A DNA stretch of 64,000 nucleotides from a virus (taxonomy: Duplodnaviria; Caudoviricetes). The notes below the pieces were generated by a model. It made no database searches, was not told the origin of the DNA, and saw only the letters and a list, made by a program, of their open reading frames with translations. Made by a program: the position numbers and the translations under genes. Location of the stretch: the IMG/VR virus record IMGVR_UViG_3300025133_000094, positions 1,182 to 65,181 of that record; one strand, given 5' to 3'. Shown in pieces: positions 1 to 64,000 of the stretch (positions within the stretch are counted from its first letter, which is position 1; the number at the start of each line of letters is the position of its first letter).

Positions 1-280
1 CTACCAATGGGAGGCTCTCCGCGACAATCTAATGTTACCTTTCCCTTTAGCCCAAGTCGGTCAGCACTTATCTACAGGATTCCAGGTGTAGAGCCTATTG
101 CAAATGTAGATATTTATCTTAACGGGGTTCTGTACTGGTTAACTTCGACACTGTGAATCGACCGCAATCGAAGAGGTAACAATAATATAAGTAGGGGTGG
201 GCAGCTGGAGTGCACAGTTAAATATAGAGAAGCAGCTAACCCACCCCGAAATATATTTATAGAAAATGGGAAGTTTTTAC

Positions 281-308
281 TTGACAAATCAAAAAAGTAT
301 GGTATAAT
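281..308 (+). promoter_or_regulatory. Host sigma70-type promoter upstream of the RNAP operon
   Basis: Perfect TTGACA (281-286), 16-nt spacer ending in TGn, perfect TATAAT (303-308); AT-rich upstream tract. Confidence 0.85.
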
Positions 309-407
309 ATACCTATGACTGATCCTGAACATGATCGAATGCCTTTAAGAATATGGCTAGTGATTATAATTTTAATTTTAATGTACATAAAAACCTGTGG
401 AGATGTA

Positions 408-713
408 ATGGGACTAGACTATAGAGAAGATGGTAGATTTATTAAAGAAGATGGCGAAGCCCGTAAGCCAAAGAACGATCCGCATAATCCTAAGAATCTA
501 ATGAGGAGACAAAGAGACAAGGAGGGGGATGGCTATAATCAAGCCAAAGAAGGGTGGAGTCCAACAGCGTGGAATGATAGCGGTGCTGGTAAGGGAGACG
601 CACCTAGACCACATGGTTGTTCGACAGAAGAGTGGGGATTGAAATATGATTTAGCTACCGGAAGAATAACTAAAGAAGAATTCGATAAAGGTATGGAGGA
701 ACTCAACTCTTGA
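408..713 (+). CDS. Hypothetical phage protein (an ATG at 315 would give a leaderless alternative start)
   Basis: ORF 315-713; GGAG precedes ATG 408; stop overlaps the RNAP start. Confidence 0.6.
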   Translation: MGLDYREDGRFIKEDGEARKPKNDPHNPKNLMRRQRDKEGDGYNQAKEGWSPTAWNDSGAGKGDAPRPHGCSTEEWGLKYDLATGRITKEEFDKGMEELNS

Positions 714-3151
714 AGTGGGCTAATGAAACAGATGTAACTAAGAGTAAAAGGCGGGGTGCTCAAGTAAAGTATGAAGAACAAGTACTTATGTATAGTCGTT
801 CTAAATATTGGGATGAATATAATAGAGCACCTGATGAGGGTGTTCCAGAACAAGAGCTTCTTGATTCTTCTGTTAAAGAATTAAGAGATACTTATCAAGA
901 GTGGATAGATAATGCCGTGTCTTCAACTAAGACACCGTCTTGGGTAAGACCTCTACTAGAATTGGGTGCATCTAAGATGGCCGATATAACTATACGAGCT
1001 GTCATGAGATGTTGGTTCTCTTCTAATTTCTGGGGACATACACTAGAAGATGATACTCATAACGCACCACTAGCTCAGACAGTTGCTAATTTAATAGCAC
1101 AAGATAGTTCAGATATAATATCTTATCAGAATGCTAAGAGTAATAACAAAAGCGATTGGATGAGTCAATCCAAGTTCATTAAAAACTGGACAGAGAAAAG
1201 ATGTAAAGCTTTTTCTAAAAAGATGGGCGAACATATTAAACTTGGTATAAAAGAGAAGCATAACTTTGGGCATAACATGTTACGTATAGCTGCGACTAGT
1301 AATATAATAAACATGGAGGTTCGCTCTGTTAGACGGGGTAGGTTATATAAGAAGTATAGCTTTGTAGAGTTTCATTCTTCTATACTATCTAAACTACACA
1401 ACAAACATGCGTTACTACAGACTAGTACTCTAGTCTATAGGCCTATGCTTACGCCTCCTGAATTACATACCGAAGCGTCTAGTGGTGGGTATATACACAG
1501 AGATATGCGTAAGCCTGTAGTACAGAGATATAAATCTAACTACTGGGGTGATGATATTAAGGATCAGAAGTTTTCTGTTCCATCTAGCTTAGTATTAGAT
1601 GGACTCAATGGTTTAATGTTAACTGAATGGGCTGTTAATGAGGATGTATTAGAAGTTATGACAAGCATGTTTGAAAATAATATGTGTGTTGCTAATCTTC
1701 CTGCCTATAATTTTGAAGAGTTTATGTATAATGTGGAGTATCCCTCTGATGGTACTAAAGTAGATAAAGCTATATGGTGTCAGCGTAGACAGGAAGCGTG
1801 GTCGGACTGGTATAGACAAGAACAATCTCGTGGACGTATGTTAATTAGATTACAATTAGCTAATGACCTTAAGAAGTGGGGGTATTTTTATCAAGTATAT
1901 ACTCTAGATTTTAGGGGACGGGCTTATACTATATGTGAACTGCTTAGTTGTCAGTCTTCTGACTTTGATAAAGGCTTAGTTAAGTTTGCTAATCCTGTAA
2001 AGCTTACAGCTAGAGGTCTTTGGTGGTTAAAGGTTAGCTTAGCTGGGCTCTTTGACCAAGACAAGGGCACACTCGAGTCTCGTGTTAAATGGGTTGATGA
2101 TAATTGGGATATGATAAAACGTATTAACGATAATCCTTATGAGAACTATGAGTGGATAGATCAACGAAAGAAAAAGAATAAATCTTTTCAAAGGTTAGCT
2201 GCTATAAAGAATATATGTAGAGAGGATGGCATGTCTTATTTACCAGTACAGTTAGATGGTAGGTGTAATGGTTCTCAGCATTGGTCTGCTATTATGGGAG
2301 ATCCTTTAATAGCTGAGAAAACTTGTGTCATTCCTTCAAAGAAACCTCAGGATTTATATCAGTTTGTTGCTGACTCAGTAACAGACTATTGTTTACTACA
2401 TAAAACCGAAAAAAAATGGTGCAAAATTTTTCTGGAACATTGGAATGGCTCTATAGATAGGGCTGTTGCTAAACGTCCTACTATGTGTGACCCATATGGT
2501 TTAACATTTTATGGAATACAAAAGTATTTAAAAGTAGAAGGTCACCTTGACTGGGTATCTAAAGATAAACAAGGGGGAGCTATAGTTGAATTAGCTAGAG
2601 CTATAAAGGCAAGCATGGATAAATGTTTAGCCGAACCTAACAGGGGTAAAGAATATTTAAAAGAGGTCGTTGGTATAGCCAATGATTTAAATAAACATAT
2701 AGAATATACTACCCCTTCTGGATTTAAGGTTGTTCATTATTACAACCAAGTTAATTCAAGAAGATCGGTAGCTAAGTTGTTTGGGAATAAGGAACTCTCT
2801 TTCTTTATACCAACTACAGACGTGAACAAACGGTCGGCACTACAAGCAATAGCGCCGAATTTTATTCACAGTTTGGATGCTGCTCACATGTTCCTAACAT
2901 TAGTTAGGTTGTTACATATGAGTGTGTTCAGTCTAAGTTTCATCCACGATTCTTATGGCTGTCATGCTAATTTTGTAGATGACATGAGAGATATACTCAG
3001 AGAGGAGTTCTTGAAAATTCATAATGATAATCCATTAGAAAATTTCAAGAAGGATGTACAGAATCAACTAGGTGTTATGCTACCTGAAGTACCCAAGCGT
3101 GGTGCTTTGATTATAGCTGACGTTTTAGATTCTGAATACTTCTTTGCATAA
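710..3151 (+). CDS. T7-like single-subunit DNA-dependent RNA polymerase (gp1-like)
   Basis: 813 aa; DFRGRAY, motif A QLDGRCNGSQH, motif B RAVAKRPTMCDPYG, APNFIHSLDAAH, motif C FIHDSYG; TTG start after GGAGGA. Confidence 0.98.
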   Translation: MKWANETDVTKSKRRGAQVKYEEQVLMYSRSKYWDEYNRAPDEGVPEQELLDSSVKELRDTYQEWIDNAVSSTKTPSWVRPLLELGASKMADITIRAVMRCWFSSNFWGHTLEDDTHNAPLAQTVANLIAQDSSDIISYQNAKSNNKSDWMSQSKFIKNWTEKRCKAFSKKMGEHIKLGIKEKHNFGHNMLRIAATSNIINMEVRSVRRGRLYKKYSFVEFHSSILSKLHNKHALLQTSTLVYRPMLTPPELHTEASSGGYIHRDMRKPVVQRYKSNYWGDDIKDQKFSVPSSLVLDGLNGLMLTEWAVNEDVLEVMTSMFENNMCVANLPAYNFEEFMYNVEYPSDGTKVDKAIWCQRRQEAWSDWYRQEQSRGRMLIRLQLANDLKKWGYFYQVYTLDFRGRAYTICELLSCQSSDFDKGLVKFANPVKLTARGLWWLKVSLAGLFDQDKGTLESRVKWVDDNWDMIKRINDNPYENYEWIDQRKKKNKSFQRLAAIKNICREDGMSYLPVQLDGRCNGSQHWSAIMGDPLIAEKTCVIPSKKPQDLYQFVADSVTDYCLLHKTEKKWCKIFLEHWNGSIDRAVAKRPTMCDPYGLTFYGIQKYLKVEGHLDWVSKDKQGGAIVELARAIKASMDKCLAEPNRGKEYLKEVVGIANDLNKHIEYTTPSGFKVVHYYNQVNSRRSVAKLFGNKELSFFIPTTDVNKRSALQAIAPNFIHSLDAAHMFLTLVRLLHMSVFSLSFIHDSYGCHANFVDDMRDILREEFLKIHNDNPLENFKKDVQNQLGVMLPEVPKRGALIIADVLDSEYFFA

Positions 3152-3162
3152 GGAGAAGCAAG

Positions 3163-3396
3163 ATGCATATCTTTATTGAGAGCGAAGGAGACATACAACT
3201 AGGTGTTAAACACTGTAGTGAATTAGCTAAGATGCGAGGCAAGAAGTTTATTACTCTTGTCTTTCCTTCAGAGTTATTATACAAAGTGTTTATGAATGAT
3301 TTAGTTTTAGAGTTTGAGCAAGATAATAATCTTCCCGGTAACGTGGATATCGAAGCAAATATTATCCTGCCTTTTGAGGAGGGTAACAATGGCTAA
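3163..3396 (+). CDS. Hypothetical protein
   Basis: AGGAG RBS, 77 aa, tight operon packing. Confidence 0.75.
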   Translation: MHIFIESEGDIQLGVKHCSELAKMRGKKFITLVFPSELLYKVFMNDLVLEFEQDNNLPGNVDIEANIILPFEEGNNG

Positions 3397-4051
3397 TGTT
3401 TTAGTTATAGGTGATTTACACCTACCTGCCGAACGATCGGACTATTTAAAGTTTTGTCGATCGATGAAAAGAAAGTATAAGACAACTACGGTTGTGTTTA
3501 TAGGTGATATATTAGATCATCATGCTATATCTTATCATCAAAAGAATCCTGATAGCGATGGTGCTGTTGAGGAATACACAAAAGCCATGAAGTCCTTACG
3601 ACAATGGTACAAAGCATTTCCCGATGCTTATGTATGTATAGGTAATCATGACGAACGGGTGCATAGACTTGCTGCTAGTAGCGGCATACCTGCTATGTAT
3701 CTAAGAGACTATCCCGATGTATATGATACACCTGGATGGGACTGGGATTATGAACATCACATTGATGATGTTTATTACTATCACGGAACTGGTGCAAGCA
3801 GTGGCTTGTGTCCTGCATTCAATACAGCTAAGGCTAGGATGCAGAGTGCAGTAGCTGGTCATGTACATTCAACAGCTGGTATACTTTATACCGCTGGTCC
3901 TACCGGAGAGAAATTATTCGGAATGAATGTACCTGGGGGGGTTGACAAAGATCACCCTTTGATGTATTATAGTAGAAACTTTCTACGCAAGCCCGTTAAT
4001 GGCGTAGGTATTGTTAAGAATGGTAAACCTTATTTGGAGGTAATGGATTAA
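3389..4051 (+). CDS. Calcineurin-like metallophosphoesterase
   Basis: GDLH, GDILD, GNHD, HG and GHVH motifs; start moved to ATG 3389 after GAGGAGG. Confidence 0.93.
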   Translation: MANVLVIGDLHLPAERSDYLKFCRSMKRKYKTTTVVFIGDILDHHAISYHQKNPDSDGAVEEYTKAMKSLRQWYKAFPDAYVCIGNHDERVHRLAASSGIPAMYLRDYPDVYDTPGWDWDYEHHIDDVYYYHGTGASSGLCPAFNTAKARMQSAVAGHVHSTAGILYTAGPTGEKLFGMNVPGGVDKDHPLMYYSRNFLRKPVNGVGIVKNGKPYLEVMD

Positions 4052-4305
4052 TGAGTGATGCAATTAATGTTGATCAAGAATGGAAAGAAGAAGCTAAAAA
4101 ATCTAAAGAGAAGCTAGCTTCTGAAGAAAACCAGGGACAATCTTATGTCTCGTGTGCTGAGGTTGCTTTGTATTTAACAGAGTTAACTAAAGTATTAGAA
4201 CAAATTACTAGCGGCATTCGTAGCTCGTTAGAAGAAATGCTTAAGCGAGCTGCTGATAGCAAAGAAAAATCTGATTCAAAAGGAGAAGATAATGATGGCG
4301 AATAA
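4051..4305 (+). CDS. Hypothetical helical protein
   Basis: TAATG stop/start overlap, 84 aa. Confidence 0.7.
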   Translation: MSDAINVDQEWKEEAKKSKEKLASEENQGQSYVSCAEVALYLTELTKVLEQITSGIRSSLEEMLKRAADSKEKSDSKGEDNDGE

Positions 4306-4828
4306 AGTACGTCCGTTTACAACGGAAACACTTGATGTAAGGTGGTCACACCTACATGCACATGATGTAAAATTCGGAGAGGACTCAGCTAACCATAACA
4401 TAACTGTTGTTGTTGATGATACTCTTCAGAAACAACTTGACAAAGCTATGGCAGAAGCTGGAGCTACTAAGATTAACGGTCTTCGCACTGATGATGAAGG
4501 CGTTACCTTGCTTAAAGCTAAGTCTAAGAACTTTGTTAAGAAGGATATTAAAGTATTCCCTTGCCGAGACGCAAGTGCTGAAGCTACTGAGGCTACTCCA
4601 TATGGTGGAGATAAGGTTCGACTACGGTTGGCTCCTATCACACTGACAAGAGATAACTCAATGAGTTTCTTTCTTAATGGTTGTCAAATAATTGAGAAGA
4701 ATGAAATGGGTGGTGAGGGTGGAGGCTTCGAAGCTACTGATGGTTTCGACGGCTCTACTTACAAGGCTACTACAACTGTAACTACTGCCGATGATGGCAC
4801 AGATGCAACTGACGACATCCCATTCTAA
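4292..4828 (+). CDS. Single-stranded DNA-binding protein (T7 gp2.5-like)
   Basis: GGDKVRL and FFLNGCQIIE resemble gp2.5; acidic tail ending DDIPF; position before resolvase and primase. Confidence 0.85.
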   Translation: MMANKVRPFTTETLDVRWSHLHAHDVKFGEDSANHNITVVVDDTLQKQLDKAMAEAGATKINGLRTDDEGVTLLKAKSKNFVKKDIKVFPCRDASAEATEATPYGGDKVRLRLAPITLTRDNSMSFFLNGCQIIEKNEMGGEGGGFEATDGFDGSTYKATTTVTTADDGTDATDDIPF

Positions 4829-5202
4829 TGGAATGGTCGTTCCCTATTAGCCCTGTGGCTGCAAGTAGACCCCGTGTTTCACGACATGGGGCCTACTTCA
4901 CCGGGCCTTATAAAAAGTTTCGTACTGCTATGATAGACATAGTGCCCGATGTATTAGGGGATGGATTCATTCCTTTCGAATCATCATTAGCAGTGGATGT
5001 AGAAATTTATGTTAAACGACCTAAGAAGACTAAGTTGGCGGCACCTAGGGCTGACATAGATAATTACCTTAAGGCAATTTTTGATGTACTTAACGGTAAA
5101 TTATGGGATGATGATAAGCAGATACTTAAAGTATATGCTGTCAAACAATGGGCTGCAGTGGATTCTAATGGTTACTTTACTATAGGAGTTAGCAAGTTAT
5201 GA
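4828..5202 (+). CDS. rusA: RusA-family Holliday junction resolvase
   Basis: PVAASRPRV, ADIDNYLKAIFDVLNG, WDDDKQI are RusA catalytic motifs. Confidence 0.92.
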   Translation: MEWSFPISPVAASRPRVSRHGAYFTGPYKKFRTAMIDIVPDVLGDGFIPFESSLAVDVEIYVKRPKKTKLAAPRADIDNYLKAIFDVLNGKLWDDDKQILKVYAVKQWAAVDSNGYFTIGVSKL

Positions 5203-5276
5203 CTGAAGGAACAAAAATAATTATTCTTGATGATGAGGGTGGACAAACAATTATAGATGACGGGGATGGTGAATGA
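5199..5276 (+). CDS. Possible 25-aa acidic peptide (MTEGTKIIILDDEGGQTIIDDGDGE)
   Basis: ATGA overlap with the rusA stop, GGAG upstream; below the ORF-track cutoff. Confidence 0.35.
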   Translation: MTEGTKIIILDDEGGQTIIDDGDGE

Positions 5277-5308
5277 GGATAGTTAGAAAAGAAAGTAAGG
5301 AGAGAACA

Positions 5309-5707
5309 ATGATAAAAAATTTAAGTCTGTTGATTACTGCAGTACTTTGTAGTGGGTGTGCCTCGTGGTTTCCTACCAATACACCGAGCAGTCCAATGGA
5401 TCAAGCAACAGTTGCTTTATCAACGACGGCTGTGGCTGGATGTAGTCCTATGTTAAGCTGGTTGGGTGGGATTTGTGCTTTAAGCGGCATGGCTCTACTC
5501 GTTTTGACTGGCGGTCGTTTAGGATGGCGCCCAATCATAGGCGGTGTTCTTTTTATAGTATTAAATTATGCCCTAGCCCTGTATGCTAGTTGGTTCTTTC
5601 TGCCTGTAGTGATAGCCACGGGTGCTGTATCATTAGCATGGGCAGGTAAAATCGTGTATCGTATAATTAATGACGATGAAATTAAAGTTAAGGAGATATT
5701 AAAATGA
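5309..5707 (+). CDS. Membrane protein with possible lipoprotein signal
   Basis: AAGGAG then ATG 5309; MIKNLSLLITAVLCSG-C lipobox-like; about 3 further hydrophobic helices. Confidence 0.75.
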   Translation: MIKNLSLLITAVLCSGCASWFPTNTPSSPMDQATVALSTTAVAGCSPMLSWLGGICALSGMALLVLTGGRLGWRPIIGGVLFIVLNYALALYASWFFLPVVIATGAVSLAWAGKIVYRIINDDEIKVKEILK

Positions 5708-5814
5708 ATGAATTATTGGGAACAGTATTTTATACCATAGTAGTATTTGCAGCAGGCGCTCTTATCGGCGGTCCATTATTTGGATGGCTTAAGAATAAGA
5801 TGCCTTGGGGGTAA
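5704..5814 (+). CDS. Small single-TM membrane protein (36 aa)
   Basis: AAGGAG RBS, ATGA overlap; MNELLGTVFYTIVVFAAGALIGGPLFGWLKNKMPWG. Confidence 0.65.
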   Translation: MNELLGTVFYTIVVFAAGALIGGPLFGWLKNKMPWG

Positions 5815-5817
5815 GTA

Positions 5818-7527
5818 ATGTCTACGGTAATAAACAAAGAACAATGTCCTGCCTGCGCTAGTCGTGGGCAGGACAACTCTTGTGATAACCTAGCAGTATA
5901 TGACGATGGTCATAAGTACTGCTTTGCTTGTAAGTACTACGAGCATGGTAACACACAGGATGAAAACAAGGAGTGTCATATGACAACAAAGAATTTAACC
6001 TTCTTGAGTGGCGAAGTCAAGCCGTTGATCAATAGAAAGATTAACGAAAAGACAGCTAGACTATATAATTATTATACTCAAATCAAAGACGGTAAACGTT
6101 TAGAGATTAGTAATTACTACCGAGATGGTAAGGTCGTCGCACAAAAGTTACGAGGAGCTAACAAAGCTTTTCAGTGGAGAGGTGACTCACACAAGCCTAC
6201 TATGTTTGGTCAACATCTATGGAAAGATAGAGGTGGCAAGCGTATAGTTATAACAGAAGGAGAGTATGACTGCATGACAGTTAGTCAACTTTTGGATAAC
6301 AAGTGGCCTGTTGTTAGCCTACCAAATGGTGCGGCTGGTGCAGCTAAATCAGTAAGAGATAACTTAGAATTCCTTAACGGATATGAAGAAGTTATTCTTA
6401 TGTTTGATATGGATGAACCAGGACGAGAGGCTTCTCAACAGGTGGCTGAAGTATTAGCGCCCGGTAAATGTAAGATAGCTATACTACCTTACAAGGATGC
6501 TAACGAATGTTCTCTGAACGGTGCTAGTAAACAGATTGTACAAGCTATGTGGGAAGCCCAAAGATATAGCCCAGATGAAATACTACATGTATCTTCAGTA
6601 GTAACTAATAGTACTAATGATATAAATGTATTTCCATTCCCCTTTGAATCACTTAATACATTCTTATTAGGTCAAAGAGGTGGAGAGATTACACTATGGA
6701 CTTCAGGTACTGGCTCAGGTAAATCAACCATACTAAGAGAGATAATTATTCATCACTTAGAGGAAGGAAGATCTGTTGGTGCTATAATGCTAGAGGAATC
6801 TCCACAAGAAACTGTTGATGATATGATATCATTACTTATAAATAAACCAGTCCGTGCTATTCGTGCTACTAAAATTATGAATGAGCTTCGATTAAAGATG
6901 GGTAAAGAACCTATTGAAATTGATACTATTAATGATTTATGTGATGAAGAGTATGCTGAAGCTAAGAAAGAGTTAGGTAATACTGAGTTATATATCTATG
7001 ATCACTTAGGAAACAATGGACTACAGAACCTATGTGCTCGTATTGAATACATGGCTGTATCTTTGGGTGTAGATGTGATTGTATTAGATCATATTACTGC
7101 CGCAGCTACTGGTCTAATGAATGATAAGAGTGACTTTGATGGTGGTTCTTCTGAACGATTGCTAATAGATAACATTATGAAACAACTGCGTGGATTAGTT
7201 TCTCGTACTGGTATTAGAATTGATGTGGTTTCTCAGCTAAAGAAAACCCAGAAAGCTTATGAAGAAGGTGATCGTATCACACTACAGGATCTTAGAGGTT
7301 CTGGTTCATTAAGCAGTGTACCTAATACAGTCATAGCTCTTGAAAGAGATAGACAGAATCCTGATCCTGTCTTATCTAACACTACTACTATTAGAGTACT
7401 TAAGAATAGACTGACTGGTAGGGCTGGTATAGCTACATGTTTATACTACGATAGAGTTAGCGGAAGAATGGAAGAAATAGATTGGGCTCTCAATGATGAT
7501 GGTCATGTCTTAATTCCCCCGCAATAA
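5818..7527 (+). CDS. DNA primase-helicase (T7 gp4-like)
   Basis: Zn finger CPAC..CFAC, TOPRIM ITEGEYD and FDMDEPG, Walker A SGTGSGKS, LDHI, DLRGSGS, LKNR. Confidence 0.98.
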   Translation: MSTVINKEQCPACASRGQDNSCDNLAVYDDGHKYCFACKYYEHGNTQDENKECHMTTKNLTFLSGEVKPLINRKINEKTARLYNYYTQIKDGKRLEISNYYRDGKVVAQKLRGANKAFQWRGDSHKPTMFGQHLWKDRGGKRIVITEGEYDCMTVSQLLDNKWPVVSLPNGAAGAAKSVRDNLEFLNGYEEVILMFDMDEPGREASQQVAEVLAPGKCKIAILPYKDANECSLNGASKQIVQAMWEAQRYSPDEILHVSSVVTNSTNDINVFPFPFESLNTFLLGQRGGEITLWTSGTGSGKSTILREIIIHHLEEGRSVGAIMLEESPQETVDDMISLLINKPVRAIRATKIMNELRLKMGKEPIEIDTINDLCDEEYAEAKKELGNTELYIYDHLGNNGLQNLCARIEYMAVSLGVDVIVLDHITAAATGLMNDKSDFDGGSSERLLIDNIMKQLRGLVSRTGIRIDVVSQLKKTQKAYEEGDRITLQDLRGSGSLSSVPNTVIALERDRQNPDPVLSNTTTIRVLKNRLTGRAGIATCLYYDRVSGRMEEIDWALNDDGHVLIPPQ

Positions 7528-7545
7528 TATATAAAGGAGAATACA

Positions 7546-9246
7546 ATGATGGAACTTGTATTTGATATAGAAGCCAATGGCCTCGGAGAGGTTGTGGTGG
7601 ACAAGGGACCCAGACCCGAAGTTACAAGGGTGTGGTGTCTGGTTATTAAGGACATACACACAGGTAAGGTTCAAAGGTTTAGAGAACAGGACATACACAA
7701 AGGTGTAGAGTTATTAAGACAAGCTGATACTTTAATAGGTCATAACATATTGATGTATGACTTGCCTGTACTTGAGAGATTCTATGGACCTATAGATGTT
7801 TCTTTAATCATGGATACACTAGTTATATCTAGGCTTATGTATCCTGATCTAAGGAATCATCCCTTAAAGGGAAACGGTCTAAAGAATTGGGGTATTCATT
7901 TAGGCTGCGATAAATCCGAATACACCCTAGGCTTTGATGAGTACTGTGAAGAGATGCTAGAGTATTGCGAGCAGGATGTCGAGGTTAATCATAGGGTATG
8001 GAAAGCTCAGTCTGCTTTTGCTCAAAGAAACTGCACAATGATAGGTCTTGAGCATAGAGTTACTGCTATACTATCTAAACAGGTAGAGAATGGAATGGGC
8101 TTTGATCTTAAGGCTGCTGAGGTATTAGAACAAGAGCTTTTAATGGAGAAAGCTGAGATAGGTGATACCCTTAGCCAGATCTTTCTTCCCTTAGTTACCG
8201 AAAGGTGGTCTAATAAGACGGGAAAGAAATTAAAGGATTCGGTAGAGCATTTTAATCCCACATCAAGGCAACAAATAGCTCGGAGACTTAAGACTAAGTA
8301 CGGCTGGGATGCCCCCTTAACGGATAAAGGTAACCCTAAAGTAGACGAGGCTGTATTAAAGAAGCTCTCATATCCAGAAGCTTCCTTGCTTTGTAGAAGT
8401 TTTGATATAACTAAACTTAATAGTATGGTATCCGATTGGATATCTCGTGCTTCAATCTCTCGTGATGGTAATATACACGGTGGTATTAATCCACAAGGTG
8501 CTGTTACAGGCAGGATGACAGCTAGTCAGCCTAACTTACAGCAGGTATCTGGTGACTCCAGTGCTCGTGCTTTATTCGGTCCTACTAAGGACGGATGGGT
8601 TCAAGTGGGCATCGATGCTAGCGGATTAGAAGCTAGGCTGCTCGCTAATAGAATGGCTGTTTGGGATGACGGTGAGTATGGAGATCTAGTTATTAACGGT
8701 GATATCCATACACACAATCAGACACAAGCTGGCTTAAGCAGCAGAGACGATGCTAAGACATTCTTCTATGCTCTGATATACGGAGCTGGAAATGTTAAGA
8801 TAGGTAACATCATAGGCAAGGGAGTAGCCGCTGGTTCTTCCCTAAAGAAAAGGTTCCTTGATAACATGCCAGCATTAAAGAAACTTATAGAAAGCTGTGA
8901 GTATCAGGTGGCAAAGAAGGATTCTATTACTCTACTAGATAACCGTGAGGTTCCTTGTAGGTCTAAGCATTCATCTCTTAACGTTCAGATACAGGGAGAC
9001 GGTGCTGTTATTATGAAGTATGCTTTGTGTTATTTACACAGAGATTTAGAAAATAAATATAAAGGGAGGTATGCTCTCATGGCTACTGTTCACGATGAAT
9101 GGCAAATAGAATGTGAACCGTCTATAGCTGATGACATAGGAAAGCTGGGTATTGCTGCTATAGTTAGGGCTGGTAAACATCTTGGATGTGTTGTTCCTAT
9201 GGATGGAGCCTATCGAATAGGTAACAACTGGGCGGCATGCCATTAA
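7546..9246 (+). CDS. polA: Family A DNA polymerase (T7 gp5-like)
   Basis: Exo motifs FDIE, GHN..YD, YCEQD; TGR, DASGLEAR, RDDAKTFFYALIYG, VHDE. Confidence 0.98.
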   Translation: MMELVFDIEANGLGEVVVDKGPRPEVTRVWCLVIKDIHTGKVQRFREQDIHKGVELLRQADTLIGHNILMYDLPVLERFYGPIDVSLIMDTLVISRLMYPDLRNHPLKGNGLKNWGIHLGCDKSEYTLGFDEYCEEMLEYCEQDVEVNHRVWKAQSAFAQRNCTMIGLEHRVTAILSKQVENGMGFDLKAAEVLEQELLMEKAEIGDTLSQIFLPLVTERWSNKTGKKLKDSVEHFNPTSRQQIARRLKTKYGWDAPLTDKGNPKVDEAVLKKLSYPEASLLCRSFDITKLNSMVSDWISRASISRDGNIHGGINPQGAVTGRMTASQPNLQQVSGDSSARALFGPTKDGWVQVGIDASGLEARLLANRMAVWDDGEYGDLVINGDIHTHNQTQAGLSSRDDAKTFFYALIYGAGNVKIGNIIGKGVAAGSSLKKRFLDNMPALKKLIESCEYQVAKKDSITLLDNREVPCRSKHSSLNVQIQGDGAVIMKYALCYLHRDLENKYKGRYALMATVHDEWQIECEPSIADDIGKLGIAAIVRAGKHLGCVVPMDGAYRIGNNWAACH

Positions 9247-9331
9247 AGCTACCGCCTATGTAGCATTCTATGAGGGAAGGATTGGTTCTACTTGGTATGA
9301 GAGATTCCTTACTCCTATTATTAAATATATT

Positions 9332-9757
9332 ATGGGTTGTAAAGAATTAGAACATGTTGCCATTGTTATAGAGTACGATAAGAATTGTGCTTTTGTTTAT
9401 CAGGTTAGTAAGATAGGTAAAAGCAAGTGGATTCGTGCTGATGTTCTTCATAAAACATGGCACCCTCGTTATATTATACGGTTGGGTCAGTGTCCTATAG
9501 ATTCTGATGCCCTTAATAGTTTAGAGCCCGTTAAGATGACCCTTATTAGGGTGATATTATACAAAATAATTACCAAGTATTTTTTCTGTAAGATACCTAA
9601 GAATATTTGCACTATTCGTGTGGCAGATATAGCTAAGTTACTTGGTTTTAATATAGGTTACCATGTGTTACCTGATGATTTATACAAGGAGTTAAAAGAA
9701 AATGCAAATGATACTGATTGCTGGAAAGGCGGGAGCTGGGAAAACAACGCTAGCTAA
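9332..9757 (+). CDS. Putative permuted papain-like (NlpC/P60 superfamily) protein; true start may lie upstream
   Basis: His before Cys: EHVAIV...ICTIRVA...LG...LPDDLY; frame is open from 9221. Confidence 0.55.
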   Translation: MGCKELEHVAIVIEYDKNCAFVYQVSKIGKSKWIRADVLHKTWHPRYIIRLGQCPIDSDALNSLEPVKMTLIRVILYKIITKYFFCKIPKNICTIRVADIAKLLGFNIGYHVLPDDLYKELKENANDTDCWKGGSWENNAS

Positions 9758-10430
9758 TGTAATAGCTAGTGAGGTATTTAAGTGCGGTATGGTTCCTGTT
9801 CTCCTTTCTTTCGCTGGGTCTTTAAAGAAGGAAGCGGAGTCAAGGGGTTATGGAAAGACTGATAATCCAGAGAAGTACCGTGAGTACTGTCAAGAACAAG
9901 GGGCTTTAATGAGATCACATAACCCAGACCATTGGGTTGATCTCTTAGCTAATGAGGTATCTAATGAGACGGATAAAGAAGCCACGTCTCTAGATGCCGG
10001 TAATAAGTTTTGGGAGAGGTGTATAATAATTGATGATTGCAGGTACAGTAATGAAATAGGATATGGAGTTAAGAATAACTCTATACTTTTATTCCTGTCA
10101 CCTGGAAAAAGATCGCTGCCCGCTGCTACTTGGCGGGCTCATGAAAGTGAGGAGTTAGCTCATGCTATAGAATGCAATGAAGAAAACTTACAGGATTTAT
10201 TTCATCATATTATTTATAATGATAAGGATGAAAAGTCATTACGAAAGCGAGTAAAGACTTTAATTCCTATATGGTGTGGGCTTACTGCATGTACAGATTT
10301 AAAGAACGATAGCTGTACATGTGCTGTGTGTACTGCTAGAAGAGAAGGAACTTTTCCTAGTACTGGTGAAATTATAACAGATCTTATGGATTTGATGGGA
10401 GAAGATTGGAGTGATGATGAAGAAACCTAA
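9702..10430 (+). CDS. Deoxynucleoside monophosphate kinase-like P-loop kinase
   Basis: GKAGAGKTT, SFAGSLK, IIDDCRYSNE, HESE. Confidence 0.85.
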   Translation: MQMILIAGKAGAGKTTLANVIASEVFKCGMVPVLLSFAGSLKKEAESRGYGKTDNPEKYREYCQEQGALMRSHNPDHWVDLLANEVSNETDKEATSLDAGNKFWERCIIIDDCRYSNEIGYGVKNNSILLFLSPGKRSLPAATWRAHESEELAHAIECNEENLQDLFHHIIYNDKDEKSLRKRVKTLIPIWCGLTACTDLKNDSCTCAVCTARREGTFPSTGEIITDLMDLMGEDWSDDEET

Positions 10431-11154
10431 TAAAGCTATGATTGATGGGGATATTATAGCGTGGAAAGTTGCATTTGTTGCTGATATAGAGGGTGTTATG
10501 TCTATAGGTAGTCTTATAACAGGACTATTAAATAAATGGACACCTGATTGTTGTGATGGTACGGTTATAGCACTAAGCTGTCCTAAGTCTGATAACTTTA
10601 GACGGGATGTGTATCCCGGCTATAAAGAAAATAGAGAAGATGCGTATAAACCTGAGTTTCTTAAGGATGTCTTTGACTTCTTAATAGAAGAGTATGATTA
10701 TATGATTCTTCCTAAGTTAGAAGCTGATGATATATTGGGTATATATGCTAGTAACGGCGATGCTATTGCTGTTACTATAGATAAGGATCTTAAGGGTGTG
10801 CCAGGCTGGCATTACAATCCCGATAAGGATGATGAACCAGTGCTTATCTCTGATGACGACGCAGAGAGGTGGTTCTGTACTCAGTGGATGGCTGGTGATT
10901 CTACTGATGGTCTCCCTGGTTTATGGCGTATAGGTAGAAAGAGGGCAGAGAAATTACTTGACGAGTGGAATGTTGAGGAGTGGCACTCTAATATTATTGC
11001 GCTCTATACAGACGGTAAACATGTACCGGAAAATAAACATGGCGTTGATGACCTTTGTACAGCTATGGGTCAGTGCGTTAGGATATTATCACATGATGAT
11101 TATGATAAAGAGACCGACACTATAAGATTATGGACCCCTAAAGATGGGTTATAA
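10411..11154 (+). CDS. 5'-3' exonuclease (T7 gp6-like)
   Basis: IDGDII, NFR..YK.NR, LEADD, DKDL, GDSTDGLPG. Confidence 0.95.
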   Translation: MMMKKPNKAMIDGDIIAWKVAFVADIEGVMSIGSLITGLLNKWTPDCCDGTVIALSCPKSDNFRRDVYPGYKENREDAYKPEFLKDVFDFLIEEYDYMILPKLEADDILGIYASNGDAIAVTIDKDLKGVPGWHYNPDKDDEPVLISDDDAERWFCTQWMAGDSTDGLPGLWRIGRKRAEKLLDEWNVEEWHSNIIALYTDGKHVPENKHGVDDLCTAMGQCVRILSHDDYDKETDTIRLWTPKDGL

Positions 11155-11166
11155 GAACAAGGAGTA

Positions 11167-13074
11167 TTGATGGATCAGTTTCAAAAGTTCGTGGTAACTA
11201 GAAGTTACTGTAAATGGGTGGAAAACCTGGGTAGGAGAGAGTCTTGGGAAGAATGTGTAGATCGTTATTACAACTACTTCGCAAGCCGTTTTCCTGTGAT
11301 ACAAGGCGACGTTTGGGAAGAAATTCGACAGTCCACCGTGGACCTAGATGTCTTCCCATCTATGAGAGCACTCATGACCGCCGGAGCTGCGGCAGAGGTA
11401 GACGATACGTGCCTATACAACTGCTCTTACCTTCCAATAAATACAATAAGAAGTTTTTCTGATATACTATATATTCTGTGCTGCGGTACAGGTGTAGGCT
11501 TCTCTTGTGAATCAAAAGAAATAGAATTATTACCCGTTGTTCCTTCTATTATCAGGAACGATACGGTAGTTATAACAGTAAAAGACTCTAGGCGGGGATG
11601 GGCTGACGCATTCAAGGCTTTGATTTCTACACTATATGGTGGATTCCATCCGACTTGGGATGTATCTCAAGTTCGCCCCAAGGGTGCTAGATTAAAGACG
11701 TTTGGTGGACAAGCATCAGGACCAGAACCACTTGAAAGATTATTCAAGTATGTGGTCAATTTGTTTTACTCTGCTGAAGGACGTAAGCTTACCCCCCTAG
11801 AGGTACATGATATAGTCTGCATGACAGGTGAGATTGTGATAGCTGGTGGCGTTAGGCGATCAGCTCTAATCTCTTTATCAGATCTCGATGATAGATCTAT
11901 GGCTAAGGCTAAGTCAGGTCCTTGGTGGGAGCAAGAGAAACAAAGAGCACTGGCTAATAACTCAGCCGTTTATACTAGCAAGCCTACGTTAGAGAGGTTC
12001 TTAGAAGAGTGGACTACTCTTTATGAGTCACACTCAGGTGAGCGTGGTATATGTAATCGAGAAGCTATGAATAATATAGCCGAGATGGCTGGTAGAACAA
12101 CTTGTGAATGGGGTACTAACCCCTGTAGTGAGATTATATTAAGACCTAAACAATTCTGTAATTTATCAGAGGTTGTTGTTAGACCCTATGATAATAGGGC
12201 TACCCTTAGAATTAAAGTTAAACAAGCTGCTATACTTGGAACTATCCAATCAGCTTGTACAAAGTTTAACTACTTGGATTCCGAATGGAAACAAAATTGC
12301 GAAGACGAGTGTCTTCTCGGTGTTTCCTTTACTGGTGTGTTTGATAATAAATTTATGTGTACGCTCGGTGAAGAATTAAACGAAACACTTGCCGAACTTA
12401 AGGCTGTAGTTAAATCAACTAATGAAGAATGGGCTGAGAAGCTAGGAATTAATCCTTCTAAATCAGTAACTTGTTGTAAGCCATCTGGCACAACATCTTG
12501 TGTGGCTAATACATCGTCTGGTCTGCATCCTAGATACTCTACTTATTATATACGAAGAGTACGGATAGATACACAGAATCCACTCTGTCAATTTATGATT
12601 GACTCTGGTATTTCTAACGAACCTTGTGCTAATAATCCTAATCATACTACTATATTCTCTTTCCCTTCTAAGGCTCCTTACGAGTCAACTACTTATGAAG
12701 ATTATGATCCAATAAATCACCTTAATCTATGGCTTACATATCAGAAACATTGGTGTGAGCATAAGCCTAGTATTACTGTAGATTATACAGACAGTAACTT
12801 TCTAGGTGTGGGTCAGTGGGTATGGGATAACTGGGATTGGGTATCAGGCATAGCTTTTATGCCTAAGGTACATTGTCACGGAGATCAGTTACCGTTTGAA
12901 GAAATTCAAGAAGAATTGTATATGGAATTAATGGAGGAAATGCCAACCAGTATAGATTGGGCATTACTCAAAGAATATGAACAAGAAGATAATACCATAA
13001 GCTCACAATCAATGGCTTGTGTAGGCGGGTCTTGTGAAGTCATGGATATTATAGGAGAAACTAATGAGAAGTGA
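11167..13074 (+). CDS. nrdJ: Class II (adenosylcobalamin-dependent) ribonucleotide reductase
   Basis: PSMR, YNCSY, GTGVGF, RRSA, TNPCSEI, KPSGT, C-terminal CVGGSC; no adjacent beta subunit. Confidence 0.95.
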   Translation: MMDQFQKFVVTRSYCKWVENLGRRESWEECVDRYYNYFASRFPVIQGDVWEEIRQSTVDLDVFPSMRALMTAGAAAEVDDTCLYNCSYLPINTIRSFSDILYILCCGTGVGFSCESKEIELLPVVPSIIRNDTVVITVKDSRRGWADAFKALISTLYGGFHPTWDVSQVRPKGARLKTFGGQASGPEPLERLFKYVVNLFYSAEGRKLTPLEVHDIVCMTGEIVIAGGVRRSALISLSDLDDRSMAKAKSGPWWEQEKQRALANNSAVYTSKPTLERFLEEWTTLYESHSGERGICNREAMNNIAEMAGRTTCEWGTNPCSEIILRPKQFCNLSEVVVRPYDNRATLRIKVKQAAILGTIQSACTKFNYLDSEWKQNCEDECLLGVSFTGVFDNKFMCTLGEELNETLAELKAVVKSTNEEWAEKLGINPSKSVTCCKPSGTTSCVANTSSGLHPRYSTYYIRRVRIDTQNPLCQFMIDSGISNEPCANNPNHTTIFSFPSKAPYESTTYEDYDPINHLNLWLTYQKHWCEHKPSITVDYTDSNFLGVGQWVWDNWDWVSGIAFMPKVHCHGDQLPFEEIQEELYMELMEEMPTSIDWALLKEYEQEDNTISSQSMACVGGSCEVMDIIGETNEK

Positions 13075-13264
13075 ACAAATGAGAGCTAGTTATGCTAGGG
13101 TAGAACACAATGGTGCTGTTACTCCTGCTGATTACTTATTACTCGTAAAAGATTTTGATAACAGGATAACAGAACTGGAGAATACTATTGAAGAATTGGC
13201 AAAGTCTTCCTGTAATAGAGGAAAAACTACTAAAGTTTCTAAACGAAAAATTCCCTCCACTTGA
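13064..13264 (+). CDS. Hypothetical coiled-coil protein
   Basis: GGAG RBS, 66 aa. Confidence 0.6.
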   Translation: MRSEQMRASYARVEHNGAVTPADYLLLVKDFDNRITELENTIEELAKSSCNRGKTTKVSKRKIPST

Positions 13265-13385
13265 ATATAATGAGGGTGATAGTATAACTGATTTTAATTC
13301 AGCCGCTATTTTTAGATCAGGTCAAAGAGATATCATAAAGAGAATGAGTCTTATACTAGAACAACAAACAAAACAAAGGAGATAA
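13188..13385 (+). CDS. Hypothetical protein (gp6.5-like position)
   Basis: GGAG then TTG; LxxxFP...G.R.II pattern reminiscent of small T7-like proteins before the virion genes. Confidence 0.6.
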   Translation: MKNWQSLPVIEEKLLKFLNEKFPPLEYNEGDSITDFNSAAIFRSGQRDIIKRMSLILEQQTKQRR

Positions 13386-13389
13386 TCAC

Positions 13390-14139
13390 ATGGGTATGGA
13401 AGAGATGATGGCAGGTATGGATCCAGCAGCCATGATGGGTGCTATGGGTGGCGGTGCTCCTCCTATGGGTGGTGCTCCTCCTATGGGTGGTGGAATGCCT
13501 CCTATGGCGGAAGCAGAAGAAGCCGGTCGAGGCGGAGATACAATCTTAGCTCATCTTACTCCAGGAGAAGTCATTATTCCAGGAGAAGTAGCCATGGAAA
13601 TATCTGACATACTTATAGAATTTTTAGGTGAAGAAGGGTTAGCTTCACATACCGTGGGAGATCCTACCAACTCTATTAATCCAGAGACAGGCTATCCTGA
13701 GTTTGGATGGCTGAGTAATATGTGGAATAAAGCTGTTGGCTGGGCTACAGGAGCTAGAGCTGCAGCTCGCAGGCAAAGAGAGGAAGAGGCTCGTTTAGCA
13801 CTAGAACAAAAGAGAAAGACAGAAGCATTTAGAATCTTTCGAGAAAAAGAAAATAAAAAGGCTAGGCTTGTTCAAGCAGCCTCTTCTAGGTTAGGTAGGC
13901 GAAAAGAACAAATACTATCGGATAGAAAGCAGGCCTTTTCCCAAGCTCAACAAAGATCCGCGGATACTTCTGCTAATATATCAAGAGTTATATCTGAACG
14001 TGGTGGCATGGGGGATATCAAAGGTGGCGGCAGTACTCGCATAAGTAGTACTAGGTCAGGATATAGAGGTTCTCCTAAACCTGCAGGTTTATCTCTTGCT
14101 TTACGAGCAGGCTCTGGTCTAAGAAGTAGGCCAGCATGA
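13390..14139 (+). CDS. Putative virion or ejected protein
   Basis: Gly/Met/Pro low-complexity N-terminus, GDTILAHLTPGEVIIP...INPETGYPEF domain, basic helical C-terminus. Confidence 0.7.
   Translation: MGMEEMMAGMDPAAMMGAMGGGAPPMGGAPPMGGGMPPMAEAEEAGRGGDTILAHLTPGEVIIPGEVAMEISDILIEFLGEEGLASHTVGDPTNSINPETGYPEFGWLSNMWNKAVGWATGARAAARRQREEEARLALEQKRKTEAFRIFREKENKKARLVQAASSRLGRRKEQILSDRKQAFSQAQQRSADTSANISRVISERGGMGDIKGGGSTRISSTRSGYRGSPKPAGLSLALRAGSGLRSRPA
13444..13506 (+). repeat. Coding tandem repeat, 3 imperfect copies of MGG(G)APP
   Basis: ATGGGTGG...CCTCCT units visible in the sequence. Confidence 0.75.
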
Positions 14140-14507
14140 GGAGTATAATGACAATATATCGTTTTAGTAGAGGTGGCGGAGGCGGAGGAACACAGCTTCC
14201 TTCACTAGCCGAGAGAAAAGAAGAATTTATGTGGCAACAGAGCCAAGCTAGAGAAGATCAACGCTTCGCTCGTCAAATGGCTATGGACGAAAGAGAATGG
14301 TCTGAGGGTATAGCTGAAAGAAAAGCCCTTAGAGAACAAAAGGAAGAAGCAGCTAGACTAGCGTCTTTGCAAGTTGAACAAGAAGAAGTAGCAGATGAAG
14401 CGGAAGCCCAGGGTGGAGCTGTAGGTGAGGATATAGATCAAATATACAGCGGTAGTAATATGTGGGCTAATCTTATTAGCGGCGCTGGTTCAGGTCCAAG
14501 TATCTAA
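14136..14507 (+). CDS. Putative small virion protein (gp6.7/7.3 position)
   Basis: Poly-Gly N-terminus, helical, directly before the portal. Confidence 0.6.
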   Translation: MRSIMTIYRFSRGGGGGGTQLPSLAERKEEFMWQQSQAREDQRFARQMAMDEREWSEGIAERKALREQKEEAARLASLQVEQEEVADEAEAQGGAVGEDIDQIYSGSNMWANLISGAGSGPSI

Positions 14508-16090
14508 TGGAAATAAGTCATCGCTTTAAAAAGCTAGATGCTTTACGCACATCTAAGTTAGAACGATCTAGGTATTTCGCCGCCTTATCAGTACCAACAC
14601 TATTACCGCCAGAAGGGTGGACCGAACAAGAAGCACTGCCTCAGCCTTTTAGTTCAGTTGCAACTAAAGGTGTAACATCGATGGCGAGTAGGATGCTTAG
14701 CGCATTGCTACCGCTTAATGATATGCCCTTCTTTAAGTTTGAATTAGAGACAGGTGTTGAGCCTGATGCTGATATTTATTCTTATTTGGATGCTTTAAGT
14801 TATCAGGTGTTTAATAAACTATCATCAGCTAACTTAAGAGAAACTATATACCAAGCATTACAACACCTTATAGTAGTGGGTGATATATTAGTTGTGATGG
14901 ATGATGATTTTAATTTTAGATTAATTCGACTTGATAGGTATGTTTGTAGGCGTGATGTTTATGGACAGATAGATGAACTTATCTTTATAGAGTATCAATC
15001 TATACCTGAAGAAGAAGACGACCCCACTACTGCTGACTCTTATATGACTGATAGTTCTGAGAAGAAGGGATATAAAAAAATCTATGTTCGTAGTACTCGT
15101 AATGAAGATGGTACATGGGACATAGAAAAACAAGATGAAGAAGGAAAGATTATAGATAGCGGTGTATATAAGGTACTGCCTTATATAGCCCTAAGATGGT
15201 CTAGTGTTGCTGGCGAAAACTATGGTCGTTCCCATATTGAAGATAATATTGGCGACATTAAAGCACTTGAGGCTTTCACTGAAGGATTAATATACGGTGT
15301 AACGGCTTCCTCTTTATTCTGGATGGCTGTTGATCCTGCTGGTATGACTGAGTTAGATGATATAACCTCTGTTCCTACTGGAGCGTGGGTTCCAGCCAGA
15401 CAAGGAGAAGTGTTTACTATATCTCCAGCCGAAACTATGTCTCCTCAGATACAAGCAACTCAACAAGGTGTTAACATATTAAGACAAGAGCTAGGTAAGG
15501 CATTCCTTATGGACTCAGCTAGTATGCCACAAGGTGATCGCGTTACAGCAACAGCTGTACGTATGATTGGACAAGAACTAGAGCATGTATTAGGCGGAGC
15601 TTTCTCTTCGATTGCTAGGGAGCTAATGCGACCTATAGTTCAAAGAGCAATGTTCTTAATGATTGCTGACGGTGCTATAGATGAGCGCTTAAAAGAGATG
15701 TTCGAAAAAGATGGGCTATTAGATATAGAAATAGTAACGGGCTTACAAGCATTGAGTAGAGATTCAGATCTCCAGAAGCTAATGCAGATGGGAGAGATGG
15801 TGAGGAACTTACCAGAACAAGCTATGGCTATGTTCAAATGGGACTCTTATGGTAAGGCTCTTATAACAGCTCTAGGCTTTGCTCCTGATACATGGATTAA
15901 GAGTGAGGATCAGGTTAAAGAAGAACAAATGGCTATGCAACAGCAGCAAGGTGCTATACAAGGGCAGCAACAAGCTCAGGCTGGTGTTAACCAAGCTCTA
16001 ACTCAGGGTGTTTCTGAGTTAGCTATGCAAGATATACAAGAAACGGGTGGTCAGGGAATTCAACAAATGATGGAACAAGGAGTAAGTTAA
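14507..16090 (+). CDS. Portal / head-tail connector (T7 gp8-like)
   Basis: LP...PFFK, GENYGRS, RVTATAVR...ELE..LGG.FS, VTGLQALSR. Confidence 0.97.
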   Translation: MEISHRFKKLDALRTSKLERSRYFAALSVPTLLPPEGWTEQEALPQPFSSVATKGVTSMASRMLSALLPLNDMPFFKFELETGVEPDADIYSYLDALSYQVFNKLSSANLRETIYQALQHLIVVGDILVVMDDDFNFRLIRLDRYVCRRDVYGQIDELIFIEYQSIPEEEDDPTTADSYMTDSSEKKGYKKIYVRSTRNEDGTWDIEKQDEEGKIIDSGVYKVLPYIALRWSSVAGENYGRSHIEDNIGDIKALEAFTEGLIYGVTASSLFWMAVDPAGMTELDDITSVPTGAWVPARQGEVFTISPAETMSPQIQATQQGVNILRQELGKAFLMDSASMPQGDRVTATAVRMIGQELEHVLGGAFSSIARELMRPIVQRAMFLMIADGAIDERLKEMFEKDGLLDIEIVTGLQALSRDSDLQKLMQMGEMVRNLPEQAMAMFKWDSYGKALITALGFAPDTWIKSEDQVKEEQMAMQQQQGAIQGQQQAQAGVNQALTQGVSELAMQDIQETGGQGIQQMMEQGVS

Positions 16091-16091
16091 T

Positions 16092-17360
16092 ATGGCTAAA
16101 CAAAGTGCAACGGAGTCTTTTGCTAGTGCAACCGTTAATGGCAGGAGAGTAAAGACAACAGCTGAGTCTGCATCAGTTACACTTTCTACGACGACCGATA
16201 GTATAACCCATGTCGGCATTAATACGGCTACCGATAATATCTTTAAAGATATTGTAATAGGTGTAGATCCCGTGACTCTATATACTAATGGAACAGCGGC
16301 GGTTGGAGGGGTATGTACATTTACATTTGATGCTACGGCTAGTACAACAAGTGGAACTCCTAATGGTAAGTATATTACTCTTACTTCTGCTGATGGAGAG
16401 ACTCGTACTTATACTATAAAAGATAATCTTAAGGCAACTTGTGTAGATGGTCTTAGTTTAGCTGGCGTTAATGGAAGTTCAGTTAATGAAGGATGTAACT
16501 TTACAAACCTTACTACTGCTGCTGGCTGTGAAGCTGGAACAACAACTATACTTTTGGATGAAGATCAGACAGTGGGTACTGTAGATGCTGCCGCTAATCA
16601 AATCTGTATTGGTGTTAGTGGCGTGGCTAGTGATGCCTTACTAACTGACTTAATTATAAAAGCTATTAATGGAACTACCGATTCAAGGATTGCTTTTGCA
16701 ACCTCGGGTAACGGGACAACAGGAGTTACTGGTATTACTGCAACTGAAGGAAGCTCTGCTACCCAGATTACTCTTACTATGGATCAAAGAGGTACAGCTG
16801 GTAACATTGCCACTGTACTGACAGAGATAGCTGGTGGCGCTGATATGGTAGCGGTTGTAGGATTTACAGGAGGCTCGGGTACTGACGGAGGAACTGTTAG
16901 TAAGAACGAATTTGAGCCAGGTACTACTGCTTCATTAACAGCTTCAAATTTATTAGCTGCTATTGAAGATACTACACATGGACATAAGGATACAAGATTT
17001 ACAGTCGCGTTAGGACCGGGTGCAGGGGTAATAAGTATTACTCAGGTAACTACAGGTACTGCAGGAAACACCGCAATCGCTACTGACTTTAATGACATTT
17101 GTTCAGTTAACCCTCCTTCTTATTTTCTTAACGGAGCTGCTGCTATTCGTCCAAACTTAACGATGCAGTTTTCTCATAACGGAACTGACTGGACTAAGGG
17201 AGTTATACTATCTGATGATGTAGAATTGGATACTGGTGCTGTTTATTTAACACATTACGATTTCTCAAGTTATTCTGCGCCCTATGCTCGAATAGTTATT
17301 AATGAAAATAACGCAGTGATAGGTACATCAGGTACTCATCAAGCCTTTTACGCTTATTAA
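16092..17360 (+). CDS. Thr/Gly-rich beta-structured virion protein (head fibre or decoration candidate)
   Basis: 422 aa; repeated ITLT..GTAGN..I segments; position in the head module. Confidence 0.6.
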   Translation: MAKQSATESFASATVNGRRVKTTAESASVTLSTTTDSITHVGINTATDNIFKDIVIGVDPVTLYTNGTAAVGGVCTFTFDATASTTSGTPNGKYITLTSADGETRTYTIKDNLKATCVDGLSLAGVNGSSVNEGCNFTNLTTAAGCEAGTTTILLDEDQTVGTVDAAANQICIGVSGVASDALLTDLIIKAINGTTDSRIAFATSGNGTTGVTGITATEGSSATQITLTMDQRGTAGNIATVLTEIAGGADMVAVVGFTGGSGTDGGTVSKNEFEPGTTASLTASNLLAAIEDTTHGHKDTRFTVALGPGAGVISITQVTTGTAGNTAIATDFNDICSVNPPSYFLNGAAAIRPNLTMQFSHNGTDWTKGVILSDDVELDTGAVYLTHYDFSSYSAPYARIVINENNAVIGTSGTHQAFYAY

Positions 17361-17362
17361 AT

Positions 17363-18979
17363 ATGAGTACAGATAAAGATATATGTGAGGGCGTAAGTAC
17401 TACTCTTCAAGCGACCCAATCAACAAGGGGGTGGAGTGATGATTCTGATGCAAATTACGGAGGATATACTTCTTTAAAAATTGGCTGGGCAACTACTAGT
17501 GGCGGTACTTTCGGTAATGCTTGGATTGAGTTTGATGTTTCACAATTCGAGAAGAACGTTCAGAATAATGAAGTTGTTGAGGCTGAGTTGCTTCTTACAG
17601 TAATGACTGAATGGGGCAGCACTGCACAAGAAGAACTAACTTTAGCACGATGTACGCAAGCGTTTGTTGAATCGGAAGCCACTTGGGATGAGTACGCTGA
17701 TGGCGAGAGTTGGGATACTCCGGGCGGTGATTATTCTACGACAGAAGCTGTGTACACATCGATGACAGTCGGGGATGAGTCGGGCGATCAGAGGGTAGAT
17801 ATCAAAGAACTGGTTGTTGATGCAATTGAAAACCGAGACGGTATATTACGGATAATGATCTTTATGGCAGAGTCGCCAGGATATGCAGCTATTGCAAACT
17901 ATGGTTCTGAAGACCACTCATCAAAATTTCCTACCTTGACTGTTACTACTGTCGCACAAAAAACTACTATAGGTCTTCGATCGAATAATTCATTTACTCT
18001 GGATATAATAGGCGGAGATGATTTAACAACTACAAACTGTATCCTCAGAGAGAATAAAACTACTTTACTTGGACGAGGATCTCGCGCTTACATTCAAGAG
18101 GTGCGTGATAACATGGTAACTTATAGAAATCTTAGTCCTCCTCCCCATTATCAGGATGAGTGGGCTTTTAATAAAAAAAATCTATGGACTCCTGCTGAAC
18201 TAGAAGGTCTAGAGACATGGTTCAGCCCTGAGTCTTTCTATCACGATGTAGATGACGATCTAGTATGTACTAAGCTGCAGAATAGATCGACTATTGCCGA
18301 CGCTGGTGCGGGTGCGACAGGAGGAACAACAGCCTCTTTTACGGAAACTTACCGTGGTTTAAATGGGTTAGCATTTAGCTACAACTCTTCGCTACCAGAA
18401 CTGGCTCCTTATTATAAGGTAAGAGATGAGACAGACTGGAACGTAGGAACCAGTAATTGGTTCTGCTGTATCTTATTGCAAGGACCTACAACTGATTCAG
18501 ATGAAATTGAATATATATTAAGTAAAGAAAATGCCTTCTATTTGAGCCATGACTGGACCTCAACTAATAAGGACGTGACGTTTGGTTATGGCTCGGGGTT
18601 AACTGCGGGCTCTCTTACAGAAGGAGGAGGGGCACAGACGGCGGATTATCTTATATGTTCCTTTGGAAGAAAGGGTGGTTATATGTTTCTTCGAGGTCTT
18701 ACCGACCTTCGTGAAGACGAAGCAGTTTCTGATCGTGCTGTCACTGAAGATCTTGATGATCTTTCCGAGCCGTGGATTGGAAAGAAAGACAGCAGTACAG
18801 ACGGTGGGTTTAACGCAGATTTTGCAGAGCTTATTTTTGTAAACGATGCTATTGGCGATGGTGAAGTATCTGATCTTACTAATGTAAAAAGGACAGAGGG
18901 ATATCTCGCTCATAAATATAATTTAACTTTACCTTCAACACATGAATATTATGGGGAAGGTCCTAAAGTAGATGAATAA
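17363..18979 (+). CDS. Putative carbohydrate-binding virion protein (DNRLRE-like plus LamG-like domains)
   Basis: NYGG..SLKIG, IEFDVS, AELLL, ESEATW..W..PGGD, SED...PTL.V; C-terminal FAELIFVN...EGYLAHKY. Confidence 0.7.
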   Translation: MSTDKDICEGVSTTLQATQSTRGWSDDSDANYGGYTSLKIGWATTSGGTFGNAWIEFDVSQFEKNVQNNEVVEAELLLTVMTEWGSTAQEELTLARCTQAFVESEATWDEYADGESWDTPGGDYSTTEAVYTSMTVGDESGDQRVDIKELVVDAIENRDGILRIMIFMAESPGYAAIANYGSEDHSSKFPTLTVTTVAQKTTIGLRSNNSFTLDIIGGDDLTTTNCILRENKTTLLGRGSRAYIQEVRDNMVTYRNLSPPPHYQDEWAFNKKNLWTPAELEGLETWFSPESFYHDVDDDLVCTKLQNRSTIADAGAGATGGTTASFTETYRGLNGLAFSYNSSLPELAPYYKVRDETDWNVGTSNWFCCILLQGPTTDSDEIEYILSKENAFYLSHDWTSTNKDVTFGYGSGLTAGSLTEGGGAQTADYLICSFGRKGGYMFLRGLTDLREDEAVSDRAVTEDLDDLSEPWIGKKDSSTDGGFNADFAELIFVNDAIGDGEVSDLTNVKRTEGYLAHKYNLTLPSTHEYYGEGPKVDE

Positions 18980-19012
18980 TAACTATATATTAACAAGAGT
19001 AGGAGGAGCGTA

Positions 19013-19246
19013 ATGACTGAAGATCCTTGGGGGACTCGCCATCCTGGCTCTAACGGATGGGATCAATATAAACGACTGGTTATTAACGAGCTAGAAAGAA
19101 CAAATCACAGATTGGATATGGTTGATAAAAGACTATCAAAAATAGAAAAGAATATAGTGATACTTCAAACTAAGGCAGCTACGTGGGCTGCAGGTATTGC
19201 TATGGTTATATCAGGGGGCGTAAGTCTCTTGATCAAAATCCTTTGA
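19013..19246 (+). CDS. Small coiled-coil protein with C-terminal TM helix (holin/XhlA-like candidate)
   Basis: AGGAGG RBS; heptad region followed by AATWAAGIAMVISGGVSLLI. Confidence 0.6.
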   Translation: MTEDPWGTRHPGSNGWDQYKRLVINELERTNHRLDMVDKRLSKIEKNIVILQTKAATWAAGIAMVISGGVSLLIKIL

Positions 19247-19266
19247 CTCTGGGGTACAGAATTATC
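19245..19266 (+). promoter_or_regulatory. Internal-loop hairpin in the scaffold leader
   Basis: GA-C-TCTG-GGGTA-CAGA-ATTA-TC just before the AAGGAG RBS; same layout as 20331-20353. Confidence 0.5.
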
Positions 19267-19282
19267 GTAAGGAGATAAATGA

Positions 19283-20242
19283 ATGGATGAACAAAAACAA
19301 GATTACCAGGAGATACCTGGAGCAACACAGTCTCAAGAGAGACTAATGGAATTGGAAAAGGAAAGTCTTACTATTCCTAAAGAACAAATAGATGCTCAAC
19401 GAGAGCGTGTAATGTTTGAGAAGTATGTACAAGACGGCGGCGAACCAATTCCACCTAACTTTAAAACAGCGGGTGATTGGTTTGATTCTCTTAAGGAAGC
19501 TCAAGGTAACTATACTAGAGGGCAGCAAGAGATTGCTTCTCTTAAGGAACAGTATGAAGAGGGCGGGGTTGTTAATCCTAATTATGATCCGGCTATTGAA
19601 AGACCGCAGCCTGAAGTAACTAGTGAACCAACAAAAGAATTCACTAGAGCAGAAGAGCTTAGGCTAGATCCAGCTAAAATTGAACCACCGGCTGAGGTAA
19701 CCCCTCCTAAACTAACAGAAGATATATGGAATAAATGGGCAGCTGAGCTAGCTGTATCAGGCGAGATGTCTGAATCTACTGTAAACGAAATAATGGATAC
19801 TACTGGCTTTCCTAAAGCTGTAGTTGATGACTTTATTACGGGACAAAAGGCTAAGCGTAGAGAATCTTTCTCTAAGGCTTCTGATATTGTCGGTAGTAAA
19901 GAACGGTTACAAGATATTTTTGAATGGGCGGAGACAACACTTAGCCTAGAACAACAACAACAAATTAACATGGGACTGTCTAGCCCCTCGTATGAAGTAA
20001 CATTACGGGGACTAGCGTCTATGTATAACGAAAGTTCGGCACAAGCTGCTAAAAACCAAGAGCCTACTCAGGTTCAAGGTTTACAGCAAGTGTCTGGATC
20101 TGAGTCAGGCTTTACTGCTTATAGGACTAAGCGTGAATTCACTGCAGACCGCAATAACCCTCGGTTTAAACTGGAGCCCCAGTTCCGACAGGCTGTGGAG
20201 CAGAGAATGCTGCGTACAGACTTTAACAGTTTGCCTGCATAA
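19283..20242 (+). CDS. Capsid scaffolding protein (T7 gp9-like)
   Basis: Acidic; WAETTLS; C-terminal NPRFKLEPQFRQAVEQR; directly before the capsid gene. Confidence 0.9.
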   Translation: MDEQKQDYQEIPGATQSQERLMELEKESLTIPKEQIDAQRERVMFEKYVQDGGEPIPPNFKTAGDWFDSLKEAQGNYTRGQQEIASLKEQYEEGGVVNPNYDPAIERPQPEVTSEPTKEFTRAEELRLDPAKIEPPAEVTPPKLTEDIWNKWAAELAVSGEMSESTVNEIMDTTGFPKAVVDDFITGQKAKRRESFSKASDIVGSKERLQDIFEWAETTLSLEQQQQINMGLSSPSYEVTLRGLASMYNESSAQAAKNQEPTQVQGLQQVSGSESGFTAYRTKREFTADRNNPRFKLEPQFRQAVEQRMLRTDFNSLPA

Positions 20243-20330
20243 AGGAAATAGGGGGACGTTTTAAGTACGAAGCACTCCTCGTTTATTAACGAGGTCGGTG
20301 TATAGTGAACTAAACAGAGCCACACGACGA

Positions 20331-20353
20331 AAGGACTCGAAAGAATAATCCTT
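20331..20353 (+). promoter_or_regulatory. Internal-loop hairpin in the major capsid leader
   Basis: AAGGA-C-TC-GAAA-GA-ATAA-TCCTT. Confidence 0.5.
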
Positions 20354-20417
20354 AAGGGTGTTAGTATTTCTATGTAATTTTTTATAATACTAAAACTTTT
20401 AAATAAGGAGGAACATC

Positions 20418-21797
20418 ATGGCTTATGATGGACCGGGCGGAACAAATTTTGAAGCGGCAGGAGAAGGACTCGTATATCGAACCTCTACTGCTGCAACAGA
20501 TGCAGTCTCTGGCTCAAATACAACAGGCGGTAAGCTCTGGCTACCGATTTGGTCGGGAGAAGTAATCCACGCTTACGATCAATACAATAAATTTTCAGGG
20601 ATGGTAGACTCAAAAACTATCTCTAGTGGAACAACAATGGAATTTCCAATCACTGGTACCGTGGGACTTAAGTCTGCATGGGGAGCTGGTGAAGAACTAA
20701 TCGGTGGTGAGAACGCCGCAGCGACAACCTTCCAAGTTAAATTGGATAAACGTCCTATGGCTGCTCACTTTGAGTTGGATAACATTGACTTGATGCAAAC
20801 ACAATGGGAATACCGTGCGGAGCTTGCTCGTCAAGCTGGCATGACATTAGCTAATGCACGAGATAAGCAGATTGCTGTTTATATTATGCGAGCTGCATGT
20901 GAAGCTGCGGTTACAGGCGATGCTCGGGGACTTACACCTAAGGCACCGTTTGCTTCCGTTGATGAGTATGTACACTTTGGTAATAATGCTGTTACTGGTA
21001 ACCTTGCTGCAGGTACCTTCACAGGTGCTGCTAGTACTGCAAACGAGCGAACAAACGCTGCGTTAAAGGTACTACAAGATTGCGAAGACTGGATGGTATA
21101 TCTTCAAGAGAATGATATCCCAACAGAAGGTGTTTATCTAGTGATTACACCACAAGCGTTTGCTGATGTTCGTGCTCTTGGTGTAGCTAGAGCTAACCCA
21201 ACTGAAGCAAGTGATCCACTAACATGGAGTCAAGCACGGCCAATCTTTGGTGGTGTTGCTGAAACAGGTGGTTTAGGTAGCAGTCTTGTTGCTAAGCCAA
21301 CTATTGAAGAGACTCTTGAATACATGGGTGTTACGATTTGTAAATCAAATCACGCTCCATTGGGTGCGGGTTCTGGTGCTGTTGGTGATGCACTCGCAGG
21401 TAATGACTATTCAATCGGTACTGGTACATCTATCGGCGAATTCCGCTATAGTGTATGTGGCCGAGGTGATAAGGGTGGTGCTGATAACGACTCTGAGCCT
21501 AATGATGACGGCACAACCACTATCTATGGTGGTATCTGTCGTGGTCTTCTATGGCAACGAGGTTGTGTAGCTTCTTTGAGTCTTCAAGGCTTGAAGGTTG
21601 ATACGGTTGACGACATCCGTCGTAACACTGTGTTTACAGTTGCTTCAATGATGCAAGGTACGGGCGTTCTACGTCCAGAATGTGCTTGTGCTATTATTGA
21701 TAACGTTAAGTCAGCACACTCTACTATTACAGCTGCGACAACTCGAGCACATGCTAGAAGTTGCTTCGATATTGAAGCTGAACATATCCGAGCATAA
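20418..21797 (+). CDS. Major capsid protein (T7 gp10-like)
   Basis: LWLPIWSGEV, KTISSG...FP.TG, G..LA...D, GV.ICKSN, GTGVLRPECA; strong TAAGGAGG RBS. Confidence 0.96.
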   Translation: MAYDGPGGTNFEAAGEGLVYRTSTAATDAVSGSNTTGGKLWLPIWSGEVIHAYDQYNKFSGMVDSKTISSGTTMEFPITGTVGLKSAWGAGEELIGGENAAATTFQVKLDKRPMAAHFELDNIDLMQTQWEYRAELARQAGMTLANARDKQIAVYIMRAACEAAVTGDARGLTPKAPFASVDEYVHFGNNAVTGNLAAGTFTGAASTANERTNAALKVLQDCEDWMVYLQENDIPTEGVYLVITPQAFADVRALGVARANPTEASDPLTWSQARPIFGGVAETGGLGSSLVAKPTIEETLEYMGVTICKSNHAPLGAGSGAVGDALAGNDYSIGTGTSIGEFRYSVCGRGDKGGADNDSEPNDDGTTTIYGGICRGLLWQRGCVASLSLQGLKVDTVDDIRRNTVFTVASMMQGTGVLRPECACAIIDNVKSAHSTITAATTRAHARSCFDIEAEHIRA

Positions 21798-21821
21798 CTT
21801 ATTGCTTAGATATTAAATATT

Positions 21822-21860
21822 GCCTGGGCTCCTCCTTTGGGGGAGTCTGGGCTTTTTTTT
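21822..21860 (+). terminator. Intrinsic terminator after the capsid gene (T-phi equivalent)
   Basis: 14-bp stem with G-U pairs, GCCTGGGCTCCTCC-TTT-GGGGGAGTCTGGGC, followed by T8. Confidence 0.92.
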
Positions 21861-21873
21861 ATAAGGAGAATAC

Positions 21874-22548
21874 ATGGGATATATATCAAAATTAGATGCC
21901 ATAAATCACATCCTTATCATGGCAGGAGAATCTGTTGTAACACTAGACCAATACACTACAGGTGGTCTTGATGTTAGTACGGCTAATACTGTACTAGATC
22001 GTTATATAGAGGACTATACTATGAGAGGGCTTGTTGGCAATCGCGTTCTTAAAAAGCAAACCCTTAGTGCTGCTGGTAAGATTGATATAGGTACCGCTTC
22101 TGTACTTAGCGGTGAGCTTGTGTCTTACCACGAAAACACTGAGGGCTATATGATACAGGCCCAGATTAGGGGACAATCTGATGGCAGTGGAGATAGTTAT
22201 TTATATAATATCACCGATCAAACTGATCAATGGGACTCTGGTAAAGAATATACTTACGAAGTTACTTATGTTATGGCGTGGGATGATATAGATACACCCC
22301 TTCAAAGGGCTATACTCGCAGCAGCAGCTCGTCAATACCAAATTATTATGCAAGGAGACGCTAACGCTGATCTGTATTTAGAAGGATTAGAAGCTATGTA
22401 CTCTGCTAAAGCTAGAGCATCTAATGTAGACGATAGACGACGACAGATTGTCTCTCAACTTCCCCCATCAGCACGTAGAGCTATGTTAAGATCTGAAGTT
22501 GGTAATAATCCGGCTAGATTTAGATACTGGAATACGTGGAATGGCTAA
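21874..22548 (+). CDS. Tail tubular protein A (gp11-like)
   Basis: KLDAINHIL..GE..V, WDDI, I...AAR; synteny. Confidence 0.92.
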   Translation: MGYISKLDAINHILIMAGESVVTLDQYTTGGLDVSTANTVLDRYIEDYTMRGLVGNRVLKKQTLSAAGKIDIGTASVLSGELVSYHENTEGYMIQAQIRGQSDGSGDSYLYNITDQTDQWDSGKEYTYEVTYVMAWDDIDTPLQRAILAAAARQYQIIMQGDANADLYLEGLEAMYSAKARASNVDDRRRQIVSQLPPSARRAMLRSEVGNNPARFRYWNTWNG

Positions 22549-25500
22549 AAGAAGACAAAAAAGTACATCATACTTCCCAGTTAAAATAGATGTACAGACT
22601 TTATCTGGTGGTGTAGGAAGATCCACGCCATCAAAAAGATTACCCACTGAAGCTGAGAACCTAGACAACATAATAGTTTCTTTAGAACACTCAGCTGAAA
22701 AACGCAGGGGCTTAACTTTAACGAAATGGAAAGATGCAGACGAGGGAACATCCGGAGATGAGAGGGTACCCGGAAGGCTGTCTGAGATAACAGACACTAT
22801 TGGAGGAGAGGCTAGCTCTGATAAGGATTTGTGGTTTCACTGGTTCAGGGTCTCAGTCAAGGCTTTGTATCTTATAGCTGTTGATTATAATGCAGTTTAT
22901 ACAATAGAAAACGATATACTTATCTCAACTTTATGGTGGGTATTTAAGATAAATGAAAATGGGGAACTAGAACAACAAGCCGTAGATCAACCAGATGAAG
23001 AGATGTGGGATTACATAACACACGGCAACGGGACTAGCACAGCCCAAGAATCTCTTAGGGCTGTAGCTGTTGGTTCTTCTATCCTAGTACTTAACACTCA
23101 GGTAAAAGCAGGGTTTACTAGTGATCCCACTACTGATGGTTCTAGTGGTAGCTTATTATATAAAATGGATGGTACGGTACACGATAATCTAGAGGATAAG
23201 CAAGGACCTGGTGTTGAATACTTAACATCTATTACTGTTGATCCAGAAGGTGACGCAGAAGCGTGGACTGAGTGGTCACAGTTTATAGCAGGAGATAAGG
23301 CTATAGATCTAGAGGATAGAAAGAATGATACAGAGTTAAATAATAATATCTACCCAGCTGATCCCGGCGCTGGTACTACCTATGATTATTTACGCAAGGG
23401 TATATGGGAAGTACATGAAGATATCTCTGGAATCGTGGGACCTGACATATCAGGAGCAACCCAGAGACGACCTAGCCACGGTATTGATAAAAATGTACTA
23501 AATGTCGAGACACAATATGGTATTGATAAGGATTTTCTTTCTCATACACACTTTCAGGGGGGCACTGTTAACAAGAAAGCTGTTGATACATTTAAGTTTA
23601 TGAATAATGGCGGTCATGTGGCTGCGGATGACGCGGCAGCAGCCATTTGTGCTGGCATGGGCGATCATTCCGCATTCAGAGTAACGTGGTATGCTGATCA
23701 GCCTGTAGTTGGTGTTGATGCTGATGATAACGGTCTGATGGATCCCGGCGACGGTATGGGATGGGCTGTAGTAAGGGTTGCTTTTGATCTGAGCGCAGAT
23801 AAAGGAACAACAGAAATCCGCAAAGACAGTATTACCGGAACTATATGGGATCCTGAGGCTGATGTAATGACTGATGCTTCGAATATATTTATTGTTATAA
23901 GTACGCTTGATATCGGTACTATGGAAAACTTAACACAGTCAGTAGTAGCAGGCATTAACAAGGGGTTTGACCAAGGAGTCACGCACTGTAGGGCTGAGGT
24001 AGACTCTGCGCTTACTGGTTTTACGGTAGAAATACAGTACTACGAAAATCAATGGGTAAAGTCTTACGAAGAAGATGAAGACGGGGAACCTACTGAGGAG
24101 CGAAGGTTTACTGATTTCATAAAAGCATCAGATTATTATTACCCTAACCCAGAAGAGAAATTCTTAGGACAGGCAGTATCAAAGCTATCAGATCTACGCT
24201 TCCCTCCTACTCTAGCTGATTTCGCAGCATTCAATGGCGGAGATGGAGTCGAAGAAATGCTTGCTGAGTTGTATCCAGGTGAGGGTCACCTATCTACTGA
24301 GGACTTAGACGACAACGGCGAGCTTGACGACGCAACAGGAAGAGGTAAAATATATTACTTAAGCCAATCTTACTTAGGTCTATCAGAAGGACACTACAGG
24401 GTCACAAGTATTGATGACTTGCCTTACTTAACTAAGATACGTACTCCCGAGATGATGTCTATCATTGACAAGAGGCGTATGCCTAAACAAATAACTATAG
24501 GCGGCACTACTAACTGGACTATGCGTAATGTAGAGTGGGATGTTAGAAAATCAGGAAGCATAAAAACTAATCCTGGTCCCTCTATCTTTCATGACGGTGA
24601 CGGCAATGCGGTGCAACGGCAGATAACAGCCATCTCTTTTTATAGGGGACGGCTGTTCTTAGCTTCAGAGGATATACTAGTATCTTCAAGGATAACTAAC
24701 TGGGATGATTTCTGGGTAGAGAATCCTGAGGTTATCACAGTATCAGATCCAGTAGACCTAAGGGTATCGTCTAATGACTATACACCTATCACATATCTAC
24801 AACCATATAGAAACTTTCTTTTCATGGCAACTGATGGTAGTACACAGTACGAACTAATGGGTTCAGAGAATCAAATCTCCCCACTAACTGCTGAGATAGC
24901 TCCTACCTCGTTCTTTAGTATGGCTAGAGATGTTCCACCCGTGCTCTTAAACAACAGTCTATTCTTTTTAGATAAGAAGAAGCTATATATATACTTCGGA
25001 GAAAAATCAGAGTCTACTCAGAATTCAATGGAGATTTCTGTAAACGTTCCTGAGTATTTACCTGAGAATTATAGAACAGTTGCGGTATCTCCCGTGACTG
25101 AAGGGTTTTTTATGGTAGACGCCGACAACCCTAACCATATTTATTGTTATAAAAATAGGATAGGGGGTGATCAAATCTTACAAAACGCTTACTATCGTTT
25201 TATCTTAAGCGATGGTATATCTGTGAAATCTTTAGAGGCGGTTGATGATTTACTATACGTAGTGTGGGAGGACACAGTATCAGATGGAGGTGATTCGTGG
25301 ACTACGGTTAATACAGGTTATATAGATTTAAAGAATGAAGAACTACTAGAGCCCCGAATGGATAATCTATTATTACTAGCGCCTGCCGATATAACTAACT
25401 TAGCCTTTGATGGTACTGATACTACTTTTAGAATAAAGAGTGGCTCTACTGATATGACTAAGATAATGTTATGGGATCCTGATGGAGCTTCAGCGAATAA

Positions 25501-26038
25501 TGTTACAGGGGTGCTACATAATATAACAGTAGAGGTGTTATCTGATGAGACTCTAGCCCCTCTTGGCTGGGTAGAAGTAAAAACAGTGCTACCAGCAGAC
25601 GATACTAGTGTTACTTCAATAGATTTAACCGGTGAATTGACTTCAAAGGGGTGTTATCTAGGTAAACCATATCTATCTACTATAGAATTATCTCCTATAT
25701 ATTATAGGGATACAGAACAAAACGCAATGAATGGCTCTCTAAGTCTTAGAATGGGACAAATAAGATTCAGAAACTCTGGTGACTTTGATGTTTTTGTTAC
25801 TAGGAAACAAAGAACCGCAACTGAAGATAAGTTTATAATCGATGTAGCTGATATGAGAGCTGTTGATCTAAGCTATCAGCCATACAGGGATCAAGGTATT
25901 TTCAAGGTACCGATACTAGGTTTTTCTCATGACATATCTATGACAATCTCTAGCGATTCTGTTTATCCTTTAGCTATATCCGACTTAGAATTTAGAGCTA
26001 AGTTTAAGGACAAACTAGCTAATCTAGGCTCAATGTGA
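22541..26038 (+). CDS. Tail tubular protein B / nozzle (gp12-like), enlarged to 1165 aa
   Basis: LSGGVGR, KRRG, W..R..G...NP.PS, FYRGRL, SDPVD; start moved to ATG 22541. Confidence 0.92.
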   Translation: MAKRRQKSTSYFPVKIDVQTLSGGVGRSTPSKRLPTEAENLDNIIVSLEHSAEKRRGLTLTKWKDADEGTSGDERVPGRLSEITDTIGGEASSDKDLWFHWFRVSVKALYLIAVDYNAVYTIENDILISTLWWVFKINENGELEQQAVDQPDEEMWDYITHGNGTSTAQESLRAVAVGSSILVLNTQVKAGFTSDPTTDGSSGSLLYKMDGTVHDNLEDKQGPGVEYLTSITVDPEGDAEAWTEWSQFIAGDKAIDLEDRKNDTELNNNIYPADPGAGTTYDYLRKGIWEVHEDISGIVGPDISGATQRRPSHGIDKNVLNVETQYGIDKDFLSHTHFQGGTVNKKAVDTFKFMNNGGHVAADDAAAAICAGMGDHSAFRVTWYADQPVVGVDADDNGLMDPGDGMGWAVVRVAFDLSADKGTTEIRKDSITGTIWDPEADVMTDASNIFIVISTLDIGTMENLTQSVVAGINKGFDQGVTHCRAEVDSALTGFTVEIQYYENQWVKSYEEDEDGEPTEERRFTDFIKASDYYYPNPEEKFLGQAVSKLSDLRFPPTLADFAAFNGGDGVEEMLAELYPGEGHLSTEDLDDNGELDDATGRGKIYYLSQSYLGLSEGHYRVTSIDDLPYLTKIRTPEMMSIIDKRRMPKQITIGGTTNWTMRNVEWDVRKSGSIKTNPGPSIFHDGDGNAVQRQITAISFYRGRLFLASEDILVSSRITNWDDFWVENPEVITVSDPVDLRVSSNDYTPITYLQPYRNFLFMATDGSTQYELMGSENQISPLTAEIAPTSFFSMARDVPPVLLNNSLFFLDKKKLYIYFGEKSESTQNSMEISVNVPEYLPENYRTVAVSPVTEGFFMVDADNPNHIYCYKNRIGGDQILQNAYYRFILSDGISVKSLEAVDDLLYVVWEDTVSDGGDSWTTVNTGYIDLKNEELLEPRMDNLLLLAPADITNLAFDGTDTTFRIKSGSTDMTKIMLWDPDGASANNVTGVLHNITVEVLSDETLAPLGWVEVKTVLPADDTSVTSIDLTGELTSKGCYLGKPYLSTIELSPIYYRDTEQNAMNGSLSLRMGQIRFRNSGDFDVFVTRKQRTATEDKFIIDVADMRAVDLSYQPYRDQGIFKVPILGFSHDISMTISSDSVYPLAISDLEFRAKFKDKLANLGSM

Positions 26039-28122
26039 GTAACAATAATAGCGAAGCCGTCACGTACGTAAAACACGAGGCGGGGCATGATAGCTCTAAT
26101 TTAGTTTGGACTACATTAAATCTCAATACTACTATGGAGTCATTTGAACAACTTGAGATCATAAGAAAGTTTGATATTTCTACGGTTGATGACCTAGTTA
26201 ATGAGCCTCCTACTGCTGAAGAGCTAGAGACACTATATACATTACCGAGTTCTTCACCGCCTGTATCTCCTATGTTTAGTTTAGATGAGGATAATGAGAA
26301 GATAGTAATGTCTTCTTCTTTACCTGACTTTATGTGGCTAGATACACTGCACCATAGTCGCGGAGCAGACATACAGCTACCCGTATATGACCCAGCTACC
26401 GATGAACTGATTATTAATAGAAAGACTCCTTCTTTATTTCCTGAGGTTGTATGGATTGCTGGAGCAAAAGTAACGGCTCGTTCTCTTAACGCAGCTAACT
26501 ATCAATCGATTTCTTTAATACAAGAACTTAGATCCAGAGTCCTTAATCCGCTGGATTTGAACTATGAAAGAGGAGCTTCTTTGGGCACATGTCCATTGGA
26601 TTCTAATGCGGTAATTCCTTTGAAGCATATACCATCAGAACTAGGTGGACAAGGTGAGATAGCTATAGACTTATCTGACAAGGAATTGATTGATCTACAA
26701 GATGTATATACCTCAAATAAAGCAAATGGACAAATATTAACTTGGGATTCTAGCATAGCTCCTGCGGGTCAATGGACTAACGATTTTCCTTTATTCAACT
26801 CAGTAGATGTAGGGTCTGCTAATGATTTAGATGTTTTTAGGTGGGATGGTTCTGATTGGGAGTTAGTACCGCTACCGTTAAAAGATTTAGGTGATGTAAC
26901 AAATGATACAGAAACACTGGGAAATCTATTAGCTTGGGATAGCTCTACTAATGAATGGATTCTATCTGGATACGTAGCTGCTGATGATCCAGCATACCCT
27001 AACCGAAGCGATGGTCAATTACTTACATGGAATATTAATAATGATAGGTGGGAAGCAAAGGCACCACCCGCATTTAGTTATGAAGTATTTGATATATCCA
27101 ACGAATCAATTTTTACATTAACTGATGTTGGTTTTTACTGTCCTCCAGAGGGAGACTGTACTACCGCAGATGATATAGTTGATGGCGATGTGCTTGCTTG
27201 GTTTGGTGGTGTTACTACTGGAACTTTCCGAGCTAAGAGCCTTGATAATTGGGATCTTAATAACGGGTATAATGGTACTGATGATTCCTCTGTTGGTCCT
27301 GATTCTCCGCTATATTCGGGCGGATATAAAGGACCCTCTCTACATAACTTCTACAAAGATGGTTGGCAGCTATATTGGGACAACGCTATTCCGCAGTCGG
27401 ATGATACTAATCTTATCAGGGGAAGTTTCCATGTTGGTCCTCCCTTCCAGGGGGGTTTCGTTAATACGCATACTGCTCAGAATCAAGAGGTTTTAAAATG
27501 GGAACTTGGTAACGACAAACCCCTGAATGACCCCGATTATATTCCTGATCACTGGATCAATGGAAAACTTAACTTAAATCACTTAGGCGACGTAAATGCA
27601 TTCGAGCCCGATCCTGGCGATATTATTACATGGAACGCCAGTGAGAGTGAGTGGCAATTAACAGCTGGTGAAGCGGGTGGTTCAACTGGAGACGGGTACT
27701 ATAAAACACATCATGAGTTTACTATAGCACAGAACGTAGGAACTGATCCTGATCTGCCTGCCATTTGGTCAACAGTCTATGTAGCTCCTTACGATATTAG
27801 ACTTCACGATTGGAGGTTATATACAACAACTCTATCAAAACTTCAGCTAAGTCTATGGAGATGTGAGCACAGTACATGGAATCAGTCAGGTGGTGATGCT
27901 GACTGGGATAGAATGGATGCTGATCTAGCACAAGTTGTTGGATGGGGAATGCAGGGAGGACCTTTTTCGCAGCAGAAAAAAAAATCTAACGCAGCGCTAA
28001 ATATGGTATATACGGATTTAACGGAATGGCAATTATTTGTACTGGTATTAGAGCACCTCGAGGGAGACAGCGGGGATATTCCCACCCATGTACACTTTTC
28101 TGTTACTTGGGAAATACTGTAG
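26035..28122 (+). CDS. Tail fibre 1
   Basis: gp17-like N-terminus (RKTP...W..G..VTA..LN); repeats L.DL.DV...G..L.W. Confidence 0.8.
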   Translation: MSNNNSEAVTYVKHEAGHDSSNLVWTTLNLNTTMESFEQLEIIRKFDISTVDDLVNEPPTAEELETLYTLPSSSPPVSPMFSLDEDNEKIVMSSSLPDFMWLDTLHHSRGADIQLPVYDPATDELIINRKTPSLFPEVVWIAGAKVTARSLNAANYQSISLIQELRSRVLNPLDLNYERGASLGTCPLDSNAVIPLKHIPSELGGQGEIAIDLSDKELIDLQDVYTSNKANGQILTWDSSIAPAGQWTNDFPLFNSVDVGSANDLDVFRWDGSDWELVPLPLKDLGDVTNDTETLGNLLAWDSSTNEWILSGYVAADDPAYPNRSDGQLLTWNINNDRWEAKAPPAFSYEVFDISNESIFTLTDVGFYCPPEGDCTTADDIVDGDVLAWFGGVTTGTFRAKSLDNWDLNNGYNGTDDSSVGPDSPLYSGGYKGPSLHNFYKDGWQLYWDNAIPQSDDTNLIRGSFHVGPPFQGGFVNTHTAQNQEVLKWELGNDKPLNDPDYIPDHWINGKLNLNHLGDVNAFEPDPGDIITWNASESEWQLTAGEAGGSTGDGYYKTHHEFTIAQNVGTDPDLPAIWSTVYVAPYDIRLHDWRLYTTTLSKLQLSLWRCEHSTWNQSGGDADWDRMDADLAQVVGWGMQGGPFSQQKKKSNAALNMVYTDLTEWQLFVLVLEHLEGDSGDIPTHVHFSVTWEIL

Positions 28123-30347
28123 TGTTACAGAGACACAATAGACTAATCGCCGTCTATGAAGGAGAGACACTAGAAGAACCAACGGGTTGGCTGTCATTTA
28201 GGAATATTCCTATGAGATACGGTGAATCAATGCAGGATCAAATAGAAGTTATAAGGGTGTTTGATTACGTTGAAGCCTTAGGTGCTGGTGTTTCTCCTAC
28301 ACAAGATCAGATTAATAGCATGTTTTCTTTGCGGAATACGGATTCATCTGGTAGTAGTATGTATACTATTTCTGAGGGTGCCTATTCTATACAGATGTCG
28401 GATGATTTAGATGACTATATGTGGCTAGGCAACGGTATTCATCACGATCTACCCTTAGATATACAGCTTCCTATAGCATCTAGTGATGATACTATTATCA
28501 TTAAACACAAAGATTATATAGCTACTAGTATTATTCAATGGGAACCCAGTGATTTTATTATTGCTGCTGGTCTTAATACAGGAATAATACAGATACTTTG
28601 GACATTCTTAGATATAGAGGTGTCAGTTTTTTATCCCCATATCTCTACATTTTACATTGGTTTTAATAATGGACTGGCTCGTTTAGGTGAAGATACTATA
28701 TTAAACGTATCTTCTTTCCCTAGCGGTATTGGTCCCACAGGTGAACCCCTTGATGGAGATTTAGAAGGCAGTAGATTATATGATGTAGGGGATGTATATA
28801 GAACAGTTCCTTTCCCTGGCTTTCAGGTAGAGTGGAGATCTGCCTTAAATAAATGGATTCCTAGTGTACCGTTTGGATATACAGGAATAGTAAATAAACC
28901 AGCCGGTACTATACTTAGATGGAAACTATATTCAGGGGGATGGGTAACTGAGCAGATTTTATTAAATGAAATCGATGACGTATATACCAAAGAAGAGCAC
29001 GATGGTGATGGCATCCCGCATGGACCACAACCAGGCGCTTTAATCAATAGAGACAACGCTAATACTTGGACCTTGGGTGGCAATGTAAAAGATAAGCCAC
29101 CAGATACTTCATGGTCTCCTGATGAGGGATGGATAGCACCATACGGTAGCTCTACTACATCTAATGATCCTAATAATATAGGACACGGTTATCACATATC
29201 CTGGAATTCTGTGAGGAATCAGTGGGAATACAATAAGACACTACAAGACGAGTATGATTATTATACTTTTGAATGGAACGAAGAACATTTTGCTATTGGT
29301 GATTTAGGTGACGTTGAACTGGATTTATCTGTCCCAAAACGGGCCGGTCAGTTGCTTACGTGGGACACGAGTGCGGGCACTTTTACTAATCGTTCGTATA
29401 ATATGGAATCTTTAGCTAACGTACAAGATCCTCCAGAAACTATACCTGATGGCTATGTTTTAATATGGGACACTTCGTTATACCACCCCAAACAAGACCC
29501 AGCAGATCCCCCTGAGGGTATGTTTAAGTGGGGAGCGCCAATGTCTATGATAGATACTGTAGATACTAGCGTTGCTACAGATAATGATATACTTAAACTT
29601 GTTTCTAATGAAGGAACAGTAGAATGGAGAGTAGGCCCACATTACTTAGGTGACTTAGGTAAGGTATCTATAGCGGGAACTCCAAAAAATGGTACAGATT
29701 TAGTATGGAGTGGTGCTGAGTGGAAGCCACGTTACAATGTGGGAGATCCTGATGACCCTACTTCAGTGTATTATTTAAATACAGAGTTATCGTACTTTAT
29801 AGTAAGCCCTAGTCCAGGTTGGCCTGTATCGAATAGAGAAGTTATAATGGATAACAGATATGGACTTTGTGAGGTATTGCGGGATGGTACTATAACGGGA
29901 TTTTCCATGTTTCAACCATTGGAGATAGGTGGCACATACCAAATTACGGGACCTGGTGCATTTGGCGGTACGCTCTATAATAGCGCTGAATTCGATGACT
30001 ATATAGGATGGAAACCAGCTGGCTTTTTATTGTATAGAGATGCTATTACTTATGACGGCGATGATGAAGATGGTATTATTAGTACCTCAGCTTTATTAGA
30101 CCCAGTTGATAAGTTCGACGGATTGGCTGATAGGTATATTGATGGTACTTATTCGGGATATAATATGCTTGATGAAATGCAGAGAGAACATTACTCATTC
30201 GCTCCTGAGATGGATGGTCAGTTCTATAAGATGAGCGTATCTGTCAATAAAGGAGATATTTTGAGAGTAGAATATCTTATATCACCAGAGGATAATACCC
30301 AAAGGACAACCTACCAAAAAGCATTTTGCACTTGGAGACTTACATAA
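28122..30347 (+). CDS. Tail fibre 2 (paralog of fibre 1)
   Basis: GTG 28122 overlaps the TAG of fibre 1; similar N-terminal domain and repeats, different C-terminus. Confidence 0.78.
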   Translation: MLQRHNRLIAVYEGETLEEPTGWLSFRNIPMRYGESMQDQIEVIRVFDYVEALGAGVSPTQDQINSMFSLRNTDSSGSSMYTISEGAYSIQMSDDLDDYMWLGNGIHHDLPLDIQLPIASSDDTIIIKHKDYIATSIIQWEPSDFIIAAGLNTGIIQILWTFLDIEVSVFYPHISTFYIGFNNGLARLGEDTILNVSSFPSGIGPTGEPLDGDLEGSRLYDVGDVYRTVPFPGFQVEWRSALNKWIPSVPFGYTGIVNKPAGTILRWKLYSGGWVTEQILLNEIDDVYTKEEHDGDGIPHGPQPGALINRDNANTWTLGGNVKDKPPDTSWSPDEGWIAPYGSSTTSNDPNNIGHGYHISWNSVRNQWEYNKTLQDEYDYYTFEWNEEHFAIGDLGDVELDLSVPKRAGQLLTWDTSAGTFTNRSYNMESLANVQDPPETIPDGYVLIWDTSLYHPKQDPADPPEGMFKWGAPMSMIDTVDTSVATDNDILKLVSNEGTVEWRVGPHYLGDLGKVSIAGTPKNGTDLVWSGAEWKPRYNVGDPDDPTSVYYLNTELSYFIVSPSPGWPVSNREVIMDNRYGLCEVLRDGTITGFSMFQPLEIGGTYQITGPGAFGGTLYNSAEFDDYIGWKPAGFLLYRDAITYDGDDEDGIISTSALLDPVDKFDGLADRYIDGTYSGYNMLDEMQREHYSFAPEMDGQFYKMSVSVNKGDILRVEYLISPEDNTQRTTYQKAFCTWRLT

Positions 30348-30355
30348 GGAAAAAT

Positions 30356-30568
30356 ATGGATAAAAATAAATTATTACAACAGTTATTAGTAGATTGTCTG
30401 CTGTTAGACTTAGAAGACCCTGATAAATGCACACCCGGTTTATACCAAGTGGTACGTGGTGTCATAAACGATAACAAACAAACCAATGAAGAGATACCTA
30501 ACGAAACGTTACAGTTTTTAGAAGATAAACTAAGCAGTGCTATTCCTTTTAAGAAGGATACAGCATGA
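30356..30568 (+). CDS. Terminase small subunit (gp18-like)
   Basis: TPGLYQVVRGVINDN resembles the gp18 core; upstream of the large terminase; AAGGA RBS. Confidence 0.7.
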   Translation: MDKNKLLQQLLVDCLLLDLEDPDKCTPGLYQVVRGVINDNKQTNEEIPNETLQFLEDKLSSAIPFKKDTA

Positions 30569-30699
30569 GTAGCGGTGAGTGTAAAAAAAGTAAAACAATG
30601 CGGCTAAAGAAAAAGTATTCTCATGGCGGAGGAAGCAATAAAAGTAAGGTTTCTGGTAAGTTTAGAAAGATAACACCTAATAGAAATAAACCCAAATGA
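30565..30699 (+). CDS. Small Lys-rich protein (44 aa)
   Basis: ATGA overlaps at both ends and fills the gap between terminase genes; MSSGECKKSKTMRLKKKY... Confidence 0.55.
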   Translation: MSSGECKKSKTMRLKKKYSHGGGSNKSKVSGKFRKITPNRNKPK

Positions 30700-32381
30700 A
30701 TATACCTCAAGAAATGCTAGATGATTTCCGTAATCATCTTTGGGCATGCTTTAAATATCTAGGACTAGGCGAACCTACTGGAGCTCAGTACGCTATGGCG
30801 GACGAGTTACAGAATGGGGCTAATGATATGCAGTTACAAGCGGGTCGAGGCTTCGGTAAGTCTGTAATTACAGCATGCCTAGCATCTTGGTTCTTGTTGC
30901 GAGACCCTAATACAACTATCATGGTAGTCTCTGCGACAGGCAACAAAGCTACAGAGTTTATCTCTATGACTAGAAAGATTTTAGATCTAGTACCCTACTG
31001 TGAACACCTTTGTCCAGGCGATCATACTACAGATAATGCTTTTGCCTTTGATGTAGAGTGTCGAACTAAGATAGGGCAGGATAAGTCTTGCTTCGCCAGA
31101 GGAATCAGCTCTCAAATAACAGGATCACATGCTGATTACGTAATAGGTGATGATATAGAGATCGAAGGTAACTGCGAGACAGCTAATGCTAGAGAGAAGT
31201 TAATGAATAAGGTAGCTGAGTTCGAGCAGATCCGTAATGTAGGCGGTAGAGTCATCTTCTTAGGTACTCCTCAGATAAAAGATAGTATATATAATCAATT
31301 AGAATCGGGCTATCCCGTTGTCAAGTTTCCCGCTGTTATGCCAGATAAGGGCAATATATCGGAGATAGTTAATGTTAGTGAATGGGTTCTGCAGCTAGGA
31401 ATAGAGGAAGGAGAGCCCACACAACCGGAAAGATTCCCTAAAGATGTGTTATTAGAACGTATGGCTAAGATCGGTCCGAAACTATTTGCCCTACATTATA
31501 AACTAGATACCACTTTAGCTGACTTTGAGAAGTTTCCTCTTCGTTTATCTGACTTATTGGTCATTGATGTACATCCAGACATGTGTCCAGAGAAACTAGT
31601 ATGGGCTAACTCTACACCATTGAAGGGAATGCCCTGCTTTGGCCTTAGTGGAGATATAATATACGAACCTATGTGGATATCTGATAAATTTATACCCTAT
31701 ACTCAGACAATAATGACAGTAGACCCATCAGGACGAGGAGAGGACGAGACAGCCGTTTGTGTAGCTAGTATATGCAATGGCTATGTATACATACACGAGC
31801 TTATAGGATACCCTGGCGGCTATGAACAAGGTGTCCTTAAAAAGATAGCTAGATTAGCTGTTGAATACGGCGTTAAATTGATTAGGGTCGAATCAAACTT
31901 CGGAGATGCTATGTATTGCCAGCTTCTTATACCAGTAGTGAAGCAAGTATCTAGCAGTATAGGGGTAGAAGATTTTAAAGTAACGGGTAGAAAAGAATCT
32001 CGTATAATAGGGGCATTAGAGCCAGTAATGTCTCATCATAGGTTAGTTTTTAATAAAAAAGCTATATCTCAAGAAGCCACACAAAAACAAATAACCCGTG
32101 TATTTGATAAAAGAGGTGCGTTAAGGCATGATGATAGAGTAGACGTGTTAGCCTCAGCAGTTTCTTTCTGGGAAGGATCTTTATCACTAGATGTAGATAC
32201 TATAATAGCTAAACAAGCTGCTAAAAATAGAAACGATGTAATACAGTCATGGATGAATGATGACAGACGAATGGGTTTATTCTCTGAGAGACTACAGAAT
32301 ACTATAATGAAGAAAAATAAACAAAGCCAACAAAATAAGTGGACTAATAACAGACTTTGGAATAAGAGAGGAGGTAGATAA
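30696..32381 (+). CDS. Terminase large subunit (gp19-like)
   Basis: AGRGFGKS, TGSHAD..IGDDIE, LGTPQ, VDPSGRGEDET, ESNFGD, HDDRVD. Confidence 0.98.
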   Translation: MNIPQEMLDDFRNHLWACFKYLGLGEPTGAQYAMADELQNGANDMQLQAGRGFGKSVITACLASWFLLRDPNTTIMVVSATGNKATEFISMTRKILDLVPYCEHLCPGDHTTDNAFAFDVECRTKIGQDKSCFARGISSQITGSHADYVIGDDIEIEGNCETANAREKLMNKVAEFEQIRNVGGRVIFLGTPQIKDSIYNQLESGYPVVKFPAVMPDKGNISEIVNVSEWVLQLGIEEGEPTQPERFPKDVLLERMAKIGPKLFALHYKLDTTLADFEKFPLRLSDLLVIDVHPDMCPEKLVWANSTPLKGMPCFGLSGDIIYEPMWISDKFIPYTQTIMTVDPSGRGEDETAVCVASICNGYVYIHELIGYPGGYEQGVLKKIARLAVEYGVKLIRVESNFGDAMYCQLLIPVVKQVSSSIGVEDFKVTGRKESRIIGALEPVMSHHRLVFNKKAISQEATQKQITRVFDKRGALRHDDRVDVLASAVSFWEGSLSLDVDTIIAKQAAKNRNDVIQSWMNDDRRMGLFSERLQNTIMKKNKQSQQNKWTNNRLWNKRGGR

Positions 32382-33067
32382 TGGTGTGGCCAATGATTGC
32401 AATGGGTGCTATGCAGCTAGGCATGGGAATGATGCAAGCAAATGCTCAAGGAGAAGAAGCTAGCCGAGCAGCCCAGCAGCAGAAGGATCAGATAGACTGG
32501 AATAACCATATACAGAAACTCCAGATAGCTCAGAAGAATCGTCAAATAGCTTCGGCTAATGCAGCTAAGTGGATGAATAATATTCTTATTACAGAGGGAG
32601 CACATAAGGCTAATAAGGAAGAAGAGCTTTACATAAGGAATAACCTAGATAATGAAACAGGATACTTCTCAGCTCAATCAATGGCTCATAATGAACAACT
32701 TATATCCGTTTTAAATGATCGAAACATATCAGAGGGCGGTACGGCTGAAGTATTAAAGAGAGCCGCTAGAATAAATATGGAACGAACTCAAGAAGCTAGA
32801 GAGATTAGTTCTGAAAACCACCTTAGAGACTCTCAAAGAAAGATGGAAAACATTCTCAATACAAAGAGAGATTATAATTATAATCAGTCTATTAAATATA
32901 TGCCAAGTGTGTATCTAGGACAATCACCTGAAGCTGCCGGAGGCGCTGCACACTCTTCAGGTATGGCACAAGCCCTAATGGGCGGTGTTCAAGGAGGATT
33001 CCAAGGACATATGTACGACCAACAAATGGCCTTCTGGAATAGACAACCAGCGGCACCAGGAGGATAA
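32381..33067 (+). CDS. Internal virion protein (gp14-like)
   Basis: Hydrophobic Met/Gly-rich termini, Gln/Ala/Asn helical core, first gene of the ejection-protein block. Confidence 0.7.
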   Translation: MVWPMIAMGAMQLGMGMMQANAQGEEASRAAQQQKDQIDWNNHIQKLQIAQKNRQIASANAAKWMNNILITEGAHKANKEEELYIRNNLDNETGYFSAQSMAHNEQLISVLNDRNISEGGTAEVLKRAARINMERTQEAREISSENHLRDSQRKMENILNTKRDYNYNQSIKYMPSVYLGQSPEAAGGAAHSSGMAQALMGGVQGGFQGHMYDQQMAFWNRQPAAPGG

Positions 33068-33069
33068 CC

Positions 33070-34098
33070 ATGAGTAAGAATATAGATGTATTAAGAGACC
33101 TAGCTACCAGCGGTAAGAAAGCCGAAGTACCTTTTGACGTTGAAGAAGCTATAGGTGAATCATGGCTCATGCGTAAGAATGAGTTCATGGTTGATAGCGT
33201 CGGACTAGCTCCTGAAGAACGCTTTAGTAAGTTTTTGGAAAGAATGGACGGGTATAAGTTTACTTCCAGTACTGTAGATAGTTATCATGATAGCTGGATA
33301 GAGCTATTTCCTGGCACTGCTGAACAAGCTGAAGTATACGCAAAGAATAAACTAGATACAGAGCTAAGAGAACTACCCGATGATGCGTCTAGGGGTGACT
33401 GGATACAGCGTAACTTACCTAAAGTACCTACTAAATGGAGGGGCGAGGTAGCTGAACGCTTTCAAAGAATTAGGGAGAAGAACGCTAATAAAGATTATGA
33501 AAGAACTAGAATCACTGGCGTATTACAAGCTAAGGAAGAACACAAAAAAAATAACAAGAAGTTTCTAGATCCTGACAAGTCTACTCATAGCCACCTAAGA
33601 TCTTTCACTAATATCCTCACGGCAGGATTAATAGAAACGCTAGATGTAGATGATGAGGGAGATTACACAGCTCTCACAGCTAACGGTAGAGTAAAGGGTA
33701 TGACCCTAGAAAATAATAGCGATCCTCTCTCTTCTTTCCTTTCTTATCATGATACAGAGCAAGCTATACGAAAGTCTATGGAACGTCAGCAAAAAGAAAG
33801 TGCTGAGTTAAGACGTAATACTACCGATAGAGCTACAGGTGTTCTGAGAAGAAACTTAACAAAAATTCCTAGAGAGTTCCAAGCTAACGTTATAGTTGAT
33901 TGGGCTACTTTACAGAATGAGGATGAACCTATTGCATATATGCGGGGAGCAATACGTGATGTTGTTTCAAAGACAATAGAAGATGGTAAGATAGATTCAC
34001 CAGATGAATTGATATGGGAGTATATAAACATTAGAGACGAAGTATTAAATAGTTATTTAGGGAGGAATATAAATGTTCCAACAAAATCAGCAGAATAA
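33070..34098 (+). CDS. Putative internal virion protein
   Basis: 342-aa helical ORF in the block; no recognised motif. Confidence 0.6.
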   Translation: MSKNIDVLRDLATSGKKAEVPFDVEEAIGESWLMRKNEFMVDSVGLAPEERFSKFLERMDGYKFTSSTVDSYHDSWIELFPGTAEQAEVYAKNKLDTELRELPDDASRGDWIQRNLPKVPTKWRGEVAERFQRIREKNANKDYERTRITGVLQAKEEHKKNNKKFLDPDKSTHSHLRSFTNILTAGLIETLDVDDEGDYTALTANGRVKGMTLENNSDPLSSFLSYHDTEQAIRKSMERQQKESAELRRNTTDRATGVLRRNLTKIPREFQANVIVDWATLQNEDEPIAYMRGAIRDVVSKTIEDGKIDSPDELIWEYINIRDEVLNSYLGRNINVPTKSAE

Positions 34099-34474
34099 TC
34101 CATATAAAATAGATGCACCCCAATACGCCCCCGCTACGGAACCAGTTCCAGCTCTACTTGAAGAAGGTGAGATTGGTTACGGAAACCAGAACTTTAATAA
34201 TACCTTTATAAATGCTACTAGCGAAATACTAGAGTCTGGTCAGAAGTTTTGGCAGGATATATGGGCATTAAATCAACAGAGGCTACAACTAAACGCACAA
34301 GTTAAGGCTTCGGATTATAAGGAATGGCGACTAGGGGAGCTAGAACGACTAGCCAATAAGGCCGAGAAGGAGTTGAAGTATAAAGAACACCTTCGACTAA
34401 TGCAAGAACAAATGGATATAATAAATGGAAACTGGGAAAGGGGTAATGAAACATACGGGGGATTCTCACAATGA
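34073..34474 (+). CDS. Putative internal virion protein
   Basis: GGGAGG RBS, 133 aa, overlaps both neighbours. Confidence 0.6.
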   Translation: MFQQNQQNNPYKIDAPQYAPATEPVPALLEEGEIGYGNQNFNNTFINATSEILESGQKFWQDIWALNQQRLQLNAQVKASDYKEWRLGELERLANKAEKELKYKEHLRLMQEQMDIINGNWERGNETYGGFSQ

Positions 34475-37400
34475 TTGACCCAAATCAAGGATTGTTCAAA
34501 TCCCCCGGATTTGAAACTCCCGGATTGTTTAGCTTTCCGCTTACACCCGAAGCAGAGATAAAACTTGCTGAGATGAGGGAAGAACATAAAGTAGCATCTA
34601 CGTATAAAATGCCTTCTTGGGAATATGGTAATGCTTTCTCTACGGCTCATACTTACCTAGCTCTTGACCAAGCTATAAAGGAAAAGCAGGGTGATAGAGA
34701 TTTCAGTGATATATGGCAAAGAGAAGTAAGTAATAGAGGTATTACAGCCGCCGAGTGGATAAAGAATAATCCAGAAGAACTAAGAGAACAAATATCTTTT
34801 CTGATGTCACAAACAATCGAATCGAATTATAGAGATTTAGAGAATCAGTTGGTAGATGATTCTCTAACTACCGAAAAGGATACGTACTTTAGTGGTATGT
34901 CGGGGGATTTTGATGATATGAAGTATCCCATTAAAGGAAGCGTAGACCTAACCAGCGAAGACAGACCTAATGGTATAGAAACAATTTTTGGTAATGTAAC
35001 AGAAGGATCTTATGATATAGGATCGTGGTCTTCTTTCCTAGATGACGAGGGTGCTAATATGCTATCGTCTATACTCAGACGACGTAGGTTAAAGGATGGT
35101 CGATTCTCTGGGGATATTGAGAAATCTACGTCAGCAGCAGTTACCTCTACTATACCGGACACAGATCTATCACCCCTATTCCTAGAAAAAAGTAATTCGT
35201 TTTACTATACTATTGATTCTGCTCTTGGTTTAACTAAGCCCACTCGATATTCATCCAGGAGGACCTTAGACAGAGGTACTCAAGAGTATGATGATGAGAT
35301 GAAAAGGCGTGGGTACAACCCAAATGCTCTTGTGTTTACAGAAGAAGGAGAGAAGCAATTATTACTATGGTCACAGACATTAAATGATAAGAGTATTCCG
35401 CAAGATAAATGGCGAGCTCATAAAGCTAGTATAGAATCAGAGATTGCGACACAGTATCCTACATTATCCCAAAAGGAAGTCAAGGACTTGTATACGGAGT
35501 TAAAGATGTGGGGAAGTAGCGGAGCAAGCATGGGCAGGAGTAAGTCGGTGTGGATAAAACTTGGAAGGTCTTATGCTACACTTATCTCATCGCAGGTACC
35601 AGTTAGAGACGATCCTGCAGCAGACCAAGATATAAACTTAGCTGAATATGTTGATACAATTATGGAAAAAGTAGCTTTAAGAAATTCTATATTATCTGGT
35701 AAGGGCAAAGCATCAGAGCCAATAGAAGTTAGCATCCAAGCTGTAATGAAAGACATGAGTAAAAATGGAGAGTTTCCCGAGGGCTTTCAATTACTATGGG
35801 ATGATTATGATGATACTTATCTAAAGCAGGGTATGGATAATATGTTAAGTACTTATCCCCTCCCGGTATGGGATACCGATTCCAATGTCAAAAAAGACAT
35901 TGATTCTGTTATATATGCCCTAAAAGATGCGACAGAAAAAGCGCGACAGCAGGGATTAGAGACTGAAGAATTTAAAAGATTGATGGGTGTTCAGCCTATT
36001 GATCGTCCAGCAGAACTAGAAAAAATAGAGGCTGAGGATAGACAAAGAGGTGAAGAGATAGCTGCTTATAGTGAGGAAGAGGGAGAGCTCCTTTCAATGG
36101 ACCGAGAAATGGCAGAGCTTCTGTCACCAGGATCGATGGACCAGTATGGTCCAACTCTATTCAGCGAGCTTACCGACACTCAGGTTACGAGCGATGTATT
36201 TAATTTTAGTCGCTTATTTGCTGGAGGAGTTACATCTAAATTGGAGTGGAACCTTAACTTTAATACAGAGATAGGCTTAAAGGCTAATATAGATACAGCT
36301 GCTACCCTTCGAAAAATAGTACTTAGTATAGCTGATCGAGATAATAAGGGAAAACCTATTATAGATCAAAGAGTTATCACAAATATAATGACAGCTTTAT
36401 ACGGATACGGCTCTGCATACCCCACGGATAAGACGAATGCAAAGGCTATGTATGCAACTGTCACAGACTATAGCGATCCTCGCTGGGAACAGGGGTTAAG
36501 AGATGCAATCGATTTTGCTGTAAACACAGCACCTGAGATAGAGCGTATTATTAATCTAAAAAATAATCCCTTGTTGGCATGGGAAGAGACTATGGTAGAA
36601 GAATATAAGGTAAACTTTCCTGATATGACATTTAATAATATTGATGATGTAGAAAATTTAGTAGTAGATGTAGCTTGGCGTCATAAGGATTACGGAGTAC
36701 GAAAAAATTATAAAATAATGAGGCTATATAACGATCTTAAGAAAGCTGGGGCTGCCTTTTACGAAGAGGCTTCAGGTGCCTCAGCCTTACACAAGGCGCT
36801 TCTAAGCTCTCAGAGCCACTGGGCCACGGGTACATCAGCTGCTCCAGGTGCATCGATATATAATGGTGTCTGGTATGCCGATAATACCTTAATTGGTAAT
36901 GAGCATACACCAGCAGGACAAGCCCTTATCCAACATAACATGGGAGCTCTTGGAAAAATATGGCGAGATACTGCAGTTTCTCTCTGGGGAGAAGATGCTA
37001 CAAACAAGGCAGGTTATACGACACCCTTCCTTCCTAGTCATCTTTTTGATATTCAAAACAGAACTATGAGATTTGAAGAGATACGGAATCCACTAGAGGC
37101 ACAACTAGTTACTACCTTCATAGTTAATGCTTTACACGGCAAGCAGGTAAAAGGAGACTTGAGGGTTATAACAGACCTTAGGACGTATATAAAGGACGGC
37201 CTAACTTTTTCTAATGACGCTTCGGTTTATGGAGAAGGTACCGACAACCATTCAAAAAGACAAAGGGTATGGATGGCTGTAGCTTCTCTAATACAGTTCT
37301 CTGGCTTAATGGGAAGGGACGCAACTAAGAGGGATGTTATACTAAACCAAATACTTGGTGCAAAAGATAAAGAAGAGAGAGACATGTATGAAACAGTGGG

Positions 37401-40400
37401 CTTATGGTTGGCTGTTCAGCAAGACGCAAGAACTTCTATGGATAATGCATGGACTGACATATCAAACGGGAAAGAATTCTCTGCATGGGTATCTACTCTA
37501 GAGTCGCATACCAATAAGTTATTAGACTATATGTCATCTGTAGTAAGCGGCAGGGTAGACCCCGATAGTAAGGGTATTAATCCAATGTTTGGTTTCAATA
37601 CAACCGACCTTTACGCTAACTTGGAGCATTTCGGCCACGATGACTTAGGCGGTTGGGGCTTTTTTAATGATAGTAAACTATTGGATTGGATGCAGGGGCA
37701 GGGGGATCTACCTGGATCATGGGATAGCTACGTTTCTACAGCTCTTCGCTCAGGAATAGTAATACCTCCAATAGGGGATGATTCTATGTGGTCTGATGAA
37801 TACCGATTCCAGTCAGCTAATAAACAGCTTGAAGCAATGTGGAAGGCTGGCATGCTACACTTCTTTACAGAAGAAACGTACAACCAATTAAAAGATAACA
37901 ACCTAGCACCATACGGATTAGCAAGAGCCTTACAGGTACACCTAAGTGATAATGATACACGGAGATACGCTAGTGCTATAATGTTAGCAGACATATATAA
38001 TGATGATGGCCTGAAGTCACCCCTAGAATTATTAACAACTTTAAAAATAATCAATCATTCAAAATTTAAAAAGGATTCTCGTAAACACCATCTACAAATC
38101 GTAGGTTTAACGGAGGACGGTGAGCAAATCGTAGTGCCTTCCAATATGAAAGGGATTATAAATTATGCCCAAGATTATCGAGGAGATACTACAGACCTTC
38201 TTCCTTTTACTAGTGAGTTGTGGACTGGCGCTACCCCTTATCAGCACCCATCACAATATATAACTCTTGATCCTGTACCGGATGCCGCGACATTAGCTGG
38301 ACACCCAGGACATGACGATGGTCGGTTCTCGTTGTCAAAAGAAGCGCCACCGATACTGGGTGGGGGACCACCAGCGCTTGCAATAATGTATGATTATACT
38401 ATAGGATCAGTTGTAGAATATTTTAAATGGCTGGGAGGCTCCTATGATAATGAGTATGAAGAAGAAATAGATTTGATTTCTAAAGAAAACAATGATAGTT
38501 TTAAAAATATGATGTTGCGTAACTTTACTCAAGAAGAGGGATGGGGTCCAACGTATCGAAGTCTAGGTTTCAATAGCCAAGAAGAATGGAGTCAGTGGTT
38601 TACCGATGAGGTATTGGTACCGTATGTTGCTGATGTTAAAACCGCAGAAGATAATGGTTGGTTAACGGGTATTAATTCTCCTAGTATAGAAGACATGCAC
38701 TTCAATGTATTAGACCGATTAATGAAAAAGATACAAACTGGCGGGGGTCGATTAGGAAATGCTCAACCCGATTTTAATCTATTCGGTTTAAGAGGAATGC
38801 TTGGAGGAGAGAAAATAGGAAATGAGCATACAGATGACCTATTTACTGATCTTTATAAATATGGTAGAAATACTACTCTGTCCATTAATAACACGAGTAT
38901 GAGCGACCTTACAAGAGAAGGAGCTCAAAGCTCCATGACTTTAACCCTACTAAATCGGACGGTGGATGGCACTATAGGCGGAAACATAACGCTTCCTTGG
39001 ACTATAACTGACAACGATTTTCCGCTAGAGAGTTTACCAGCTCATAGGGGATGGCATCCTTGGGAACAAGGCGGACAGAAAGAGGATGAAGAAATAGAGA
39101 TACATATAAAGGATCTCCTAAAGGTACCGGAACTTGAGTGGGATGAGACGATGGAACCTATATCAGACGTAAATAGACTCTTAGAAGAGTCTATGAATGA
39201 ATCCTTTCCTGCAGTGAACGGGGATGTGTTAGGGGTAATGCCTATGCCCAAAGGATTTAAGACACACGAAATTGAAGTGAGAACTTTAGATAAGTTGTAT
39301 TCTTCTCAAGAACAAACAGCAGAACCATCGGAAGCTACCAGTATTTATTTCGCAGCTAAAAAAGATAATCCACTTAAGTTTGTAGTAGGCGAACCCGGAG
39401 ACGGTACGCCTACTCTTATCGATCAGATTCTCGAATACTCAGAATTAGATATCTGGGAAAAAAATGTAGGTTACTTCCCCGAGCCTTCTAATGAAAAGAC
39501 CGCAGCAAAGTTAGCAGAAATTAAAGAAACAGCTAATGCTATGGACGAAAAAGTTACAGAGTATAGAAATAATGTATTTCAGCCAGCCTATGCTGAATAC
39601 TCTCGAATATACCTCGATCGTCAAGAAAGTGGCAGGACTATACACATGGACTCAGAGCCTGAACTAACAGAATTACAGAAGCAGTACATAGAAGAGGAGC
39701 GTGACGGCAAATATGGTAGGATCATTCCTGGTAAAGAAGCTTCTTGGCACCAAATATGTGACAAGAACGATCCACGGCGATGTTCCGTGAGAATATTCCG
39801 CGATCCCGAATATAACAAAATATATCAGGAGTGGAGCCTCAGTCCATACAAGGCACACGCCGAGTTACTGGATATGCAGAACCACATATTAAAAATGCAA
39901 AGCGAAGTAGAGAATTATATTGGAGGATGTGGAACTGACAGTGTTGTTTGTAAGGAATTTTCTAGTGAAGAGGGGCAGCACTATATTAACACGGACATTG
40001 TAAGACCTAAGAGAATGAAACTAAAAGAGTTTCCTTCGATTCATCCCTTAGAGTGGATGCGTAGCATATTAGAATTTACAACAGAAGAATATTATAATAA
40101 TTATCCAATGCTAACTGAGATGGTAAACGCACTTCCTAACGAAACTCCCGAAGAAAAAGAAAGGAGAGTAATCTTTTCACAAGCGTGGGGTAACTATAGT
40201 CCTGCCGAGGATTACCCTCCATTATACGTAGTACCTCTACCTGAGTCATTATTCAGAAGTACTGAACAAGGAGGGCGCAATGTTTCACAGTCTAAAGTCG
40301 CACGGCCAAGCTATACGTCTAATGTAGGACCAAATTACCCGCGCCCACTACCCGAAGAAAGTATGGGTTTTAACTTGGATCAACGGAGGATATTTACCGA

Positions 40401-41916
40401 AATGTCCCGACCTTTTGAAACACCCCCTGATGAGGGTCTTCTATCGCAACTCTCACCCACCGGTGGGCGTATAAAGAAATACCCCATTAATTACCCCACT
40501 GATTACTATGAAGACACACCGATAAAAGAGACTGAAGTAGAGATTGGTCTAGTACCAGGCAAGGCTGATTATCTAGCTTTTGTGGAAGCCGGTGTACTAG
40601 GAGGGAAACGTTGGGATGACCCCAGCAGGGGAGGTCCCCGTTATGGTGAGTCGTATGGACCAGAACACTACAGAGGGGGAAAAAGTGCTAATACGCCCAC
40701 ATATATAATGATGCTTCCAAACGTCCCGGGTACAGAGGAATTGGTAGGGACATTCAATCAGCCCGATGGGGAATGGGAACAGACATTCAATCTGCCCTTT
40801 GGTATAGGATTTCACGAAGGATTCCACGTCATGCAAGAGATGGATTATGGCATCCGCGAAAATAACTTCTGGAGTTCCGATCCGGACCAGCAGAGAAAAG
40901 ACTATTTCGAAAACCCGAGAGAATGGGGTGCATATACAGCTACTGCGCTGGTAAATTATAGGGATATGTTAGGAGTAAAGCCAGGGGAGCGTATAGACAT
41001 AGAAGGATTTTTCGAATATCTAATGGAGATACTGGGAACAGGGAAGGATCCAGCTACTGGGCAGGAAGGCATGCACACTGAATATATTCTTCCTGCAATA
41101 GAGTCGATGCGAGAGATGATAAATTCCAGTTGGCAAGAAACTCCTGAGGGGGAAAAAACAAACCCGTATTTAGATATCTTTGAACACATGTTCACCAACA
41201 CAGACGAATTAGAAAGCCAGGGCCGACTTTTAAAGACTCAGGCAGAACCAAATAGAGATGAAACACCCCAGTCGGGAGCTCATCCTAGTATGTTAACAGC
41301 TATCACTCAAACAGCCCTAGCCCATCCTGGTGTATACCATGAACTAGGAGTAACTGAAGAAGAGTATGAAACATTACAAAAAAAAGAGTGGGCTTCACAC
41401 TATGAGTATCTCAAGAAGGTAGAAGGATCAATACTTAAACCAGCTAATCTATTTGGAGAACCCCACAAAACAGTAGGTATTGGTCACTACTTAGATGGAT
41501 CAGCTTATGATCGAAAGGTTGTAAAGGAAGCATTGCCTAAAGTAGACTATGAAAAACTACGAACGGGACAAATATCCTTGGATGATGATCAAGCACTCGC
41601 GCTATTCAAGGTAGATGCAAGAGAGAAGTATCAATTAGCTAGAAGAATAACTACTGGTTTTGATACGTATTCAAATAACCTTAAGACACAGCTTCTATCC
41701 GCTACTTTTAGAGGTAGTTGGGTTTATTCTGATAAGGCAAGAGGACTATTAGCTCAAGGTAAATTCAAAGAATCAGCAGATGAATTCTTAGACTCTCAAG
41801 AATATAGAGATGCTTTAAAGCCTGATTCAAAAGAACCAGGAGTAGCTCCTAGAATGGAAGCAGTAGCTAAGGCAATACGAGATGAAGAAATCTACGAAGA
41901 AAAGGAGAGTAATTAG
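34471..41916 (+). CDS. Large internal virion protein (2481 aa) with zincin motif and C-terminal lysozyme-like domain
   Basis: FHEGFH...NPREWGAY near 40813; LKKVEG...KTVGIGH...ALALFKVD from about 41400 resembles phage GH24 lysozyme. Confidence 0.85.
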   Translation: MIDPNQGLFKSPGFETPGLFSFPLTPEAEIKLAEMREEHKVASTYKMPSWEYGNAFSTAHTYLALDQAIKEKQGDRDFSDIWQREVSNRGITAAEWIKNNPEELREQISFLMSQTIESNYRDLENQLVDDSLTTEKDTYFSGMSGDFDDMKYPIKGSVDLTSEDRPNGIETIFGNVTEGSYDIGSWSSFLDDEGANMLSSILRRRRLKDGRFSGDIEKSTSAAVTSTIPDTDLSPLFLEKSNSFYYTIDSALGLTKPTRYSSRRTLDRGTQEYDDEMKRRGYNPNALVFTEEGEKQLLLWSQTLNDKSIPQDKWRAHKASIESEIATQYPTLSQKEVKDLYTELKMWGSSGASMGRSKSVWIKLGRSYATLISSQVPVRDDPAADQDINLAEYVDTIMEKVALRNSILSGKGKASEPIEVSIQAVMKDMSKNGEFPEGFQLLWDDYDDTYLKQGMDNMLSTYPLPVWDTDSNVKKDIDSVIYALKDATEKARQQGLETEEFKRLMGVQPIDRPAELEKIEAEDRQRGEEIAAYSEEEGELLSMDREMAELLSPGSMDQYGPTLFSELTDTQVTSDVFNFSRLFAGGVTSKLEWNLNFNTEIGLKANIDTAATLRKIVLSIADRDNKGKPIIDQRVITNIMTALYGYGSAYPTDKTNAKAMYATVTDYSDPRWEQGLRDAIDFAVNTAPEIERIINLKNNPLLAWEETMVEEYKVNFPDMTFNNIDDVENLVVDVAWRHKDYGVRKNYKIMRLYNDLKKAGAAFYEEASGASALHKALLSSQSHWATGTSAAPGASIYNGVWYADNTLIGNEHTPAGQALIQHNMGALGKIWRDTAVSLWGEDATNKAGYTTPFLPSHLFDIQNRTMRFEEIRNPLEAQLVTTFIVNALHGKQVKGDLRVITDLRTYIKDGLTFSNDASVYGEGTDNHSKRQRVWMAVASLIQFSGLMGRDATKRDVILNQILGAKDKEERDMYETVGLWLAVQQDARTSMDNAWTDISNGKEFSAWVSTLESHTNKLLDYMSSVVSGRVDPDSKGINPMFGFNTTDLYANLEHFGHDDLGGWGFFNDSKLLDWMQGQGDLPGSWDSYVSTALRSGIVIPPIGDDSMWSDEYRFQSANKQLEAMWKAGMLHFFTEETYNQLKDNNLAPYGLARALQVHLSDNDTRRYASAIMLADIYNDDGLKSPLELLTTLKIINHSKFKKDSRKHHLQIVGLTEDGEQIVVPSNMKGIINYAQDYRGDTTDLLPFTSELWTGATPYQHPSQYITLDPVPDAATLAGHPGHDDGRFSLSKEAPPILGGGPPALAIMYDYTIGSVVEYFKWLGGSYDNEYEEEIDLISKENNDSFKNMMLRNFTQEEGWGPTYRSLGFNSQEEWSQWFTDEVLVPYVADVKTAEDNGWLTGINSPSIEDMHFNVLDRLMKKIQTGGGRLGNAQPDFNLFGLRGMLGGEKIGNEHTDDLFTDLYKYGRNTTLSINNTSMSDLTREGAQSSMTLTLLNRTVDGTIGGNITLPWTITDNDFPLESLPAHRGWHPWEQGGQKEDEEIEIHIKDLLKVPELEWDETMEPISDVNRLLEESMNESFPAVNGDVLGVMPMPKGFKTHEIEVRTLDKLYSSQEQTAEPSEATSIYFAAKKDNPLKFVVGEPGDGTPTLIDQILEYSELDIWEKNVGYFPEPSNEKTAAKLAEIKETANAMDEKVTEYRNNVFQPAYAEYSRIYLDRQESGRTIHMDSEPELTELQKQYIEEERDGKYGRIIPGKEASWHQICDKNDPRRCSVRIFRDPEYNKIYQEWSLSPYKAHAELLDMQNHILKMQSEVENYIGGCGTDSVVCKEFSSEEGQHYINTDIVRPKRMKLKEFPSIHPLEWMRSILEFTTEEYYNNYPMLTEMVNALPNETPEEKERRVIFSQAWGNYSPAEDYPPLYVVPLPESLFRSTEQGGRNVSQSKVARPSYTSNVGPNYPRPLPEESMGFNLDQRRIFTEMSRPFETPPDEGLLSQLSPTGGRIKKYPINYPTDYYEDTPIKETEVEIGLVPGKADYLAFVEAGVLGGKRWDDPSRGGPRYGESYGPEHYRGGKSANTPTYIMMLPNVPGTEELVGTFNQPDGEWEQTFNLPFGIGFHEGFHVMQEMDYGIRENNFWSSDPDQQRKDYFENPREWGAYTATALVNYRDMLGVKPGERIDIEGFFEYLMEILGTGKDPATGQEGMHTEYILPAIESMREMINSSWQETPEGEKTNPYLDIFEHMFTNTDELESQGRLLKTQAEPNRDETPQSGAHPSMLTAITQTALAHPGVYHELGVTEEEYETLQKKEWASHYEYLKKVEGSILKPANLFGEPHKTVGIGHYLDGSAYDRKVVKEALPKVDYEKLRTGQISLDDDQALALFKVDAREKYQLARRITTGFDTYSNNLKTQLLSATFRGSWVYSDKARGLLAQGKFKESADEFLDSQEYRDALKPDSKEPGVAPRMEAVAKAIRDEEIYEEKESN

Positions 41917-44900
41917 TGGCAAATAGATTATGGAATGTTGCACCGATAGATCCAGTTTTCTCTCATTCGTTTATTAACGAACATTACGAGGAAGAAGTAG
42001 GAGAACTAAATAGACTTAACAACGCACTTCCCTTTAAAGGCGTGACTCGAAAAGATTATGAGAACTTTAGTATGAGCGCACGACGTGATAGATTTACTGG
42101 TGAGTTAGTGAGGGGTCCCCTAGAGCTATGGGACTCTTTAAGACAGAGTGGTGACATGTATTTTAAAAGAGGATACACAGCTACTCACGCCGGAGCAGAA
42201 CAGCTATCAGCTTCTTTGATGTTACGTACAGAAGAAGAACGCGAAAAACTAAAAGATACTAAGTATCTGAAATACTCAAGTGAGGGTACAGAGTTTCTTA
42301 AATCTTTTTCCGAAGGAACTGTATGGAACTTTGCCAGAATGACAGGAAGAACGTATACTGACTTAAATGGAAAAACTAGGTGGCGTGTTCCTATTGATCC
42401 ATTAAACGGCATAGGTGACGGATCATGGGGTATGGCTGCTACTCCTGAAGATATATTTAAGCACGAAGCGCCCGAAGGATGGACACCTAAAGAAGCCCTT
42501 AAAGAAATGGAAGAAGTCGATCCTGATATGCTACAGAAGTATCAAATGTTTTTGGGTGGGGAAGAAGAAGTAAAGAAAATTACTAAGGATACTAGAAATC
42601 CTTATGAATTCTTTTATAGACTAAACGAAGAGTTACAGAATAGAAATATAGCAGAATCGTTAGCTTATCAGTTCAAACAAAACGAAGAAGCCGGTAAATC
42701 TTATATTAACTGGTATGAGCAATGGGGCAAAGAATTTTTAATTAGTAGTATTATTAACGATCCTGATATGGCAGGATCATTGACTATAGCTGCAGCACTT
42801 ACGGTAACTACTGGCATCGGTGGCGTTATTGCAGAGGTAATTCATGCTGGCGCTAAAATAGGTAGGTACGGAAAAACGGCCGATAGGCTGTTAACTTTAG
42901 CGGCAGGTGTACATAAAGTAACAGCGATGGTTCCTAAGGGTGCTATGTTCTTACCAGAAAATTTAGGACCTAGTTTAATTAGGCTGAAGTTTGGCGCCCA
43001 AGCATGGAAAACTAAATCCTTTGTTAATAGGGCTGGGTGGATTACTCTTGGTAATATAGGAGAAGGTACAATTACCGGTGCACTAGCCGAGCTCTCTAAT
43101 CAAACATTCCAAATAGATAAACAGAGCATGGATGAGTATCACCAAAAAGAAATCTTAAGGCAGGCTATGTTTGAAGCAGCTATCTCACCTATCATCAACC
43201 CAATGCTAGGAAGTGTTATGTTCCGTGTACCAAGGCTACCTTTATATACCATGAGTTTTATAAATAGGGGTATTGGAAAACTAAGACCTTCAGCCGGAGC
43301 TAGAGGTACTGCAGTAGGAAACTATTTTAAATCTATTGTGTCTAAAATGAATATCGATCATATAGGACAACGTATCCAAGGATCACGAGATGTTCTAAGA
43401 GCCGCAAAAGACTGGGGTCATATGCTTGGTCAAGACCCAAAGAAAATAGAAGCTCTTCTGAATGATGAGGGATTAGTACAGATCTTTGCTGCTATTATGA
43501 AAGCTAAAGGTATAGATGAATCCTTTACTATAGCCCACATTTCAGAAGCTATAGCCGACTTAAGAAAAGCACACGATGAAAATGTAAGGTTAGCCTTAGA
43601 AGAGGGCAAGCCCGTACCCGCTACCTTCTCAGAAATAGAGTTGGGTGCGATGTTAGCTAGAACCGTTCTAGCAAAACAAGGCTTGCAGCTTTCTCAATTA
43701 GACGGCGCTACTCAAAATCTAGTCGGTGATATGGGAATGAGGTTGTTTATTTTAGGAGAGAAAAAAAAGAAGTTTGAAGCAGATAAAATAGAGATGACTT
43801 GGGAAGAGTTCGCTAAACATATTGAGGATAACGATCCCGAGCTTTTTTGGCGTGAAGGTGTTCCTCAAGAATCTAAGAAATCTGGAGAAACTCTTTTTGA
43901 GGAACAGGTTGGCGGGAACTGGGGAGCTTTACCCTGGAGAGAAAAACTAGGATGGGCAATGTATGCTGATGATATAGCAGTTGATGCAGTCGCGGCTAAA
44001 AAAGAAATAAAGCTGGATGAGATAAATAAAATCTCTAATGAAGTTGACGCTATAAGAAACGATATAGTGCCTAAGACTGAGAAAGAGATAGACACAAAAA
44101 GGGAAGCTGAGGCGGCTACTACAGAAAACGTAGAGGAAAGATTAGAAGAAGTTAAGCATGACATAGATGGCGTTATACATGCTACAAATGATGAAAATGC
44201 TAAGATACAAGAAGAACTAGACAAGTTTGCAGACACTCTATTAGTATCGCCCGAGCCAGGTGAGACTGTTGCAGTAATAGATGTCACGGGCGACATAAAA
44301 GCCGAGATGCAAGCCAGATTGGAGGGTCAGCCGTTTACTAAAGAAGGTTTTACATTAGATGAGAACGGTATATTGTGGGACGATAGGATAGATGCTGAGG
44401 CCGTTAGTGAGATTAACCAGATTATAGAAGAGGTAGCGGGAGATGCTGTAGTAATTCGAGAGGTCGTCATTGATGATCTTAGTGATATTGACGGATTAGA
44501 CGCTGCTGCTATGATTACTGGCATGGGTGTAGATAGTCAAGGAAATCTAGTATTTAAAATAACTATATCAGAGCATGTAGCTGGCTTGCTGGTACACGAA
44601 AGAGCAGACTTTAGAGACGCCGGTCGGCAGACTGTAGCACACGAGGTAGGACACGCAGTACATGATCAAATGACCGACGCCGAGATGAAAGAGTTTCTCG
44701 CTATTTTAGAGGCTGAGGGTATAGTTACAGATGCTATGAATCATGGCGACCTAACTCAAGAAGCCTTTGCAGATCTTTGGGCTATGTATATGAACCCTGA
44801 TGCTACGTTCCATTTCGCTGGAATTAATCTTGAAAATCCGGGGATGTCTGCAAGACCTAAAGGACAAGAAGTAAAGAATAGAGCAGATATTCCTGCTATG

Positions 44901-47900
44901 ATGCTAGCTTTCTTAAGAAAAATTAGAGACAGGTTAAGAATAAAATCAGCTAAGGCAGAGACTGCTGCGGCAGAAGCTTCTACAGTAACCCTAGAAAATC
45001 TGGATTCGATTCAACGCTTCGGAGTTTTATGGGATTATGCTGCAGCTAATGGCTGGGTAAAGGATACCCCAAGTGTACAAATGAAATGGGAGAGTAACTT
45101 TGAAGGATTAAAGAACCTCATTAAGCAGCAATTACAACGAAAATTAACCCCATCAGAACAAACTCCCGAAGAAGAGAGTCTACGTCGAAGGCAGAAAAGA
45201 AATATAAAATTCTTGAGAAGGTTAGATGTGCTTGGAACGCAGATAGACAAAGAACTAAGAGCCTGGAAGGAGTCAGAACACGGCTACTCCCCAGAGCTAT
45301 TAGATGCGGAGATTCAACTAAACAAAGTAAAGAAAGAGCATTTAGATTTAATAAACCAGTTTGAGAAAGAACAGCCAGCATTACACAGCGTACAGAAAAT
45401 ATATAGAGAATCGCTATCTATCTTACGCGGTAAGATATTTTTCAGTGAGACAACTATGGGCGATCTCAAAGCTGAAGTCAAGGTAACAGAATTAGATTCA
45501 GCGGACGTGGTAATACTTAGGACTCTACTAGATAACCTACCAGCAAAGAAGAAGATAGTAGTTCCAAAAACAGCCCGAAGCGGTATAAATAACGCTGTTG
45601 TTATTCTATCTAACTTCTTAGCGGGCGATTCCTTAATGTCCGAAGTTAAGTTTAAGGTTATTCAAAAAGAAGTTAATCTTTATCTATCCCGTCAGTTCGA
45701 GGGGCTAGCAAAAACAATGGCTCGTACTAAGGTAGAAGATAAGTCAAAAGAAGTATTTGAAAAGTTTAGTGACTACAATACTATAATGAACGAGCTAATA
45801 GTAAAACGTATTCAGAGAACAGGGGATAGCATGCTTACTGCTGCTACTATACAAGATAGTTTAGCTTGGCAAGAGAGTAGCTATCGAACACTAGAAGCAT
45901 ATGGAGAAGCGTGGACGAAGATAGTAAACGGTCTTGATGCTGAAGGAAAAACTGAAATGGCTTTATCTACTTTACTTAGACACTTACCCAGAACAAGTAG
46001 ATACAGAATAAACCAAACGGAACTAATAAACGTCGGTAAGCTTAGAAGAGACTCTAAGATAAAGACTTGGAAGGCCAAAGAGATCTTTCACAATGAGACA
46101 GGAAGAGCTCGTAAAAGTATTTCTAAATTAGATAGAAACGCTTTTGGAGATATTAGAGTAAACATAGGACCTTTAGACTTTGCTAAAAACTTTGCTCATG
46201 AGGTAACATCAGATACTATGTTAAATGTTCCCTTAACTGCAGACTTTAAAAAGAAAAACATAACACCAGGTACTACATTAGATGGATCTAAAGTAGTTAT
46301 GGAAGAAACGGTAATGTCCTTTGAGGATTGGCGACATCACCTTGAACTATGGCATGCTGATCCAGCTGAACCCCATAATAAAACAGATGAGGGAGATGTT
46401 ATAATAACAGGAACACAGTTATTAGCTAATCTAGATCCTGATTTTAGAGCAAAGGGTGTGGGACTTGCTAGTATGTTCAGGGGTGCTTTAATAAATCAAT
46501 GGAAAACTATTGAAGACTTGAGACGTTTAAATACAGAGACACCTACTCTTAAGTTTAGGTATAAAGACGTAGCTACAGCCCTGAGTGAAAAGGCTGCTGC
46601 TGGTAGACTATTGTCTCATATAGAATCAAATGCTATAATTACTGAATTAGCTGAACAAGCGTTTCAACAGTTAGATAAACATAATAACCCTAGTCTATAC
46701 AATGCTCATGATGTAGCTATAGAAGTAATAAATCAAGTAGAGAGCTCCTTTAAGAAAGCAGATAAGGCAGGATATGATATGTTCGGCTTTGTATTAAGAT
46801 GGGATGATGAAAACGGCCTACCCGTACACAGTCCGCATACTGTAGATAAGGATACGTGGATATCCGCTGTTAAAAAACAGGTAGTTAAACGACTAGAAGT
46901 AGCTACTCACGGCGGTATTAAGCCCGATACTCTTAATAGAATATATGATATATTTGGTATACGGGAGCTAAAACCAGACGCTCAAACAAAACTATCTACT
47001 CCCCAGTATGAACAATTAGCTGATATCATGGTAAGCAATCTACACAGGACACGAAGAAATGGGCCGACTATAGATATAGCCGACTTTGGTAATGGCAATA
47101 GAGAGTGGCACTCAGCATACGATTTAGGGAATCAAATAGTAGATGCTTTTACTAAAGAAGAAATGTATACAACTAAGCAACTGTATGCCTCTAAAGATAT
47201 ACATCCAGATGCTCGGGGGTCAGAAGCAGAAGTAGGACCGGGAGAAAAGACAGCAGTTCAGCCACCGCTAGAAGGCGATCTTAACTTTGTTACCCGTAGA
47301 TCTCTATGGGAAATAGATAGAATAATGAAGAACGGTCTCTTTAGAGAAGGACGAATAGCTTTTGTTTTAAATAGAGATAACTTGACTTCATCTGTGATAA
47401 AGGCTTACAATAAGGTAAAGGAAGAGGGTGGGTTTAGATTTCCCGAGGGAACTATACATGTATCAGATGTGATGCCTGTGTCTCTAATACCTTACGTACA
47501 GGGAGACATATTACAACAGCCTCCTATGACTCAAGAGCAAGTTAAAAAATACCTTCTTAATATTGCTCTCAATACACCGCAGCAAGCCAATACGATTGTC
47601 CACGATAAAATTATAGCAGCTAAAGATAATGTATTAAGGCTAAACCAAAAAGACGGAATGCCAATAGCTACAGAGTTTATTGGCATGGGTGGAGATTTTG
47701 GCTACCCTTACCATATGGTGGGCATGATAAGAGCTATGGAATTGGGATCAGTACACGCTAAAGGTCTTACAAAAAATTCTATAAACTTAGTAAGTAAACT
47801 ACAAGCTGAGTGGCAAGAGAACCACAAGGTAGACCTATCTACAGAAGAGGGGTTAAATAAAGCTAGAAGAGATTTCTTTGATCATAGTACAGGACATGAT

Positions 47901-50900
47901 ATGATGTTCTCTGGTCGGTATCTTACTTTCATGCAAAGCCGTATGGGCGATCCCAAACTAGCTGAGCAAATGTTTCAAATCGAAAAAGCTGTAGCAGAGT
48001 TACTGTATAATGAAGATCTAGGTGAATATCAATATGATATAAATGTTTTACAAACAGAAACAAAAGAGTGGTATAGAGCTGGTACTCTTCATATATTAAA
48101 TTTAATTACTGGCTTAAACCAAGCACAACGCAGCAGGCTAGGAGCTAAGGTTAAGCCACTCTTAGATATACTTCAGCCACTAAGAGATAACGATATTAAT
48201 ACCCTAGAAGATTGGAAAATATTTGAGGATAAAAATCCTAATGATCCTAAGGTAAGAGTTATCCGTGCATTCATGAAGTTACCATTGATGAGAGCTATGT
48301 ATGGTATGGAAAAAGCAGGGTGGTTAAAGATTTTCAGAGATTCCGAAGGAACAGATATGCTTAAGAAAGTATATAAGACTCTGGAAATAGAATTAGATTC
48401 TACAGATATAGAACATATAGGAGATATCTTATTCCACGGAGCTATAGAGGGTACTGGTCAACTGATGTATAGAGCTTTGGGATTAGAGTATGAAGGAGAA
48501 CCAGGAAAATCTCCAAAGGCAGAGGCTCTTAAGTGGATGGAGATGGATAGAAGTGCAGATACCCTACTAACTACAGTAAAAGATTTACTTAAGTCACATG
48601 GTACGGAACTAAGATCTTCAAGGGATTCTTCTGGACGAGAATTTAATAAGCTTTATCAATTAGATACTCATGAAAAATATCTAAAAGCTTCTATAGAAAC
48701 ACAAGCTAGTGTAGAGTTTAGAACTAATGAACCTACTGCTGAACAAATCAAAAAGATTAAGGACAAGTATGCACCTCTAAGAGAGATGGAAGATTTCTTA
48801 AAGCAAGACGATATACCATCAGACTTCGGTCCAGGACATAAGAGATGGAATGAGTATAAACAAATTCCCTATAAGAACTTGATGCCCGAGAGTCAGATAG
48901 GTGCCTTTAGAGCATTCACTACTCTTAATAGTAGCGGCTATAGAATAGCTATTAAGGCATTAGAGACTACGGCTAGGCATCTTGGGTTAGAGAATTTCAA
49001 TGCTGATATTTTCCTAGGGCTAGAGAGATATGTTTTCTATCATAATATGCTTCCTAGTGAAAAAGCAGTTAGAGGCTTTGATACACAAGCTGGTAGCGGC
49101 ATGAGTCCAATAGGTATTGGTATAGAAAAAGTACTTACTAATGAAGCCTTATTTAAAGAATGGGCTACCACTGAATGGGCTAAACTAAAAGCCGATCGAA
49201 AAGCTAAAGGCGATACCAGCCCAATGACGATTGCTGAATACGATACTTTAGTCCGGAAATATATAGCTCTTGATCCAGATAGAGCAGAGATCCTAGGCAC
49301 ACAAGAACTTGTAGACGGTGGCTTAATACAAATGTATAAAGAGAACGGACTAGAGTCTGTTGAAGCTGAAATTGAAATGCTAATGCTTCAGAACGAGTTA
49401 CTATATCAATCGACATATGGTCCACCTCAGCTTATTAACTATCACTTAGAAGATGATATAGCAATACTTAATAATCAAACCGCTATGAACTGGTTTAAGA
49501 ATACCGTAGAGAATGCAGATACAAGGGCAAGAGAAAAGGCTAATCAAGAACAACTATTATCTGATTCACAAAACAATGCGTATGCAGAGAAGATGTTAGA
49601 GTTAGTACAGCAAGCAGGTAATAACTTATTAAGATCTCAAGGACCTATTAAGCCTTACGTTAATACAGAGAGGGCTCGTTTAGACGTATTTCCAAATAAC
49701 AGCGACCCCTTAACGATACTGAACCAACAACAGAAAGGTGTTAGAGCCTTTGATCCATTATACACAACAGTTCCTTATACGGATAAACCTAACTTCTTCT
49801 TTCTAAAACAGTATCATGAACGGAAGATGAGAGAAATCTCACACACACTAGACTTAATAGTAGACGAAAGTTCTAAAGAGCAACATGTACTTGACCCTAA
49901 CGATTTAGGTTATCCTATGCCGTGGAAAGAAAAGGATATGCCTAAGCCAGTTAATACTGTTACCAATGACTTGAATAATATTCTCCAACGAACAGATATA
50001 AGTCCTAGAACTTCCGAACTATTCCACAGTCTAAATAACTTCGCTAAGAGAAAAGGTACTCTATACACCGATGCACTGAGTAAACTGGAAGACGCCTATC
50101 CTTATATGTATTTAACAATGAAGATGGAAGAAGCCAAAGATAATATAATATTAGCTAAACGTCGTTTCAGAACTGAAATGACTCCGGCTGAGATAACAGC
50201 TCTTAGGGCAGAGTGGCTAGGAGATCTTCATACCTTGAGCCAATTCAGTAGAGATACTAAACTAGCAGAGATAGGACCCCACGCTTTAGAAACCGCAGGA
50301 ATGGATATAGCTTTTGCTAATGTTCCAAGCGAAGCTATAGCTATTATAGATCAGCTACAAAGTATCTATGCATCTGAAGATAAACCAAACGGTCTTTTAT
50401 TTCAACCTACTATGTTACAGGGTCCGTTGAAGATGGGATTAACACCGGCTGATATCCGTATCCAAGCTAAGGATGATCAAGGTAATCCAACCGACGAATT
50501 AGTATATACAGATCTAGAAGCTAATCCACTAGCAAACCAGAACATGGATATGTCTATTCTTCTATTCGCTATAGAATATCCTAATTATATCAAACCTATT
50601 ATAGACGAACATTATCCACAGTATTCTGATATAAAAACATTTGAAGATTGGACTCTGTTAATTGATCCTAAGCATAAAGTTGAAATTGAAGCCCTAGCTG
50701 CCGAAAGTGTTACAGGAGCTGACGGTAAAGGATTTGGACAAAGTATTGTATTCGATATGTCTATAATGGACTCACTACACGAAGGCAAAATAGATCCTAA
50801 TAGAGTCCTTCTTACTATAGATGAAGCTAATATTGTTGAGGTAGACGGAGAACAAATTAACTATCAATTAAATCACCTACTAAGTAAAGCTGGCTTTGGC

Positions 50901-53900
50901 TTCTTTATGCAGAGTCCTTCGGCTATAAAAGGGAAGACACTTCAGATGACTATCAGTCATAGGGGTGCGCTTAAGATGATGCTAATGTTAGAGAACCACG
51001 CTCCCTTTAGACGTATGCGTGAATCTATGTGGGCTAAGATACCTTACGGTACTGTGGAGACAGCACTGGGTGAGATAGATATATCAAGACCAACAAATGA
51101 AATACTACGAGATAAGTTTGGCCATAATATGAGAGCATCACATGAAGATAATATTGAACTTCACGGAGCTCTATCAGTTATGGCAAAGACTGTGGGCGAA
51201 AAGAAACTGAAGCCAACATATGATCCTACTCGTGGCATGAAAGGTTCTAAGCGCTTTGCTATGACGGATTTAGATTATTATTCAGTCAATAAACTTGCAG
51301 ATAGTGGATTAGTTAGGCCTTGGCTCGAATCACACATAAGTGTTTTATCTGAAGTTGTTACCTCAGCTAGAAGAAGCGGTTACGAGATGTTTCAAAAAGA
51401 ACTCTTTACAGAGATTGATACTCTAATTGAAGGAGCTAGAAAGGGAGAACAAGAAAATATCGCTACGGCTATAGCGTTTAGTGTAATGTTCTCTCAAGGA
51501 GAACAAACAGGAAACTGGACACCAGACCATCAAATGATGCGTGTCTTTATGGATGAAAGAAACTTCAATGAAGGAGAAGTATCTAATGCACTAATGAAAG
51601 CAGACCTGCTCTTAAATAAGATAGCTAAAGCTACCGACTTAGATACTACATGGTTCAATAACCCAATCAACCTCAGAGCTCGTGCTTATATTCAAAATAT
51701 GACTAAGGCTGATCTGGAAAACTTTACTGAGGGAGATAATACTTCTAAGCTAACAGGAATGTTTATAGAGTCTTTAGGTGAAACTCCTGACATAGGGCAT
51801 TATGTAGTTAACGAGTTAGGCGATGCACTAGACTTATTGGGTGGTGAAGGAGTTAATCTTCATGAATCAGTAGACTATAGAGCTTGGTTAGAGGATAGGG
51901 AAAAGGTTATTAATGTTGATATAGAGACAAACTTATCCCAAGATAATATCAGTGTAATTACGTTATCTCAAAAAGATACTGGATTCAAAAATACTGTTCG
52001 GGGTAAAAAGGTAGGAGATTGGGTAACTCCTGACCAAGCTCAAGAACATCTTAACTTTCTTGAAGACATGCAGAACAAGGGCTATAAGGTTGCATTCCAC
52101 AACGGAGTAAGCTTTGACACACGAATACTAGGCAACGTAGCTGGTTCTCGTCATTCTGATGCATCCATGCAAACAGCTGTACAGAATCAAGCTTCTCGTA
52201 TAGCTATAAGAACCGTAGATTCTTTAGATAACGGAAGATCATTCAAAGGAGAAATGGTTGAGTATACAGACAGCGGTAAGATTCGTAGTAAAGGCAATAA
52301 CTATTATGTTTCATTATCTAATCTTGCTAAGGCTTTAGGAATAAAACAAACAAAGTCTTTAGAGTTCGGCGGACTAGAAGCTGCTCTATTATTTGAGAGG
52401 GTTAGGGGAGAGACAGTAACACTAGGATCAGAAGCTAAGAAGGTGGGAATGACTCAGGAACACATAGATGTAATAAACAACACAACAAAAATGAAAGCGT
52501 GGAACAAGTTTAAGAAGTACGCTGAAGGCGATGCTGAGTTGGGTTATAAGGTGCTTTATGGTGATGGTGATGTTCAAGGCTTAGCGGATATTCGAGGAGA
52601 GCTAACTGTCGATTATGCTCCTGATCCTAAGACTGGAAACGAACGAAAGGTTACTCTAAACGTAGAAGAAATGATGCCTACTTGGCTACTCAGTCAACGA
52701 GAGAGTGGTAGGTTTCACGGTACATTATCTCAGTTTAGTGAATGGGAAAACGTCAACACTATAACGAGAGCTTTGTCTAATACCGACCATACCGCTAGGT
52801 CTATGGTTGGGTTTGAGGGCGAGTCTTTCTTAATAGATAATGGTGGAGAACAGTTAACTGTAAACGCTAAGCAGGCTAAGGCAGCTATAGGTTTAGCGAT
52901 AGGAGAATGGCAAGCTGAGAAACACTACGAACCTACCTCATGGTTAGATGATGAGGTACTTCAGTTTACTTATAATAACGTAAAGAGCGCTAAGAAGTTC
53001 CGTGAATTTGCGATAGATAGGGATGATGCTCATCTAGAAAATCTTGGTATTACTATAGAAAAGCTAGTTTTAAATGAATATATAAACAATGAAGACGCTG
53101 TTATGTTTAGAGCCATGATACTTAGGCTTAATCAAATAAATCCATTTACAGTTAAAGATATAACAATGGAAACTATACAACGACTAGTAAAAGAAACGAA
53201 ACCAGGATCAGCGGAGAGAGTTGGTGATTCTTATAAACTACGTATAGGTGAAGAAGCTACACAACTATTAGGTAAAACCGAAGGACATATGTCTGTTGTA
53301 CAGATGTTTGCTCATGAATTGTCTCACTTAACCCGACTTCGTTTTGTAGATGAAAACAACGGAACTTGGCAAAGATGGTTAGCTTATGCAGAGAGTAATG
53401 CTGGTAAAGCCATGATGCTTAAACTAGTAACTCAATGGCACGGTGGCATAGAGACACAAGCTGTATTAAACGAAGTTGATGGCTATATAAGAGATCCCGA
53501 AGAATTTATAGCTGCCCAAACATCTTTCTTCTTACTTAACGATGTTCAACATATTCAAGCTGACTTTACCGCAGATGAGTATAAAGCATACTCAGAAAGT
53601 GTAGGTATAGTTACACGTATTATAAATAACGTTAGAGATATGTTCAGAAAAATCGCAGATGTATTTGTAGAGTTTGAGAAGACTGACTCAGATGCTTATA
53701 AAGAAATGGTTTCACTTGTTACCCATACACTAGGCTATAAGAATAAAGGTCATCTTAAAGCAGTTAGGAAAGGTCAAAGGGACGGCCAGCTTTATTGGAT
53801 GGATAGAATTGAAGTAAATCGTAAGAAGTATAAATATTCTCTTGATGATCTAAAGACTATGGTCATTAGAGAAAAACAGTTAGAAAAGATACGAGATATA

Positions 53901-56900
53901 TCTGGTATGTGGACTACAGAACAAGCTACTGAATTAGTTAAACTAAAGGAACAATTACAGTCAGCTGATGCTACTGATAGAAGTGTATTAGGCTTTACTA
54001 GAGCCGAGCAATCTGTAGCTTGGGAGCAGCTTACACACGAATTCTCTAGATTCGAGATCGAAGAAGGTACCCCAAGTGGGGAACGTATACTAGATATAGT
54101 AAGAGTTTTTAATGAAGGCAATAGTAAACAGAAGGCTCAAGCTATGGATTGGTTACTCTCTCAGATTCAAAAAATATATGGTTCAGCTATAACGGCGAAG
54201 AGTGGTGAGTTTTTCGCCATTGCTGCTAGGAAAGCCGAATCTATTCTACCGGGACTGGCTACCGATAGAATAAGAAGTATGCTAACAAACTTAATGGCCG
54301 CTAATACAGGAGCTCAGTATACTTGGAATAGCATATCTATTATGCCGGTACTGCTAACAGCTTTACTGGACGATGAGGTTGTTACTACTTTCGCTGACTT
54401 TACAAAAGGAGATACTCCGTCTGTACGTAGAACATTAGATGCCTTTAATAAGTATAGCGATCTTCTAAATGGAGAACAGGGAGAAATACTTAGTCTTATA
54501 AATAGTATTGGAGCCAAGGCTTTAGGAACAGGACCCAGTGAACACGCCGCTGCGTTAATGCAGCATATTAACGAAGCTGTACTAAGGGGTGCTCAGTCTT
54601 TAAGGGGAGGCGCACACTTTAATATCGATGAAGAAATACACCCTAGTGTAAGAAACCATCCTAAGTGGGCTGAGATTAAAGTACATATTCTCGGTGGTGA
54701 GTTACGGGGCGATAAAGTCTTCGGAATGATAGAAGCATATAAAAATCAGATAGAAGCTATTGAATCTAAGGGCATAGAGATTGGAGAGTTTAGTAGAAAC
54801 TTTATACAAATAGCTCCATGGTATTTCTCAAAGAGTTTAATGGATGGCGATAATATGGATATGTTCTGGAGAGAAATGCCTATAGAAATAGATAATCATA
54901 TACGGCAAGAGCTTGATAAAAAACACGCAGGTATTGATCCCTTATACTTCTTTCAAGCAGGACTCCTACCCAGAGTAGATACATTTTTAATGGCAGATCT
55001 AAAGCAGATGGAAACGACACACTTACACATGCTAAGAGTTATAGCCGGTCTTGTTAACAAGAGGGTTAATCCAGATGTTGCTCACATGCTTACGGATCCT
55101 GTAGATGAATTATTTGCTAGACTGGAAAGTGAAAATGTAACTGTTAATACTATGTGGAGAGAGGCTACTAGTAAAACTGTTGGTTTTCTAATGTCGCAGA
55201 TGGGACGCCAAGATTATACATTCAAGCGTCTTGTTAAGGATCTTAAAATATATAGCCCTGATATAACTAAAGTAGAAATAAATGCTATTAGACTTGCGTA
55301 TAAAAACGTAATAGGTACCGATGTAGGATCAAGTCGCTTGTCATCGTTACGTGCTTTAAATAATAAAGCTATACCCTCTAGTGTATGGGCTCCTGGCTCT
55401 TTAACATCAGCAGGAGTTAAAATGAAAACAGAAGGTCTTATGACAGCGGCTGATATGCATACTAGAAATATACTAGTACGAGCATCTGGTGGAGTTTACT
55501 TCTCTAACGATTCTTGGTCTATCCCTAGCGTATTAGATGTTGTTGCGAGAAATGACAAAATTAGATCAGTAGTATCTTTCGATACACCCGCTATCTCAGG
55601 AGCATTGCTTAGGGGCGTTGGTGATAGAATATTTGAACTTAACATGATGCACGAACTATTTGGGATTTATGGCGACTACAGATCTATTATAAACCTGTTT
55701 GCAGAAGTTGTAGATAAACCCTTTAGAGAGATAACAAATCCAGACGGAACACTTGTTAATACTAAAGAATTGCTGAAGAGTGCTCATATACTTCTAGATA
55801 AGTGGAGAGCCTATCGACACATTAAACAAGTACCAGATCATCAAAGTAGTATGGAAGCTTGGCTATTTAAGAATGCTCCTAACTTCGTGAAGATTGTATT
55901 TGGACCTAGTTTATCTCTAGCGTCTCTGTCTACCGAACATACTTTAGCTATGATGAGTGAGTTACTTGGAAAGAGAAGTATAGGCGGCTTTGCTAGACAA
56001 GCTCTAGGTCCGCTTACATCTCTATCAAAAGAAAGAAGAAAACGAATAGCGCGTAGTATGGCTAGTAGCTTAACCAGAATAGATAAAGCTTTTCTACCTG
56101 ACTCTCAAATGCCAGCAACAATGGACAAGGCAGGATTTTTAGATAAGTGGTCAAGCCTTAACATGAGAATAGCCCATCATGTTCATGAGAGTATAGGAAT
56201 GGCGCGGACAGAGAATATTAGATTAGAGATAGCTGATATGATTAAGGACGGTAAAATTGAAAACCTAATTAAACTAATGCACAAATCCGGTGACCAAGCA
56301 TATCTACGAACAGATGAACTTTTATCTAACCCCGATCATCTTATAAAATTAGCACGAGAGGCAAAGATAGGTTCTGCCTTTGATACTGTTATAATCACAA
56401 TGAATAAAACAGGTTTATTAAATATGGGTACCTTTGCCATGATGCAGCAAATGGTAGTTGAGAGTACTCAAGAATATAATAGATATTACGATACAAATGA
56501 AATGCTGATGCTCTTATTAGAGAATAAGAAAACTATGGATAATGATGTCTTCCGAATGAGAGAAGATATTATCCAAGCTCTTAGAGATGTCGAGACTGCT
56601 TATGTACACGATGTTATGGTGCAGGCTAAACCAATGGATACCTCTACTCGTGGCGGAATGATGGATTATATATTTGAGCTATTTAGAAAGTATCCAGTTC
56701 TCTTCTTCCTACAACACGTTATGAGAAAATCTAGTAGGCATACCCCGATAAGATGGGCTACTGGCGTTATGGCTTTGATGCTTCTTGATGTGTTATATAT
56801 GATGTTACTACGTATATCTATGGGAAACCGCCCAGAAGATATAATTAAAGCAGCTGAAGACGATCCAGTAGGATTCTTTTTGATGTATGGAAGTCGTCTG

Positions 56901-57467
56901 CCGATATTTGGACGTTACGGCGGCCTTGTAGCTGAGGGAATTAACATAGCGTATTCAGGTATAAACAATCAAACGCCCGGTGCCTTTATACCTAGTGCTG
57001 CTATTACGGCTCAGACCAAAGGTATTATTAGAGCAGTAGGAGATCCTACTGTAGCTAACCTTATTAATGCTAGTAGAACAGTTCCAGGAATGGATCCCCT
57101 TATACGGATGGCTCTTATACACGGACTGGGAGGCAAGGAACTAGAGAAAAAATCTAAAGGCTCTGGTACTTCGCCTAGTAACCAACGTCATGCTACTTGG
57201 GGACTCAGCCAAGCCGATAGTCAGATTACTGATCTTATGTTAGCTACTGAGCTGGTTAAGTATCTTGATGTTGGCGATGAAGCACGATGGCTACCGCAGG
57301 TTGCGGCTAACCAAAGAGGTAACTTATTCTCTGCCAAACCTATGCCCGCTGAGCCCGCAGAAGCCCCTGCTGCCCCTACTATGGAAAGTGTTGGGGAGCC
57401 TAGTATGGTGTCAAGGATGGAACAGCCAGGAGGATCTAAATTAGCTGATCTATTGCAAGATAAGTAA
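41916..57467 (+). CDS. Giant polyvalent virion protein (5183 aa): zincin, putative virion RNA polymerase, DEDDy exonuclease, zincin
   Basis: HEVGH (44640); GHDMMFSG (D at 47898) plus RAFMKLPLMRAMYG (48264); DIE, HNGVSFD, YAEGD (51918-52532); HELSH (53313); GTG start after GGAG. Confidence 0.85.
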   Translation: MANRLWNVAPIDPVFSHSFINEHYEEEVGELNRLNNALPFKGVTRKDYENFSMSARRDRFTGELVRGPLELWDSLRQSGDMYFKRGYTATHAGAEQLSASLMLRTEEEREKLKDTKYLKYSSEGTEFLKSFSEGTVWNFARMTGRTYTDLNGKTRWRVPIDPLNGIGDGSWGMAATPEDIFKHEAPEGWTPKEALKEMEEVDPDMLQKYQMFLGGEEEVKKITKDTRNPYEFFYRLNEELQNRNIAESLAYQFKQNEEAGKSYINWYEQWGKEFLISSIINDPDMAGSLTIAAALTVTTGIGGVIAEVIHAGAKIGRYGKTADRLLTLAAGVHKVTAMVPKGAMFLPENLGPSLIRLKFGAQAWKTKSFVNRAGWITLGNIGEGTITGALAELSNQTFQIDKQSMDEYHQKEILRQAMFEAAISPIINPMLGSVMFRVPRLPLYTMSFINRGIGKLRPSAGARGTAVGNYFKSIVSKMNIDHIGQRIQGSRDVLRAAKDWGHMLGQDPKKIEALLNDEGLVQIFAAIMKAKGIDESFTIAHISEAIADLRKAHDENVRLALEEGKPVPATFSEIELGAMLARTVLAKQGLQLSQLDGATQNLVGDMGMRLFILGEKKKKFEADKIEMTWEEFAKHIEDNDPELFWREGVPQESKKSGETLFEEQVGGNWGALPWREKLGWAMYADDIAVDAVAAKKEIKLDEINKISNEVDAIRNDIVPKTEKEIDTKREAEAATTENVEERLEEVKHDIDGVIHATNDENAKIQEELDKFADTLLVSPEPGETVAVIDVTGDIKAEMQARLEGQPFTKEGFTLDENGILWDDRIDAEAVSEINQIIEEVAGDAVVIREVVIDDLSDIDGLDAAAMITGMGVDSQGNLVFKITISEHVAGLLVHERADFRDAGRQTVAHEVGHAVHDQMTDAEMKEFLAILEAEGIVTDAMNHGDLTQEAFADLWAMYMNPDATFHFAGINLENPGMSARPKGQEVKNRADIPAMMLAFLRKIRDRLRIKSAKAETAAAEASTVTLENLDSIQRFGVLWDYAAANGWVKDTPSVQMKWESNFEGLKNLIKQQLQRKLTPSEQTPEEESLRRRQKRNIKFLRRLDVLGTQIDKELRAWKESEHGYSPELLDAEIQLNKVKKEHLDLINQFEKEQPALHSVQKIYRESLSILRGKIFFSETTMGDLKAEVKVTELDSADVVILRTLLDNLPAKKKIVVPKTARSGINNAVVILSNFLAGDSLMSEVKFKVIQKEVNLYLSRQFEGLAKTMARTKVEDKSKEVFEKFSDYNTIMNELIVKRIQRTGDSMLTAATIQDSLAWQESSYRTLEAYGEAWTKIVNGLDAEGKTEMALSTLLRHLPRTSRYRINQTELINVGKLRRDSKIKTWKAKEIFHNETGRARKSISKLDRNAFGDIRVNIGPLDFAKNFAHEVTSDTMLNVPLTADFKKKNITPGTTLDGSKVVMEETVMSFEDWRHHLELWHADPAEPHNKTDEGDVIITGTQLLANLDPDFRAKGVGLASMFRGALINQWKTIEDLRRLNTETPTLKFRYKDVATALSEKAAAGRLLSHIESNAIITELAEQAFQQLDKHNNPSLYNAHDVAIEVINQVESSFKKADKAGYDMFGFVLRWDDENGLPVHSPHTVDKDTWISAVKKQVVKRLEVATHGGIKPDTLNRIYDIFGIRELKPDAQTKLSTPQYEQLADIMVSNLHRTRRNGPTIDIADFGNGNREWHSAYDLGNQIVDAFTKEEMYTTKQLYASKDIHPDARGSEAEVGPGEKTAVQPPLEGDLNFVTRRSLWEIDRIMKNGLFREGRIAFVLNRDNLTSSVIKAYNKVKEEGGFRFPEGTIHVSDVMPVSLIPYVQGDILQQPPMTQEQVKKYLLNIALNTPQQANTIVHDKIIAAKDNVLRLNQKDGMPIATEFIGMGGDFGYPYHMVGMIRAMELGSVHAKGLTKNSINLVSKLQAEWQENHKVDLSTEEGLNKARRDFFDHSTGHDMMFSGRYLTFMQSRMGDPKLAEQMFQIEKAVAELLYNEDLGEYQYDINVLQTETKEWYRAGTLHILNLITGLNQAQRSRLGAKVKPLLDILQPLRDNDINTLEDWKIFEDKNPNDPKVRVIRAFMKLPLMRAMYGMEKAGWLKIFRDSEGTDMLKKVYKTLEIELDSTDIEHIGDILFHGAIEGTGQLMYRALGLEYEGEPGKSPKAEALKWMEMDRSADTLLTTVKDLLKSHGTELRSSRDSSGREFNKLYQLDTHEKYLKASIETQASVEFRTNEPTAEQIKKIKDKYAPLREMEDFLKQDDIPSDFGPGHKRWNEYKQIPYKNLMPESQIGAFRAFTTLNSSGYRIAIKALETTARHLGLENFNADIFLGLERYVFYHNMLPSEKAVRGFDTQAGSGMSPIGIGIEKVLTNEALFKEWATTEWAKLKADRKAKGDTSPMTIAEYDTLVRKYIALDPDRAEILGTQELVDGGLIQMYKENGLESVEAEIEMLMLQNELLYQSTYGPPQLINYHLEDDIAILNNQTAMNWFKNTVENADTRAREKANQEQLLSDSQNNAYAEKMLELVQQAGNNLLRSQGPIKPYVNTERARLDVFPNNSDPLTILNQQQKGVRAFDPLYTTVPYTDKPNFFFLKQYHERKMREISHTLDLIVDESSKEQHVLDPNDLGYPMPWKEKDMPKPVNTVTNDLNNILQRTDISPRTSELFHSLNNFAKRKGTLYTDALSKLEDAYPYMYLTMKMEEAKDNIILAKRRFRTEMTPAEITALRAEWLGDLHTLSQFSRDTKLAEIGPHALETAGMDIAFANVPSEAIAIIDQLQSIYASEDKPNGLLFQPTMLQGPLKMGLTPADIRIQAKDDQGNPTDELVYTDLEANPLANQNMDMSILLFAIEYPNYIKPIIDEHYPQYSDIKTFEDWTLLIDPKHKVEIEALAAESVTGADGKGFGQSIVFDMSIMDSLHEGKIDPNRVLLTIDEANIVEVDGEQINYQLNHLLSKAGFGFFMQSPSAIKGKTLQMTISHRGALKMMLMLENHAPFRRMRESMWAKIPYGTVETALGEIDISRPTNEILRDKFGHNMRASHEDNIELHGALSVMAKTVGEKKLKPTYDPTRGMKGSKRFAMTDLDYYSVNKLADSGLVRPWLESHISVLSEVVTSARRSGYEMFQKELFTEIDTLIEGARKGEQENIATAIAFSVMFSQGEQTGNWTPDHQMMRVFMDERNFNEGEVSNALMKADLLLNKIAKATDLDTTWFNNPINLRARAYIQNMTKADLENFTEGDNTSKLTGMFIESLGETPDIGHYVVNELGDALDLLGGEGVNLHESVDYRAWLEDREKVINVDIETNLSQDNISVITLSQKDTGFKNTVRGKKVGDWVTPDQAQEHLNFLEDMQNKGYKVAFHNGVSFDTRILGNVAGSRHSDASMQTAVQNQASRIAIRTVDSLDNGRSFKGEMVEYTDSGKIRSKGNNYYVSLSNLAKALGIKQTKSLEFGGLEAALLFERVRGETVTLGSEAKKVGMTQEHIDVINNTTKMKAWNKFKKYAEGDAELGYKVLYGDGDVQGLADIRGELTVDYAPDPKTGNERKVTLNVEEMMPTWLLSQRESGRFHGTLSQFSEWENVNTITRALSNTDHTARSMVGFEGESFLIDNGGEQLTVNAKQAKAAIGLAIGEWQAEKHYEPTSWLDDEVLQFTYNNVKSAKKFREFAIDRDDAHLENLGITIEKLVLNEYINNEDAVMFRAMILRLNQINPFTVKDITMETIQRLVKETKPGSAERVGDSYKLRIGEEATQLLGKTEGHMSVVQMFAHELSHLTRLRFVDENNGTWQRWLAYAESNAGKAMMLKLVTQWHGGIETQAVLNEVDGYIRDPEEFIAAQTSFFLLNDVQHIQADFTADEYKAYSESVGIVTRIINNVRDMFRKIADVFVEFEKTDSDAYKEMVSLVTHTLGYKNKGHLKAVRKGQRDGQLYWMDRIEVNRKKYKYSLDDLKTMVIREKQLEKIRDISGMWTTEQATELVKLKEQLQSADATDRSVLGFTRAEQSVAWEQLTHEFSRFEIEEGTPSGERILDIVRVFNEGNSKQKAQAMDWLLSQIQKIYGSAITAKSGEFFAIAARKAESILPGLATDRIRSMLTNLMAANTGAQYTWNSISIMPVLLTALLDDEVVTTFADFTKGDTPSVRRTLDAFNKYSDLLNGEQGEILSLINSIGAKALGTGPSEHAAALMQHINEAVLRGAQSLRGGAHFNIDEEIHPSVRNHPKWAEIKVHILGGELRGDKVFGMIEAYKNQIEAIESKGIEIGEFSRNFIQIAPWYFSKSLMDGDNMDMFWREMPIEIDNHIRQELDKKHAGIDPLYFFQAGLLPRVDTFLMADLKQMETTHLHMLRVIAGLVNKRVNPDVAHMLTDPVDELFARLESENVTVNTMWREATSKTVGFLMSQMGRQDYTFKRLVKDLKIYSPDITKVEINAIRLAYKNVIGTDVGSSRLSSLRALNNKAIPSSVWAPGSLTSAGVKMKTEGLMTAADMHTRNILVRASGGVYFSNDSWSIPSVLDVVARNDKIRSVVSFDTPAISGALLRGVGDRIFELNMMHELFGIYGDYRSIINLFAEVVDKPFREITNPDGTLVNTKELLKSAHILLDKWRAYRHIKQVPDHQSSMEAWLFKNAPNFVKIVFGPSLSLASLSTEHTLAMMSELLGKRSIGGFARQALGPLTSLSKERRKRIARSMASSLTRIDKAFLPDSQMPATMDKAGFLDKWSSLNMRIAHHVHESIGMARTENIRLEIADMIKDGKIENLIKLMHKSGDQAYLRTDELLSNPDHLIKLAREAKIGSAFDTVIITMNKTGLLNMGTFAMMQQMVVESTQEYNRYYDTNEMLMLLLENKKTMDNDVFRMREDIIQALRDVETAYVHDVMVQAKPMDTSTRGGMMDYIFELFRKYPVLFFLQHVMRKSSRHTPIRWATGVMALMLLDVLYMMLLRISMGNRPEDIIKAAEDDPVGFFLMYGSRLPIFGRYGGLVAEGINIAYSGINNQTPGAFIPSAAITAQTKGIIRAVGDPTVANLINASRTVPGMDPLIRMALIHGLGGKELEKKSKGSGTSPSNQRHATWGLSQADSQITDLMLATELVKYLDVGDEARWLPQVAANQRGNLFSAKPMPAEPAEAPAAPTMESVGEPSMVSRMEQPGGSKLADLLQDK

Positions 57468-57527
57468 TAACGAGGGGCCCAGGTCATCTTGAGCAAGGAA
57501 GCTCGTACAGGCGATCCTAGGGCCCTT

Positions 57528-57558
57528 AAAAGACAAAGGAGAAATCCTTTGTTTTTTT
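57528..57558 (+). terminator. Intrinsic terminator ending the late operon
   Basis: ACAAAGGA-GAAA-TCCTTTGT followed by a T run; A-tract upstream suggests it may work in both directions. Confidence 0.85.
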
Positions 57559-57696
57559 CCACGGGAATCGACTATAGGGGTCACGAATTTATCTGGGGTG
57601 GTGTATGGATTAGCAGGGCTGTAGTGCCCCCCGTACCCCCCAGGTTGACGCCTGCCAGGCTGGTGGTATTCGTAGCAGGTAAAAAGGAAAATTATT

Positions 57697-57966
57697 ATGC
57701 TTATAATAATAGGGATCGTAGCGATCATTGGCATCGTGGCAGTAGTACTCACTGTACTGAACTTGGACCATCCTAGTATGAGTCTGGAGGAGGACAGTGA
57801 TGATCTACGCCGCCGTCATAACCAGAAGGTTCGTAACGCTGGTTATACAACGATGAAAATTCTCGTCGAGGACGAGGATCGAAAGTGCTGGTCGTGTGGG
57901 CATATATTTGGAACTGACGACTCCATGTGTTGCCGACACTGCGAGCACCCAATGGCGAGCGAGTAA
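57697..57966 (+). CDS. Membrane-anchored zinc-ribbon protein
   Basis: N-terminal hydrophobic helix; CWSC...CRHC; AAGGA RBS. Confidence 0.7.
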   Translation: MLIIIGIVAIIGIVAVVLTVLNLDHPSMSLEEDSDDLRRRHNQKVRNAGYTTMKILVEDEDRKCWSCGHIFGTDDSMCCRHCEHPMASE

Positions 57967-58033
57967 GCCGAAACTACCGGCGTGAGCCTGGTAGTCTGTC
58001 GTGAGTGGTCTCACGGCACTGACGAGGCAGACC
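57967..58033 (+). ncRNA. Type II hammerhead ribozyme, predicted cleavage after C57996
   Basis: GCC-GAAA-CTACC..GGTAG-TC^-TGTCGTGAG..CTCACGGCA-CTGACGA-GGC: complete core and three stems; 3' AGACC can pair with loop I GGTCT. Confidence 0.93.
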
Positions 58034-58070
58034 CTCAGCTCTCTGGTGCTTAGCACCAAAGGAATCCTTT

Positions 58071-58313
58071 ATGAAAAAAGGAAAAAGTAAGAAAGGTAAG
58101 CCGAATCCTTCGAAGAGACGGCGCACTACGTTGCAGCGAGCCGCGGCAGAAGCCCGTACTCGCATGAACAAGGATCGTCGTATAGCACGTTCGATGCGTT
58201 TCAGCGGTAGCAAAGGTTGTATTCGTTTAACCGAATGGATATATAATAGCCGCCGAGACAGCTTAGTATCTCGAACTAATCGCAAAGCAATCGTCCACGT
58301 TCCTGCTGCATAA
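58071..58313 (+). CDS. Small, very basic (Lys/Arg-rich) protein, possibly nucleic-acid binding
   Basis: 80 aa, MKKGKSKKGKPNPSKRRR...; AAGGA RBS inside the hairpin AAAGG-AAT-CCTTT. Confidence 0.7.
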   Translation: MKKGKSKKGKPNPSKRRRTTLQRAAAEARTRMNKDRRIARSMRFSGSKGCIRLTEWIYNSRRDSLVSRTNRKAIVHVPAA

Positions 58314-58446
58314 GTAGGATTCTAAGGGCATTCCACAACTAACTCAAGGCACTAACAAAAAGGAGACTTTGCCTATGATTTAAGGACTGCTAGTACCTAT
58401 ACTTCGGGAGTGTTACACTAATATCCTTTAATGGAGAATTTCTATT

Positions 58447-60294
58447 ATGAAATCAAAAGATATAAAGACCGCATCAGAGAATGTGGCATCAAAGCTAGCA
58501 TTACAGCGAGGACGCCTACGTTCTTTCTTGTTCCACAGAGGTGGAAAGAAAGTAACGGGCGTGGCTGTGGACCACCTCCTTGGTCTGACCGAGGAAGCAT
58601 TGTTCGACAACGGTATCGTCGTGGACAGTGACATGCTCAACGGAGCTGTCGCCCAAGGCGTTACTACAGCAACTCGTAAGATACTACATAAGAACCTATT
58701 GACCGAATCTTGGCAGGCTCGTCGTGACGGCAACGTCTCGACAAACCCTATCGAGTTGACGGGATACTGGAAACCGATCGTCTCACGACGTGACAACCTT
58801 AAGCTGCCCTCTGAGTATAAGGACTTTATGCAGTATCAAAGTAATATAGCAGTTCGTTACAACAAAGACATGGTGACTGCCCTAGTCGCATGGCAAGAGA
58901 AGTTTGGTCCTGATGACAAACTTGTTCTCTCTAAACGAGATCTTGAGACCATCAATAAGGTAGGGTACGTAGTTATCTACCAACCTTACTACATTGCATG
59001 TCGCGTTGCACGTATCTACCAAGGCACACAGGGTGCAGGTGGCTACACTAACGGCAAGGGGGTACGCTATAGTACTGAGTTCGCTGAAGGTCGAAAGGTT
59101 AATGGCAAGCAACAGGCACAATTTATGACTCACATAAAAGCTGAGTATAAGTATAAGAAGGCTCATTCAAAATTCTTAGGTGACAATACACTGGCTAACC
59201 GTACTGCGTTCTTACGTAAGTATGGTAACCCTGGTTTGTTACGTGCGTGTCTCGAGCTTATCTACATTGCTGAGACTAAGAAGTCAACGATGATTATCTG
59301 GCAAGACGTGCACACCTCATTAGTGTGTCATATCTATGCTATGTTGCGTCGTAAGAACTTACGCAGTATTGTAGACATTAACCATCCAAAGTGGTTCAAT
59401 CGTCATGATTACTACATGAACAACATGTTAAGTAGCTCTCTCGATAGCGCTCCTTTCTTTCGAGCATGTACTCCAGGACAACGTGCATTGTTTACTAAAC
59501 CATCCTTTGTACCGTTTGGTCACGGAGCTGGTGCTGACTCTTGTCGGTACTCTGTACTCAACACAGATGATATGCACTGGAATGCCGAAGCTCCAACGGA
59601 ATTGCGTGACACTATGAGCTTGAACGAATTGGTTGACGCCATACGTACAGGCACTAAGCAGGTCCGAATTCCTGAACAGTTCAAACTTGCTCTTCGAGCA
59701 GCTTGGCCTGGTTGGAGTAAGAAGAAAGCTATTACTGAAGATATGTACAAGGACAAACTTGTTATAATCTTTGATGATCTTAAGACTGTGTTCGCTGGTT
59801 CCTACAATCCATTAGTTCGGTTTAATAACCGTGCCGTATTGGTGAAAGAGGCATCAGATACTATAGGCAAGCTACCACCTTCATATACCAACAGGTTTGG
59901 AATGAAGCTCGTGCAAACGAGATGGAAGCGAGATCCTAACAGCTCACGCACTATTAAGAACAAAACCACTTTAGCTGGTGTTACTCCCACGCCATTGGAT
60001 GTTACCTTCGATAAGCGAGTCGCCTGCACAGGCAGCGAGTTCGCAGTCAGTATGCCTCACTATAAGGATGCTGAAATGAATGTCGGAATCGGTAATGAAT
60101 TCATCCAAGCTGATAAAGACTGCCTAAGTATCCACGATGCTTGGGGTGTACGGCTAGAAGACATGGACTTCTTAATTGAAGTCAGTGCCAGACAGTTTAG
60201 ATACACGCATGAAGAACCTATGCTTAATAGCATGGGGTATGAAGTGCCTGCAACTTTACCACACCTTGGTGATAAATTCCAAATCGTTCGTTAA
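58447..60294 (+). CDS. Divergent, short T7-family single-subunit polymerase (615 aa)
   Basis: Colinear motifs RVARIYQ (DxRGRxY-like), WQDVHTS (A, D287), RALFTKPSFVPFGHGAG (B), PHYKDA, LSIHDAWG (C, D564). Confidence 0.88.
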   Translation: MKSKDIKTASENVASKLALQRGRLRSFLFHRGGKKVTGVAVDHLLGLTEEALFDNGIVVDSDMLNGAVAQGVTTATRKILHKNLLTESWQARRDGNVSTNPIELTGYWKPIVSRRDNLKLPSEYKDFMQYQSNIAVRYNKDMVTALVAWQEKFGPDDKLVLSKRDLETINKVGYVVIYQPYYIACRVARIYQGTQGAGGYTNGKGVRYSTEFAEGRKVNGKQQAQFMTHIKAEYKYKKAHSKFLGDNTLANRTAFLRKYGNPGLLRACLELIYIAETKKSTMIIWQDVHTSLVCHIYAMLRRKNLRSIVDINHPKWFNRHDYYMNNMLSSSLDSAPFFRACTPGQRALFTKPSFVPFGHGAGADSCRYSVLNTDDMHWNAEAPTELRDTMSLNELVDAIRTGTKQVRIPEQFKLALRAAWPGWSKKKAITEDMYKDKLVIIFDDLKTVFAGSYNPLVRFNNRAVLVKEASDTIGKLPPSYTNRFGMKLVQTRWKRDPNSSRTIKNKTTLAGVTPTPLDVTFDKRVACTGSEFAVSMPHYKDAEMNVGIGNEFIQADKDCLSIHDAWGVRLEDMDFLIEVSARQFRYTHEEPMLNSMGYEVPATLPHLGDKFQIVR

Positions 60295-60307
60295 TAACTA
60301 GTACGGA

Positions 60308-60334
60308 GGGGGAGGCCATATGTTTGGTCTCCCC
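60308..60334 (+). other. GC-rich intergenic hairpin without U tract
   Basis: GGGGAGGCCA-TATGTT-TGGTCTCCCC. Confidence 0.6.
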
Positions 60335-60366
60335 TGATGTACGCAATCAGGAAAGGGATTTCTATT

Positions 60367-60942
60367 ATGACTAAAACAAAGAAATCAAAGTTACGCTGGG
60401 CCTCTCTTATATATCCAGCATCTATGGCTGATATATCAGGTCACTGTATTCTTGTCTTCGATACGGAACTTAAGAATTATACCATTAGGTTCCTTACCCA
60501 TGATCTTGACCCTAAGCACATGTATTACTCAGGTGTTACGGAAGAGGTAATTGGTGTAGACGGCAACAGTATTACTAAAGGTGAGATTGGTAATATATGT
60601 AATAGAATCGGCTTACGCTTGAAGCCTCGCTTAGAGATAAATACTTTCGATGTGAGTGAGTATTATACCTTACACTACGGTGATGAGGTGATTGCTACAC
60701 ACAAAGGAAATAAGATGTCTGTCTCTATTACTGGCAGAAGTACCGTTTACTTCGATGATGTAGGAGAGCCTATTGAAATCACAGTAAAAGGTAAACCTGC
60801 TGTTAGCTTAAAGGCAGCTCGTGCCTCATGGTGGAGCGAAGCAAAGAATTATCCAGCCATACACTGGAAGGGTGATTTAGCTGTGCTTTGCGTTGCTGAT
60901 GAGATCAACATCGATGTTGATGATGATGATGATGCTGCTTGA
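60367..60942 (+). CDS. Hypothetical beta-rich protein with acidic C-terminal tail (191 aa)
   Basis: Start moved to ATG 60367, which shares the ATTTCTATTATGA context with 58447; ends DVDDDDDAA. Confidence 0.75.
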   Translation: MTKTKKSKLRWASLIYPASMADISGHCILVFDTELKNYTIRFLTHDLDPKHMYYSGVTEEVIGVDGNSITKGEIGNICNRIGLRLKPRLEINTFDVSEYYTLHYGDEVIATHKGNKMSVSITGRSTVYFDDVGEPIEITVKGKPAVSLKAARASWWSEAKNYPAIHWKGDLAVLCVADEINIDVDDDDDAA

Positions 60943-60944
60943 TG

Positions 60945-61011
60945 ACTCGTCTGGGCGAGTATAAATAGAACCTAAGCCTAGAGCGTCCGACCCTACGGGG
61001 TCGGGGCGTTT
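60945..61011 (+). ncRNA. Pistol ribozyme, predicted cleavage between G61006 and C61007
   Basis: P1 ACTCG/CGAGT; loop TCTGGG pseudoknots with CCTAGA; ATAAATAG linker; TAAG..AGCG; P2 TCCGACCC-TACG-GGGTCGGG; P3 AAC/GTT. Confidence 0.92.
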
Positions 61012-61275
61012 CCCCTAAGTGGGCCTATCTACCATGATTTTTTATGAAGGGTGTACCCCGTTCAAGATACAGCCGTATAGGTGTGTAAGGGCTGTATCGC
61101 AATAGGTGGGTTAAGAGAACAAGGGTGGATATAATATAGGGTATACCTAGGTCTTAGGGTATACGTAAGTATAGCCAGGAGAACCCTAGGGTTCCAGTAC
61201 AGGGCAAGCCGGGGGACCTTAGGTCCGCGGCTTGCCCCATCAGCCAGAAATTATGGTCAAGTTCCCTGACTGGCA
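61012..61275 (+). other. Structured non-coding segment of stacked hairpins
   Basis: GATACAGCC/GGCTGTATC, GTATACC/GGTATAC, GAACCC/GGGTTC, GGGCAAGCCG..CGGCTTGCCC, GCCAG/CTGGC; no ORF. Confidence 0.6.
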
Positions 61276-61318
61276 GGTAACAGTATCATAATAATCACCC
61301 TATTAGAAGGAGAATATC

Positions 61319-61576
61319 ATGCCAAATGATAAACTTACCCCTAATGACGTGGCGAAAGCCGAAGCAGTCCTTAACGGCAAGGGTTTCACTACCGTAAAGC
61401 GGTACACAGACCCTGACACCATGGATTTCGATGAGCTGTGCTTCACTCTTAACAACAAGAGTGCTATCGCAGCAGCAACGAAGGCTATGAAACGTAAAGG
61501 TTGGACCTCGCATCCGTATCTTACACACATTAAAGCGTGTGAGGCGAAGCTAAAGTCCTTACTGGCTAACGGTTAA
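61319..61576 (+). CDS. Hypothetical protein (85 aa)
   Basis: AAGGAG RBS; followed by a hairpin. Confidence 0.8.
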   Translation: MPNDKLTPNDVAKAEAVLNGKGFTTVKRYTDPDTMDFDELCFTLNNKSAIAAATKAMKRKGWTSHPYLTHIKACEAKLKSLLANG

Positions 61577-61590
61577 AGCCCGCATTCAAC

Positions 61591-61629
61591 GGTCCCCCAG
61601 GCGGGGGGCCCTTATATGCTTGCTTTTTT
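61591..61629 (+). terminator. Possible intrinsic terminator
   Basis: GGTCCCCC-AGGC-GGGGGGCC followed by an interrupted T-rich tract. Confidence 0.5.
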
Positions 61630-61631
61630 CT

Positions 61632-62295
61632 AAGTAACAGCAACACCCTAAGCTTACAGGGGTGTAGCTCTTGAGCTATGCAAACTTCAGCAGCTCTCAG
61701 CTGATATCAAAGAGAGACAACCCACACTGGGACCCATCAACTGTGGTCGGGTGTGTACCCTGTTCAACAAAGGCGTTCGACAGGGCATGTTGTCATGGAC
61801 ATCCCATGTAACCCCGCTTTACTTATGTAATGACATGGCGAGGTGTCCGTGACAACATGAAAAACCAAGGTCGCTCCTTGGTCGGTGAGTTGGCACCTGA
61901 ATACCATCATGGTAATGCATTACTATGATGGGGCTAGAGGGCTTCACTCGTTCTAATAGAGTGACATCGATATCTAATAAACTAATGCACGACGGTGCAG
62001 TTCGTGGCTGAACAATCTCTTCAGTAAGGAGATAAGGCACACAGTAGACCATGGTGGTCTGACCAATGTACACAATGTATGAGGTCATCCTCGTGACTGA
62101 GGATAAGGTGGTAGGTGGTTGTAACAAATAATATTGCTCCTCTGCCCTGTAGGTAATAAAAGAATCCTACCGAACACAAACAACAACCTTGTGAGACATG
62201 CACGGAGGTGTGTAGTCCTAGGCTACCTAAACTAGATGCCCTCACATTGTAGTATAACCTCTCGTCTCGTCCACGATACGGACACAATATACTTA
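61632..62295 (+). ncRNA. Candidate large structured non-coding RNA, class not recognised
   Basis: About 660 nt with no credible ORF and at least 10 hairpins, several with G-U pairs that favour the + strand. Confidence 0.6.
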
Positions 62296-62307
62296 AGGAG
62301 GTATCAT

Positions 62308-62499
62308 ATGACGATACACACTACAGATTTCCCCAAAGAGGGAGACAAACCAGTACTTCAGTTCGTTACAGGCTTTACCTGTGACCACTGTGGTAGTACA
62401 GACGTAAAGGAAACAGGGCTACGTAAGAGTAGCTTTGGTCAGTGGTTAGTAACCAAGTGTGGTAACTGTGATGTTACTGTACTGTATAAGACAGAATAA
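62308..62499 (+). CDS. Zinc-ribbon protein
   Basis: TAAGGAGG then ATG 62308; CDHC...CGNC. Confidence 0.8.
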   Translation: MTIHTTDFPKEGDKPVLQFVTGFTCDHCGSTDVKETGLRKSSFGQWLVTKCGNCDVTVLYKTE

Positions 62500-62510
62500 G
62501 GAGATCATAT

Positions 62511-62774
62511 ATGTGTAGAAAAAATGTAATCCCTAACGGTATGAGATATGATTACCGAGAGGATCCTAATCTAAATGAGTTACAACTAGCTCATATCAGG
62601 GGAGAGATAAACCTATATGATTCTATTCCAGCTACTAAGCAGGACTGGTATCATGATAAGAAAGGTAACAACCACTATCCTATAGAGGGTACTAAGGTTG
62701 ATGCTAATCTGCCACCTATATATCTTCAATGGAAAGATGATTATAGAAAGCGGATAACTAATGCCAAAAGATAA
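62511..62774 (+). CDS. Hypothetical early protein
   Basis: TAAGGAG RBS, 87 aa. Confidence 0.75.
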   Translation: MCRKNVIPNGMRYDYREDPNLNELQLAHIRGEINLYDSIPATKQDWYHDKKGNNHYPIEGTKVDANLPPIYLQWKDDYRKRITNAKR

Positions 62775-62937
62775 GACACTGTCAAATCTGTTGGCATCTT
62801 ACTATAAACAAGCACAAGAACAAGGCTTGAATACTCGTGAGATAAATAACAACCTAAGTAATGTCAGCAACGTAGCTGATGTACGAAGGTTACTACGTAA
62901 ACTTGGAGATTCGTATGAACGAACAAGAAAGAAATGA
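62761..62937 (+). CDS. Hypothetical protein (58 aa, MPKDKTLSNLL...)
   Basis: Fills the gap and overlaps both neighbours; below the ORF-track cutoff. Confidence 0.6.
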   Translation: MPKDKTLSNLLASYYKQAQEQGLNTREINNNLSNVSNVADVRRLLRKLGDSYERTRKK

Positions 62938-63352
62938 AATGCTTGAATTATTACATGCATTAAAGAATAGCATGGATGATTTAAAGAACGATGATGACGC
63001 TACCTTAGATGGTGCTGTCTCCATTAATATAGATGGAGAGCTTTGCATTGAGGGTCATGATGGTTTCGGAAATTGTGGCGCTTTGCGTATCACTGTTGCT
63101 GATGATGATAGTTATAGTGTAACTTTAGAAGGTGGCTTCAGAAAAGGCAAACGTTTTGAGACTAATATATTCCTTGGAAATATTAAGGATGTTGTAGAGG
63201 CTGCTGTGGTTCTATCGCAAGCGGGGTGGGATTACTGTGGTATAGATAAAGAACTTATCAAGGGTGCTATCCGACAAGGTTGGCGTGACCCTATCGAAAT
63301 TCGTGCTTTTATTACAGACCAAATGATTGCACACTCGGCAGAAATGGAGTAA
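62915..63352 (+). CDS. Hypothetical acidic protein
   Basis: GGAG then ATG 62915. Confidence 0.75.
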   Translation: MNEQERNEMLELLHALKNSMDDLKNDDDATLDGAVSINIDGELCIEGHDGFGNCGALRITVADDDSYSVTLEGGFRKGKRFETNIFLGNIKDVVEAAVVLSQAGWDYCGIDKELIKGAIRQGWRDPIEIRAFITDQMIAHSAEME

Positions 63353-63355
63353 CTA

Positions 63356-63697
63356 ATGGGACTAGATCAATACGCATACAGTCGTGAGGCTGTAGGAACA
63401 GCGGACTATCAATGGCGAAAGCACCCTAACCTACAAGGTTGGATGGAGAGACTATGGCGACAAAAGTTCGACCTCCGTCCAGACGAGGGTGACTTCTGTT
63501 GCGAACTAGAGTTATTCAAATCGGACATTATTAAGCTGATGGCTGACATCCAAGCTGGCAACCTGCCTGCGACCGAAGGATTCTTCTTTGGTGATGATGC
63601 TGATGAATACTATCGTAAACAGGACATGGAGTTCTGTGACTGGGCACTAAACGAAATCGAAAATGGACGAGAGGTATACTATGACTCAAGCTGGTAA
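63356..63697 (+). CDS. Conserved phage hypothetical protein (MGLDQY...WRKH...GFFFG...YYDSSW type)
   Basis: Motif pattern recalled from many phage early regions; function unknown. Confidence 0.8.
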   Translation: MGLDQYAYSREAVGTADYQWRKHPNLQGWMERLWRQKFDLRPDEGDFCCELELFKSDIIKLMADIQAGNLPATEGFFFGDDADEYYRKQDMEFCDWALNEIENGREVYYDSSW

Positions 63698-63890
63698 ACT
63701 AACTGACCCTAACTTTGCAGTAGACTCACATGGTGGGTACTGTACGGTTAGGATAGCAGACTCACTCAGTGTGGTGGTCATTAACAACATCTCGTCAATC
63801 GAGGTGGAGATATACCGTAACACTGAGGACGATGCACCCATAGAAACAATGCAATTTCCTAAAGGAGATTACAATGATACAATTAAATAA
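63681..63890 (+). CDS. Hypothetical protein
   Basis: GAGG then ATG 63681. Confidence 0.65.
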   Translation: MTQAGKLTDPNFAVDSHGGYCTVRIADSLSVVVINNISSIEVEIYRNTEDDAPIETMQFPKGDYNDTIK

Positions 63891-64000
63891 AGATGAGTGT
63901 GAAAACCTACTCGATGCCCTTCAAGAATGGGCTGATGTCGTTGGTTGTAAAGACTGTGAAATCTATAGAGATGACGAGATGTATGACCCTGATAACGAGG
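63874..64000 (+). CDS. Hypothetical protein, truncated by the window end
   Basis: AAGGAG then ATG 63874, MIQLNKDECENLLDALQEW..., open to the end. Confidence 0.65.
   Translation, partial: MIQLNKDECENLLDALQEWADVVGCKDCEIYRDDEMYDPDNE

What the first reader, a model, noticed from the sequence alone, without database searches (positions are those of the whole stretch)
47550..50800. Probable virion-packaged RNA polymerase inside the 5183-aa protein, giving three single-subunit polymerases in one phage
Seen: RAFMKLPLMRAMYG (48264-48305) matches motif B, RxxxKxxxMxxxYG, exactly. It lies 122 aa after a motif A candidate, GHDMMFSG (D at 47898). A tentative motif C, SIVFDMS (D at 50754, N4-like FD), preceded by PLANQNMD, is about 830 aa downstream. 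That is unusually far and is the weak point. Established: N4-like phages inject a giant virion RNAP, whereas T7-like phages normally have one RNAP. Inference: a T7-type virion with an N4-like cascade of virion RNAP, short RNAP and canonical RNAP.
Basis: partly seen in the sequence, partly recalled or inferred. Interest (0 to 1): 0.85.

Follow-up and report, generated by a model that had tools for sequence, protein, structure and literature searches.

The report
Possible injected polymerase in giant protein
A 5183-residue, cysteine-free protein of an uncultured marine T7-like phage has the nucleotide-binding helix of phage RNA polymerases, conserved in all its relatives, so the phage may inject its own polymerase as phage N4 does, but the catalytic core could not be recognised.

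Summary
Motif B is real. R...K...M...YG occurs twice in the six-frame window, in the canonical T7-type RNAP and here. R2117 and K2121 are kept in 19/19 relatives and Y2129 in 19/20. Profile comparison places this helix, plus an upstream DxY helix, in register on motif B of N4 vRNAP and T7 RNAP. The protein has no cysteine, as in N4 gp50. It occupies the T7 gp16 / N4 gp50 gene slot and has an N4-C1-like zincin domain downstream.

The catalytic palm is not shown. N4 and T7 palm segments do not map onto the family (0/8), although they map onto each other 10/10. Two AlphaFold models were poor and gave no polymerase fold matches. Pfam, PHROGs and PDB sequence searches found nothing.

Verdict: probably (about 0.55) a very divergent injected N4-type polymerase module; activity unproven. 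Earlier notes of this scan report similar giant proteins in other T7-like phage genomes; I did not test them.

The parts
41916..57467 (+). Giant ORF, 5183 aa, no cysteine; last and largest gene of the presumed ejection-protein block (the T7 gp16 / N4 gp50 slot)
   Evidence: a family of giant homologs of 4098-5359 aa
47283..51005 (+). Conserved polymerase-like region, residues about 1790-3030
   Evidence: Invariant columns in 11 full-length giants: R1813 P1859 D1897 G1925 P1931 A1940 D1995 R2117 K2121 Y2129 and on to Q2875 D2878 G3006 N3027. For residues 1751-2950 (47166-50765), the ESM Atlas nearest clusters are PF00940 and N4 vRNAP
47595..47618 (+). TIVHDKII: invariant D1897 after a hydrophobic run; resembles motif C (IHD) but lies upstream of motif A
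   Evidence: D 18/18. The T7 motif C segment aligns best here, but over only 7 columns
47892..47915 (+). GHDMMFSG: motif A candidate, family consensus D-R-x-x-S-G (compare T7 D-G-S-C-S-G)
   Evidence: D1995 19/19. Not mapped by the N4 or T7 motif A profile segments
48057..48104 (+). ETKEWYRAGT...: helix equivalent to the D-x-Y helix upstream of motif B in N4 vRNAP and T7-type RNAPs
   Evidence: hhalign places it in register with high posterior confidence. Y in 11/13 and D in 11/13 of the family
48264..48305 (+). RAFMKLPLMRAMYG: motif B (O-helix) R-x3-K-x-P-x-M-x3-Y-G
48873..49145 (+). Strongly conserved block of unknown role (iGyFrALN.xNsS ... LG.e..lYh..LPs..S.R), between motif B and the distal Asp
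50538..50549 (+). QNMD: invariant Q2875 and D2878 (family V-Q-x-x-D-F); best candidate for the second catalytic Asp, 761 residues after R2117
   Evidence: Q 15/15 and D 15/15
50742..50762 (+).
   Evidence: D 9, E 5, A 1 of 15
53295..53696 (+). Zincin (HExxH + E) domain, H3800/E3801/H3804 invariant; matches the C1 (HExxH) subdomain of N4 gp50
   Evidence: hhalign 41.5-42.0 against N4 residues 2222-2355, versus a maximum of 28.1 with the reversed template
32381..41916 (+). Upstream ejection-protein candidates: ORFs of 228, 342 and 133 aa (no Cys) and 2481 aa (4 Cys)
   Evidence: Synteny with T7 gp14-16 and N4 gp52-50 is inferred from passages of PMC13434306
710..3151 (+). Canonical T7-type RNA polymerase, 813 aa
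   Evidence: PF00940 3.2e-77; phrog_414 5.9e-147

Best explanation
The 5183-aa protein is an ejection (internal virion) protein of a T7-like marine podophage. In its middle third it carries a very divergent single-subunit polymerase module of the N4 vRNAP / T7 RNAP type.

Inferred mechanism: the protein is packaged in the head, threaded unfolded through the tail and periplasm (hence no cysteine), and refolds at the inner membrane or in the cytoplasm. The module there binds NTPs through the conserved O-helix (R2117, K2121, Y2129). It polymerises RNA on the entering phage DNA using two of the invariant Asps (D1995 with D2878, or D1897). That would give host-independent early transcription before the canonical 813-aa RNAP is made.

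Shown here: the motif, its conservation, the in-register profile similarity of the fingers part, the N4-like context.

Inferred: packaging, ejection, a functional palm, RNA rather than DNA synthesis, timing.
For: 1. Motif B is specific. There are 2 six-frame hits in 64 kb, the true RNAP and this one, and 19/20000 shuffles contain the pattern.

2. R2117 and K2121 are kept in 19/19 and Y2129 in 19/20 relatives, most of them under 30% identical. K2121 is the only invariant Lys in 1200 residues.

3. hhalign of the fingers segment (2040-2145) against the N4-like profile scores 26.1. Column shuffles give mean 12.5, sd 1.6, max 16.2 (n=40); the reversed segment gives 20.9. It lands on the same N4 columns as the T7 fingers do. 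The reciprocal comparison, N4 fingers against the family, scores 29.2-30.8 (P 0.002-0.003) at residues 2040-2136. The known N4-T7 pair scores only 14.3-19.9 across the runs.

4. Against single sequences, the segment maps onto motif B of the window's RNAP, of N4 and of T7, but not onto motif B of the window's DNA polymerase.

5. The ESM Atlas nearest clusters for 1751-2950 are PF00940 and N4 vRNAP domains (0.93, 183/256 shared features). A control segment (3700-4899) gave LPD39 instead.

6. N4-like context:
- 0 Cys in 5183 aa, and 0 Cys in 10 of 12 homologs. N4 gp50 and 6 of 6 other N4-like vRNAPs also have none. The phage's own RNAP, short polymerase-like ORF, DNA polymerase and capsid protein have 1.1-2.1% Cys.
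- A zincin domain lies downstream and matches N4 C1 at 41.5-42.0, against a null maximum of 28.1. Iyer et al. [quoted passage not shown]
- The gene slot is equivalent to N4 gp50 / T7 gp16 (passages).
Against: 1. Palm motifs are not recognisable. N4 and T7 segments carrying T/DxxGR, motif A, motif C or the half-palm mapped to the expected collinear places in 0 of 8 cases. The same segments mapped correctly between N4 and T7 in 8 of 8 cases, or 10 of 10 with the fingers segments. The test therefore has power and the family fails it.

2. Two AlphaFold2 models were poor: mean pLDDT 58.2 and 59.0, pTM 0.37 and 0.35, almost all helix, with no confident strands at D1897 or D1995. Foldseek gave 0 hits at E<=1e-3 and no polymerase among the hits listed at E<=10 in PDB (both models) or BFVD (first model).

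3. Pfam, PHROGs and PDB sequence searches found nothing. PF00940 and PF21867 run on the phage's own genome at E<=10 hit only the canonical RNAP.

4. Whole-region hhalign scores (27-31) lie within the null range of 18-29.

5. The residues before D1995 are polar, not a hydrophobic strand. There is no GR in the T/DxxGR-like place. The distance from motif B to D2878 is 761 residues, against about 170-285 in T7 and N4.

6. The Atlas 'recognition' value was low (1515), which the tool itself rates as weak evidence.
Confidence: 0.55

Rival explanations
1. It is not a polymerase. The region is a helical part of a giant ejection or 'polyvalent' protein (channel, DNA-binding or effector scaffold). The R-x3-K-x7-Y helix is conserved for another reason, such as binding DNA or a nucleotide, and its likeness to motif B is convergent or chance.
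For: - No palm by profile mapping: 0/8, against 8/8 in the N4-T7 control.
- Models are nearly all-helical with no polymerase fold hits.
- No Pfam, PHROG or PDB sequence hit.
- Whole-region profile scores lie within the null range.
- In the full-length slice scan the fingers hit (27.4) does not exceed the reversed-template maximum of 28.1.
- Other parts of the protein resemble polyvalent-protein domains such as LPD39.
Against: - The strict motif is rare: 19/20000 shuffles, and its only other occurrence in the window is a true RNAP.
- The three residues that bind the NTP in known enzymes are exactly the (near-)invariant ones.
- The similarity extends about 70 residues upstream, in register, and is stronger than between N4 and T7.
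- It maps to RNAP motif B in three separate templates.
- The Atlas signal is specific to this region.
Confidence: 0.27
2. It is polymerase-derived but is not a transcribing RNAP. It could be a decayed or repurposed module that keeps NTP binding, or one that makes something else: DNA, primers or untemplated tails. In this phage and its closest relative it might work with the DEDD exonuclease domain about 380-600 residues further downstream.
For: - Only the fingers part is recognisable, and the palm motifs depart from both N4 and T7.
- A DnaQ-like exonuclease domain follows in P0001 and P0003: PF13482 is precomputed on P0003 and is mentioned in note e1-6245491.
- The phage already has a canonical RNAP.
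Against: - Three Asps and the motif B triad are invariant across relatives that are mostly only about 20% identical, which argues for retained catalysis.
- The exonuclease domain is absent from the majority consensus of the 11 giants, so it is not part of the conserved unit.
- The motif B segment does not map onto motif B of the phage's family A DNA polymerase.
Confidence: 0.13

Closest known systems
Coliphage N4 gp50 virion RNA polymerase (Schitoviridae; mini-vRNAP residues 998-2103; C1 zincin subdomain)
   Same: - Giant cysteine-free protein in the last slot of the ejection-protein block.
- A central region with the motif B triad and an upstream D-x-Y helix, aligning in register.
- An HExxH zincin domain downstream, then a large helical C-terminal part.
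   Different: - 5183 versus 3500 aa.
- No significant sequence or Pfam match.
- T/DxxGR, motif A (DGxxNG) and motif C (FDG) are not recognisable.
- About 760 residues lie between motif B and the next invariant Asp, against about 285 in N4.
- The zincin starts about 850 residues after the polymerase-like region, against about 125.
- The host phage has T7-type, not N4-type, replication and virion genes and a full-size T7-type RNAP.
- The C-terminal match is unconvincing.
T7 RNA polymerase family (Pfam PF00940)
   Same: - Motif B R-x3-K-x3-M-x3-Y-G, with Met at the T7 M635 position.
- D-x3-S-G like T7 D537-G-S-C-S-G.
- A Trp upstream of motif B.
   Different: - PF00940 does not hit it even at E<=10 on the phage's own genome.
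- The palm segments do not map.
- It is embedded in a virion protein.
T7 gp16 / internal virion (ejectosome) proteins of Autographivirales-like phages
   Same: Gene position after the small and medium ejection proteins; large, helical, probably ejected (passages).
   Different: About four times longer. No lytic transglycosylase or other Pfam domain was found. It carries zincin and polymerase-like motifs.
Polyvalent proteins of phages and conjugative elements (Iyer et al. 2017, PMC5512222)
   Same: A giant multidomain delivered protein that combines a zincin-like metallopeptidase with other modules. Residues 3700-4899 are nearest to LPD39 clusters (section 5 of the paper read).
   Different: From the passages I read, that paper recovered the RNAP module only in N4-like phages and prophages. 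A T7-like phage context is not mentioned there.

Membership tests
N4-type virion RNA polymerase (gp50 / mini-vRNAP) | Motif B: R, K and Y on one helix (N4 R666, K670, Y678; numbers recalled, consistent with the alignment) | tested here: met
   R2117 19/19, K2121 19/19, Y2129 19/20. In-register hhalign to N4 motif B
N4-type virion RNA polymerase (gp50 / mini-vRNAP) | Motif A catalytic Asp at the end of a strand (N4 EADGVTNG) | tested here: inconclusive
   D1995 is invariant in D-x3-S-G (19/19). However, the preceding residues are polar and the N4 and T7 motif A segments do not map there, although they map onto each other
N4-type virion RNA polymerase (gp50 / mini-vRNAP) | Motif C catalytic Asp (N4 KIFDGMN) | tested here: inconclusive
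D2878 is invariant (15/15) but is not mapped by the N4 or T7 motif C segments and lies 761 residues after motif B
N4-type virion RNA polymerase (gp50 / mini-vRNAP) | T/DxxGR motif | tested here: not met
   T7 FPYNMDWRGR aligns with the family's VPFxxIGE. The P and G are kept but there is no Asp/Thr and no Arg. The segments do not map
N4-type virion RNA polymerase (gp50 / mini-vRNAP) | Right-hand fold (palm, fingers, thumb) | tested here: inconclusive
   Two AF2 models, pLDDT 58-59 and pTM 0.35-0.37. Foldseek against PDB and BFVD gave 0 hits at E<=1e-3 and no polymerase among the listed hits. No coordinates were available to measure distances
N4-type virion RNA polymerase (gp50 / mini-vRNAP) | Giant cysteine-free protein encoded in the ejection-protein block | tested here: met
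   0 Cys in 5183 aa. N4 and 6/6 other N4-like vRNAPs also have 0 Cys. The gene order of small, medium and giant ORFs follows the virion genes
N4-type virion RNA polymerase (gp50 / mini-vRNAP) | Zincin (HExxH) domain fused downstream of the polymerase | tested here: met
   H3800/E3801/H3804 are invariant in 11/11 giants. hhalign to N4 2222-2355 scores 41.5-42.0, against a reversed-template maximum of 28.1
N4-type virion RNA polymerase (gp50 / mini-vRNAP) | Presence in virions, ejection into the cell, RNA synthesis on phage DNA | not testable with these tools
   Uncultured phage; no proteome or assay is available
T7-type single-subunit RNAP (Pfam PF00940) | Match to the family profile above its cut-off | tested here: not met
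   0 families for four overlapping pieces at E<=0.1. PF00940 on the phage's own genome at E<=10 hits only 710-3151
Polyvalent proteins (Iyer et al. 2017) | Giant delivered protein that combines a zincin-like metallopeptidase with several other domains, including LPDs | tested here: inconclusive
   The zincin is met. LPD39 is only an Atlas lead (0.95, 166/256 shared). No Pfam LPD hit

The most novel reading that the evidence does not exclude
A widespread group of marine T7-like phages with genomes of about 65 kb injects a single-subunit RNA polymerase whose architecture is new. The fingers are N4-like, but the palm is either split by an insertion of about 750 residues (D1995 ... D2878) or permuted, with a motif C-like IHD (D1897) before motif A, as in permuted viral RdRps. 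Together with the canonical RNAP and the short polymerase-like ORF, this would give a T7-type phage a transcription programme that does not need the host polymerase.
Probability: 0.2. Interest if true: 0.85.

Novelty: new variant of a known kind. Interest (0 to 1): 0.62.

Why it matters
T7-like phages are the textbook case of a phage that must borrow the host RNA polymerase to start infection. Injecting a polymerase is considered a hallmark of N4-like phages. If this giant ejection protein is an active polymerase, an abundant marine T7-like lineage combines both strategies. The lineage is large: 210 RNAP relatives at E<=1e-10, on contigs of up to about 71 kb (longest listed 71,266 bases).

The N4 vRNAP would then have a far older and wider family than sequence searches show. 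The enzyme would also be a very unusual single-subunit polymerase, of interest for enzymology. If it is not a polymerase, the invariant R/K/Y helix in a family of ejection proteins still marks a functional site worth testing.

Tried and rejected
Searches that found nothing:
- Pfam and PHROGs on four overlapping pieces of the giant protein: 0 families.
- Pfam on 9 shorter relatives at E<=1: only noise.
- PDB sequence search: 0 hits, and 2 hits at E 0.12-0.13.
- tblastn of the region, and of P0009, against 50,697 phage records: no match.
- IMG/VR scans with the region and with P0004: no relative.
- BLASTP against N4 mini-vRNAP and the window's own RNAP: not significant.
- PF00940 and PF21867 on the phage's own genome: only the canonical RNAP, or nothing.

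Comparisons with no power or within the null:
- Whole-region hhalign against N4 and T7 profiles fell within the null. The N4-T7 positive control was no better (32.5), so this test has no power.
- HMM-to-sequence comparisons gave bits below 6.
- The C-terminal match to N4 gp50 (score 32.7-34.2) shows 10% identity and low confidence; I rejected it as evidence.

Structure: two AF2 jobs and three Foldseek jobs gave no support.

Promoters:
- No repeated promoter-like motif of 16 nt or more.
- No strong sigma-70-like site on the + strand in the 61.6-62.3 kb leader: best 9/12, and 8 sites against 5.8 expected in the scanned stretch. This is uninformative for an unknown host.
- I did not search for N4-type hairpin promoters systematically.

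The last homolog search added only one giant, P0151.

Supplements of the papers were not opened. The domain tables of Iyer et al. 2017 may list related proteins. I searched the paper library three times and saw no report of an N4-type vRNAP in a T7-like phage. That is not proof that none is in print.

Full report
**What the window is.** The window is bases 1182-65181 of a 65,181-base virus record. It encodes a T7-like set of genes on one strand:
- an 813-aa RNA polymerase (710-3151; PF00940 3.2e-77)
- primase/helicase, family A DNA polymerase and ribonucleotide reductase
- portal, scaffold, capsid and tail tube A and B
- large terminase

The capsid protein finds only distant relatives, all under 60% identity, in 91 phage records. 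These are mostly Pelagibacter, Prochlorococcus, Synechococcus and Roseobacter podophages. The RNAP has 210 relatives at E<=1e-10, many on contigs of 63-71 kb, so this is an abundant uncultured marine lineage.

After the terminase come three small ORFs (228, 342 and 133 aa), a 2481-aa ORF and the 5183-aa ORF at 41916-57467.

**The observation.** Motif B is not a chance find:
- The strict pattern R...K...M...YG occurs in 19 of 20000 shuffles of the protein.
- In the six-frame translation of the whole window it occurs twice: in the canonical RNAP (RAVAKRPTMCDPYG, 2459) and here.

**Relatives.** The word-indexed search found only one relative, P0003 (50% identity, 5275 aa). The exhaustive HMMER search with residues 1751-2950 found 27 proteins at E<=1e-3. 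Ten of these are giants of 4650-5012 aa at 23-29% identity. Later searches added P0151 (4098 aa) and open frames of 4734 and 5359 aa in related IMG/VR records.

Conservation in alignments of these relatives:

| Residue | Kept in |
|---|---|
| R2117 | 19/19 |
| K2121 | 19/19 |
| Y2129 | 19/20 |
| M2125 | 17/20 (L in 3) |
| P2123 | 16/19 |
| D1995 | 19/19 |
| D1897 | 18/18 |
| Q2875, D2878 | 15/15 each |

K2121 is the only invariant lysine in the 1200 residues. The motif C assignment moves to D2878, if it belongs anywhere.

**Is it a polymerase? Evidence for.**
- N4-like vRNAPs share R-x3-K-x-P-x5-Y-G with the family. T7 numbering and the roles of these residues are recalled from the literature, not read here.
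- The fingers segment (2040-2145) scores 26.1 against a 7-sequence N4-like profile. Column shuffles give mean 12.5, sd 1.6, max 16.2 (n=40); the reversed segment gives 20.9. It lands on the same N4 columns (986-1061) as the T7 fingers do (986-1062).
- The reciprocal comparison scores 29.2-30.8 (P about 0.002-0.003) at residues 2040-2136. Motif B and an upstream D-x-Y helix are in register with high posterior confidence.
- The known N4-T7 pair scores only 14.3-19.9 for the same segments across the runs.
- Against single sequences, the segment maps onto motif B of the window's RNAP, N4 and T7, but onto an unrelated place in the window's DNA polymerase.
- The protein-language-model search puts residues 1751-2950 nearest to PF00940 and N4 vRNAP clusters (0.93, 183 of 256 features, but low 'recognition' of 1515). 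A control segment of the same protein (3700-4899) is nearest to LPD39 polyvalent-protein clusters, so the signal is specific to this region.

**Evidence against.**
- I cut the N4 and T7 profiles into segments carrying T/DxxGR, motif A, fingers, motif C and the half-palm. Between N4 and T7 all 10 segments land at the expected places, so the test works on a truly remote pair.
- Against the giant family only the 2 fingers segments land correctly. The 8 palm segments do not. The T7 motif C segment picks the IHD at D1897, over 7 columns and out of order. The others land at unrelated places.
- Two AlphaFold2 runs were made, on residues 1751-2950 and 1790-2330, with 20-row alignments. They gave mean pLDDT 58.2 and 59.0 and pTM 0.37 and 0.35. 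The models are almost all helix, and confidence is below 50 around D1897 and D1995. The 2050-2174 helices reached 71-91.
- Foldseek gave 0 hits at E<=1e-3 and no polymerase among the hits listed at E<=10, in PDB (both models) or BFVD (first model).
- Pfam, PHROGs, PDB sequence searches and PF00940 or PF21867 on the phage's own genome do not see the region.
- Whole-region profile scores are within the null.

**Context.**
- The protein has no cysteine in 5183 residues. Ten of 12 homologs have none either, nor do N4 gp50 and 6 of 6 other N4-like vRNAPs. The phage's own RNAP, short polymerase-like ORF, DNA polymerase and capsid protein have 1.1-2.1% Cys.
- Passages of PMC3821669, citing Kazmierczak et al. 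2002, link the lack of cysteine to passage through the periplasm.
- Passages of PMC13434306 describe N4 gp52, gp51 and gp50 as the three ejection proteins, with gp52 equivalent to T7 gp14, and an HExxH C1 subdomain right after the RNAP domain.
- Section 5 of Iyer et al. [quoted passage not shown]
- Here H3800/E3801/H3804 are invariant in 11 of 11 giants.
- In a slice-by-slice scan of the full-length family profile against a full-length N4-like profile, three hits are collinear: the zincin (3794-3927 to N4 2222-2355, 41.5-42.0), a C-terminal stretch (32.7) and the fingers (27.4). They are the three highest-scoring distinct regions.
- With the reversed template the maximum is 28.1. Only the first two collinear hits exceed it, and on inspection the C-terminal one is unconvincing.

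**Reading.** The ejected-protein part of the claim is well supported by inference. The polymerase part rests on one strongly conserved, specifically RNAP-like fingers module and N4-like architecture. Against it stands a palm that neither profiles nor structure prediction can find. My probabilities:

| Reading | Probability |
|---|---|
| Real, very divergent, injected N4-type polymerase module | 0.55 |
| Not a polymerase | 0.27 |
| Polymerase-derived module with another or a lost activity | 0.13 |

If it is a polymerase, its palm is unusual. It is either split by about 750 residues, which contain a strongly conserved block of unknown role (2320-2410), or permuted, with the IHD of D1897 ahead of motif A.

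**The 'three polymerases' statement.** It depends also on the 615-aa ORF (58447-60294). I saw only a weak T7-profile match at its LSIHDAWG and no Pfam hit.

**Earlier notes of this scan.** They report similar giant proteins, with the same reading, in other T7-like phage genomes. They are untested here and are not counted as evidence.

Noticed in passing
window 41916-57467 and 32381-34474: The giant ORF has no cysteine, and the three small ORFs before it (228, 342 and 133 aa) also have none. The 2481-aa ORF has 4. The phage's RNAP, short polymerase-like ORF, DNA polymerase and capsid protein have 1.1-2.1% Cys.
   Followed up: yes
window about 51900-52560 (residues about 3329-3549): A DnaQ/DEDD-like exonuclease stretch (VDIET, FHNGVSFD) is seen in this protein and in P0003, which carries a precomputed PF13482 hit. 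It is absent from the majority consensus of the 11 aligned giants, so it looks like a lineage-specific insert.
   Followed up: partly
window 53013-56612 (residues 3700-4899): The nearest ESM Atlas clusters are phage proteins with LPD39 (0.95, 166/256 features), a 'large polyvalent protein-associated domain' that Iyer et al. 2017 list as possibly enzymatic.
   Followed up: no
window 48873-49145 (residues 2320-2410): The most conserved block of the region (N2338, G2368, P2380 and R2386 invariant) has no counterpart that I could find in N4 or T7 RNAPs and no invariant acidic residue.
   Followed up: partly
window 58447-60294: The 615-aa ORF has LSIHDAWG, which aligns weakly to the motif C part of a T7-type profile (3.5 bits). 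There is no Pfam hit, and only an unknown-function PHROG hit at E 5e-4.
   Followed up: partly
window 60945-62308: A long, mostly non-coding leader with several strong hairpins and one 85-codon ORF (61320-61577) lies upstream of the block of small early-looking genes. No good sigma-70-like site is found on the + strand (best 9/12).
   Followed up: partly
records G001-G004 (loci L023-L027): Relatives whose RNAPs are 60-63% identical to this phage's carry giant ORFs that are only 22-26% identical in the polymerase-like region. The giant protein therefore evolves much faster than the RNAP.
   Followed up: partly
window 40737-40802: A tandem pair of 33-nt units (79% identical) lies near the end of the 2481-aa ORF.
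   Followed up: no

What the first reader, a model, noticed from the sequence alone, without database searches (positions are those of the whole stretch)
57967..61011. Polymerase cassette bracketed by two different self-cleaving ribozymes
Seen: a complete hammerhead (cut after 57996) and a complete pistol (cut after 61006), both on the sense strand. They lie just outside a three-gene unit: basic 80-aa protein, divergent T7-family polymerase, acidic-tailed 191-aa protein. Established: both ribozyme classes leave a 5'-OH and a 2',3'-cyclic phosphate, which are the ends RtcB ligates, and T7 RNAP can copy some RNA templates. Inference: the phage excises a 3010-nt RNA (57997-61006) that could circularise and encodes its own polymerase. 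It could be a stabilised circular mRNA or a phage-launched RNA replicon or retro-like element. The conservative reading is that the ribozymes replace the RNase III processing that T7 uses on its early mRNA. I know of no described system with this layout.
Basis: partly seen in the sequence, partly recalled or inferred. Interest (0 to 1): 0.95.

Follow-up and report, generated by a model that had tools for sequence, protein, structure and literature searches.

The report
Ribozyme-flanked second polymerase gene in phage
An uncultured marine T7-like phage carries a second, very divergent small RNA polymerase gene with a self-cutting hammerhead RNA before it and a self-cutting pistol RNA after it, most likely to trim its messenger RNA out of a longer transcript, an arrangement of a kind already described in phages but still untested.

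Summary
Rfam finds a type II hammerhead (57966-58036, 51.5 bits, cut-off 37) and a pistol (60945-61011, 66.1 bits, cut-off 34.5), both on the + strand, and no other ribozyme in the window. The 615-aa protein between them misses Pfam. A profile of it and its relatives matches solved mitochondrial and T7 RNA polymerases.

The window is a T7-like podophage that also has a canonical 813-aa polymerase. The cassette lies between the last giant structural gene and that canonical gene.

The conserved unit is smaller than described: leader, polymerase and the 191-aa protein. The basic 80-aa ORF is an orphan.

Ribozyme linkage recurs but not as a pair. Of six small-polymerase lineages, four have the pistol, two the hammerhead, one none, and only this window has both.

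Best reading: ribozymes process a polycistronic transcript, the job RNase III does on T7 early mRNA. No evidence supports a circle or replicon: no RtcB, no end complementarity, no antisense ribozyme. No RNA data were available.

Ribozymes flanking phage gene blocks were described in 2011 (PMC3088659), and this scan has noted similar operons in other genomes.

The parts
57534..57558 (+). Hairpin (CAAAGGA-GAAA-UCCUUUG) followed by seven T: a terminator-like site after the 5183-aa ORF
   Evidence: Sequence; the same hairpin and T-run occur in L003 and L001. The consensus scan did not list it.
57566..57641 (+). Conserved non-coding element: a T7-promoter-like word (AATCGACTATAGGGGTCAC), then G-runs and C-runs around a variable centre. 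Possibly a promoter plus leader for the unit that holds the cassette.
   Evidence: Unique in the window at up to 3 mismatches. Present directly after the giant-ORF stop in L001, L003, L063 and L023. The alignment is conserved in sequence with almost no covariation. Its function is inferred.
57697..57966 (+). 89-aa ORF (hydrophobic N-terminus, weak zinc-ribbon match); its stop codon overlaps the first base of the hammerhead
   Evidence: Pfam Zn_ribbon_3 E 1.9e-4, below its cut-off; not conserved in L003 or L063.
57966..58036 (+). Type II hammerhead ribozyme; predicted cut after C57996
   Evidence: Rfam 51.5 bits against 37. Core GAAA, GUC and CUGACGA intact. Stem I 9 bp, stem III 8 bp with a GUGA loop, stem II 3 bp, and GGUCU (58007-58011) complementary to AGACC (58029-58033). 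A second copy of this layout occurs in L063.
58071..58313 (+). 80-aa basic ORF, an orphan; coding status uncertain
   Evidence: Its only database match is a 99% identical copy. No similarity to the ORFs at the same place in L001 or L063.
58374..58400 (+). Conserved leader word TATGATTTAAGGACYRCTAGTACCTAT before the polymerase gene; it contains a 2-codon mini-ORF (ATG ATT TAA)
   Evidence: Window sequence compared with L003 and L002.
58447..60294 (+). 615-aa divergent single-subunit (T7-like) RNA polymerase, called sRNAP here
   Evidence: Invariant across 10 sequences: R189, D287, K351, G360, D564.
60367..60942 (+). 191-aa protein with an acidic tail, co-conserved with sRNAP in close relatives; no known family
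   Evidence: 53-55% identical in L001 and L002; 5 database relatives; no Pfam or PHROG family; AlphaFold model poor, pLDDT 39.5.
60945..61011 (+). Pistol ribozyme; predicted cut between G61006 and C61007
   Evidence: Rfam 66.1 bits against 34.5. The 7-bp pseudoknot is kept through compensatory changes in relatives. Conserved at this place in L001-L003.
61012..61318 (+). Conserved, apparently non-coding 307-nt stretch that would carry the 5'-OH end made by the pistol
   Evidence: Long identical blocks between the window and L002; no Rfam match.
61319..61576 (+). Conserved 85-aa ORF of unknown function, the first gene after the pistol
   Evidence: 76% identical to L002 3220-3471; no Pfam or PHROG family.
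61986..62180 (+). manA RNA motif (RF01745)
   Evidence: 69.2 bits against 55.2. Also downstream of the pistol in L002 and L003. Weaker, sub-threshold matches next to the pistol in L021, L022 and L023.
710..3151 (+). Canonical 813-aa T7-like RNA polymerase of the same phage (context)
   Evidence: phrog_414 E 5.9e-147; the only Pfam RNA_pol match in the genome.

Best explanation
The two ribozymes are cis-acting processing signals in a long, rightward phage transcript. They cut themselves as the RNA is made.

The hammerhead begins on the stop codon of the variable upstream ORF. It detaches that ORF's RNA and leaves the polymerase message with a 5'-hydroxyl end that starts with the 9-bp stem I hairpin.

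The pistol begins 2 nt after the stop of the 191-aa gene. It leaves its own compact pseudoknot fold, ending in a 2',3'-cyclic phosphate, as the 3' end of that message. It also frees the conserved downstream leader, the 85-aa gene and the manA RNA with a 5'-hydroxyl end.

The result is a defined 3.0-kb mRNA for the second polymerase and its partner, with stability and translation uncoupled from its neighbours. This is the job host RNase III does on T7 early mRNA (recalled textbook knowledge), done here without a host enzyme.

Shown: both motifs are intact, and their positions and conservation pattern are as stated. Inferred: that they cleave in vivo, that one transcript spans them, and that the ends stabilise the message.
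For: - Both motifs score well above the Rfam gathering thresholds, and there are no others in the window.
- All genes in the window, and both ribozymes, are on the + strand.
- Both ribozymes abut stop codons. The hammerhead overlaps the stop at 57964-57966 and does the same in L063. The pistol starts 0-2 nt after the stop in the window, L001 and L002.
- The pistol is kept downstream of the small polymerase in 4 of 6 lineages (window, L001, L002/L003, G001), and also after a 721-aa second polymerase in L021/L022/L038.
- A hammerhead of the same subtype sits upstream of the small polymerase in a second, distant lineage, L063/G005.
- The pistol pseudoknot keeps 7 pairs through three sequence variants, and P3 differs entirely between lineages. 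Hammerhead stem III differs entirely between the window and L063 while the core is kept.
- The sequence just 3' of the pistol cut is strongly conserved.
- Published precedent: ribozymes flanking genes in prophages, which cleaved in vitro in ~2-kb native transcripts, with processing proposed (PMC3088659, passages; review PMC6765202, section 13).
Against: - No RNA data: none of the 24 listed runs is on record as holding this stretch as RNA, so neither cleavage nor a transcript spanning both sites is shown.
- The pair is not conserved. The hammerhead is absent in L001, L003 and G001. G006 has no ribozyme in the sequence held. The polymerase message therefore does not need both cuts.
- The pistol linker is GC instead of the usual GU, and AU in L001 and L002. 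A review says this dinucleotide is only modestly conserved (PMC6154101), but activity of a GC site was not checked.
- Hammerhead stem II has only 3 bp. Perreault et al. report active natural hammerheads with 1-2 bp.
- The promoter and the timing of the unit are unknown.
Confidence: 0.6

Rival explanations
1. The ribozymes serve their neighbours rather than the polymerase message. The pistol mainly makes the 5' end of the conserved downstream RNA (307-nt leader, 85-aa gene, manA RNA). The hammerhead mainly ends or destabilises the variable accessory ORF upstream. The bracket around the polymerase is then a by-product of two independent boundaries.
For: - The 307 nt after the pistol cut and the 85-aa gene are among the best-conserved parts of the region.
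- A pistol and a manA-like RNA lie within about 1.1 kb of each other in the window, L002/L003, L021/L022 and L023. In L023 the order is reversed.
- Many of the 34 other pistol loci examined sit beside tRNA genes rather than protein genes.
- Each ribozyme occurs without the other in relatives.
Against: - It differs from the best explanation only in which side benefits.
- The pistol leaves nearly all of its fold on the upstream fragment, directly after the 191-aa gene's stop codon, in 3 of 3 close relatives.
- The manA matches in L021-L023 are below the gathering score.
Confidence: 0.15
2. The ribozymes are passengers with little function here. They would be small mobile or recombining modules that travel with accessory genes in a hypervariable slot, kept because they do no harm.
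For: - The interval between the conserved leader and the polymerase gene differs in every lineage.
- The 80-aa ORF next to the hammerhead is an orphan.
- The 3' 43 nt of the hammerhead differ at one base between the window and L063, although their polymerases are barely alignable and the flanks are unrelated.
- The same 19-nt hammerhead word occurs in 28 viral contigs and the pistol word in 39, mostly in unrelated contexts.
Against: - The pistol keeps its exact position after the 191-aa gene in relatives that are only 61-67% identical in protein.
- Its helices show compensatory change, which indicates selection on the fold.
- Both ribozymes are placed at stop codons and not at random in intergenic space.
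Confidence: 0.15
3. One reading: the 3010-nt RNA (57997-61006), with 5'-OH and 2',3'-cyclic phosphate ends, is joined by a host RtcB-type ligase into a circular mRNA. It is possibly copied by the encoded polymerase as an RNA replicon.
For: - The end chemistry expected of both ribozyme classes fits RtcB (established knowledge, recalled).
- The excised RNA would encode a polymerase.
- In the motif I assign as motif B, this clade has His where the distant relatives have Tyr at the position matching T7 Y639. That leaves its substrate or template preference open.
Against: - Both ribozymes occur together in only 1 of 6 small-polymerase lineages.
- No RtcB in the phage genome.
- No ribozyme on the minus strand.
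- The ends have no special complementarity: duplex -33.7 kcal/mol against a shuffle mean of -39.5 (sd 5.0), and 267 of 300 shuffles were as good or better.
- The polymerase's conserved motifs are those of DNA-dependent single-subunit RNAPs.
- Perreault et al. looked for circular products of flanking hammerheads and detected none.
Confidence: 0.04

Closest known systems
Clustered self-cleaving ribozymes flanking genes in phages and prophages (Perreault et al. 2011, PMC3088659; review PMC6765202)
   Same: Two self-cleaving ribozymes on the coding strand bracket a short block of phage genes. A type II hammerhead with a loop I / 3'-tail pseudoknot is involved. Processing of a long phage transcript is the proposed role, and circular products were considered.
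   Different: The two ribozymes here belong to different classes (hammerhead and pistol). The host element is an uncultured lytic-type T7-like marine phage and not a prophage. The cargo is a second RNA polymerase. In relatives only one of the two ribozymes is usually present.
RNase III processing of T7 early mRNA
   Same: A polycistronic T7-like phage transcript is cut at intergenic structures, including on both sides of a polymerase gene, leaving structured ends.
   Different: T7 uses a host protein enzyme acting on double-stranded stems. Here the RNA would cut itself and leave 5'-OH and cyclic-phosphate ends. This is a functional analogy and not homology.
Phage N4 RNA polymerase II (gp15 + gp16)
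   Same: A small, minimal T7-like polymerase (269 + 404 aa in N4; 615 aa here) encoded in addition to another phage polymerase.
   Different: The N4 enzyme is split into two genes, and this one is a single ORF. Profile comparison gives no significant match (probability 1.4% and 0.6%). N4 has no canonical T7-type polymerase, and I know of no ribozymes there (recalled).
Pistol ribozyme family (Rfam RF02679; Harris et al. 2015, PMC4604425)
   Same: P1, P2, P3, the pseudoknot, the conserved AUAAA junction, a 2-nt linker and a phage context.
   Different: The cleavage dinucleotide is GC instead of GU.

Membership tests
Hammerhead ribozyme, type II (RF02276) | Covariance-model score at or above the curated gathering score | tested here: met
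   51.5 bits against 37, E 1.1e-07 in 64 kb
Hammerhead ribozyme, type II (RF02276) | Catalytic core CUGANGA ... GAAA with an NUH cleavage triplet; stems I and III closed, stem II open | tested here: met
   CUGACGA at 58019-58025, GAAA at 57970-57973, GUC ending at 57996. Stem I 9 bp, stem III 8 bp with one bulge, stem II 3 bp
Hammerhead ribozyme, type II (RF02276) | Tertiary contact: pseudoknot between loop I and the 3' tail | tested here: met
   GGUCU 58007-58011 is complementary to AGACC 58029-58033. The two outer pairs compete with the top of stem I. The feature is described in PMC3088659
Hammerhead ribozyme, type II (RF02276) | Self-cleavage | not testable with these tools
   No RNA run holds the stretch
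Pistol ribozyme (RF02679) | Covariance-model score at or above the curated gathering score | tested here: met
   66.1 bits against 34.5, E 8.2e-10
Pistol ribozyme (RF02679) | P1, P2, P3 and a pseudoknot of about 6 bp between the P1 loop and the P2-P3 junction | tested here: met
   7 complementary positions in the window and in L001, L002, L023 and L022, through three different sequence pairs. P3 differs in each
Pistol ribozyme (RF02679) | Two-nucleotide linker carrying the G-U cleavage site | tested here: inconclusive
   The linker length of 2 nt is kept. The dinucleotide is GC in the window, AU in L001 and L002, and GU in L023. A review calls the G-U modestly conserved and the length highly conserved (PMC6154101)
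Pistol ribozyme (RF02679) | Self-cleavage | not testable with these tools
   No RNA data
Single-subunit (T7-like) RNA polymerase | Match to Pfam RNA_pol (PF00940) over its cut-off | tested here: not met
   No Pfam hit for the 615-aa protein. Only the canonical gene matches in the whole genome. The distant relative P0012 reaches E 7.9e-4, below the cut-off
Single-subunit (T7-like) RNA polymerase | Profile-level homology to solved members | tested here: met
   The A2 profile matches human mitochondrial RNAP chains at E 4.6e-08 and T7 RNAP at E 0.018, both over the motif C region. hhalign against the phage's own RNAP: probability 80%, E 1.4e-05
Single-subunit (T7-like) RNA polymerase | Catalytic Asp of motifs A and C, Lys and (Y)G of motif B, R-x-x-R-x-Y (T/DxxGR-like) motif | tested here: met
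   D287, K351, G360, D564 and R189 are invariant in 10 sequences. Motif C is aligned by the tools. Motifs A, B and T/DxxGR are assigned by my inspection of the alignment. At the position matching T7 Tyr639, the 5 close sequences have His and the 5 distant ones have Tyr
Single-subunit (T7-like) RNA polymerase | Polymerase fold | tested here: inconclusive
   The AlphaFold model from 5 sequences has pLDDT 38.9. It was too poor for a fold search, so none was run
Viroid-like, retrozyme-like or circular RNA element | Circular junction, antisense RNA or ribozymes in both polarities | tested here: not met
   No ribozyme on the minus strand at E<=1. A junction could not be tested because there are no RNA runs
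Viroid-like, retrozyme-like or circular RNA element | Both delimiting ribozymes conserved with the cargo | tested here: not met
   Both are present in 1 of 6 small-polymerase lineages. In G005 and G006 the contig ends about 0.6 kb after the gene, so a downstream pistol cannot be excluded there
Phage N4 RNAPII | Heterodimer of two gene products; sequence relationship | tested here: not met
   Single ORF. hhalign probability 1.4% (gp16) and 0.6% (gp15)

The most novel reading that the evidence does not exclude
The hammerhead-to-pistol RNA (57997-61006) is ligated by a host RtcB-type enzyme into a 3.0-kb circular mRNA for the second polymerase, and may even be copied by that polymerase. This would be a phage-launched circular RNA. 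Nothing I could run excludes it, because no RNA data exist. Every indirect test came out against it.
Probability: 0.04. Interest if true: 0.9.

Novelty: new member of a known kind. Interest (0 to 1): 0.45.

Why it matters
What self-cleaving ribozymes do in phage genomes is still an open question. The 2019 review read here says that additional work is needed to define their purpose (PMC6765202).

This locus is a compact natural case. It has only two ribozymes, of two classes, around a defined and unusual cargo, in a phage type whose model member (T7) solves the same problem with host RNase III. The comparison across relatives narrows what the ribozymes can be for: the pistol is kept in four lineages, the hammerhead in two, and both in one.

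Separately, a clade of uncultured marine T7-like phages with giant virion-gene products and two single-subunit RNA polymerases does not appear in the papers I searched. It deserves its own study.

Tried and rejected
**RNA evidence.** The look-up of sequencing runs listed 24 runs, and no RNA holder was listed. Read laying on the four DNA runs X5-X8 showed more than 99% identical contigs covering both ribozymes, with no 61006-to-57997 joint. DNA contigs cannot speak to RNA ends or circles.

**Structures.** AlphaFold models of the polymerase (pLDDT 38.9) and of the 191-aa protein (pLDDT 39.5) were too poor, so no fold search was run. The Atlas search for the 191-aa protein gave no usable hit. No complex prediction was run.

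**Promoters.** The sigma-70 and terminator scan gave 15 promoter-like sites against 12.3 expected. Exact 10-mers shared between intergenic regions gave no promoter consensus, and the repeat search found none.

**Polymerase domain in the 5183-aa protein (another first-reader note).** Pfam, PHROGs and PDB sequence searches of that protein gave no hit. The idea is neither supported nor excluded.

**N4 RNAPII relationship.** Not significant.

**Searches for polymerase relatives that found nothing.**
- Viral contigs with A1 and with P0012.
- tblastn of the phage collection.

**Homology of the flanking small ORFs between lineages.** None found.

**Minimum-free-energy folding of 57950-58075.** It reproduces stem I but not the whole hammerhead. 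I do not count this against the motif.

**Literature.**
No listed paper's title or abstract describes a T7-like phage with a second small polymerase flanked by ribozymes.
- Weinberg et al. 2015 (PMC4509812) is not held.
- Two of the 39 pistol loci (L041, L042) were not scanned with Rfam.

Full report
**1. Is it there?**

Yes. cmscan against Rfam 15 at gathering thresholds finds three RNAs in the window, all on the + strand:
- Hammerhead_II at 57966-58036: 51.5 bits, cut-off 37, E 1.1e-07.
- Pistol at 60945-61011: 66.1 bits, cut-off 34.5, E 8.2e-10.
- manA RNA at 61986-62180.

A permissive scan of both strands at E<=1 adds nothing.

The hammerhead, read against the model and the sequence, has:
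- GAAA, the GUC triplet ending at C57996, and CUGACGA.
- A 9-bp stem I with loop UGGU.
- An 8-bp stem III with a GUGA loop.
- A 3-bp open stem II.
- A loop I / 3'-tail complementarity (GGUCU with AGACC) of the kind described for type II hammerheads.

Perreault et al. also report active natural examples with one or two pairs in stem II (PMC3088659, passages).

The pistol matches almost every conserved position. Its 2-nt P3-P2 linker is G61006-C61007 and not G-U. A review states that the G-U is only modestly conserved while the linker length is highly conserved (PMC6154101, passages).

**2. The genes between the ribozymes**

The 615-aa protein (58447-60294) has no Pfam family and no single-sequence PDB match. 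It has few relatives:
- 5 clusters in the 5.8-billion-protein index, counting its own.
- 9 representatives in the exhaustive search. Five of them are distant proteins of 584-619 aa at 26-28% identity.

A 10-sequence alignment (A2) has invariant R189, D287, K351, G360 and D564. As a profile it hits mitochondrial RNA polymerases at E 4.6e-08 and T7 RNA polymerase at E 0.018 over the motif C region. hhalign against the phage's own canonical polymerase gives probability 80%, E 1.4e-05.

I therefore accept it as a very divergent, short single-subunit RNA polymerase (sRNAP). Motif C is aligned by the tools. Motifs A, B and the R-x-x-R-x-Y motif are my reading of the alignment. In the motif B that I assign, the five close sequences have His where the five distant ones have Tyr, at the position that matches T7 Tyr639. 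The AlphaFold model was too poor to use (pLDDT 38.9).

The 191-aa acidic-tailed protein is 53-55% identical in related loci and has five database relatives. It has no family and no usable model.

The basic 80-aa ORF is an orphan. Its only match is a 99% identical copy. The ORFs at the same place in L001 and L063 are unrelated, as is the DNA there in L001 and L063.

The conserved unit is therefore a short leader word (58374-58400), the polymerase and the 191-aa protein.

**3. The phage and where the cassette sits**

All large ORFs are on the + strand. PHROGs identify the following:
- A canonical T7-type RNA polymerase at 710-3151 (E 5.9e-147).
- Primase-helicase, DNA polymerase and ribonucleotide reductase.
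- Portal, major capsid protein and tail tube proteins.
- Large terminase.

After these come ORFs of 2481 and 5183 aa without any family. The canonical polymerase is under 30% identical to that of any phage in the collection.

The record is 65,181 bp, 96% complete by CheckV, with no terminal overlap.

In other contigs the order is giant ORF, small or second polymerase, pistol, then the canonical polymerase. All are on one strand, with the middle of the matched polymerase ORF 3.5-3.9 kb past the pistol (L021, L022, L023, L038). G001 is rated 100% complete.

The cassette therefore lies in the interval between the last structural gene and the canonical polymerase gene.

Three contigs break inside that interval:
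- G000, 3.0 kb after the pistol.
- G005, about 0.65 kb after the polymerase gene.
- G006, 0.59 kb after the polymerase gene.

The physical genome ends may therefore lie there. I cannot tell whether the cassette is the first or the last DNA to enter the cell.

Directly after the giant ORF stop there is a hairpin with a T-run (57534-57558), followed by a conserved element beginning AATCGACTATAGGGGTCAC (57566-57641). That word is unique in the window. It is present at the same place in L001, L003, L063 and L023. It resembles T7-class promoters (recalled). It shows almost no covariation, so it may act as DNA. If it is a promoter, one transcript would start about 390 nt before the hammerhead.

**4. 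Do relatives link ribozymes to this polymerase?**

I could assemble six small-polymerase lineages.

| Lineage | Relation of its polymerase | Hammerhead | Pistol |
|---|---|---|---|
| Window | the query itself | yes | yes |
| L001 | 67% identical | none in the 915 nt back to the giant-ORF end | directly after the 191-aa gene |
| L002/L003 | 61-62% identical | none in 1081 nt of L003 | yes |
| G001/L023 | profile E 2.8e-52 | none in the whole 82-kb record at E<=1 | downstream, after a sub-threshold manA-like match |
| G005/L063 | profile E 3.4e-63 | type II, 43.1 bits, starting on the stop codon of the upstream ORF as in the window | none in the record, which ends about 0.65 kb after the gene |
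| G006/L083 | 65% identical to L023's | none | none; the record ends 0.59 kb after the gene |

A seventh lineage (L021, L022, L034, L038, near-identical to each other) has a 721-aa T7-like second polymerase followed by a pistol, a weak manA-like match, a tRNA and then the canonical polymerase.

So a ribozyme adjoins the small polymerase in 5 of 6 lineages. The pistol is present in 4, the hammerhead in 2, and both in 1.

The folds show selection:
- The pistol pseudoknot keeps seven pairs through three different sequence pairs.
- P3 is different in every lineage.
- Hammerhead stem III is unrelated between the window and L063. Their 43-nt 3' parts (stem I, the CUGACGA core and the 3' tail) differ at one base.

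Among 34 other viral contigs that carry the pistol word:
- 33 have a pistol over the gathering score.
- 3 have a second self-cleaving ribozyme in the stored flank: L014 and L017 with two pistols each, and L032 with two pistols and a twister.
- None has a hammerhead.
- Many sit beside tRNA genes.

L041 and L042 were not scanned.

**5. How it most likely works**

Both ribozymes begin at or within 2 nt of a stop codon, on the coding strand of a one-directional genome. Three consequences follow from the structures, provided the ribozymes cut.
- The hammerhead cut would give the downstream message a 5'-hydroxyl end beginning with stem I.
- The pistol cut would leave the pistol fold with a cyclic phosphate at the 3' end of the message.
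- The pistol cut would also leave a 5'-hydroxyl on a 307-nt stretch that is strongly conserved between the window and L002. That stretch leads into an 85-aa gene that is 76% identical and then the manA RNA.

That such ends protect or uncouple the messages is inference from general knowledge of bacterial RNA decay (recalled). This is the published proposal for flanking ribozymes in phages and the functional equivalent of RNase III sites in T7 early RNA (recalled). I give it 0.6.

The variant in which the neighbours are the real beneficiaries, and the passenger reading, get 0.15 each.

**6. The circle or replicon idea**

I found nothing for it beyond the end chemistry. The evidence against it is:
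- The pair of ribozymes is not conserved (section 4).
- The phage has no RtcB.
- No ribozyme lies on the minus strand.
- The first and last 80 nt pair no better than shuffles: -33.7 against -39.5 (sd 5.0) kcal/mol, and 267 of 300 shuffles did at least as well.
- The polymerase's motifs are those of DNA-dependent enzymes.
- Perreault et al. looked for circular or spliced products and saw none.

It cannot be excluded without RNA data, which were not available. I give it 0.04.

**7. Novelty**

The kind of arrangement, self-cleaving ribozymes close together and flanking phage genes, is in print (PMC3088659; PMC6765202; PMC4604425 for pistols near phage genes). Earlier follow-ups of this scan noted similar ribozyme-punctuated operons in other genomes.

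New here are the hammerhead-pistol combination, the T7-like marine phage, the polymerase cargo, and the finding that each ribozyme is linked to that cargo on its own in different lineages. I class it as a new member of a known kind, interest 0.45.

The two-polymerase phage clade itself may be the more original point. I found no paper on it in five searches. Supplements and Weinberg et al. 2015 could not be read.

Noticed in passing
window 57566-57641; L003 604-680; L001 137-213; L063 10789-10868; L023 8800-8722 (minus strand): A conserved element directly after the giant-ORF stop in five lineages. It has a T7-promoter-like word (AATCGACTA(TA)GGGG), then GGGG and CCCC runs around a variable centre. 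It occurs once per genome, matches no Rfam family and shows almost no covariation. It could be a promoter, a genome-end signal or an RNA leader.
   Followed up: partly
window 61012-61318 and L002 2896-3219: The 307 nt after the pistol cut have no listed ORF of 40 aa or more on the + strand and are conserved in long identical blocks. This may be a structured leader or small RNA with no Rfam match.
   Followed up: partly
window 58374-58400; L003 about 1013-1040; L002 about 236-262: A conserved word before the small polymerase gene contains a two-codon mini-ORF (ATG ATT TAA) behind a Shine-Dalgarno-like AAGGAG. It could be a translational control element.
   Followed up: no
window 58447-60294 (residue 359): In the motif I assign as motif B, the five close relatives have His where the five distant relatives have Tyr. 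This position matches T7 Tyr639, which T7 uses to select ribonucleotides (recalled).
   Followed up: partly
window 34471-57467: Two ORFs of 2481 and 5183 aa follow the terminase module and match no Pfam family and no annotated PHROG family; the only hit is one weak match of the 2481-aa ORF to an unannotated PHROG (E 1.2e-4). Homologs of the larger one precede the small polymerase in L023 and L063. Another first-reader note proposes a packaged polymerase domain inside it. My sequence searches gave no hit.
   Followed up: partly
L022 4542-6707 (minus strand); also L021, L038: Another marine phage lineage carries a 721-aa T7-like second polymerase upstream of a pistol and the canonical 833-aa polymerase downstream. 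Two-polymerase T7-like phages are therefore wider than the 615-aa family.
   Followed up: partly
window 61986-62180; L002 3938-4130; L003 4715-4904: A manA RNA motif lies about 1 kb downstream of the pistol. Sub-threshold manA-like matches lie next to the pistol in L021, L022 and L023.
   Followed up: partly
L089 (G006:C1:1-5000) 2478-4335: Four tRNA genes lie at the start of the G006 contig, in the interval that would follow its small polymerase on a circular map.
   Followed up: no
runs X7 and X8: The same marine metagenomes hold other contigs that match only the pistol (60945-60988) or only the 3' part of the hammerhead (57993-58026), with unrelated flanks. These ribozyme subtypes are therefore common in that habitat.
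   Followed up: no

What the first reader, a model, noticed from the sequence alone, without database searches (positions are those of the whole stretch)
58447..60294. Second, short T7-family polymerase with His at the Y639 substrate-selection position
Seen: both catalytic Asp motifs (QD287VHTS, IHD564AWG) and the motif B Lys (K351) are kept. K+8, which is Y639 in T7 RNAP, is His359 (FGHGAG); K+4 (T7 M635) is Val; DxRGR has become CRVAR. The protein is about 200 aa shorter than the phage's own canonical RNAP, mostly at the N-terminus. Established: Y639 helps discriminate rNTP from dNTP, and the N-terminal domain contributes to promoter binding and opening. Inference: this is an active but repurposed enzyme, possibly with changed sugar or template specificity (primase, RNA-templated or dNTP-using), or an N4 RNAPII-like enzyme that needs a cofactor.
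Basis: partly seen in the sequence, partly recalled or inferred. Interest (0 to 1): 0.9.

Follow-up and report, generated by a model that had tools for sequence, protein, structure and literature searches.

The report
Second, stripped-down T7-type polymerase gene
An uncultured marine T7-like phage carries, beside its normal RNA polymerase, a fast-evolving 615-residue copy of the same enzyme type that lacks the promoter-binding front part and has a rebuilt sugar-sensing pocket, so what it copies and what it makes is an open, testable question.

Summary

New here:
- His359 is clade-specific: 6 of 16 family members have His, 10 have Tyr.
- Leu292 replaces T7 G542, the small residue that makes room for the 2'-OH.
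- No Arg lies at the R627 position.
- All the shortening (215 aa) lies before the D421 equivalent.
- 7 of 14 related phage records carry such a gene, 16-20% identical where their canonical RNAPs are 54-63% identical.
- dN/dS is 0.155.

Best reading: an active, minimal second transcriptase that needs a partner or an unusual template, working like N4 RNAPII without belonging to that family. Changed sugar or template specificity stays open. Its biochemistry is untested. The scan did not note this protein on other DNA.

The parts
58447..60294 (+). CDS of the 615-aa second, minimal T7-fold polymerase
   Evidence: ORF and RBS; fold and profile matches to T7, mitochondrial and N4 RNAPs; dN/dS 0.155
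58447..58707 (+). N-terminal ~87 residues, predicted helical, standing in for T7 residues 1-262. No beta-hairpin is predicted here.
   Evidence: DSSP of the model. VIA alignments to elongation complexes start at model 85-92, matching T7 260-266. Segment lengths. Blocks of 10 residues at 21-40 and 81-90 have mean pLDDT under 50.
58999..59013 (+). C185-R-V-A-R189, remnant of the T/DxxGR motif: C185 matches T7 D421, R189 matches T7 R425
   Evidence: hhalign. R189 is nearly invariant. The D421 column is C in 7, D in 6 and S in 2 of the 15 rows that cover it.
59305..59331 (+). Motif A, D287-V-H-T-S291-L292-V-C-H295. It holds catalytic Asp287 (T7 D537) and Leu292 at the T7 G542 (2'-OH room) position.
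   Evidence: Ungapped hhalign register in which D, S and H coincide; codons; family columns
59497..59526 (+). Motif B, K351-P-S-F-V355-P-F-G-H359-G360: K351 = T7 K631, V355 = M635, H359 = Y639, G360 = G640
   Evidence: The His codon is CAC or CAT in the window and in L002-L005. The model is helical only up to residue 353, and pLDDT is about 60 here.
59920..60033 (+). Residues 492-529: a low-confidence beta-hairpin in the place of the T7 specificity loop, directly before the H784 equivalent
   Evidence: Strands 501-505 and 517-521, pLDDT under 50; position relative to H538; the columns are very variable
60058..60069 (+). H538-Y-K-D541, equivalent of T7 H784..D787
   Evidence: The column is H in 13, Q in 2 and A in 1 of 16 rows.
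60133..60138 (+). Motif C, H563-D564 (T7 H811-D812), at the turn between strands 559-562 and 565-568
   Evidence: D564 is invariant in 16 of 16 rows
57966..58036 (+). Context: type II hammerhead ribozyme about 410 nt upstream of the polymerase start
   Evidence: Rfam RF02276, 51.5 bits against gathering score 37, E 1.5e-8. Not found in L002 or L004, the two relatives that hold at least 900 nt upstream.
60337..60942 (+). Context: co-conserved downstream ORF (201 aa, or 191 aa from the second Met) with an acidic Asp-rich C-terminal tail and no known family
   Evidence: 54-57% identical copies sit in the same place in L002 and L003.
60945..61011 (+). Context: pistol ribozyme starting 3 nt after the stop of the 201-aa ORF
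   Evidence: Rfam RF02679, 66.1 bits against gathering score 34.5. Present after the same ORF in 4 of 4 close relatives L002-L005.
61986..62180 (+). Context: manA RNA motif
   Evidence: Rfam RF01745, 69.2 bits against gathering score 55.2. L003 also scores above gathering (59.8 bits); the L004 copy is cut by the contig end and scores 53.1 bits, below gathering.
710..3151 (+). Context: the phage's canonical 813-aa T7-type RNAP with all canonical pocket residues (D400, R404, D516, G521, R584, K588, M592, Y596, H720, D747)
   Evidence: PF00940 E 3e-77; residue mapping

Best explanation
The gene encodes a catalytically competent, minimal single-subunit polymerase of the T7 RNAP fold. It keeps a shortened thumb, the palm and the fingers, and has only about 87 helical residues where T7 has its 262-residue promoter-binding and DNA-opening region.

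Most likely it is a second DNA-dependent RNA polymerase that transcribes a subset of phage genes. Because it lacks the elements T7 RNAP uses to bind and melt a duplex promoter, it probably cannot start on closed duplex DNA by itself. It would need a phage or host partner, or single-stranded or otherwise pre-opened DNA, as N4 RNAPII does.

Its nucleotide pocket has been rebuilt in steps within the family. The gate position changed from Gly to Leu or Met, and then, in the window's clade only, Tyr changed to His. His can still stack and can still donate or accept a hydrogen bond to a 2'-OH, so rNTP use is the default expectation.

Shown: fold, motif register, conservation, purifying selection, synteny.
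Inferred: RNA synthesis, dependence on a cofactor, role in the transcription programme.
For: Fold and register:
- Foldseek PDB and BFVD agree.
- hhalign to canonical RNAPs: 97.5%, E 6e-12.
- Profile against PDB sequences: POLRMT 4.6e-8.
- Protein-language-model features are nearest to clusters carrying PF00940.

Active site kept:
- K351 and D564 are invariant in 16 of 16 rows.
- D287, S291, G360 and R189 are in at least 90% of rows, at 16-21% overall identity.
- One family member (L025) still scores 105.7 bits on PF00940.

Functional gene: dN/dS is 0.155 over 325 codons, window against L005.

Lineage trait:
- A separate second-polymerase ORF is present in 7 of 14 related records. The 7 without one are fragments, 12-40% complete.
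- It sits in the same place: about 1 kb after the giant virion protein and 5.6-7.6 kb before the canonical RNAP on the same strand.

Missing front part: 185 residues precede the D421 equivalent, against 400 in the phage's own RNAP and 421 in T7. Only helices are predicted in residues 1-82.

Precedent: N4 RNAPII is a 673-aa minimal T7-like RNAP with truncated N-terminal and thumb domains. It binds only ssDNA and is recruited by the ssDNA-binding protein gp2 (PMC4496689, passages read).

A G542V T7 RNAP variant was selected for keeping transcription with natural NTPs, so a branched aliphatic residue at the gate is compatible with RNA synthesis (PMC4551944, passages).
Against: - No assay and no RNA data exist. 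No RNA run was listed.
- Several of the T7 residues next to the incoming nucleotide differ here: G542 to Leu292, Y639 to His359, and no Arg at the R627 position (Ala347). [quoted passage not shown]
- Two prolines (P352, P356) and two glycines (G358, G360) lie at or next to the C-terminal half of what is the O-helix in T7. The model is not helical there and its confidence is only about 60.
- No cofactor was identified. No N4 gp2 homolog was found in this genome (an empty answer that shows nothing).
- No repeated promoter-like motif was found.
- The phage already has a complete canonical RNAP, so the need for a second transcriptase is unexplained.
Confidence: 0.55

Rival explanations
1. The enzyme has changed sugar selectivity. 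With Leu at the position that is Gly in RNAPs and Glu in family A DNA polymerases, and without the Tyr hydroxyl, it would prefer dNTPs or accept both sugars. It would then make DNA or mixed primers or short DNA de novo, acting as a primase-like or repair-like enzyme in a T7 RNAP fold.
For: - L292 aligns to G542 without gaps. The position is L or M in 10 of the 15 rows that cover it, and in all 6 His-bearing rows.
- H359 replaces Y639, whose hydroxyl bonds the 2'-OH (PMC4551944 and PMC11617373, passages).
- The H784 column is Gln in two His-clade members, P0005 and P0040.
- Y639 and G542 substitutions in T7 RNAP widen 2' specificity.
Against: - The phage already has a T7-type primase-helicase and a PolA.
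- The G542V T7 RNAP variant still transcribes with rNTPs.
- His can hydrogen-bond a 2'-OH.
- Five family members keep Gly and ten keep Tyr, so the family's ancestral state looks like an RNAP.
- All best structural matches are RNAPs, not DNA polymerases.
Confidence: 0.2
2. It is an RNA-templated polymerase that copies or extends the ribozyme-delimited RNA of its own cassette or the neighbouring structured RNAs. From recall, T7-type RNAPs can copy some RNAs, and the plastid T7-type RNAP copies hammerhead viroids.
For: The gene lies between a hammerhead (57966-58036) and a pistol ribozyme (60945-61011), with a manA RNA 1 kb downstream. The pistol is kept in 4 of 4 close relatives.
Against: - The hammerhead is absent in 2 of 2 close relatives with enough upstream sequence.
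- No ribozyme was found in the 8 stretches searched from the more distant relatives, 4 of which cover a second polymerase and its flanks, so the link is not a family trait.
- Ribozymes cutting right after stop codons are simply explained as mRNA processing sites in long polycistronic transcripts.
- No circular or antisense RNA evidence exists.
Confidence: 0.07
3. It is the same enzyme with a different role in time: a small RNAP made late, packaged and delivered with the giant ejection proteins to start early transcription, giving an N4-like strategy with a separate small polymerase.
For: In the window the gene follows the 5183-aa virion protein by about 1 kb. In the complete relative G012 it follows the homologous 4728-aa giant protein by about 1.1 kb. 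In this record it sits at the right end, with the canonical RNAP 1.9 kb from the left end, as in T7.
Against: No virion proteomics exist. The record ends may be assembly ends; IMG/VR found no terminal repeats. In a circular map the gene is equally well described as lying upstream of the early region.
Confidence: 0.1
4. It is a decaying or non-catalytic paralog kept for a structural or regulatory role.
For: It evolves very fast (16-20% identity where the canonical RNAPs of the same records are 54-63% identical), has no Pfam hit, and has an unusual motif B.
Against: Both catalytic Asp and the Lys are invariant across the family. dN/dS is 0.155. The ORF is full length in every relative.
Confidence: 0.05

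Closest known systems
Bacteriophage T7 RNA polymerase and the canonical Autographiviridae RNAPs (Pfam PF00940)
   Different: No PF00940 hit. 215 fewer residues before the D421 equivalent. D421 to Cys, G542 to Leu, M635 to Val, Y639 to His, and no Arg at R627. It is a second copy beside a canonical RNAP, and lies on the far side of a 96% SH-aLRT branch from 14 canonical rows in a quick tree of 27 rows.
N4 RNAPII (gp15 + gp16), the minimal cofactor-dependent T7-like RNAP
   Same: Similar total size (615 against 673 aa), truncated N-terminal domain and thumb, and a phage that uses more than one polymerase (PMC4496689). This is the best model for how the enzyme may work.
   Different: One chain, not two genes. 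No special sequence affinity: hhalign probability is 15% to gp16 and 6% to gp15, although the aligned pieces are the right motifs. gp16 groups with the canonical RNAPs in the tree. No gp2 homolog was found. The phage is T7-like, not N4-like.
Mitochondrial RNA polymerases (POLRMT, Rpo41)
   Different: They are far larger, with PPR and N-terminal extensions, and keep canonical Tyr and Gly pocket residues (the last point is recalled, not tested here).
divPolA2 (Yutin et al. 2024, PMC11348598)
   Same: An extra, divergent family-A-superfamily polymerase beside a regular one in a phage, with its product unknown. The authors consider an RNAP role (passages).

Membership tests
T7-like single-subunit RNAP (PF00940) | Right-hand thumb/palm/fingers fold superposable on T7 RNAP | tested here: met
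T7-like single-subunit RNAP (PF00940) | Score above the Pfam PF00940 gathering cut-off | tested here: not met
   0 families at E<=10. A genome-wide PF00940 search hits only the canonical RNAP. Family member L025 does pass, with 105.7 bits against a cut-off of 22.
T7-like single-subunit RNAP (PF00940) | Catalytic Asp of motifs A and C, and motif B Lys | tested here: met
   D287, K351 and D564 are in register with D537, K631 and D812. They are invariant or at least 90% conserved in 16 rows.
T7-like single-subunit RNAP (PF00940) | Motif B Tyr (Y639) and small residue at G542, the ribose-selecting pocket | tested here: not met
   His359 and Leu292. Both are invariant Tyr and Gly in the five canonical RNAPs aligned.
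T7-like single-subunit RNAP (PF00940) | O-helix Arg (R627) four residues before the Lys | tested here: not met
   The residue four before K351 is Ala347. No basic residue is conserved in that column or the next one among family members. Model confidence there is only about 60-80.
T7-like single-subunit RNAP (PF00940) | H784 equivalent | tested here: met
   H538; H in 13 of 16 rows
T7-like single-subunit RNAP (PF00940) | N-terminal promoter-binding domain with AT-rich recognition loop and intercalating hairpin (element names and limits are recalled) | tested here: not met
   Only 185 residues precede the D421 equivalent, against 421 in T7. Residues 1-82 are predicted as helices only. Alignments to elongation complexes begin at T7 260-266.
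T7-like single-subunit RNAP (PF00940) | Specificity loop hairpin | tested here: inconclusive
   Two strands (501-505, 517-521) lie in the right place, but pLDDT is under 50
T7-like single-subunit RNAP (PF00940) | DNA-templated, promoter-specific rNTP polymerisation | not testable with these tools
   Needs biochemistry
N4 RNAPII | Heterodimer of two gene products (gp15 + gp16) | tested here: not met
   Single 615-aa ORF. All relatives are also single ORFs of 584-634 aa.
N4 RNAPII | Truncated N-terminal domain and thumb | tested here: met
   Model residues 88-185 cover T7 263-421. The N4 RNAPII description comes from PMC4496689.
N4 RNAPII | Closer in sequence to gp15/gp16 than to other ssRNAPs | tested here: not met
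   hhalign probability 15% (gp16) and 6% (gp15), against 97.5% to canonical RNAPs. gp16 groups with the canonical rows.
N4 RNAPII | gp2-type ssDNA-binding cofactor, and a virion RNAP in the same phage | tested here: inconclusive
   No gp2 match in this genome (an empty answer that shows nothing). The giant virion protein shows no RNAP by Pfam, PDB sequence search or hhalign, and its fold failed.
divPolA2 | No homologous thumb, unrelated globular N-domain, DNA polymerases as top structural hits | tested here: inconclusive
   Here the model aligns to T7 RNAP from residue 263 and RNAPs fill the top 50 entries. tblastn against 50,697 phage records found nothing. No divPolA2 sequence was compared directly, and the supplements of PMC11348598 could not be seen.

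The most novel reading that the evidence does not exclude
This is a natural T7-fold polymerase whose ribose pocket was rebuilt in two steps: first Gly to Leu or Met at the gate, then Tyr to His. It no longer behaves as an ordinary rNTP-only, DNA-templated transcriptase. It would make DNA or mixed-sugar primers de novo, or copy the ribozyme-trimmed RNA of its own cassette. That would make it a new enzymatic activity in the T7 RNAP lineage, and a ready-made natural scaffold for modified-nucleotide synthesis.
Probability: 0.2. Interest if true: 0.85.

Novelty: new variant of a known kind. Interest (0 to 1): 0.62.

Why it matters
T7 RNAP is the standard example of a self-sufficient transcriptase and the main enzyme for making RNA in vitro.

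Here a lineage of roughly 64-67 kb marine T7-like phages keeps a second, very fast-evolving, minimal enzyme of the same fold beside the canonical one. Several positions next to the incoming nucleotide, including two of the four that engineers randomise to change 2' specificity, are naturally altered.

If it is a cofactor-dependent second transcriptase, T7-like phages can run an N4-style multi-polymerase programme. I found no paper describing this.

If its sugar or template choice has changed, it is a new activity and a natural starting point for polymerases that accept modified nucleotides.

Either way, the graded series within one family (Gly/Tyr, then Leu or Met/Tyr, then Leu or Met/His) is a natural experiment on ribose discrimination. 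It can be tested with three or four recombinant proteins.

Tried and rejected
Sequence searches that gave nothing for the window's protein:
- Pfam: 0 hits.
- PHROGs: only phrog_4756, unknown function, E 5e-4.
- phmmer against PDB: nothing meaningful.
- BLASTP against the phage's own RNAP: E 2 and weaker, although one weak piece already paired the two motif C regions.
- tblastn against 50,697 phage records: no match.

Search for relatives:
- A word-based search with the profile returned only the 5 close homologs.
- IMG/VR scans with A1, P0009, P0012, P0010 and P0011 found no relatives.
- Relatives in IMG/VR were reached only through the canonical RNAP's neighbours.
- I could not fetch the contexts of the distant homologs P0009-P0013, or of the 65-67 kb contigs that the listing of cluster members reports for P0024, P0026 and P0005.

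Promoters: direct-repeat and intergenic word searches found only Shine-Dalgarno-like words and no promoter family. The sigma-70 pattern scan was at chance level, 15 found against 13.0 expected.

Cofactor candidates:
- The downstream 201-aa ORF is conserved only in the close clade.
- The upstream 80-aa basic ORF is not conserved in L004.
- The Atlas gave no usable hit for the 201-aa protein.
- Complex prediction of the polymerase with the 201-aa protein returned 'no answer' (score 0.00). This is no evidence either way.
- N4 gp2 against this genome: nothing.

Expression: no RNA holder was listed among the 23 sequencing runs returned.

Virion RNAP inside the 5183-aa protein (first-reader note e1-6245487):
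- Pfam on four overlapping pieces: 0 families.
- phmmer against PDB: 0 hits.
- hhalign of a 3-sequence alignment against canonical RNAPs: probability 0.07%.
- AlphaFold model unusable, mean pLDDT 31.
- It is neither confirmed nor excluded.

Origin of the second polymerase: pairwise phmmer shows no special affinity to the lineage's own canonical RNAP. The quick tree has long branches and flagged long-branch joins, so recent duplication against old acquisition is not settled.

Literature: 'Y639H' together with 'T7 RNA polymerase' gave 0 papers. 'second single-subunit RNA polymerase' together with 'phage' gave 0 papers. In the search for 'two RNA polymerases', T7-like, podovirus and marine (at least 3 of 4 terms, 200 papers), none of the 10 papers listed holds the phrase 'two RNA polymerases'.
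Full report
**What the window is.** The window is bases 1182-65181 of a 65,181-bp IMG/VR virus record. CheckV estimates 96% completeness and no terminal repeats were found. All long ORFs are on the + strand. The layout is that of a T7-like podovirus:
- a canonical 813-aa RNAP (710-3151, PF00940 E 3e-77);
- a T7-type primase-helicase, PolA, RNR, portal and nozzle;
- scaffold, capsid and large terminase;
- two giant ORFs of 2481 and 5183 aa that have no Pfam family.

The canonical RNAP is at most 27-29% identical to any RNAP in 50,697 deposited phage records, so the lineage is uncultured. Sequencing runs labelled as marine or seawater metagenomes hold the target stretch, and two related contigs carry TARA names.

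**Observation.** ORF 58447-60294 (+) has 615 codons and a GGAG about 10 nt before the ATG. Direct sequence searches fail:
- no Pfam family even at E 10;
- one weak PHROG of unknown function;
- no tblastn match in the phage collection;
- nothing by phmmer against PDB.

The family is rare. Nine proteins reach E<=0.001 among 1.84 billion cluster representatives, and five close homologs (62-100% identity) appear in the 5.8-billion-cluster collection.

A 10-sequence alignment (A1) already showed that D287, S291, K351, G360 and D564 are invariant at 19-21% identity. The A1 profile hits mitochondrial RNAP at E 4.6e-8 and T7 RNAP at 0.018, over the H784 to motif C block.

The AlphaFold2 model from A1 has mean pLDDT 75.1 and pTM 0.76. 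Its matches are:
- T7 and mitochondrial RNAPs by Foldseek at about 1e-10;
- phage RNAPs in BFVD at 8e-14 and weaker (ranks 1-40), with DNA polymerases appearing only from rank 45 at 2e-4;

hhalign of A1 against five canonical RNAPs (T7, the window's own, LUZ100, HTVC168P, Vibrio phage 526E57-1; A2) gives 97.5% probability and E 6e-12 over 388 columns.

**Residue map (numbering checked).**
- C185 = D421 and R189 = R425.
- D287 = D537, S291 = S541, L292 = G542 and H295 = H545.
- K351 = K631, V355 = M635, H359 = Y639 and G360 = G640.
- H538 = H784 and D541 = D787.
- H563-D564 = H811-D812.
- The residue four before K351 is Ala347, where T7 has R627.
- The window's own canonical RNAP has the canonical residue at every one of these positions.

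Segment lengths show that the shortening is wholly N-terminal. There are 185 residues before the D421 equivalent, against 400 in the phage's own RNAP and 421 in T7. The stretch between motif B and the H784 equivalent is 55 residues longer than in the own RNAP.

In the model, residues 1-82 are four helices, 85-116 is largely low-confidence coil (pLDDT under 50 at 85-95 and 110-116), and no hairpin is predicted there. A low-confidence two-strand hairpin (501-521) lies where T7 has its specificity loop. The names and limits of T7's AT-rich loop, intercalating hairpin, thumb and specificity loop are recalled. They come from no call.

**The wider family.** Fourteen IMG/VR records encode canonical RNAPs 53-63% identical to the window's. 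Searching those whole records with A1 gave matches in 9 of 14. In G005 and G006 the only match is motif C of the canonical RNAP itself, and the same is true of one of the two matches in G008.

A separate second-polymerase ORF of about 600-630 aa is present in 7 of 14: G001, G002, G004, G010, G012 and G013, plus a fragment cut by the contig end in G008. The 7 records without one are fragments, 12-40% complete.

In the complete, terminally redundant G012 (63,982 bp), the gene starts about 1.1 kb after a 4728-aa giant ORF and ends about 7.6 kb before the canonical RNAP, on the same strand. In the window the gene starts about 1 kb after the giant ORF. Across the record ends, it lies about 5.6 kb before the canonical RNAP.

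In the 16-row alignment A4:
- K351 and D564 are invariant. D287, S291, G360 and R189 are in at least 90% of rows.
- The Y639 column is His in 6 rows (P0001-P0005, P0040) and Tyr in 10.
- The G542 column, over the 15 rows that cover it, is Gly in 5 (L025, L026, L027, P0012, P0013), Leu in 7 and Met in 3. Every His-bearing row has Leu or Met there.
- The H784 column is His in 13 rows, Gln in 2 (P0005, P0040) and Ala in 1.
- The D421 column is Cys in 7 rows, Asp in 6 and Ser in 2.

One member (L025) still has a canonical-looking T/DxxGR motif and motif A, and scores 105.7 bits on PF00940. P0009 scores 18.8 bits, below the cut-off. In all, 3 of 16 reach E<=0.01.

The family evolves very fast. In records where the canonical RNAP is 54-63% identical to the window's, the second polymerase is 16-20% identical.

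Selection is nevertheless purifying. dN/dS is 0.155 over 325 codons against L005, which is not saturated. It is 0.10-0.14 in the saturated comparisons. His359 is encoded by CAC or CAT in the window and in L002-L005.

A quick IQ-TREE of 27 rows puts the 13 second polymerases and the 14 canonical rows on opposite sides of one branch (SH-aLRT 96). L025 is nearest the canonical side and the His clade has 100% support. The second polymerases are not nested in the lineage's own canonical clade. For this tree I left out N4 gp15 and the rows P0002, P0003 and P0038. Long branches were flagged, so the origin stays open. Pairwise phmmer shows no special affinity either.

**Surroundings.** Rfam finds a type II hammerhead at 57966-58036, a pistol ribozyme at 60945-61011 (3 nt after the stop of a 201-aa ORF) and a manA RNA at 61986-62180.

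The order polymerase, then an ORF of about 195-200 aa, then the pistol, is kept in all three close loci that span the polymerase and downstream ORF. The pistol itself is found in 4 of 4 close metagenomic loci. manA is found in 2 of 4. The hammerhead is found in neither of the two loci with at least 900 nt upstream.

Eight stretches from the more distant relatives were searched, four of which cover a second polymerase and its flanks. None holds a ribozyme; one has manA. The ribozymes are therefore a feature of the close clade, not of the polymerase family.

Their position right after stop codons fits mRNA processing in long polycistronic transcripts. From recall, T7 itself uses host RNase III sites for this.

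The neighbouring ORFs have no known family. The 201-aa protein ends in an Asp-rich tail that is kept in its homologs. That resembles the acidic tails of phage SSBs (recalled), but it is only a lead.

**How it most likely works.** The conserved catalytic triad, the purifying selection and the T7 RNAP-like core argue for an active polymerase.

The part T7 RNAP uses to bind and open a duplex promoter is absent. The thumb region is also short: model 88-185 covers T7 263-421.

The closest functional precedent is N4 RNAPII. According to the passages of PMC4496689 read, it is a 673-aa minimal T7-like RNAP with truncated N-terminal and thumb domains. It binds only ssDNA without sequence specificity, and the ssDNA-binding protein gp2 recruits it to AT-rich middle promoters.

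I therefore rate a cofactor- or template-dependent second transcriptase at 0.55. This is a statement about how it works, not about membership. It is a single chain, is no closer to gp15 or gp16 than to other RNAPs, and no gp2 homolog was found (uninformative).

**The pocket.** According to passages of PMC11617373, K631 and R627 hold the triphosphate, Y639 selects ribose, G542 leaves room for the 2'-OH, and H784 bonds it. [quoted passage not shown]

According to passages of PMC4551944, R425, G542, Y639 and H784 are the four residues that were randomised as proximal to the incoming nucleotide. In that work, G542V with H784S admits 2'-F pyrimidines while keeping transcription with natural NTPs, and Y639F, Y639V and Y639L variants admit 2'-modified NTPs.

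The window's enzyme naturally has Leu at 542 and His at 639, and lacks the R627 Arg. Prolines at K+1 and K+5 and glycines at K+7 and K+9 lie in the segment that is the end of the O-helix in T7, and the model is not helical after residue 353.

It does not show a changed product:
- the G542V precedent still makes RNA;
- His can bond a 2'-OH;
- ten relatives keep Tyr and five keep Gly.

I rate altered sugar selectivity at 0.2, RNA-templated copying at 0.07, and a decayed paralog at 0.05. When the enzyme acts (early, or delivered with the virion) is a separate open question, which I rate at 0.1 for the packaged variant.

**Comparison with what is in print.** I found no paper on a second T7-type RNAP in a T7-like podovirus and none on a natural or engineered Y639H.

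**Verdict.** This is a real, conserved, very divergent subfamily of T7-fold polymerases, kept as a second copy in a lineage of roughly 64-67 kb marine T7-like phages, with a stepwise rebuilt ribose pocket. It is a new variant of a known kind. Its biochemistry is completely open and can be tested directly with a few recombinant proteins.

Noticed in passing
window 61577-62235: The long non-coding stretch after the 85-aa ORF contains a full-length manA RNA motif (61986-62180, 69.2 bits against gathering score 55.2). manA also occurs in L003 and L011, and in L004 as a copy cut by the contig end that scores 53.1 bits, below gathering.
   Followed up: partly
window 48264-48305, inside the 5183-aa ORF 41916-57467: The R-x3-K-x3-M-x3-Y-G word is invariant in three homologs of the giant protein that are only 23-25% identical (A5: R317, K321, M325, Y329 of the segment). 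Pfam, phmmer against PDB and hhalign against canonical RNAPs show no polymerase, and the AlphaFold model failed with pLDDT 31. A virion RNAP domain is neither shown nor excluded.
   Followed up: partly
window 51900-52560: The translation of the giant ORF shows DnaQ-like exonuclease words (a DIET-type ExoI and an FHNG..FD-type ExoII) and several HExxH words. No Pfam family was reported for any piece.
   Followed up: no
window 56001-62000: G+C rises to 0.436-0.457, against 0.368-0.445 (mostly 0.38-0.42) in the rest of the window, and GC skew drops to 0.019 at 58-60 kb. The polymerase-ribozyme module may have a different history from the rest of the genome.
   Followed up: no
window 60337-60942; L002 2839-3423; L003 2225-2818: The ORF between the polymerase and the pistol ribozyme has no known family. 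It keeps an Asp-rich C-terminal tail in all three copies, and its stop lies 2-3 nt (L003, window) or abuts (L002) the start of the ribozyme match. It is a candidate partner of the polymerase, but the complex prediction gave no answer.
   Followed up: partly
window 58071-58313: The 80-aa, very basic ORF between the hammerhead and the polymerase has a same-sized counterpart in L004 (731-973) with no detectable similarity. It may not be a conserved gene.
   Followed up: partly
L011 2859-3247 and 7258-7407; L018, L020 and L022 tRNA clusters: Related phages carry 2-3 tRNA genes, each upstream or downstream of the canonical RNAP. L011 also has a tmRNA-like hit (51 bits against gathering score 47) beside its manA RNA. 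The window itself has no tRNA.
   Followed up: no
window 30696-32381 and 34471-57467: The large terminase lies before the two giant virion proteins. From recall, the late gene order therefore differs from T7, where the terminase is last.
   Followed up: no

Follow-up and report, generated by a model that had tools for sequence, protein, structure and literature searches.

The DNA analysed (the window) is a stretch of 64,000 nucleotides, bases 1182–65181 of a viral record of 65,181 bp that is estimated to be 96% complete. A T7-type single-subunit RNA polymerase is encoded at 710–3151 (PF00940, 260.7 bits), together with a T7-type primase–helicase, DNA polymerase A, ribonucleotide reductase, a portal protein and a T7-type terminase; two giant ORFs of 2481 and 5183 amino acids matched no Pfam family. 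The assignment to a phage made in an earlier inspection of the letters alone (the sequence-only reading) is right. The best match of the phage polymerase among GenBank phages is only 25–29% identical, and DNA of the phage is contained in marine metagenome runs (24 runs listed, none of them of RNA); it was therefore assigned to an uncultured marine lineage, the genomes of which are ~65–68 kb in size. Every long ORF lies on the + strand. The stretch of interest follows the late block and is located between an ORF at 61319–61576 and a run of small genes that begins at 62308 and continues past the end of the contig. Its G+C content is raised, at ~0.45–0.50 (61400–62400) versus ~0.36–0.38 in the genes at 62400–63200 and in much of the late block.

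Relatives were collected by means of the polymerase (14 loci, four of which carry a manA RNA, all from one phage, G005), of a manA word pattern in IMG/VR (61 stretches) and of a clade-specific manA word in metagenome contigs (14 stretches). Contigs of runs X6, X7, X9 and X10 proved to be same-strain fragments with one difference, and parts of the stretch are not covered by them. A blastn comparison of 60900–62400 with GenBank phages matched nothing, and neither did a comparison of the region with the first 16 loci fetched. The features of the locus are as follows.

61578..61633, + strand: terminator-like hairpin in two tiers with a U-run after it (...GCUUGCUUUUUUCUAA); fold −24 kcal/mol, z −2.79
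61634..61975, + strand: orphan hairpin array, 342 nt; z −7.45, 0 of 100 shuffles as good
61786..61859, + strand: longest hairpin, arms 61786–61801/61844–61859; −35.8 kcal/mol, z −6.62, 0 of 200 shuffles as good
61864..61882, + strand: 7-bp hairpin ACCAAGG/CCTTGGT with loop UCGCU, apex GGUCGCUCC; z −4.26
61904..61931, + strand: 14+14 near-perfect palindrome without spacer; z −5.89
61976..61985, + strand: short junction word (AATAAACTAA), directly before manA in most relatives
61986..62180, + strand: manA RNA (RF01745), full length; 69.2 bits against a gathering score of 55.2, E 1.6e-15
62181..62287, + strand: spacer module S1, 107 nt, not notably structured; fold z −0.41 (62176–62310)
62288..62307, + strand: ribosome-binding region (AATATACTTAAGGAGGTATCAT) serving the first early-side gene, conserved; 92–95% matches
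62308..62499, + strand: 63-amino-acid protein, judged by eye to be zinc-ribbon-like (two CxxC pairs); nucleotide identity of up to 95% in relatives

Every stem named in the sequence-only reading was located to within 2 nt, including AGACCA/TGGTCT, ATCCTC/GAGGAT and GGTAGG/CCTACC, and the description of the stretch as hairpin-dense is thus confirmed. No frame of at least 30 amino acids with a ribosome-binding site or a relative was found in the region, which agrees with its description as non-coding. When 61621–62307 was folded and compared with dinucleotide shuffles, z was −5.11 for the + strand and −2.99 for the − strand, so that the structure favours the + strand as RNA, in line with the RNA-level selection that had been proposed. 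Individual hairpins gave z values of −2.3 to −6.6. Coding controls from the same genome (20 windows of 340 nt) gave a mean z of −0.59 with a standard deviation of 1.20 and a minimum of −3.36; in the folding check against shuffled sequence that had been suggested, 61634–61975 on the + strand gave z −7.45.

On its 5′ side the stretch is bordered by the 85-amino-acid ORF 61319–61576, the similarity of which to its counterpart in G005 is not significant, and by the hairpin at 61578–61633 that closes this ORF and is the last conserved stretch ahead of the variable part. L120 and L123 match 61031–61633 at 72–75% identity and, when the terminator is aligned with these two relatives, the changes in the stem are paired (GGTCCCCC/GGGGGGCC versus GGCTCCC/GGGAGCC). 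The hairpin is absent from the consensus terminator scan because its U-run does not lie directly behind the inner stem.

The array at 61634–61975 is predicted to fold into ~8 hairpins within a long-range closing stem. By eye, the longest hairpin comprises 18 + 6 = 24 pairs, two of which are U·G, with a 3-nt bulge, while the palindrome at 61904–61931 would form 12 pairs as RNA, one of them G·U, with a 4-nt loop. A TCACTC/GAGTGA stem is found at 61944–61964 and a CCCTG.../...CAGGG stem at 61758–61785. The wobble pairs were tallied by eye in the hairpins 61786–61859, 61904–61931 and 61758–61785, which are three of the four largest stems, and amounted to four G·U on the + strand and no A·C, in accordance with the G–U-compatible mismatches noticed earlier; the stems at 61636–61672 and 61758–61785 also contain three non-wobble mismatches. 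These observations favour an RNA-level reading of the array stems on the + strand, short of proof. A 4-bp pairing of the UCGC loop with the GCGA bulge of the long hairpin or with the manA P1 loop, considered by eye, was too short to count. Nor could any meaning be confirmed for the T-loop-like words that had been pointed out inside the CCCTG/CAGGG stem: ARAGORN reported no tRNA or tmRNA gene across the 64-kb window. Relatives do have tRNAs, as well as tRNA-like pieces close to manA.

No homolog of the array was found in 129 fetched loci (1,149,552 bases), the sole match being one 17-nt hairpin. Nor was one found in five relatives, each searched over its entire record (two of these records are 100% complete); there only the terminator was matched, weakly, in G007. 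Three exact seeds taken from the array gave no match in IMG/VR, the window contains no second copy of it, and 61634–62307 contains no internal repeats other than the palindrome. Since both flanks are conserved, the failure to find a homolog is not due to a lack of relatives. In L120 and L123 the segment between the terminator and manA measures 345–394 nt and cannot be aligned with the array.

Of the whole array, just CCAAGG–UCGCU–CCUUGG (61865–61881) was seen in a further phage. The 17-nt word occurs with one loop change in G005 (L002:3104–3120), the polymerase of which is 63% identical to that of the window phage, at a position 50 nt downstream of the manA of G005. The loop and closing pairs of 61864–61882 are those of a conserved hairpin of ROOL RNAs with the consensus 'agGGUcGCUCCcu' (apex GGUcGCUCC), L052 being an example. 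A search for the word in IMG/VR returned 36 stretches, a number estimated to be near chance level and mostly from unrelated coding or other contexts, the exceptions being the G005 phage and two ROOL RNAs. The context in L023, L024 and L043, an intergenic hairpin before a pstS-like gene, was dropped as unclear. A variant, A61867G, would keep the pair as G·U; it is present in one contig of run X7 at a depth of 2.6 and may be an error. Identification of the region as ROOL was rejected, as the covariance model (RF03087) had no match and nothing beyond the one hairpin could be aligned: in the whole 65,181-bp record none was found at E values of up to 10 (two candidates were scored), and in 60300–62500 none at E values of up to 5. 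A hairpin module common to the ornate RNAs of phages might be suggested by these 9 nt and a stem, as a lead only and not as membership.

The conserved part of the stretch is a manA RNA. The match to RF01745 spans model positions 1–192 of 192, and the stems AGACCA/TGGTCT, ATCCTC/GAGGAT and GTAGG/CCTAC are manA helices. In the Rfam scan, which had been proposed as a check, this full-length match at 61986–62180 stands beside the lack of any family for 61634–61975. The supposition that the RNA was an unrecognised one does not survive the identification of these 195 nt. In relatives the manA sequence is 80–94% identical; it scores above the cut-off in ten of 11 sources, the miss being the start of the window's own contig, in G006, G007 and G008 (3/3) and, in a further scan, in four of 15 sources. 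No match to manA was obtained in GenBank phages (blastn), and no second manA core was found in the array at E values of up to 5. In an alignment of 13 sequences of the clade, pairing is preserved by changes on both sides in 24 of 52 predicted pairs; the outer P8 helix region and the pseudoknot were not predicted by RNAalifold and are hence outside this count. Of the covariation check that had been called for, the manA part thus gave compensatory changes, while the array has no homolog to align.

The boundaries of conservation are sharp. All blastn matches of relatives to the window begin between 61970 and 61987, and those to manA alone end at 62177–62180, apart from contig-truncated ones. In L104/G006, L118, L127 and L131 the matches begin at 61976–61980, with manA 93–94% and the first gene 88–95% identical. 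L120 and L123 match 61978–62295 at 82–88%; the match of L120 extends through S1 to 62295, and that of L123 stops at 62177, near the end of its contig. Relatives with 93–94% identical manA differ entirely over 61634–61975, and as only manA is conserved the proposal of one RNA of ~660 nt is contradicted. The conserved part is a further member of the manA family, the carrier lineage and the context of which are new.

Downstream of manA, 62176–62287 is identical to L120 at 112 of 113 aligned positions, whereas the adjoining manA is identical at 155 of 192 (99% versus 81%). In comparison with L127 and L114, S1 is unrelated (45 of 119–135 positions) although 178 of 190–191 positions of manA are identical. 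From these comparisons S1 appears to have been exchanged recently between lineages. Matches to the ribosome-binding region start at 62291–62296 in L104, L118, L127, L131, L122 and L130. The 63-amino-acid protein encoded at 62308–62499 is the first gene past the non-coding stretch; it matched no Pfam family and only weakly phrog_17723 (E 7e-4).

The surroundings of manA are mosaic. Modules of 30–137 nt that are 94–97% identical occur at differing distances from manA in different relatives (for example, −377 to −293 in L114 and −335 to −251 in L118, or −147 to −11 in L112 and −359 to −223 in L113), and a 222-nt insert in G007 is missing from G008. The next start codon is reached 127 nt after manA in the window and from ~60 nt (G007) to ~740 nt (G005) after it in relatives, with non-homologous sequence in between. 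In the window manA precedes the zinc-ribbon gene; in L130 and L122 that gene comes first, and manA starts 1 nt after its stop codon. Taken with the z of −0.41 of the would-be platform, the mosaic spacing, the swapped flanks and the gene order of L130 and L122 lead to the conclusion that manA behaves as a sharply bounded, movable module and not as an aptamer tied to a platform. When the 340 nt before manA were folded for 11 leaders, the z of the + strand was −3.7 or lower in nine, the exceptions being L112 (z −2.4) and L130 (z −1.4), in which a gene is located there. The + strand had the lower free energy in 11/11 leaders and the lower z in 10/11; because several leaders share modules, these represent fewer than 11 independent cases. 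The structuredness of the leaders is conserved although their sequence is not.

The reading that best accommodates these results, to which a probability of roughly 0.6 is assigned, is that of a mosaic non-coding stretch on the + strand before the early genes, made up of three independently evolving pieces and containing an autonomous manA module, and not a new RNA class. The pieces are the private 342-nt array, manA as the only conserved RNA family, and the 107-nt spacer that appears to have been swapped recently. The stretch would be transcribed from the + strand by read-through of the upstream terminator or from an unrecognised promoter. The position of a terminator directly upstream of the array counts against this reading. 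A further point against it is that no good sigma-70-type promoter was found in 61621–62307 or in the leader of a relative; a perfect TTGACA-17-TATAAT site is present elsewhere in the genome (281–309). No repeated intergenic motif fit to be a phage promoter was found, and neither junction word, GGACACAATATACTT or TAATAAACTAATGC, is a motif that recurs across the genome. The manA RNA would fold alone as an autonomous module and would not serve as a classical riboswitch for the next gene. The upstream hairpins would be RNA-level stabilising or processing structures, the 24-bp hairpin having the size of a possible RNase III substrate, and would constitute exchangeable cassettes that are replaced among related phages by recombination at short junction words.

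The manA of the window may also multimerise, by analogy with work in vitro on other manA RNAs. For five manA RNAs, assembly in vitro into oligomers made of RNA alone is reported (one cage of 60 copies, a 60-mer, besides decamers and octamers), by way of kissing loops and with assembly interfaces that differ between members (10.64898/2026.07.01.735769). The loop pairs UGGU/ACCA and ACUGU/ACAGU of the consensus, mapped in the present analysis to L5–L7′ and L8–L9′ of that preprint, are not kept in the clade; the corresponding loops in the window are AUGGUG/GUGACU and A-rich loops without complementarity. The absence of these loop complementarities counts against the preferred reading. The earlier comparison of the region with GOLLD and ROOL holds in so far as the manA core, like both, is reported to build RNA-only cages in vitro; the region matches neither model.

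A first alternative is a single enlarged manA-type RNA of ~550–670 nt, in which the array would be a lineage-specific peripheral 5′ domain of a core that assembles. Array and manA adjoin each other on one strand, strong structure is found in both, the long-range stem of the minimum-free-energy (MFE) fold closes the array just ahead of manA, the array includes the hairpin with the ROOL-type apex, and a variable domain could accompany the core, much as in GOLLD, the 5′ half of which is poorly conserved. This alternative is judged unlikely, as relatives with a 93–94% identical manA have unrelated sequence of ~210 to 740 nt in this place, in G005 the shared hairpin stands on the downstream side of manA, a protein gene abuts the 5′ side of manA in L130, a single manA core is detected in the region at E values of up to 5, and the terminator scan found no terminator after manA in the window.

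A second alternative assigns the stems a role as DNA, whether as a genome end or terminal repeat, as a packaging or replication site, or as hairpin promoters of the N4 kind. Part of the case for it is a 615-amino-acid ORF at 58447–60294, which had been singled out as a nearby odd polymerase. Sequence searches for the protein in Pfam, PHROG and the PDB gave nothing notable (PDB, 0 matches). A language-model look-up grouped it with clusters of T7-type polymerases (score 0.96, 211 of 256 features). A profile search returned 15 proteins; ten of the more distant ones were scanned, and three of these match PF00940, two of them above the cut-off. With one PF00940-matching protein, hhalign gave a probability of 90% (E 1.6e-6, 303 columns) and placed the invariant D287 of the 615-amino-acid protein on the motif 'QDATCSGFQH'; its 'IHDAWG' (D564) aligns with 'IHDSYG' of the phage's own polymerase. 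On the strength of the look-up, the profile and hhalign results and the motif matches, the ORF is taken to encode a divergent, short second polymerase-like protein. The AlphaFold model (mean pLDDT 38.9) was unusable. Peptide patterns retrieved no relatives from IMG/VR, and a 654-amino-acid ORF at the same place in L104, considered as a counterpart, is unrelated to it. The protein is absent from G006 (100% complete) and G007 (98% complete), both of which bear manA, and is present in G001, which lacks manA, and weakly in G005. The odd polymerase is real, a divergent T7-type-like protein, but its presence is coupled neither to manA nor to the hairpin-rich leaders (G006, G007, G001).

In favour of a DNA-level element, the stretch lies at the late/early-side junction, the site of the genome ends and of ~1 kb of non-coding sequence in T7-type phages, no host-type promoter was found, and the gene for the divergent short polymerase-like protein lies 1.3 kb upstream. 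At early promoters, the virion RNA polymerase of N4 is described as making use of hairpins extruded from the DNA (PMC4496689). For the array, the − strand too is more stably folded than its shuffles (z −4.68), a further point that counts against the preferred reading. The palindrome at 61904–61931, having no spacer, is more typical of a DNA site, and this too weighs against the preferred reading. Set against the DNA-level element are the wobble-type mismatches, all of which favour RNA of the + strand, and the greater stability of that strand in 11/11 leaders. Promoters of the N4 type have in common a hairpin with conserved bases, a stem of 5–7 bp and a loop of 3 nt, whereas the hairpins of the array differ in stem length and loop and none resembles another, and the leaders of G006 and G007 are equally hairpin-rich without the 615-amino-acid protein. 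The end repeat of G006 (127 nt) is as long as an assembler overlap would be and is 4.8 kb distant, so that no terminus is located at the array; the ends of the record (G000) do not overlap each other. A DNA-level role is accordingly regarded as doubtful.

The third alternative is a classical riboswitch leader in which manA senses a metabolite and controls the zinc-ribbon gene through 62181–62307, the upstream hairpins being incidental. It would agree with the original proposal of manA as a 5′ UTR riboswitch candidate (PMC2864571), with the 127 nt between manA and the start codon in the window and with the pairing of the Shine–Dalgarno region with upstream sequence in the MFE fold. It is nevertheless thought improbable, since the putative platform (62176–62310) is no better structured than shuffles and gives way in relatives to unrelated sequence of 60 to ~740 nt (to unrelated modules in L114, L118, L127, L112 and L113), and since manA stands after the gene in L130 and L122; no ligand is known for the manA family. 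Little weight is likewise given to a cassette array of exchangeable RNA modules on a self-assembling manA core, in which many transcript copies would be joined by way of manA. The hairpins so displayed or enclosed, a ROOL-type loop among them, would turn over fast and would capture, as multivalent decoys or sponges, the nucleases of the host, defence sensors that bind RNA or the second polymerase of the phage; their replacement among close relatives would be due to an arms race and not to neutral change. Neither a template nor a decoy role, both of which the sequence-only reading had put forward, found support.

Among known systems, manA was first described as a riboswitch candidate in the 5′ UTRs of T4-like cyanophages, marine metagenomes and two gamma-proteobacteria (PMC2864571). 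The RNA of the window has the same helices and conserved words and is likewise marine, phage-borne and upstream of a gene. It differs in being carried by a phage with a T7-type polymerase, where the cited paper names T4-like cyanophages and gamma-proteobacteria, in having no fixed position relative to the gene within the clade and in lacking the loop complementarities of the consensus. The occurrence of manA in phages with a T7-type polymerase was not found in the literature consulted; the supplements of Weinberg et al. (2010), which cover the genomic contexts of manA, may already include carriers of the podovirus type. With ROOL (RF03087; Kretsch et al., 2025, PMC12286853) the region shares a phage setting, an ornate fold, a similar length and the one hairpin apex GGUCGCUCC, whereas the window has no match to the ROOL model and no tRNA genes nearby. 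GOLLD is a large RNA of phages in which the 3′ part is conserved and the 5′ part varies (PMC12286853), a layout that the array and manA resemble; no match to GOLLD was obtained with Rfam, and the variable part of the present locus is replaced by unrelated modules and has not merely diverged. The promoters of the N4 virion RNA polymerase (PMC4496689) are similar in that hairpins stand before early genes with the gene of a divergent T7-family polymerase adjoining. The stretch differs from N4 in lacking a repeated hairpin consensus or hairpins with 3-nt loops and shared bases, and its polymerase-like gene does not co-occur with hairpin-rich leaders.

The stretch can also be compared with the left end of T7-type phages, where a non-coding region is followed by an early leader with RNase III processing hairpins. 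Common to both are ~0.7–1.4 kb of non-coding DNA at the late/early junction of a genome that encodes a T7-type RNA polymerase, primase–helicase, DNA polymerase A, portal and terminase, and long hairpins before the first gene; in contrast, no strong host promoters were seen in the stretch and no terminal repeat was located. To our knowledge, T7 has no manA.

Read as a new class of large RNAs, the finding fails. The locus and its ~15 relatives amount instead to a natural experiment on the use of manA, a family that has had no known function since 2010 and for which the formation of cages in vitro was reported in 2026 (10.64898/2026.07.01.735769). Within it manA keeps its sequence amid swapped surroundings and sits before or after the same gene, and this autonomous, bounded behaviour argues against a riboswitch and for a stand-alone RNA role. 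The family is now placed in an uncultured phage lineage with a T7-type polymerase, and the structuredness of the array without conservation of sequence, together with the hairpin shared with ROOL, could link the cage-forming RNAs of phages.

The late block of the window ends with an ORF encoding 201 aa, and a Pistol self-cleaving ribozyme begins 2 nt past its stop codon. The ribozyme and the other features located outside manA are listed below, with Rfam gathering scores given as cut-offs.

Features of the window

281-309 (+), perfect TTGACA-17-TATAAT promoter, immediately 5' of an ORF (at 315) and of the gene for the polymerase
34471-57467 (+), two neighbouring giant ORFs of 2481 and 5183 aa
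57966-58036 (+), type II hammerhead ribozyme (RF02276, 51.5 bits, cut-off 37)
58447-60294 (+), divergent, short T7-type RNA-polymerase-like protein of 615 aa, assigned by sequence comparison
60945-61011 (+), Pistol self-cleaving ribozyme (RF02679, 66.1 bits, cut-off 34.5)
61266-61295 (+), promoter-like CTGACT-18-AATAAT site

The Pistol ribozyme is kept at the equivalent position in the manA-bearing relative L120 (43.5 bits); in other marine contigs similarity to the window is confined to this ribozyme and the sequences diverge beyond it. The type II hammerhead lies in G+C-rich non-coding DNA 3' of the 5183-aa ORF. This ORF and its 2481-aa neighbour had no match in Pfam and a single weak match in PHROG. 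The gene for the 615-aa protein is a second polymerase-like gene alongside that of the canonical 813-aa polymerase; both putative catalytic aspartates, D287 and D564, are present in its product, and relatives of 570-620 aa are contained in metagenomes.

In L120 the non-coding DNA that lies 5' of the 85-aa ORF (61031-61318 of the window) is conserved; the conserved blocks include GCCCCATCAGCCAGAAATTATG, and the promoter-like site lies inside this DNA. Approximately 550 nt of G+C-rich non-coding DNA also precede the perfect promoter (about 945-1495 of the phage's own record, formed by the contig start L117 and window positions 1-314). This DNA looks structured; no RNA family was matched at an E value of 0.05 in L117 or at gathering scores in window positions 1-314.

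A three-hairpin module of ∼90 nt, with compensatory changes in two of the 19 predicted pairs, is common to at least five relatives and is not present in the window. It stands immediately 3' of manA or, in L120, 3' of the spacer S1 that follows manA.

Three-hairpin module in relatives

L114, 1690-1800
L118, 5066-5176
L127, 2189-2299 (-)
L130, 1873-1983
L120, 4232-4345

tRNA-like pieces, T-arm-like hairpins among them, were found near manA in L118 (5728-5809) and in L002, the locus of the related phage G005 (3055-3795). The matches to tmRNA are 82 nt long and are limited to its tRNA-like ends (51 bits at L002 3166-3247; 45.6 bits in L118, under the cut-off of 47). An element of ∼70 nt was recognized by eye in two copies in L002 (2785-2855 and 3550-3618).

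The manA word GTGGCTGAA-(15-35 nt)-TAAGGCACA was found in 61 viral stretches in IMG/VR (loci L054-L110), and the manA cut-off was reached by only four of the 15 word-bearing stretches scanned. In L074 a below-threshold copy (about 11652) lies within a tRNA array, adjoining tmRNA. Taken together, these counts and the L074 copy suggest that manA-like relatives which have not been filed as such exist more widely.
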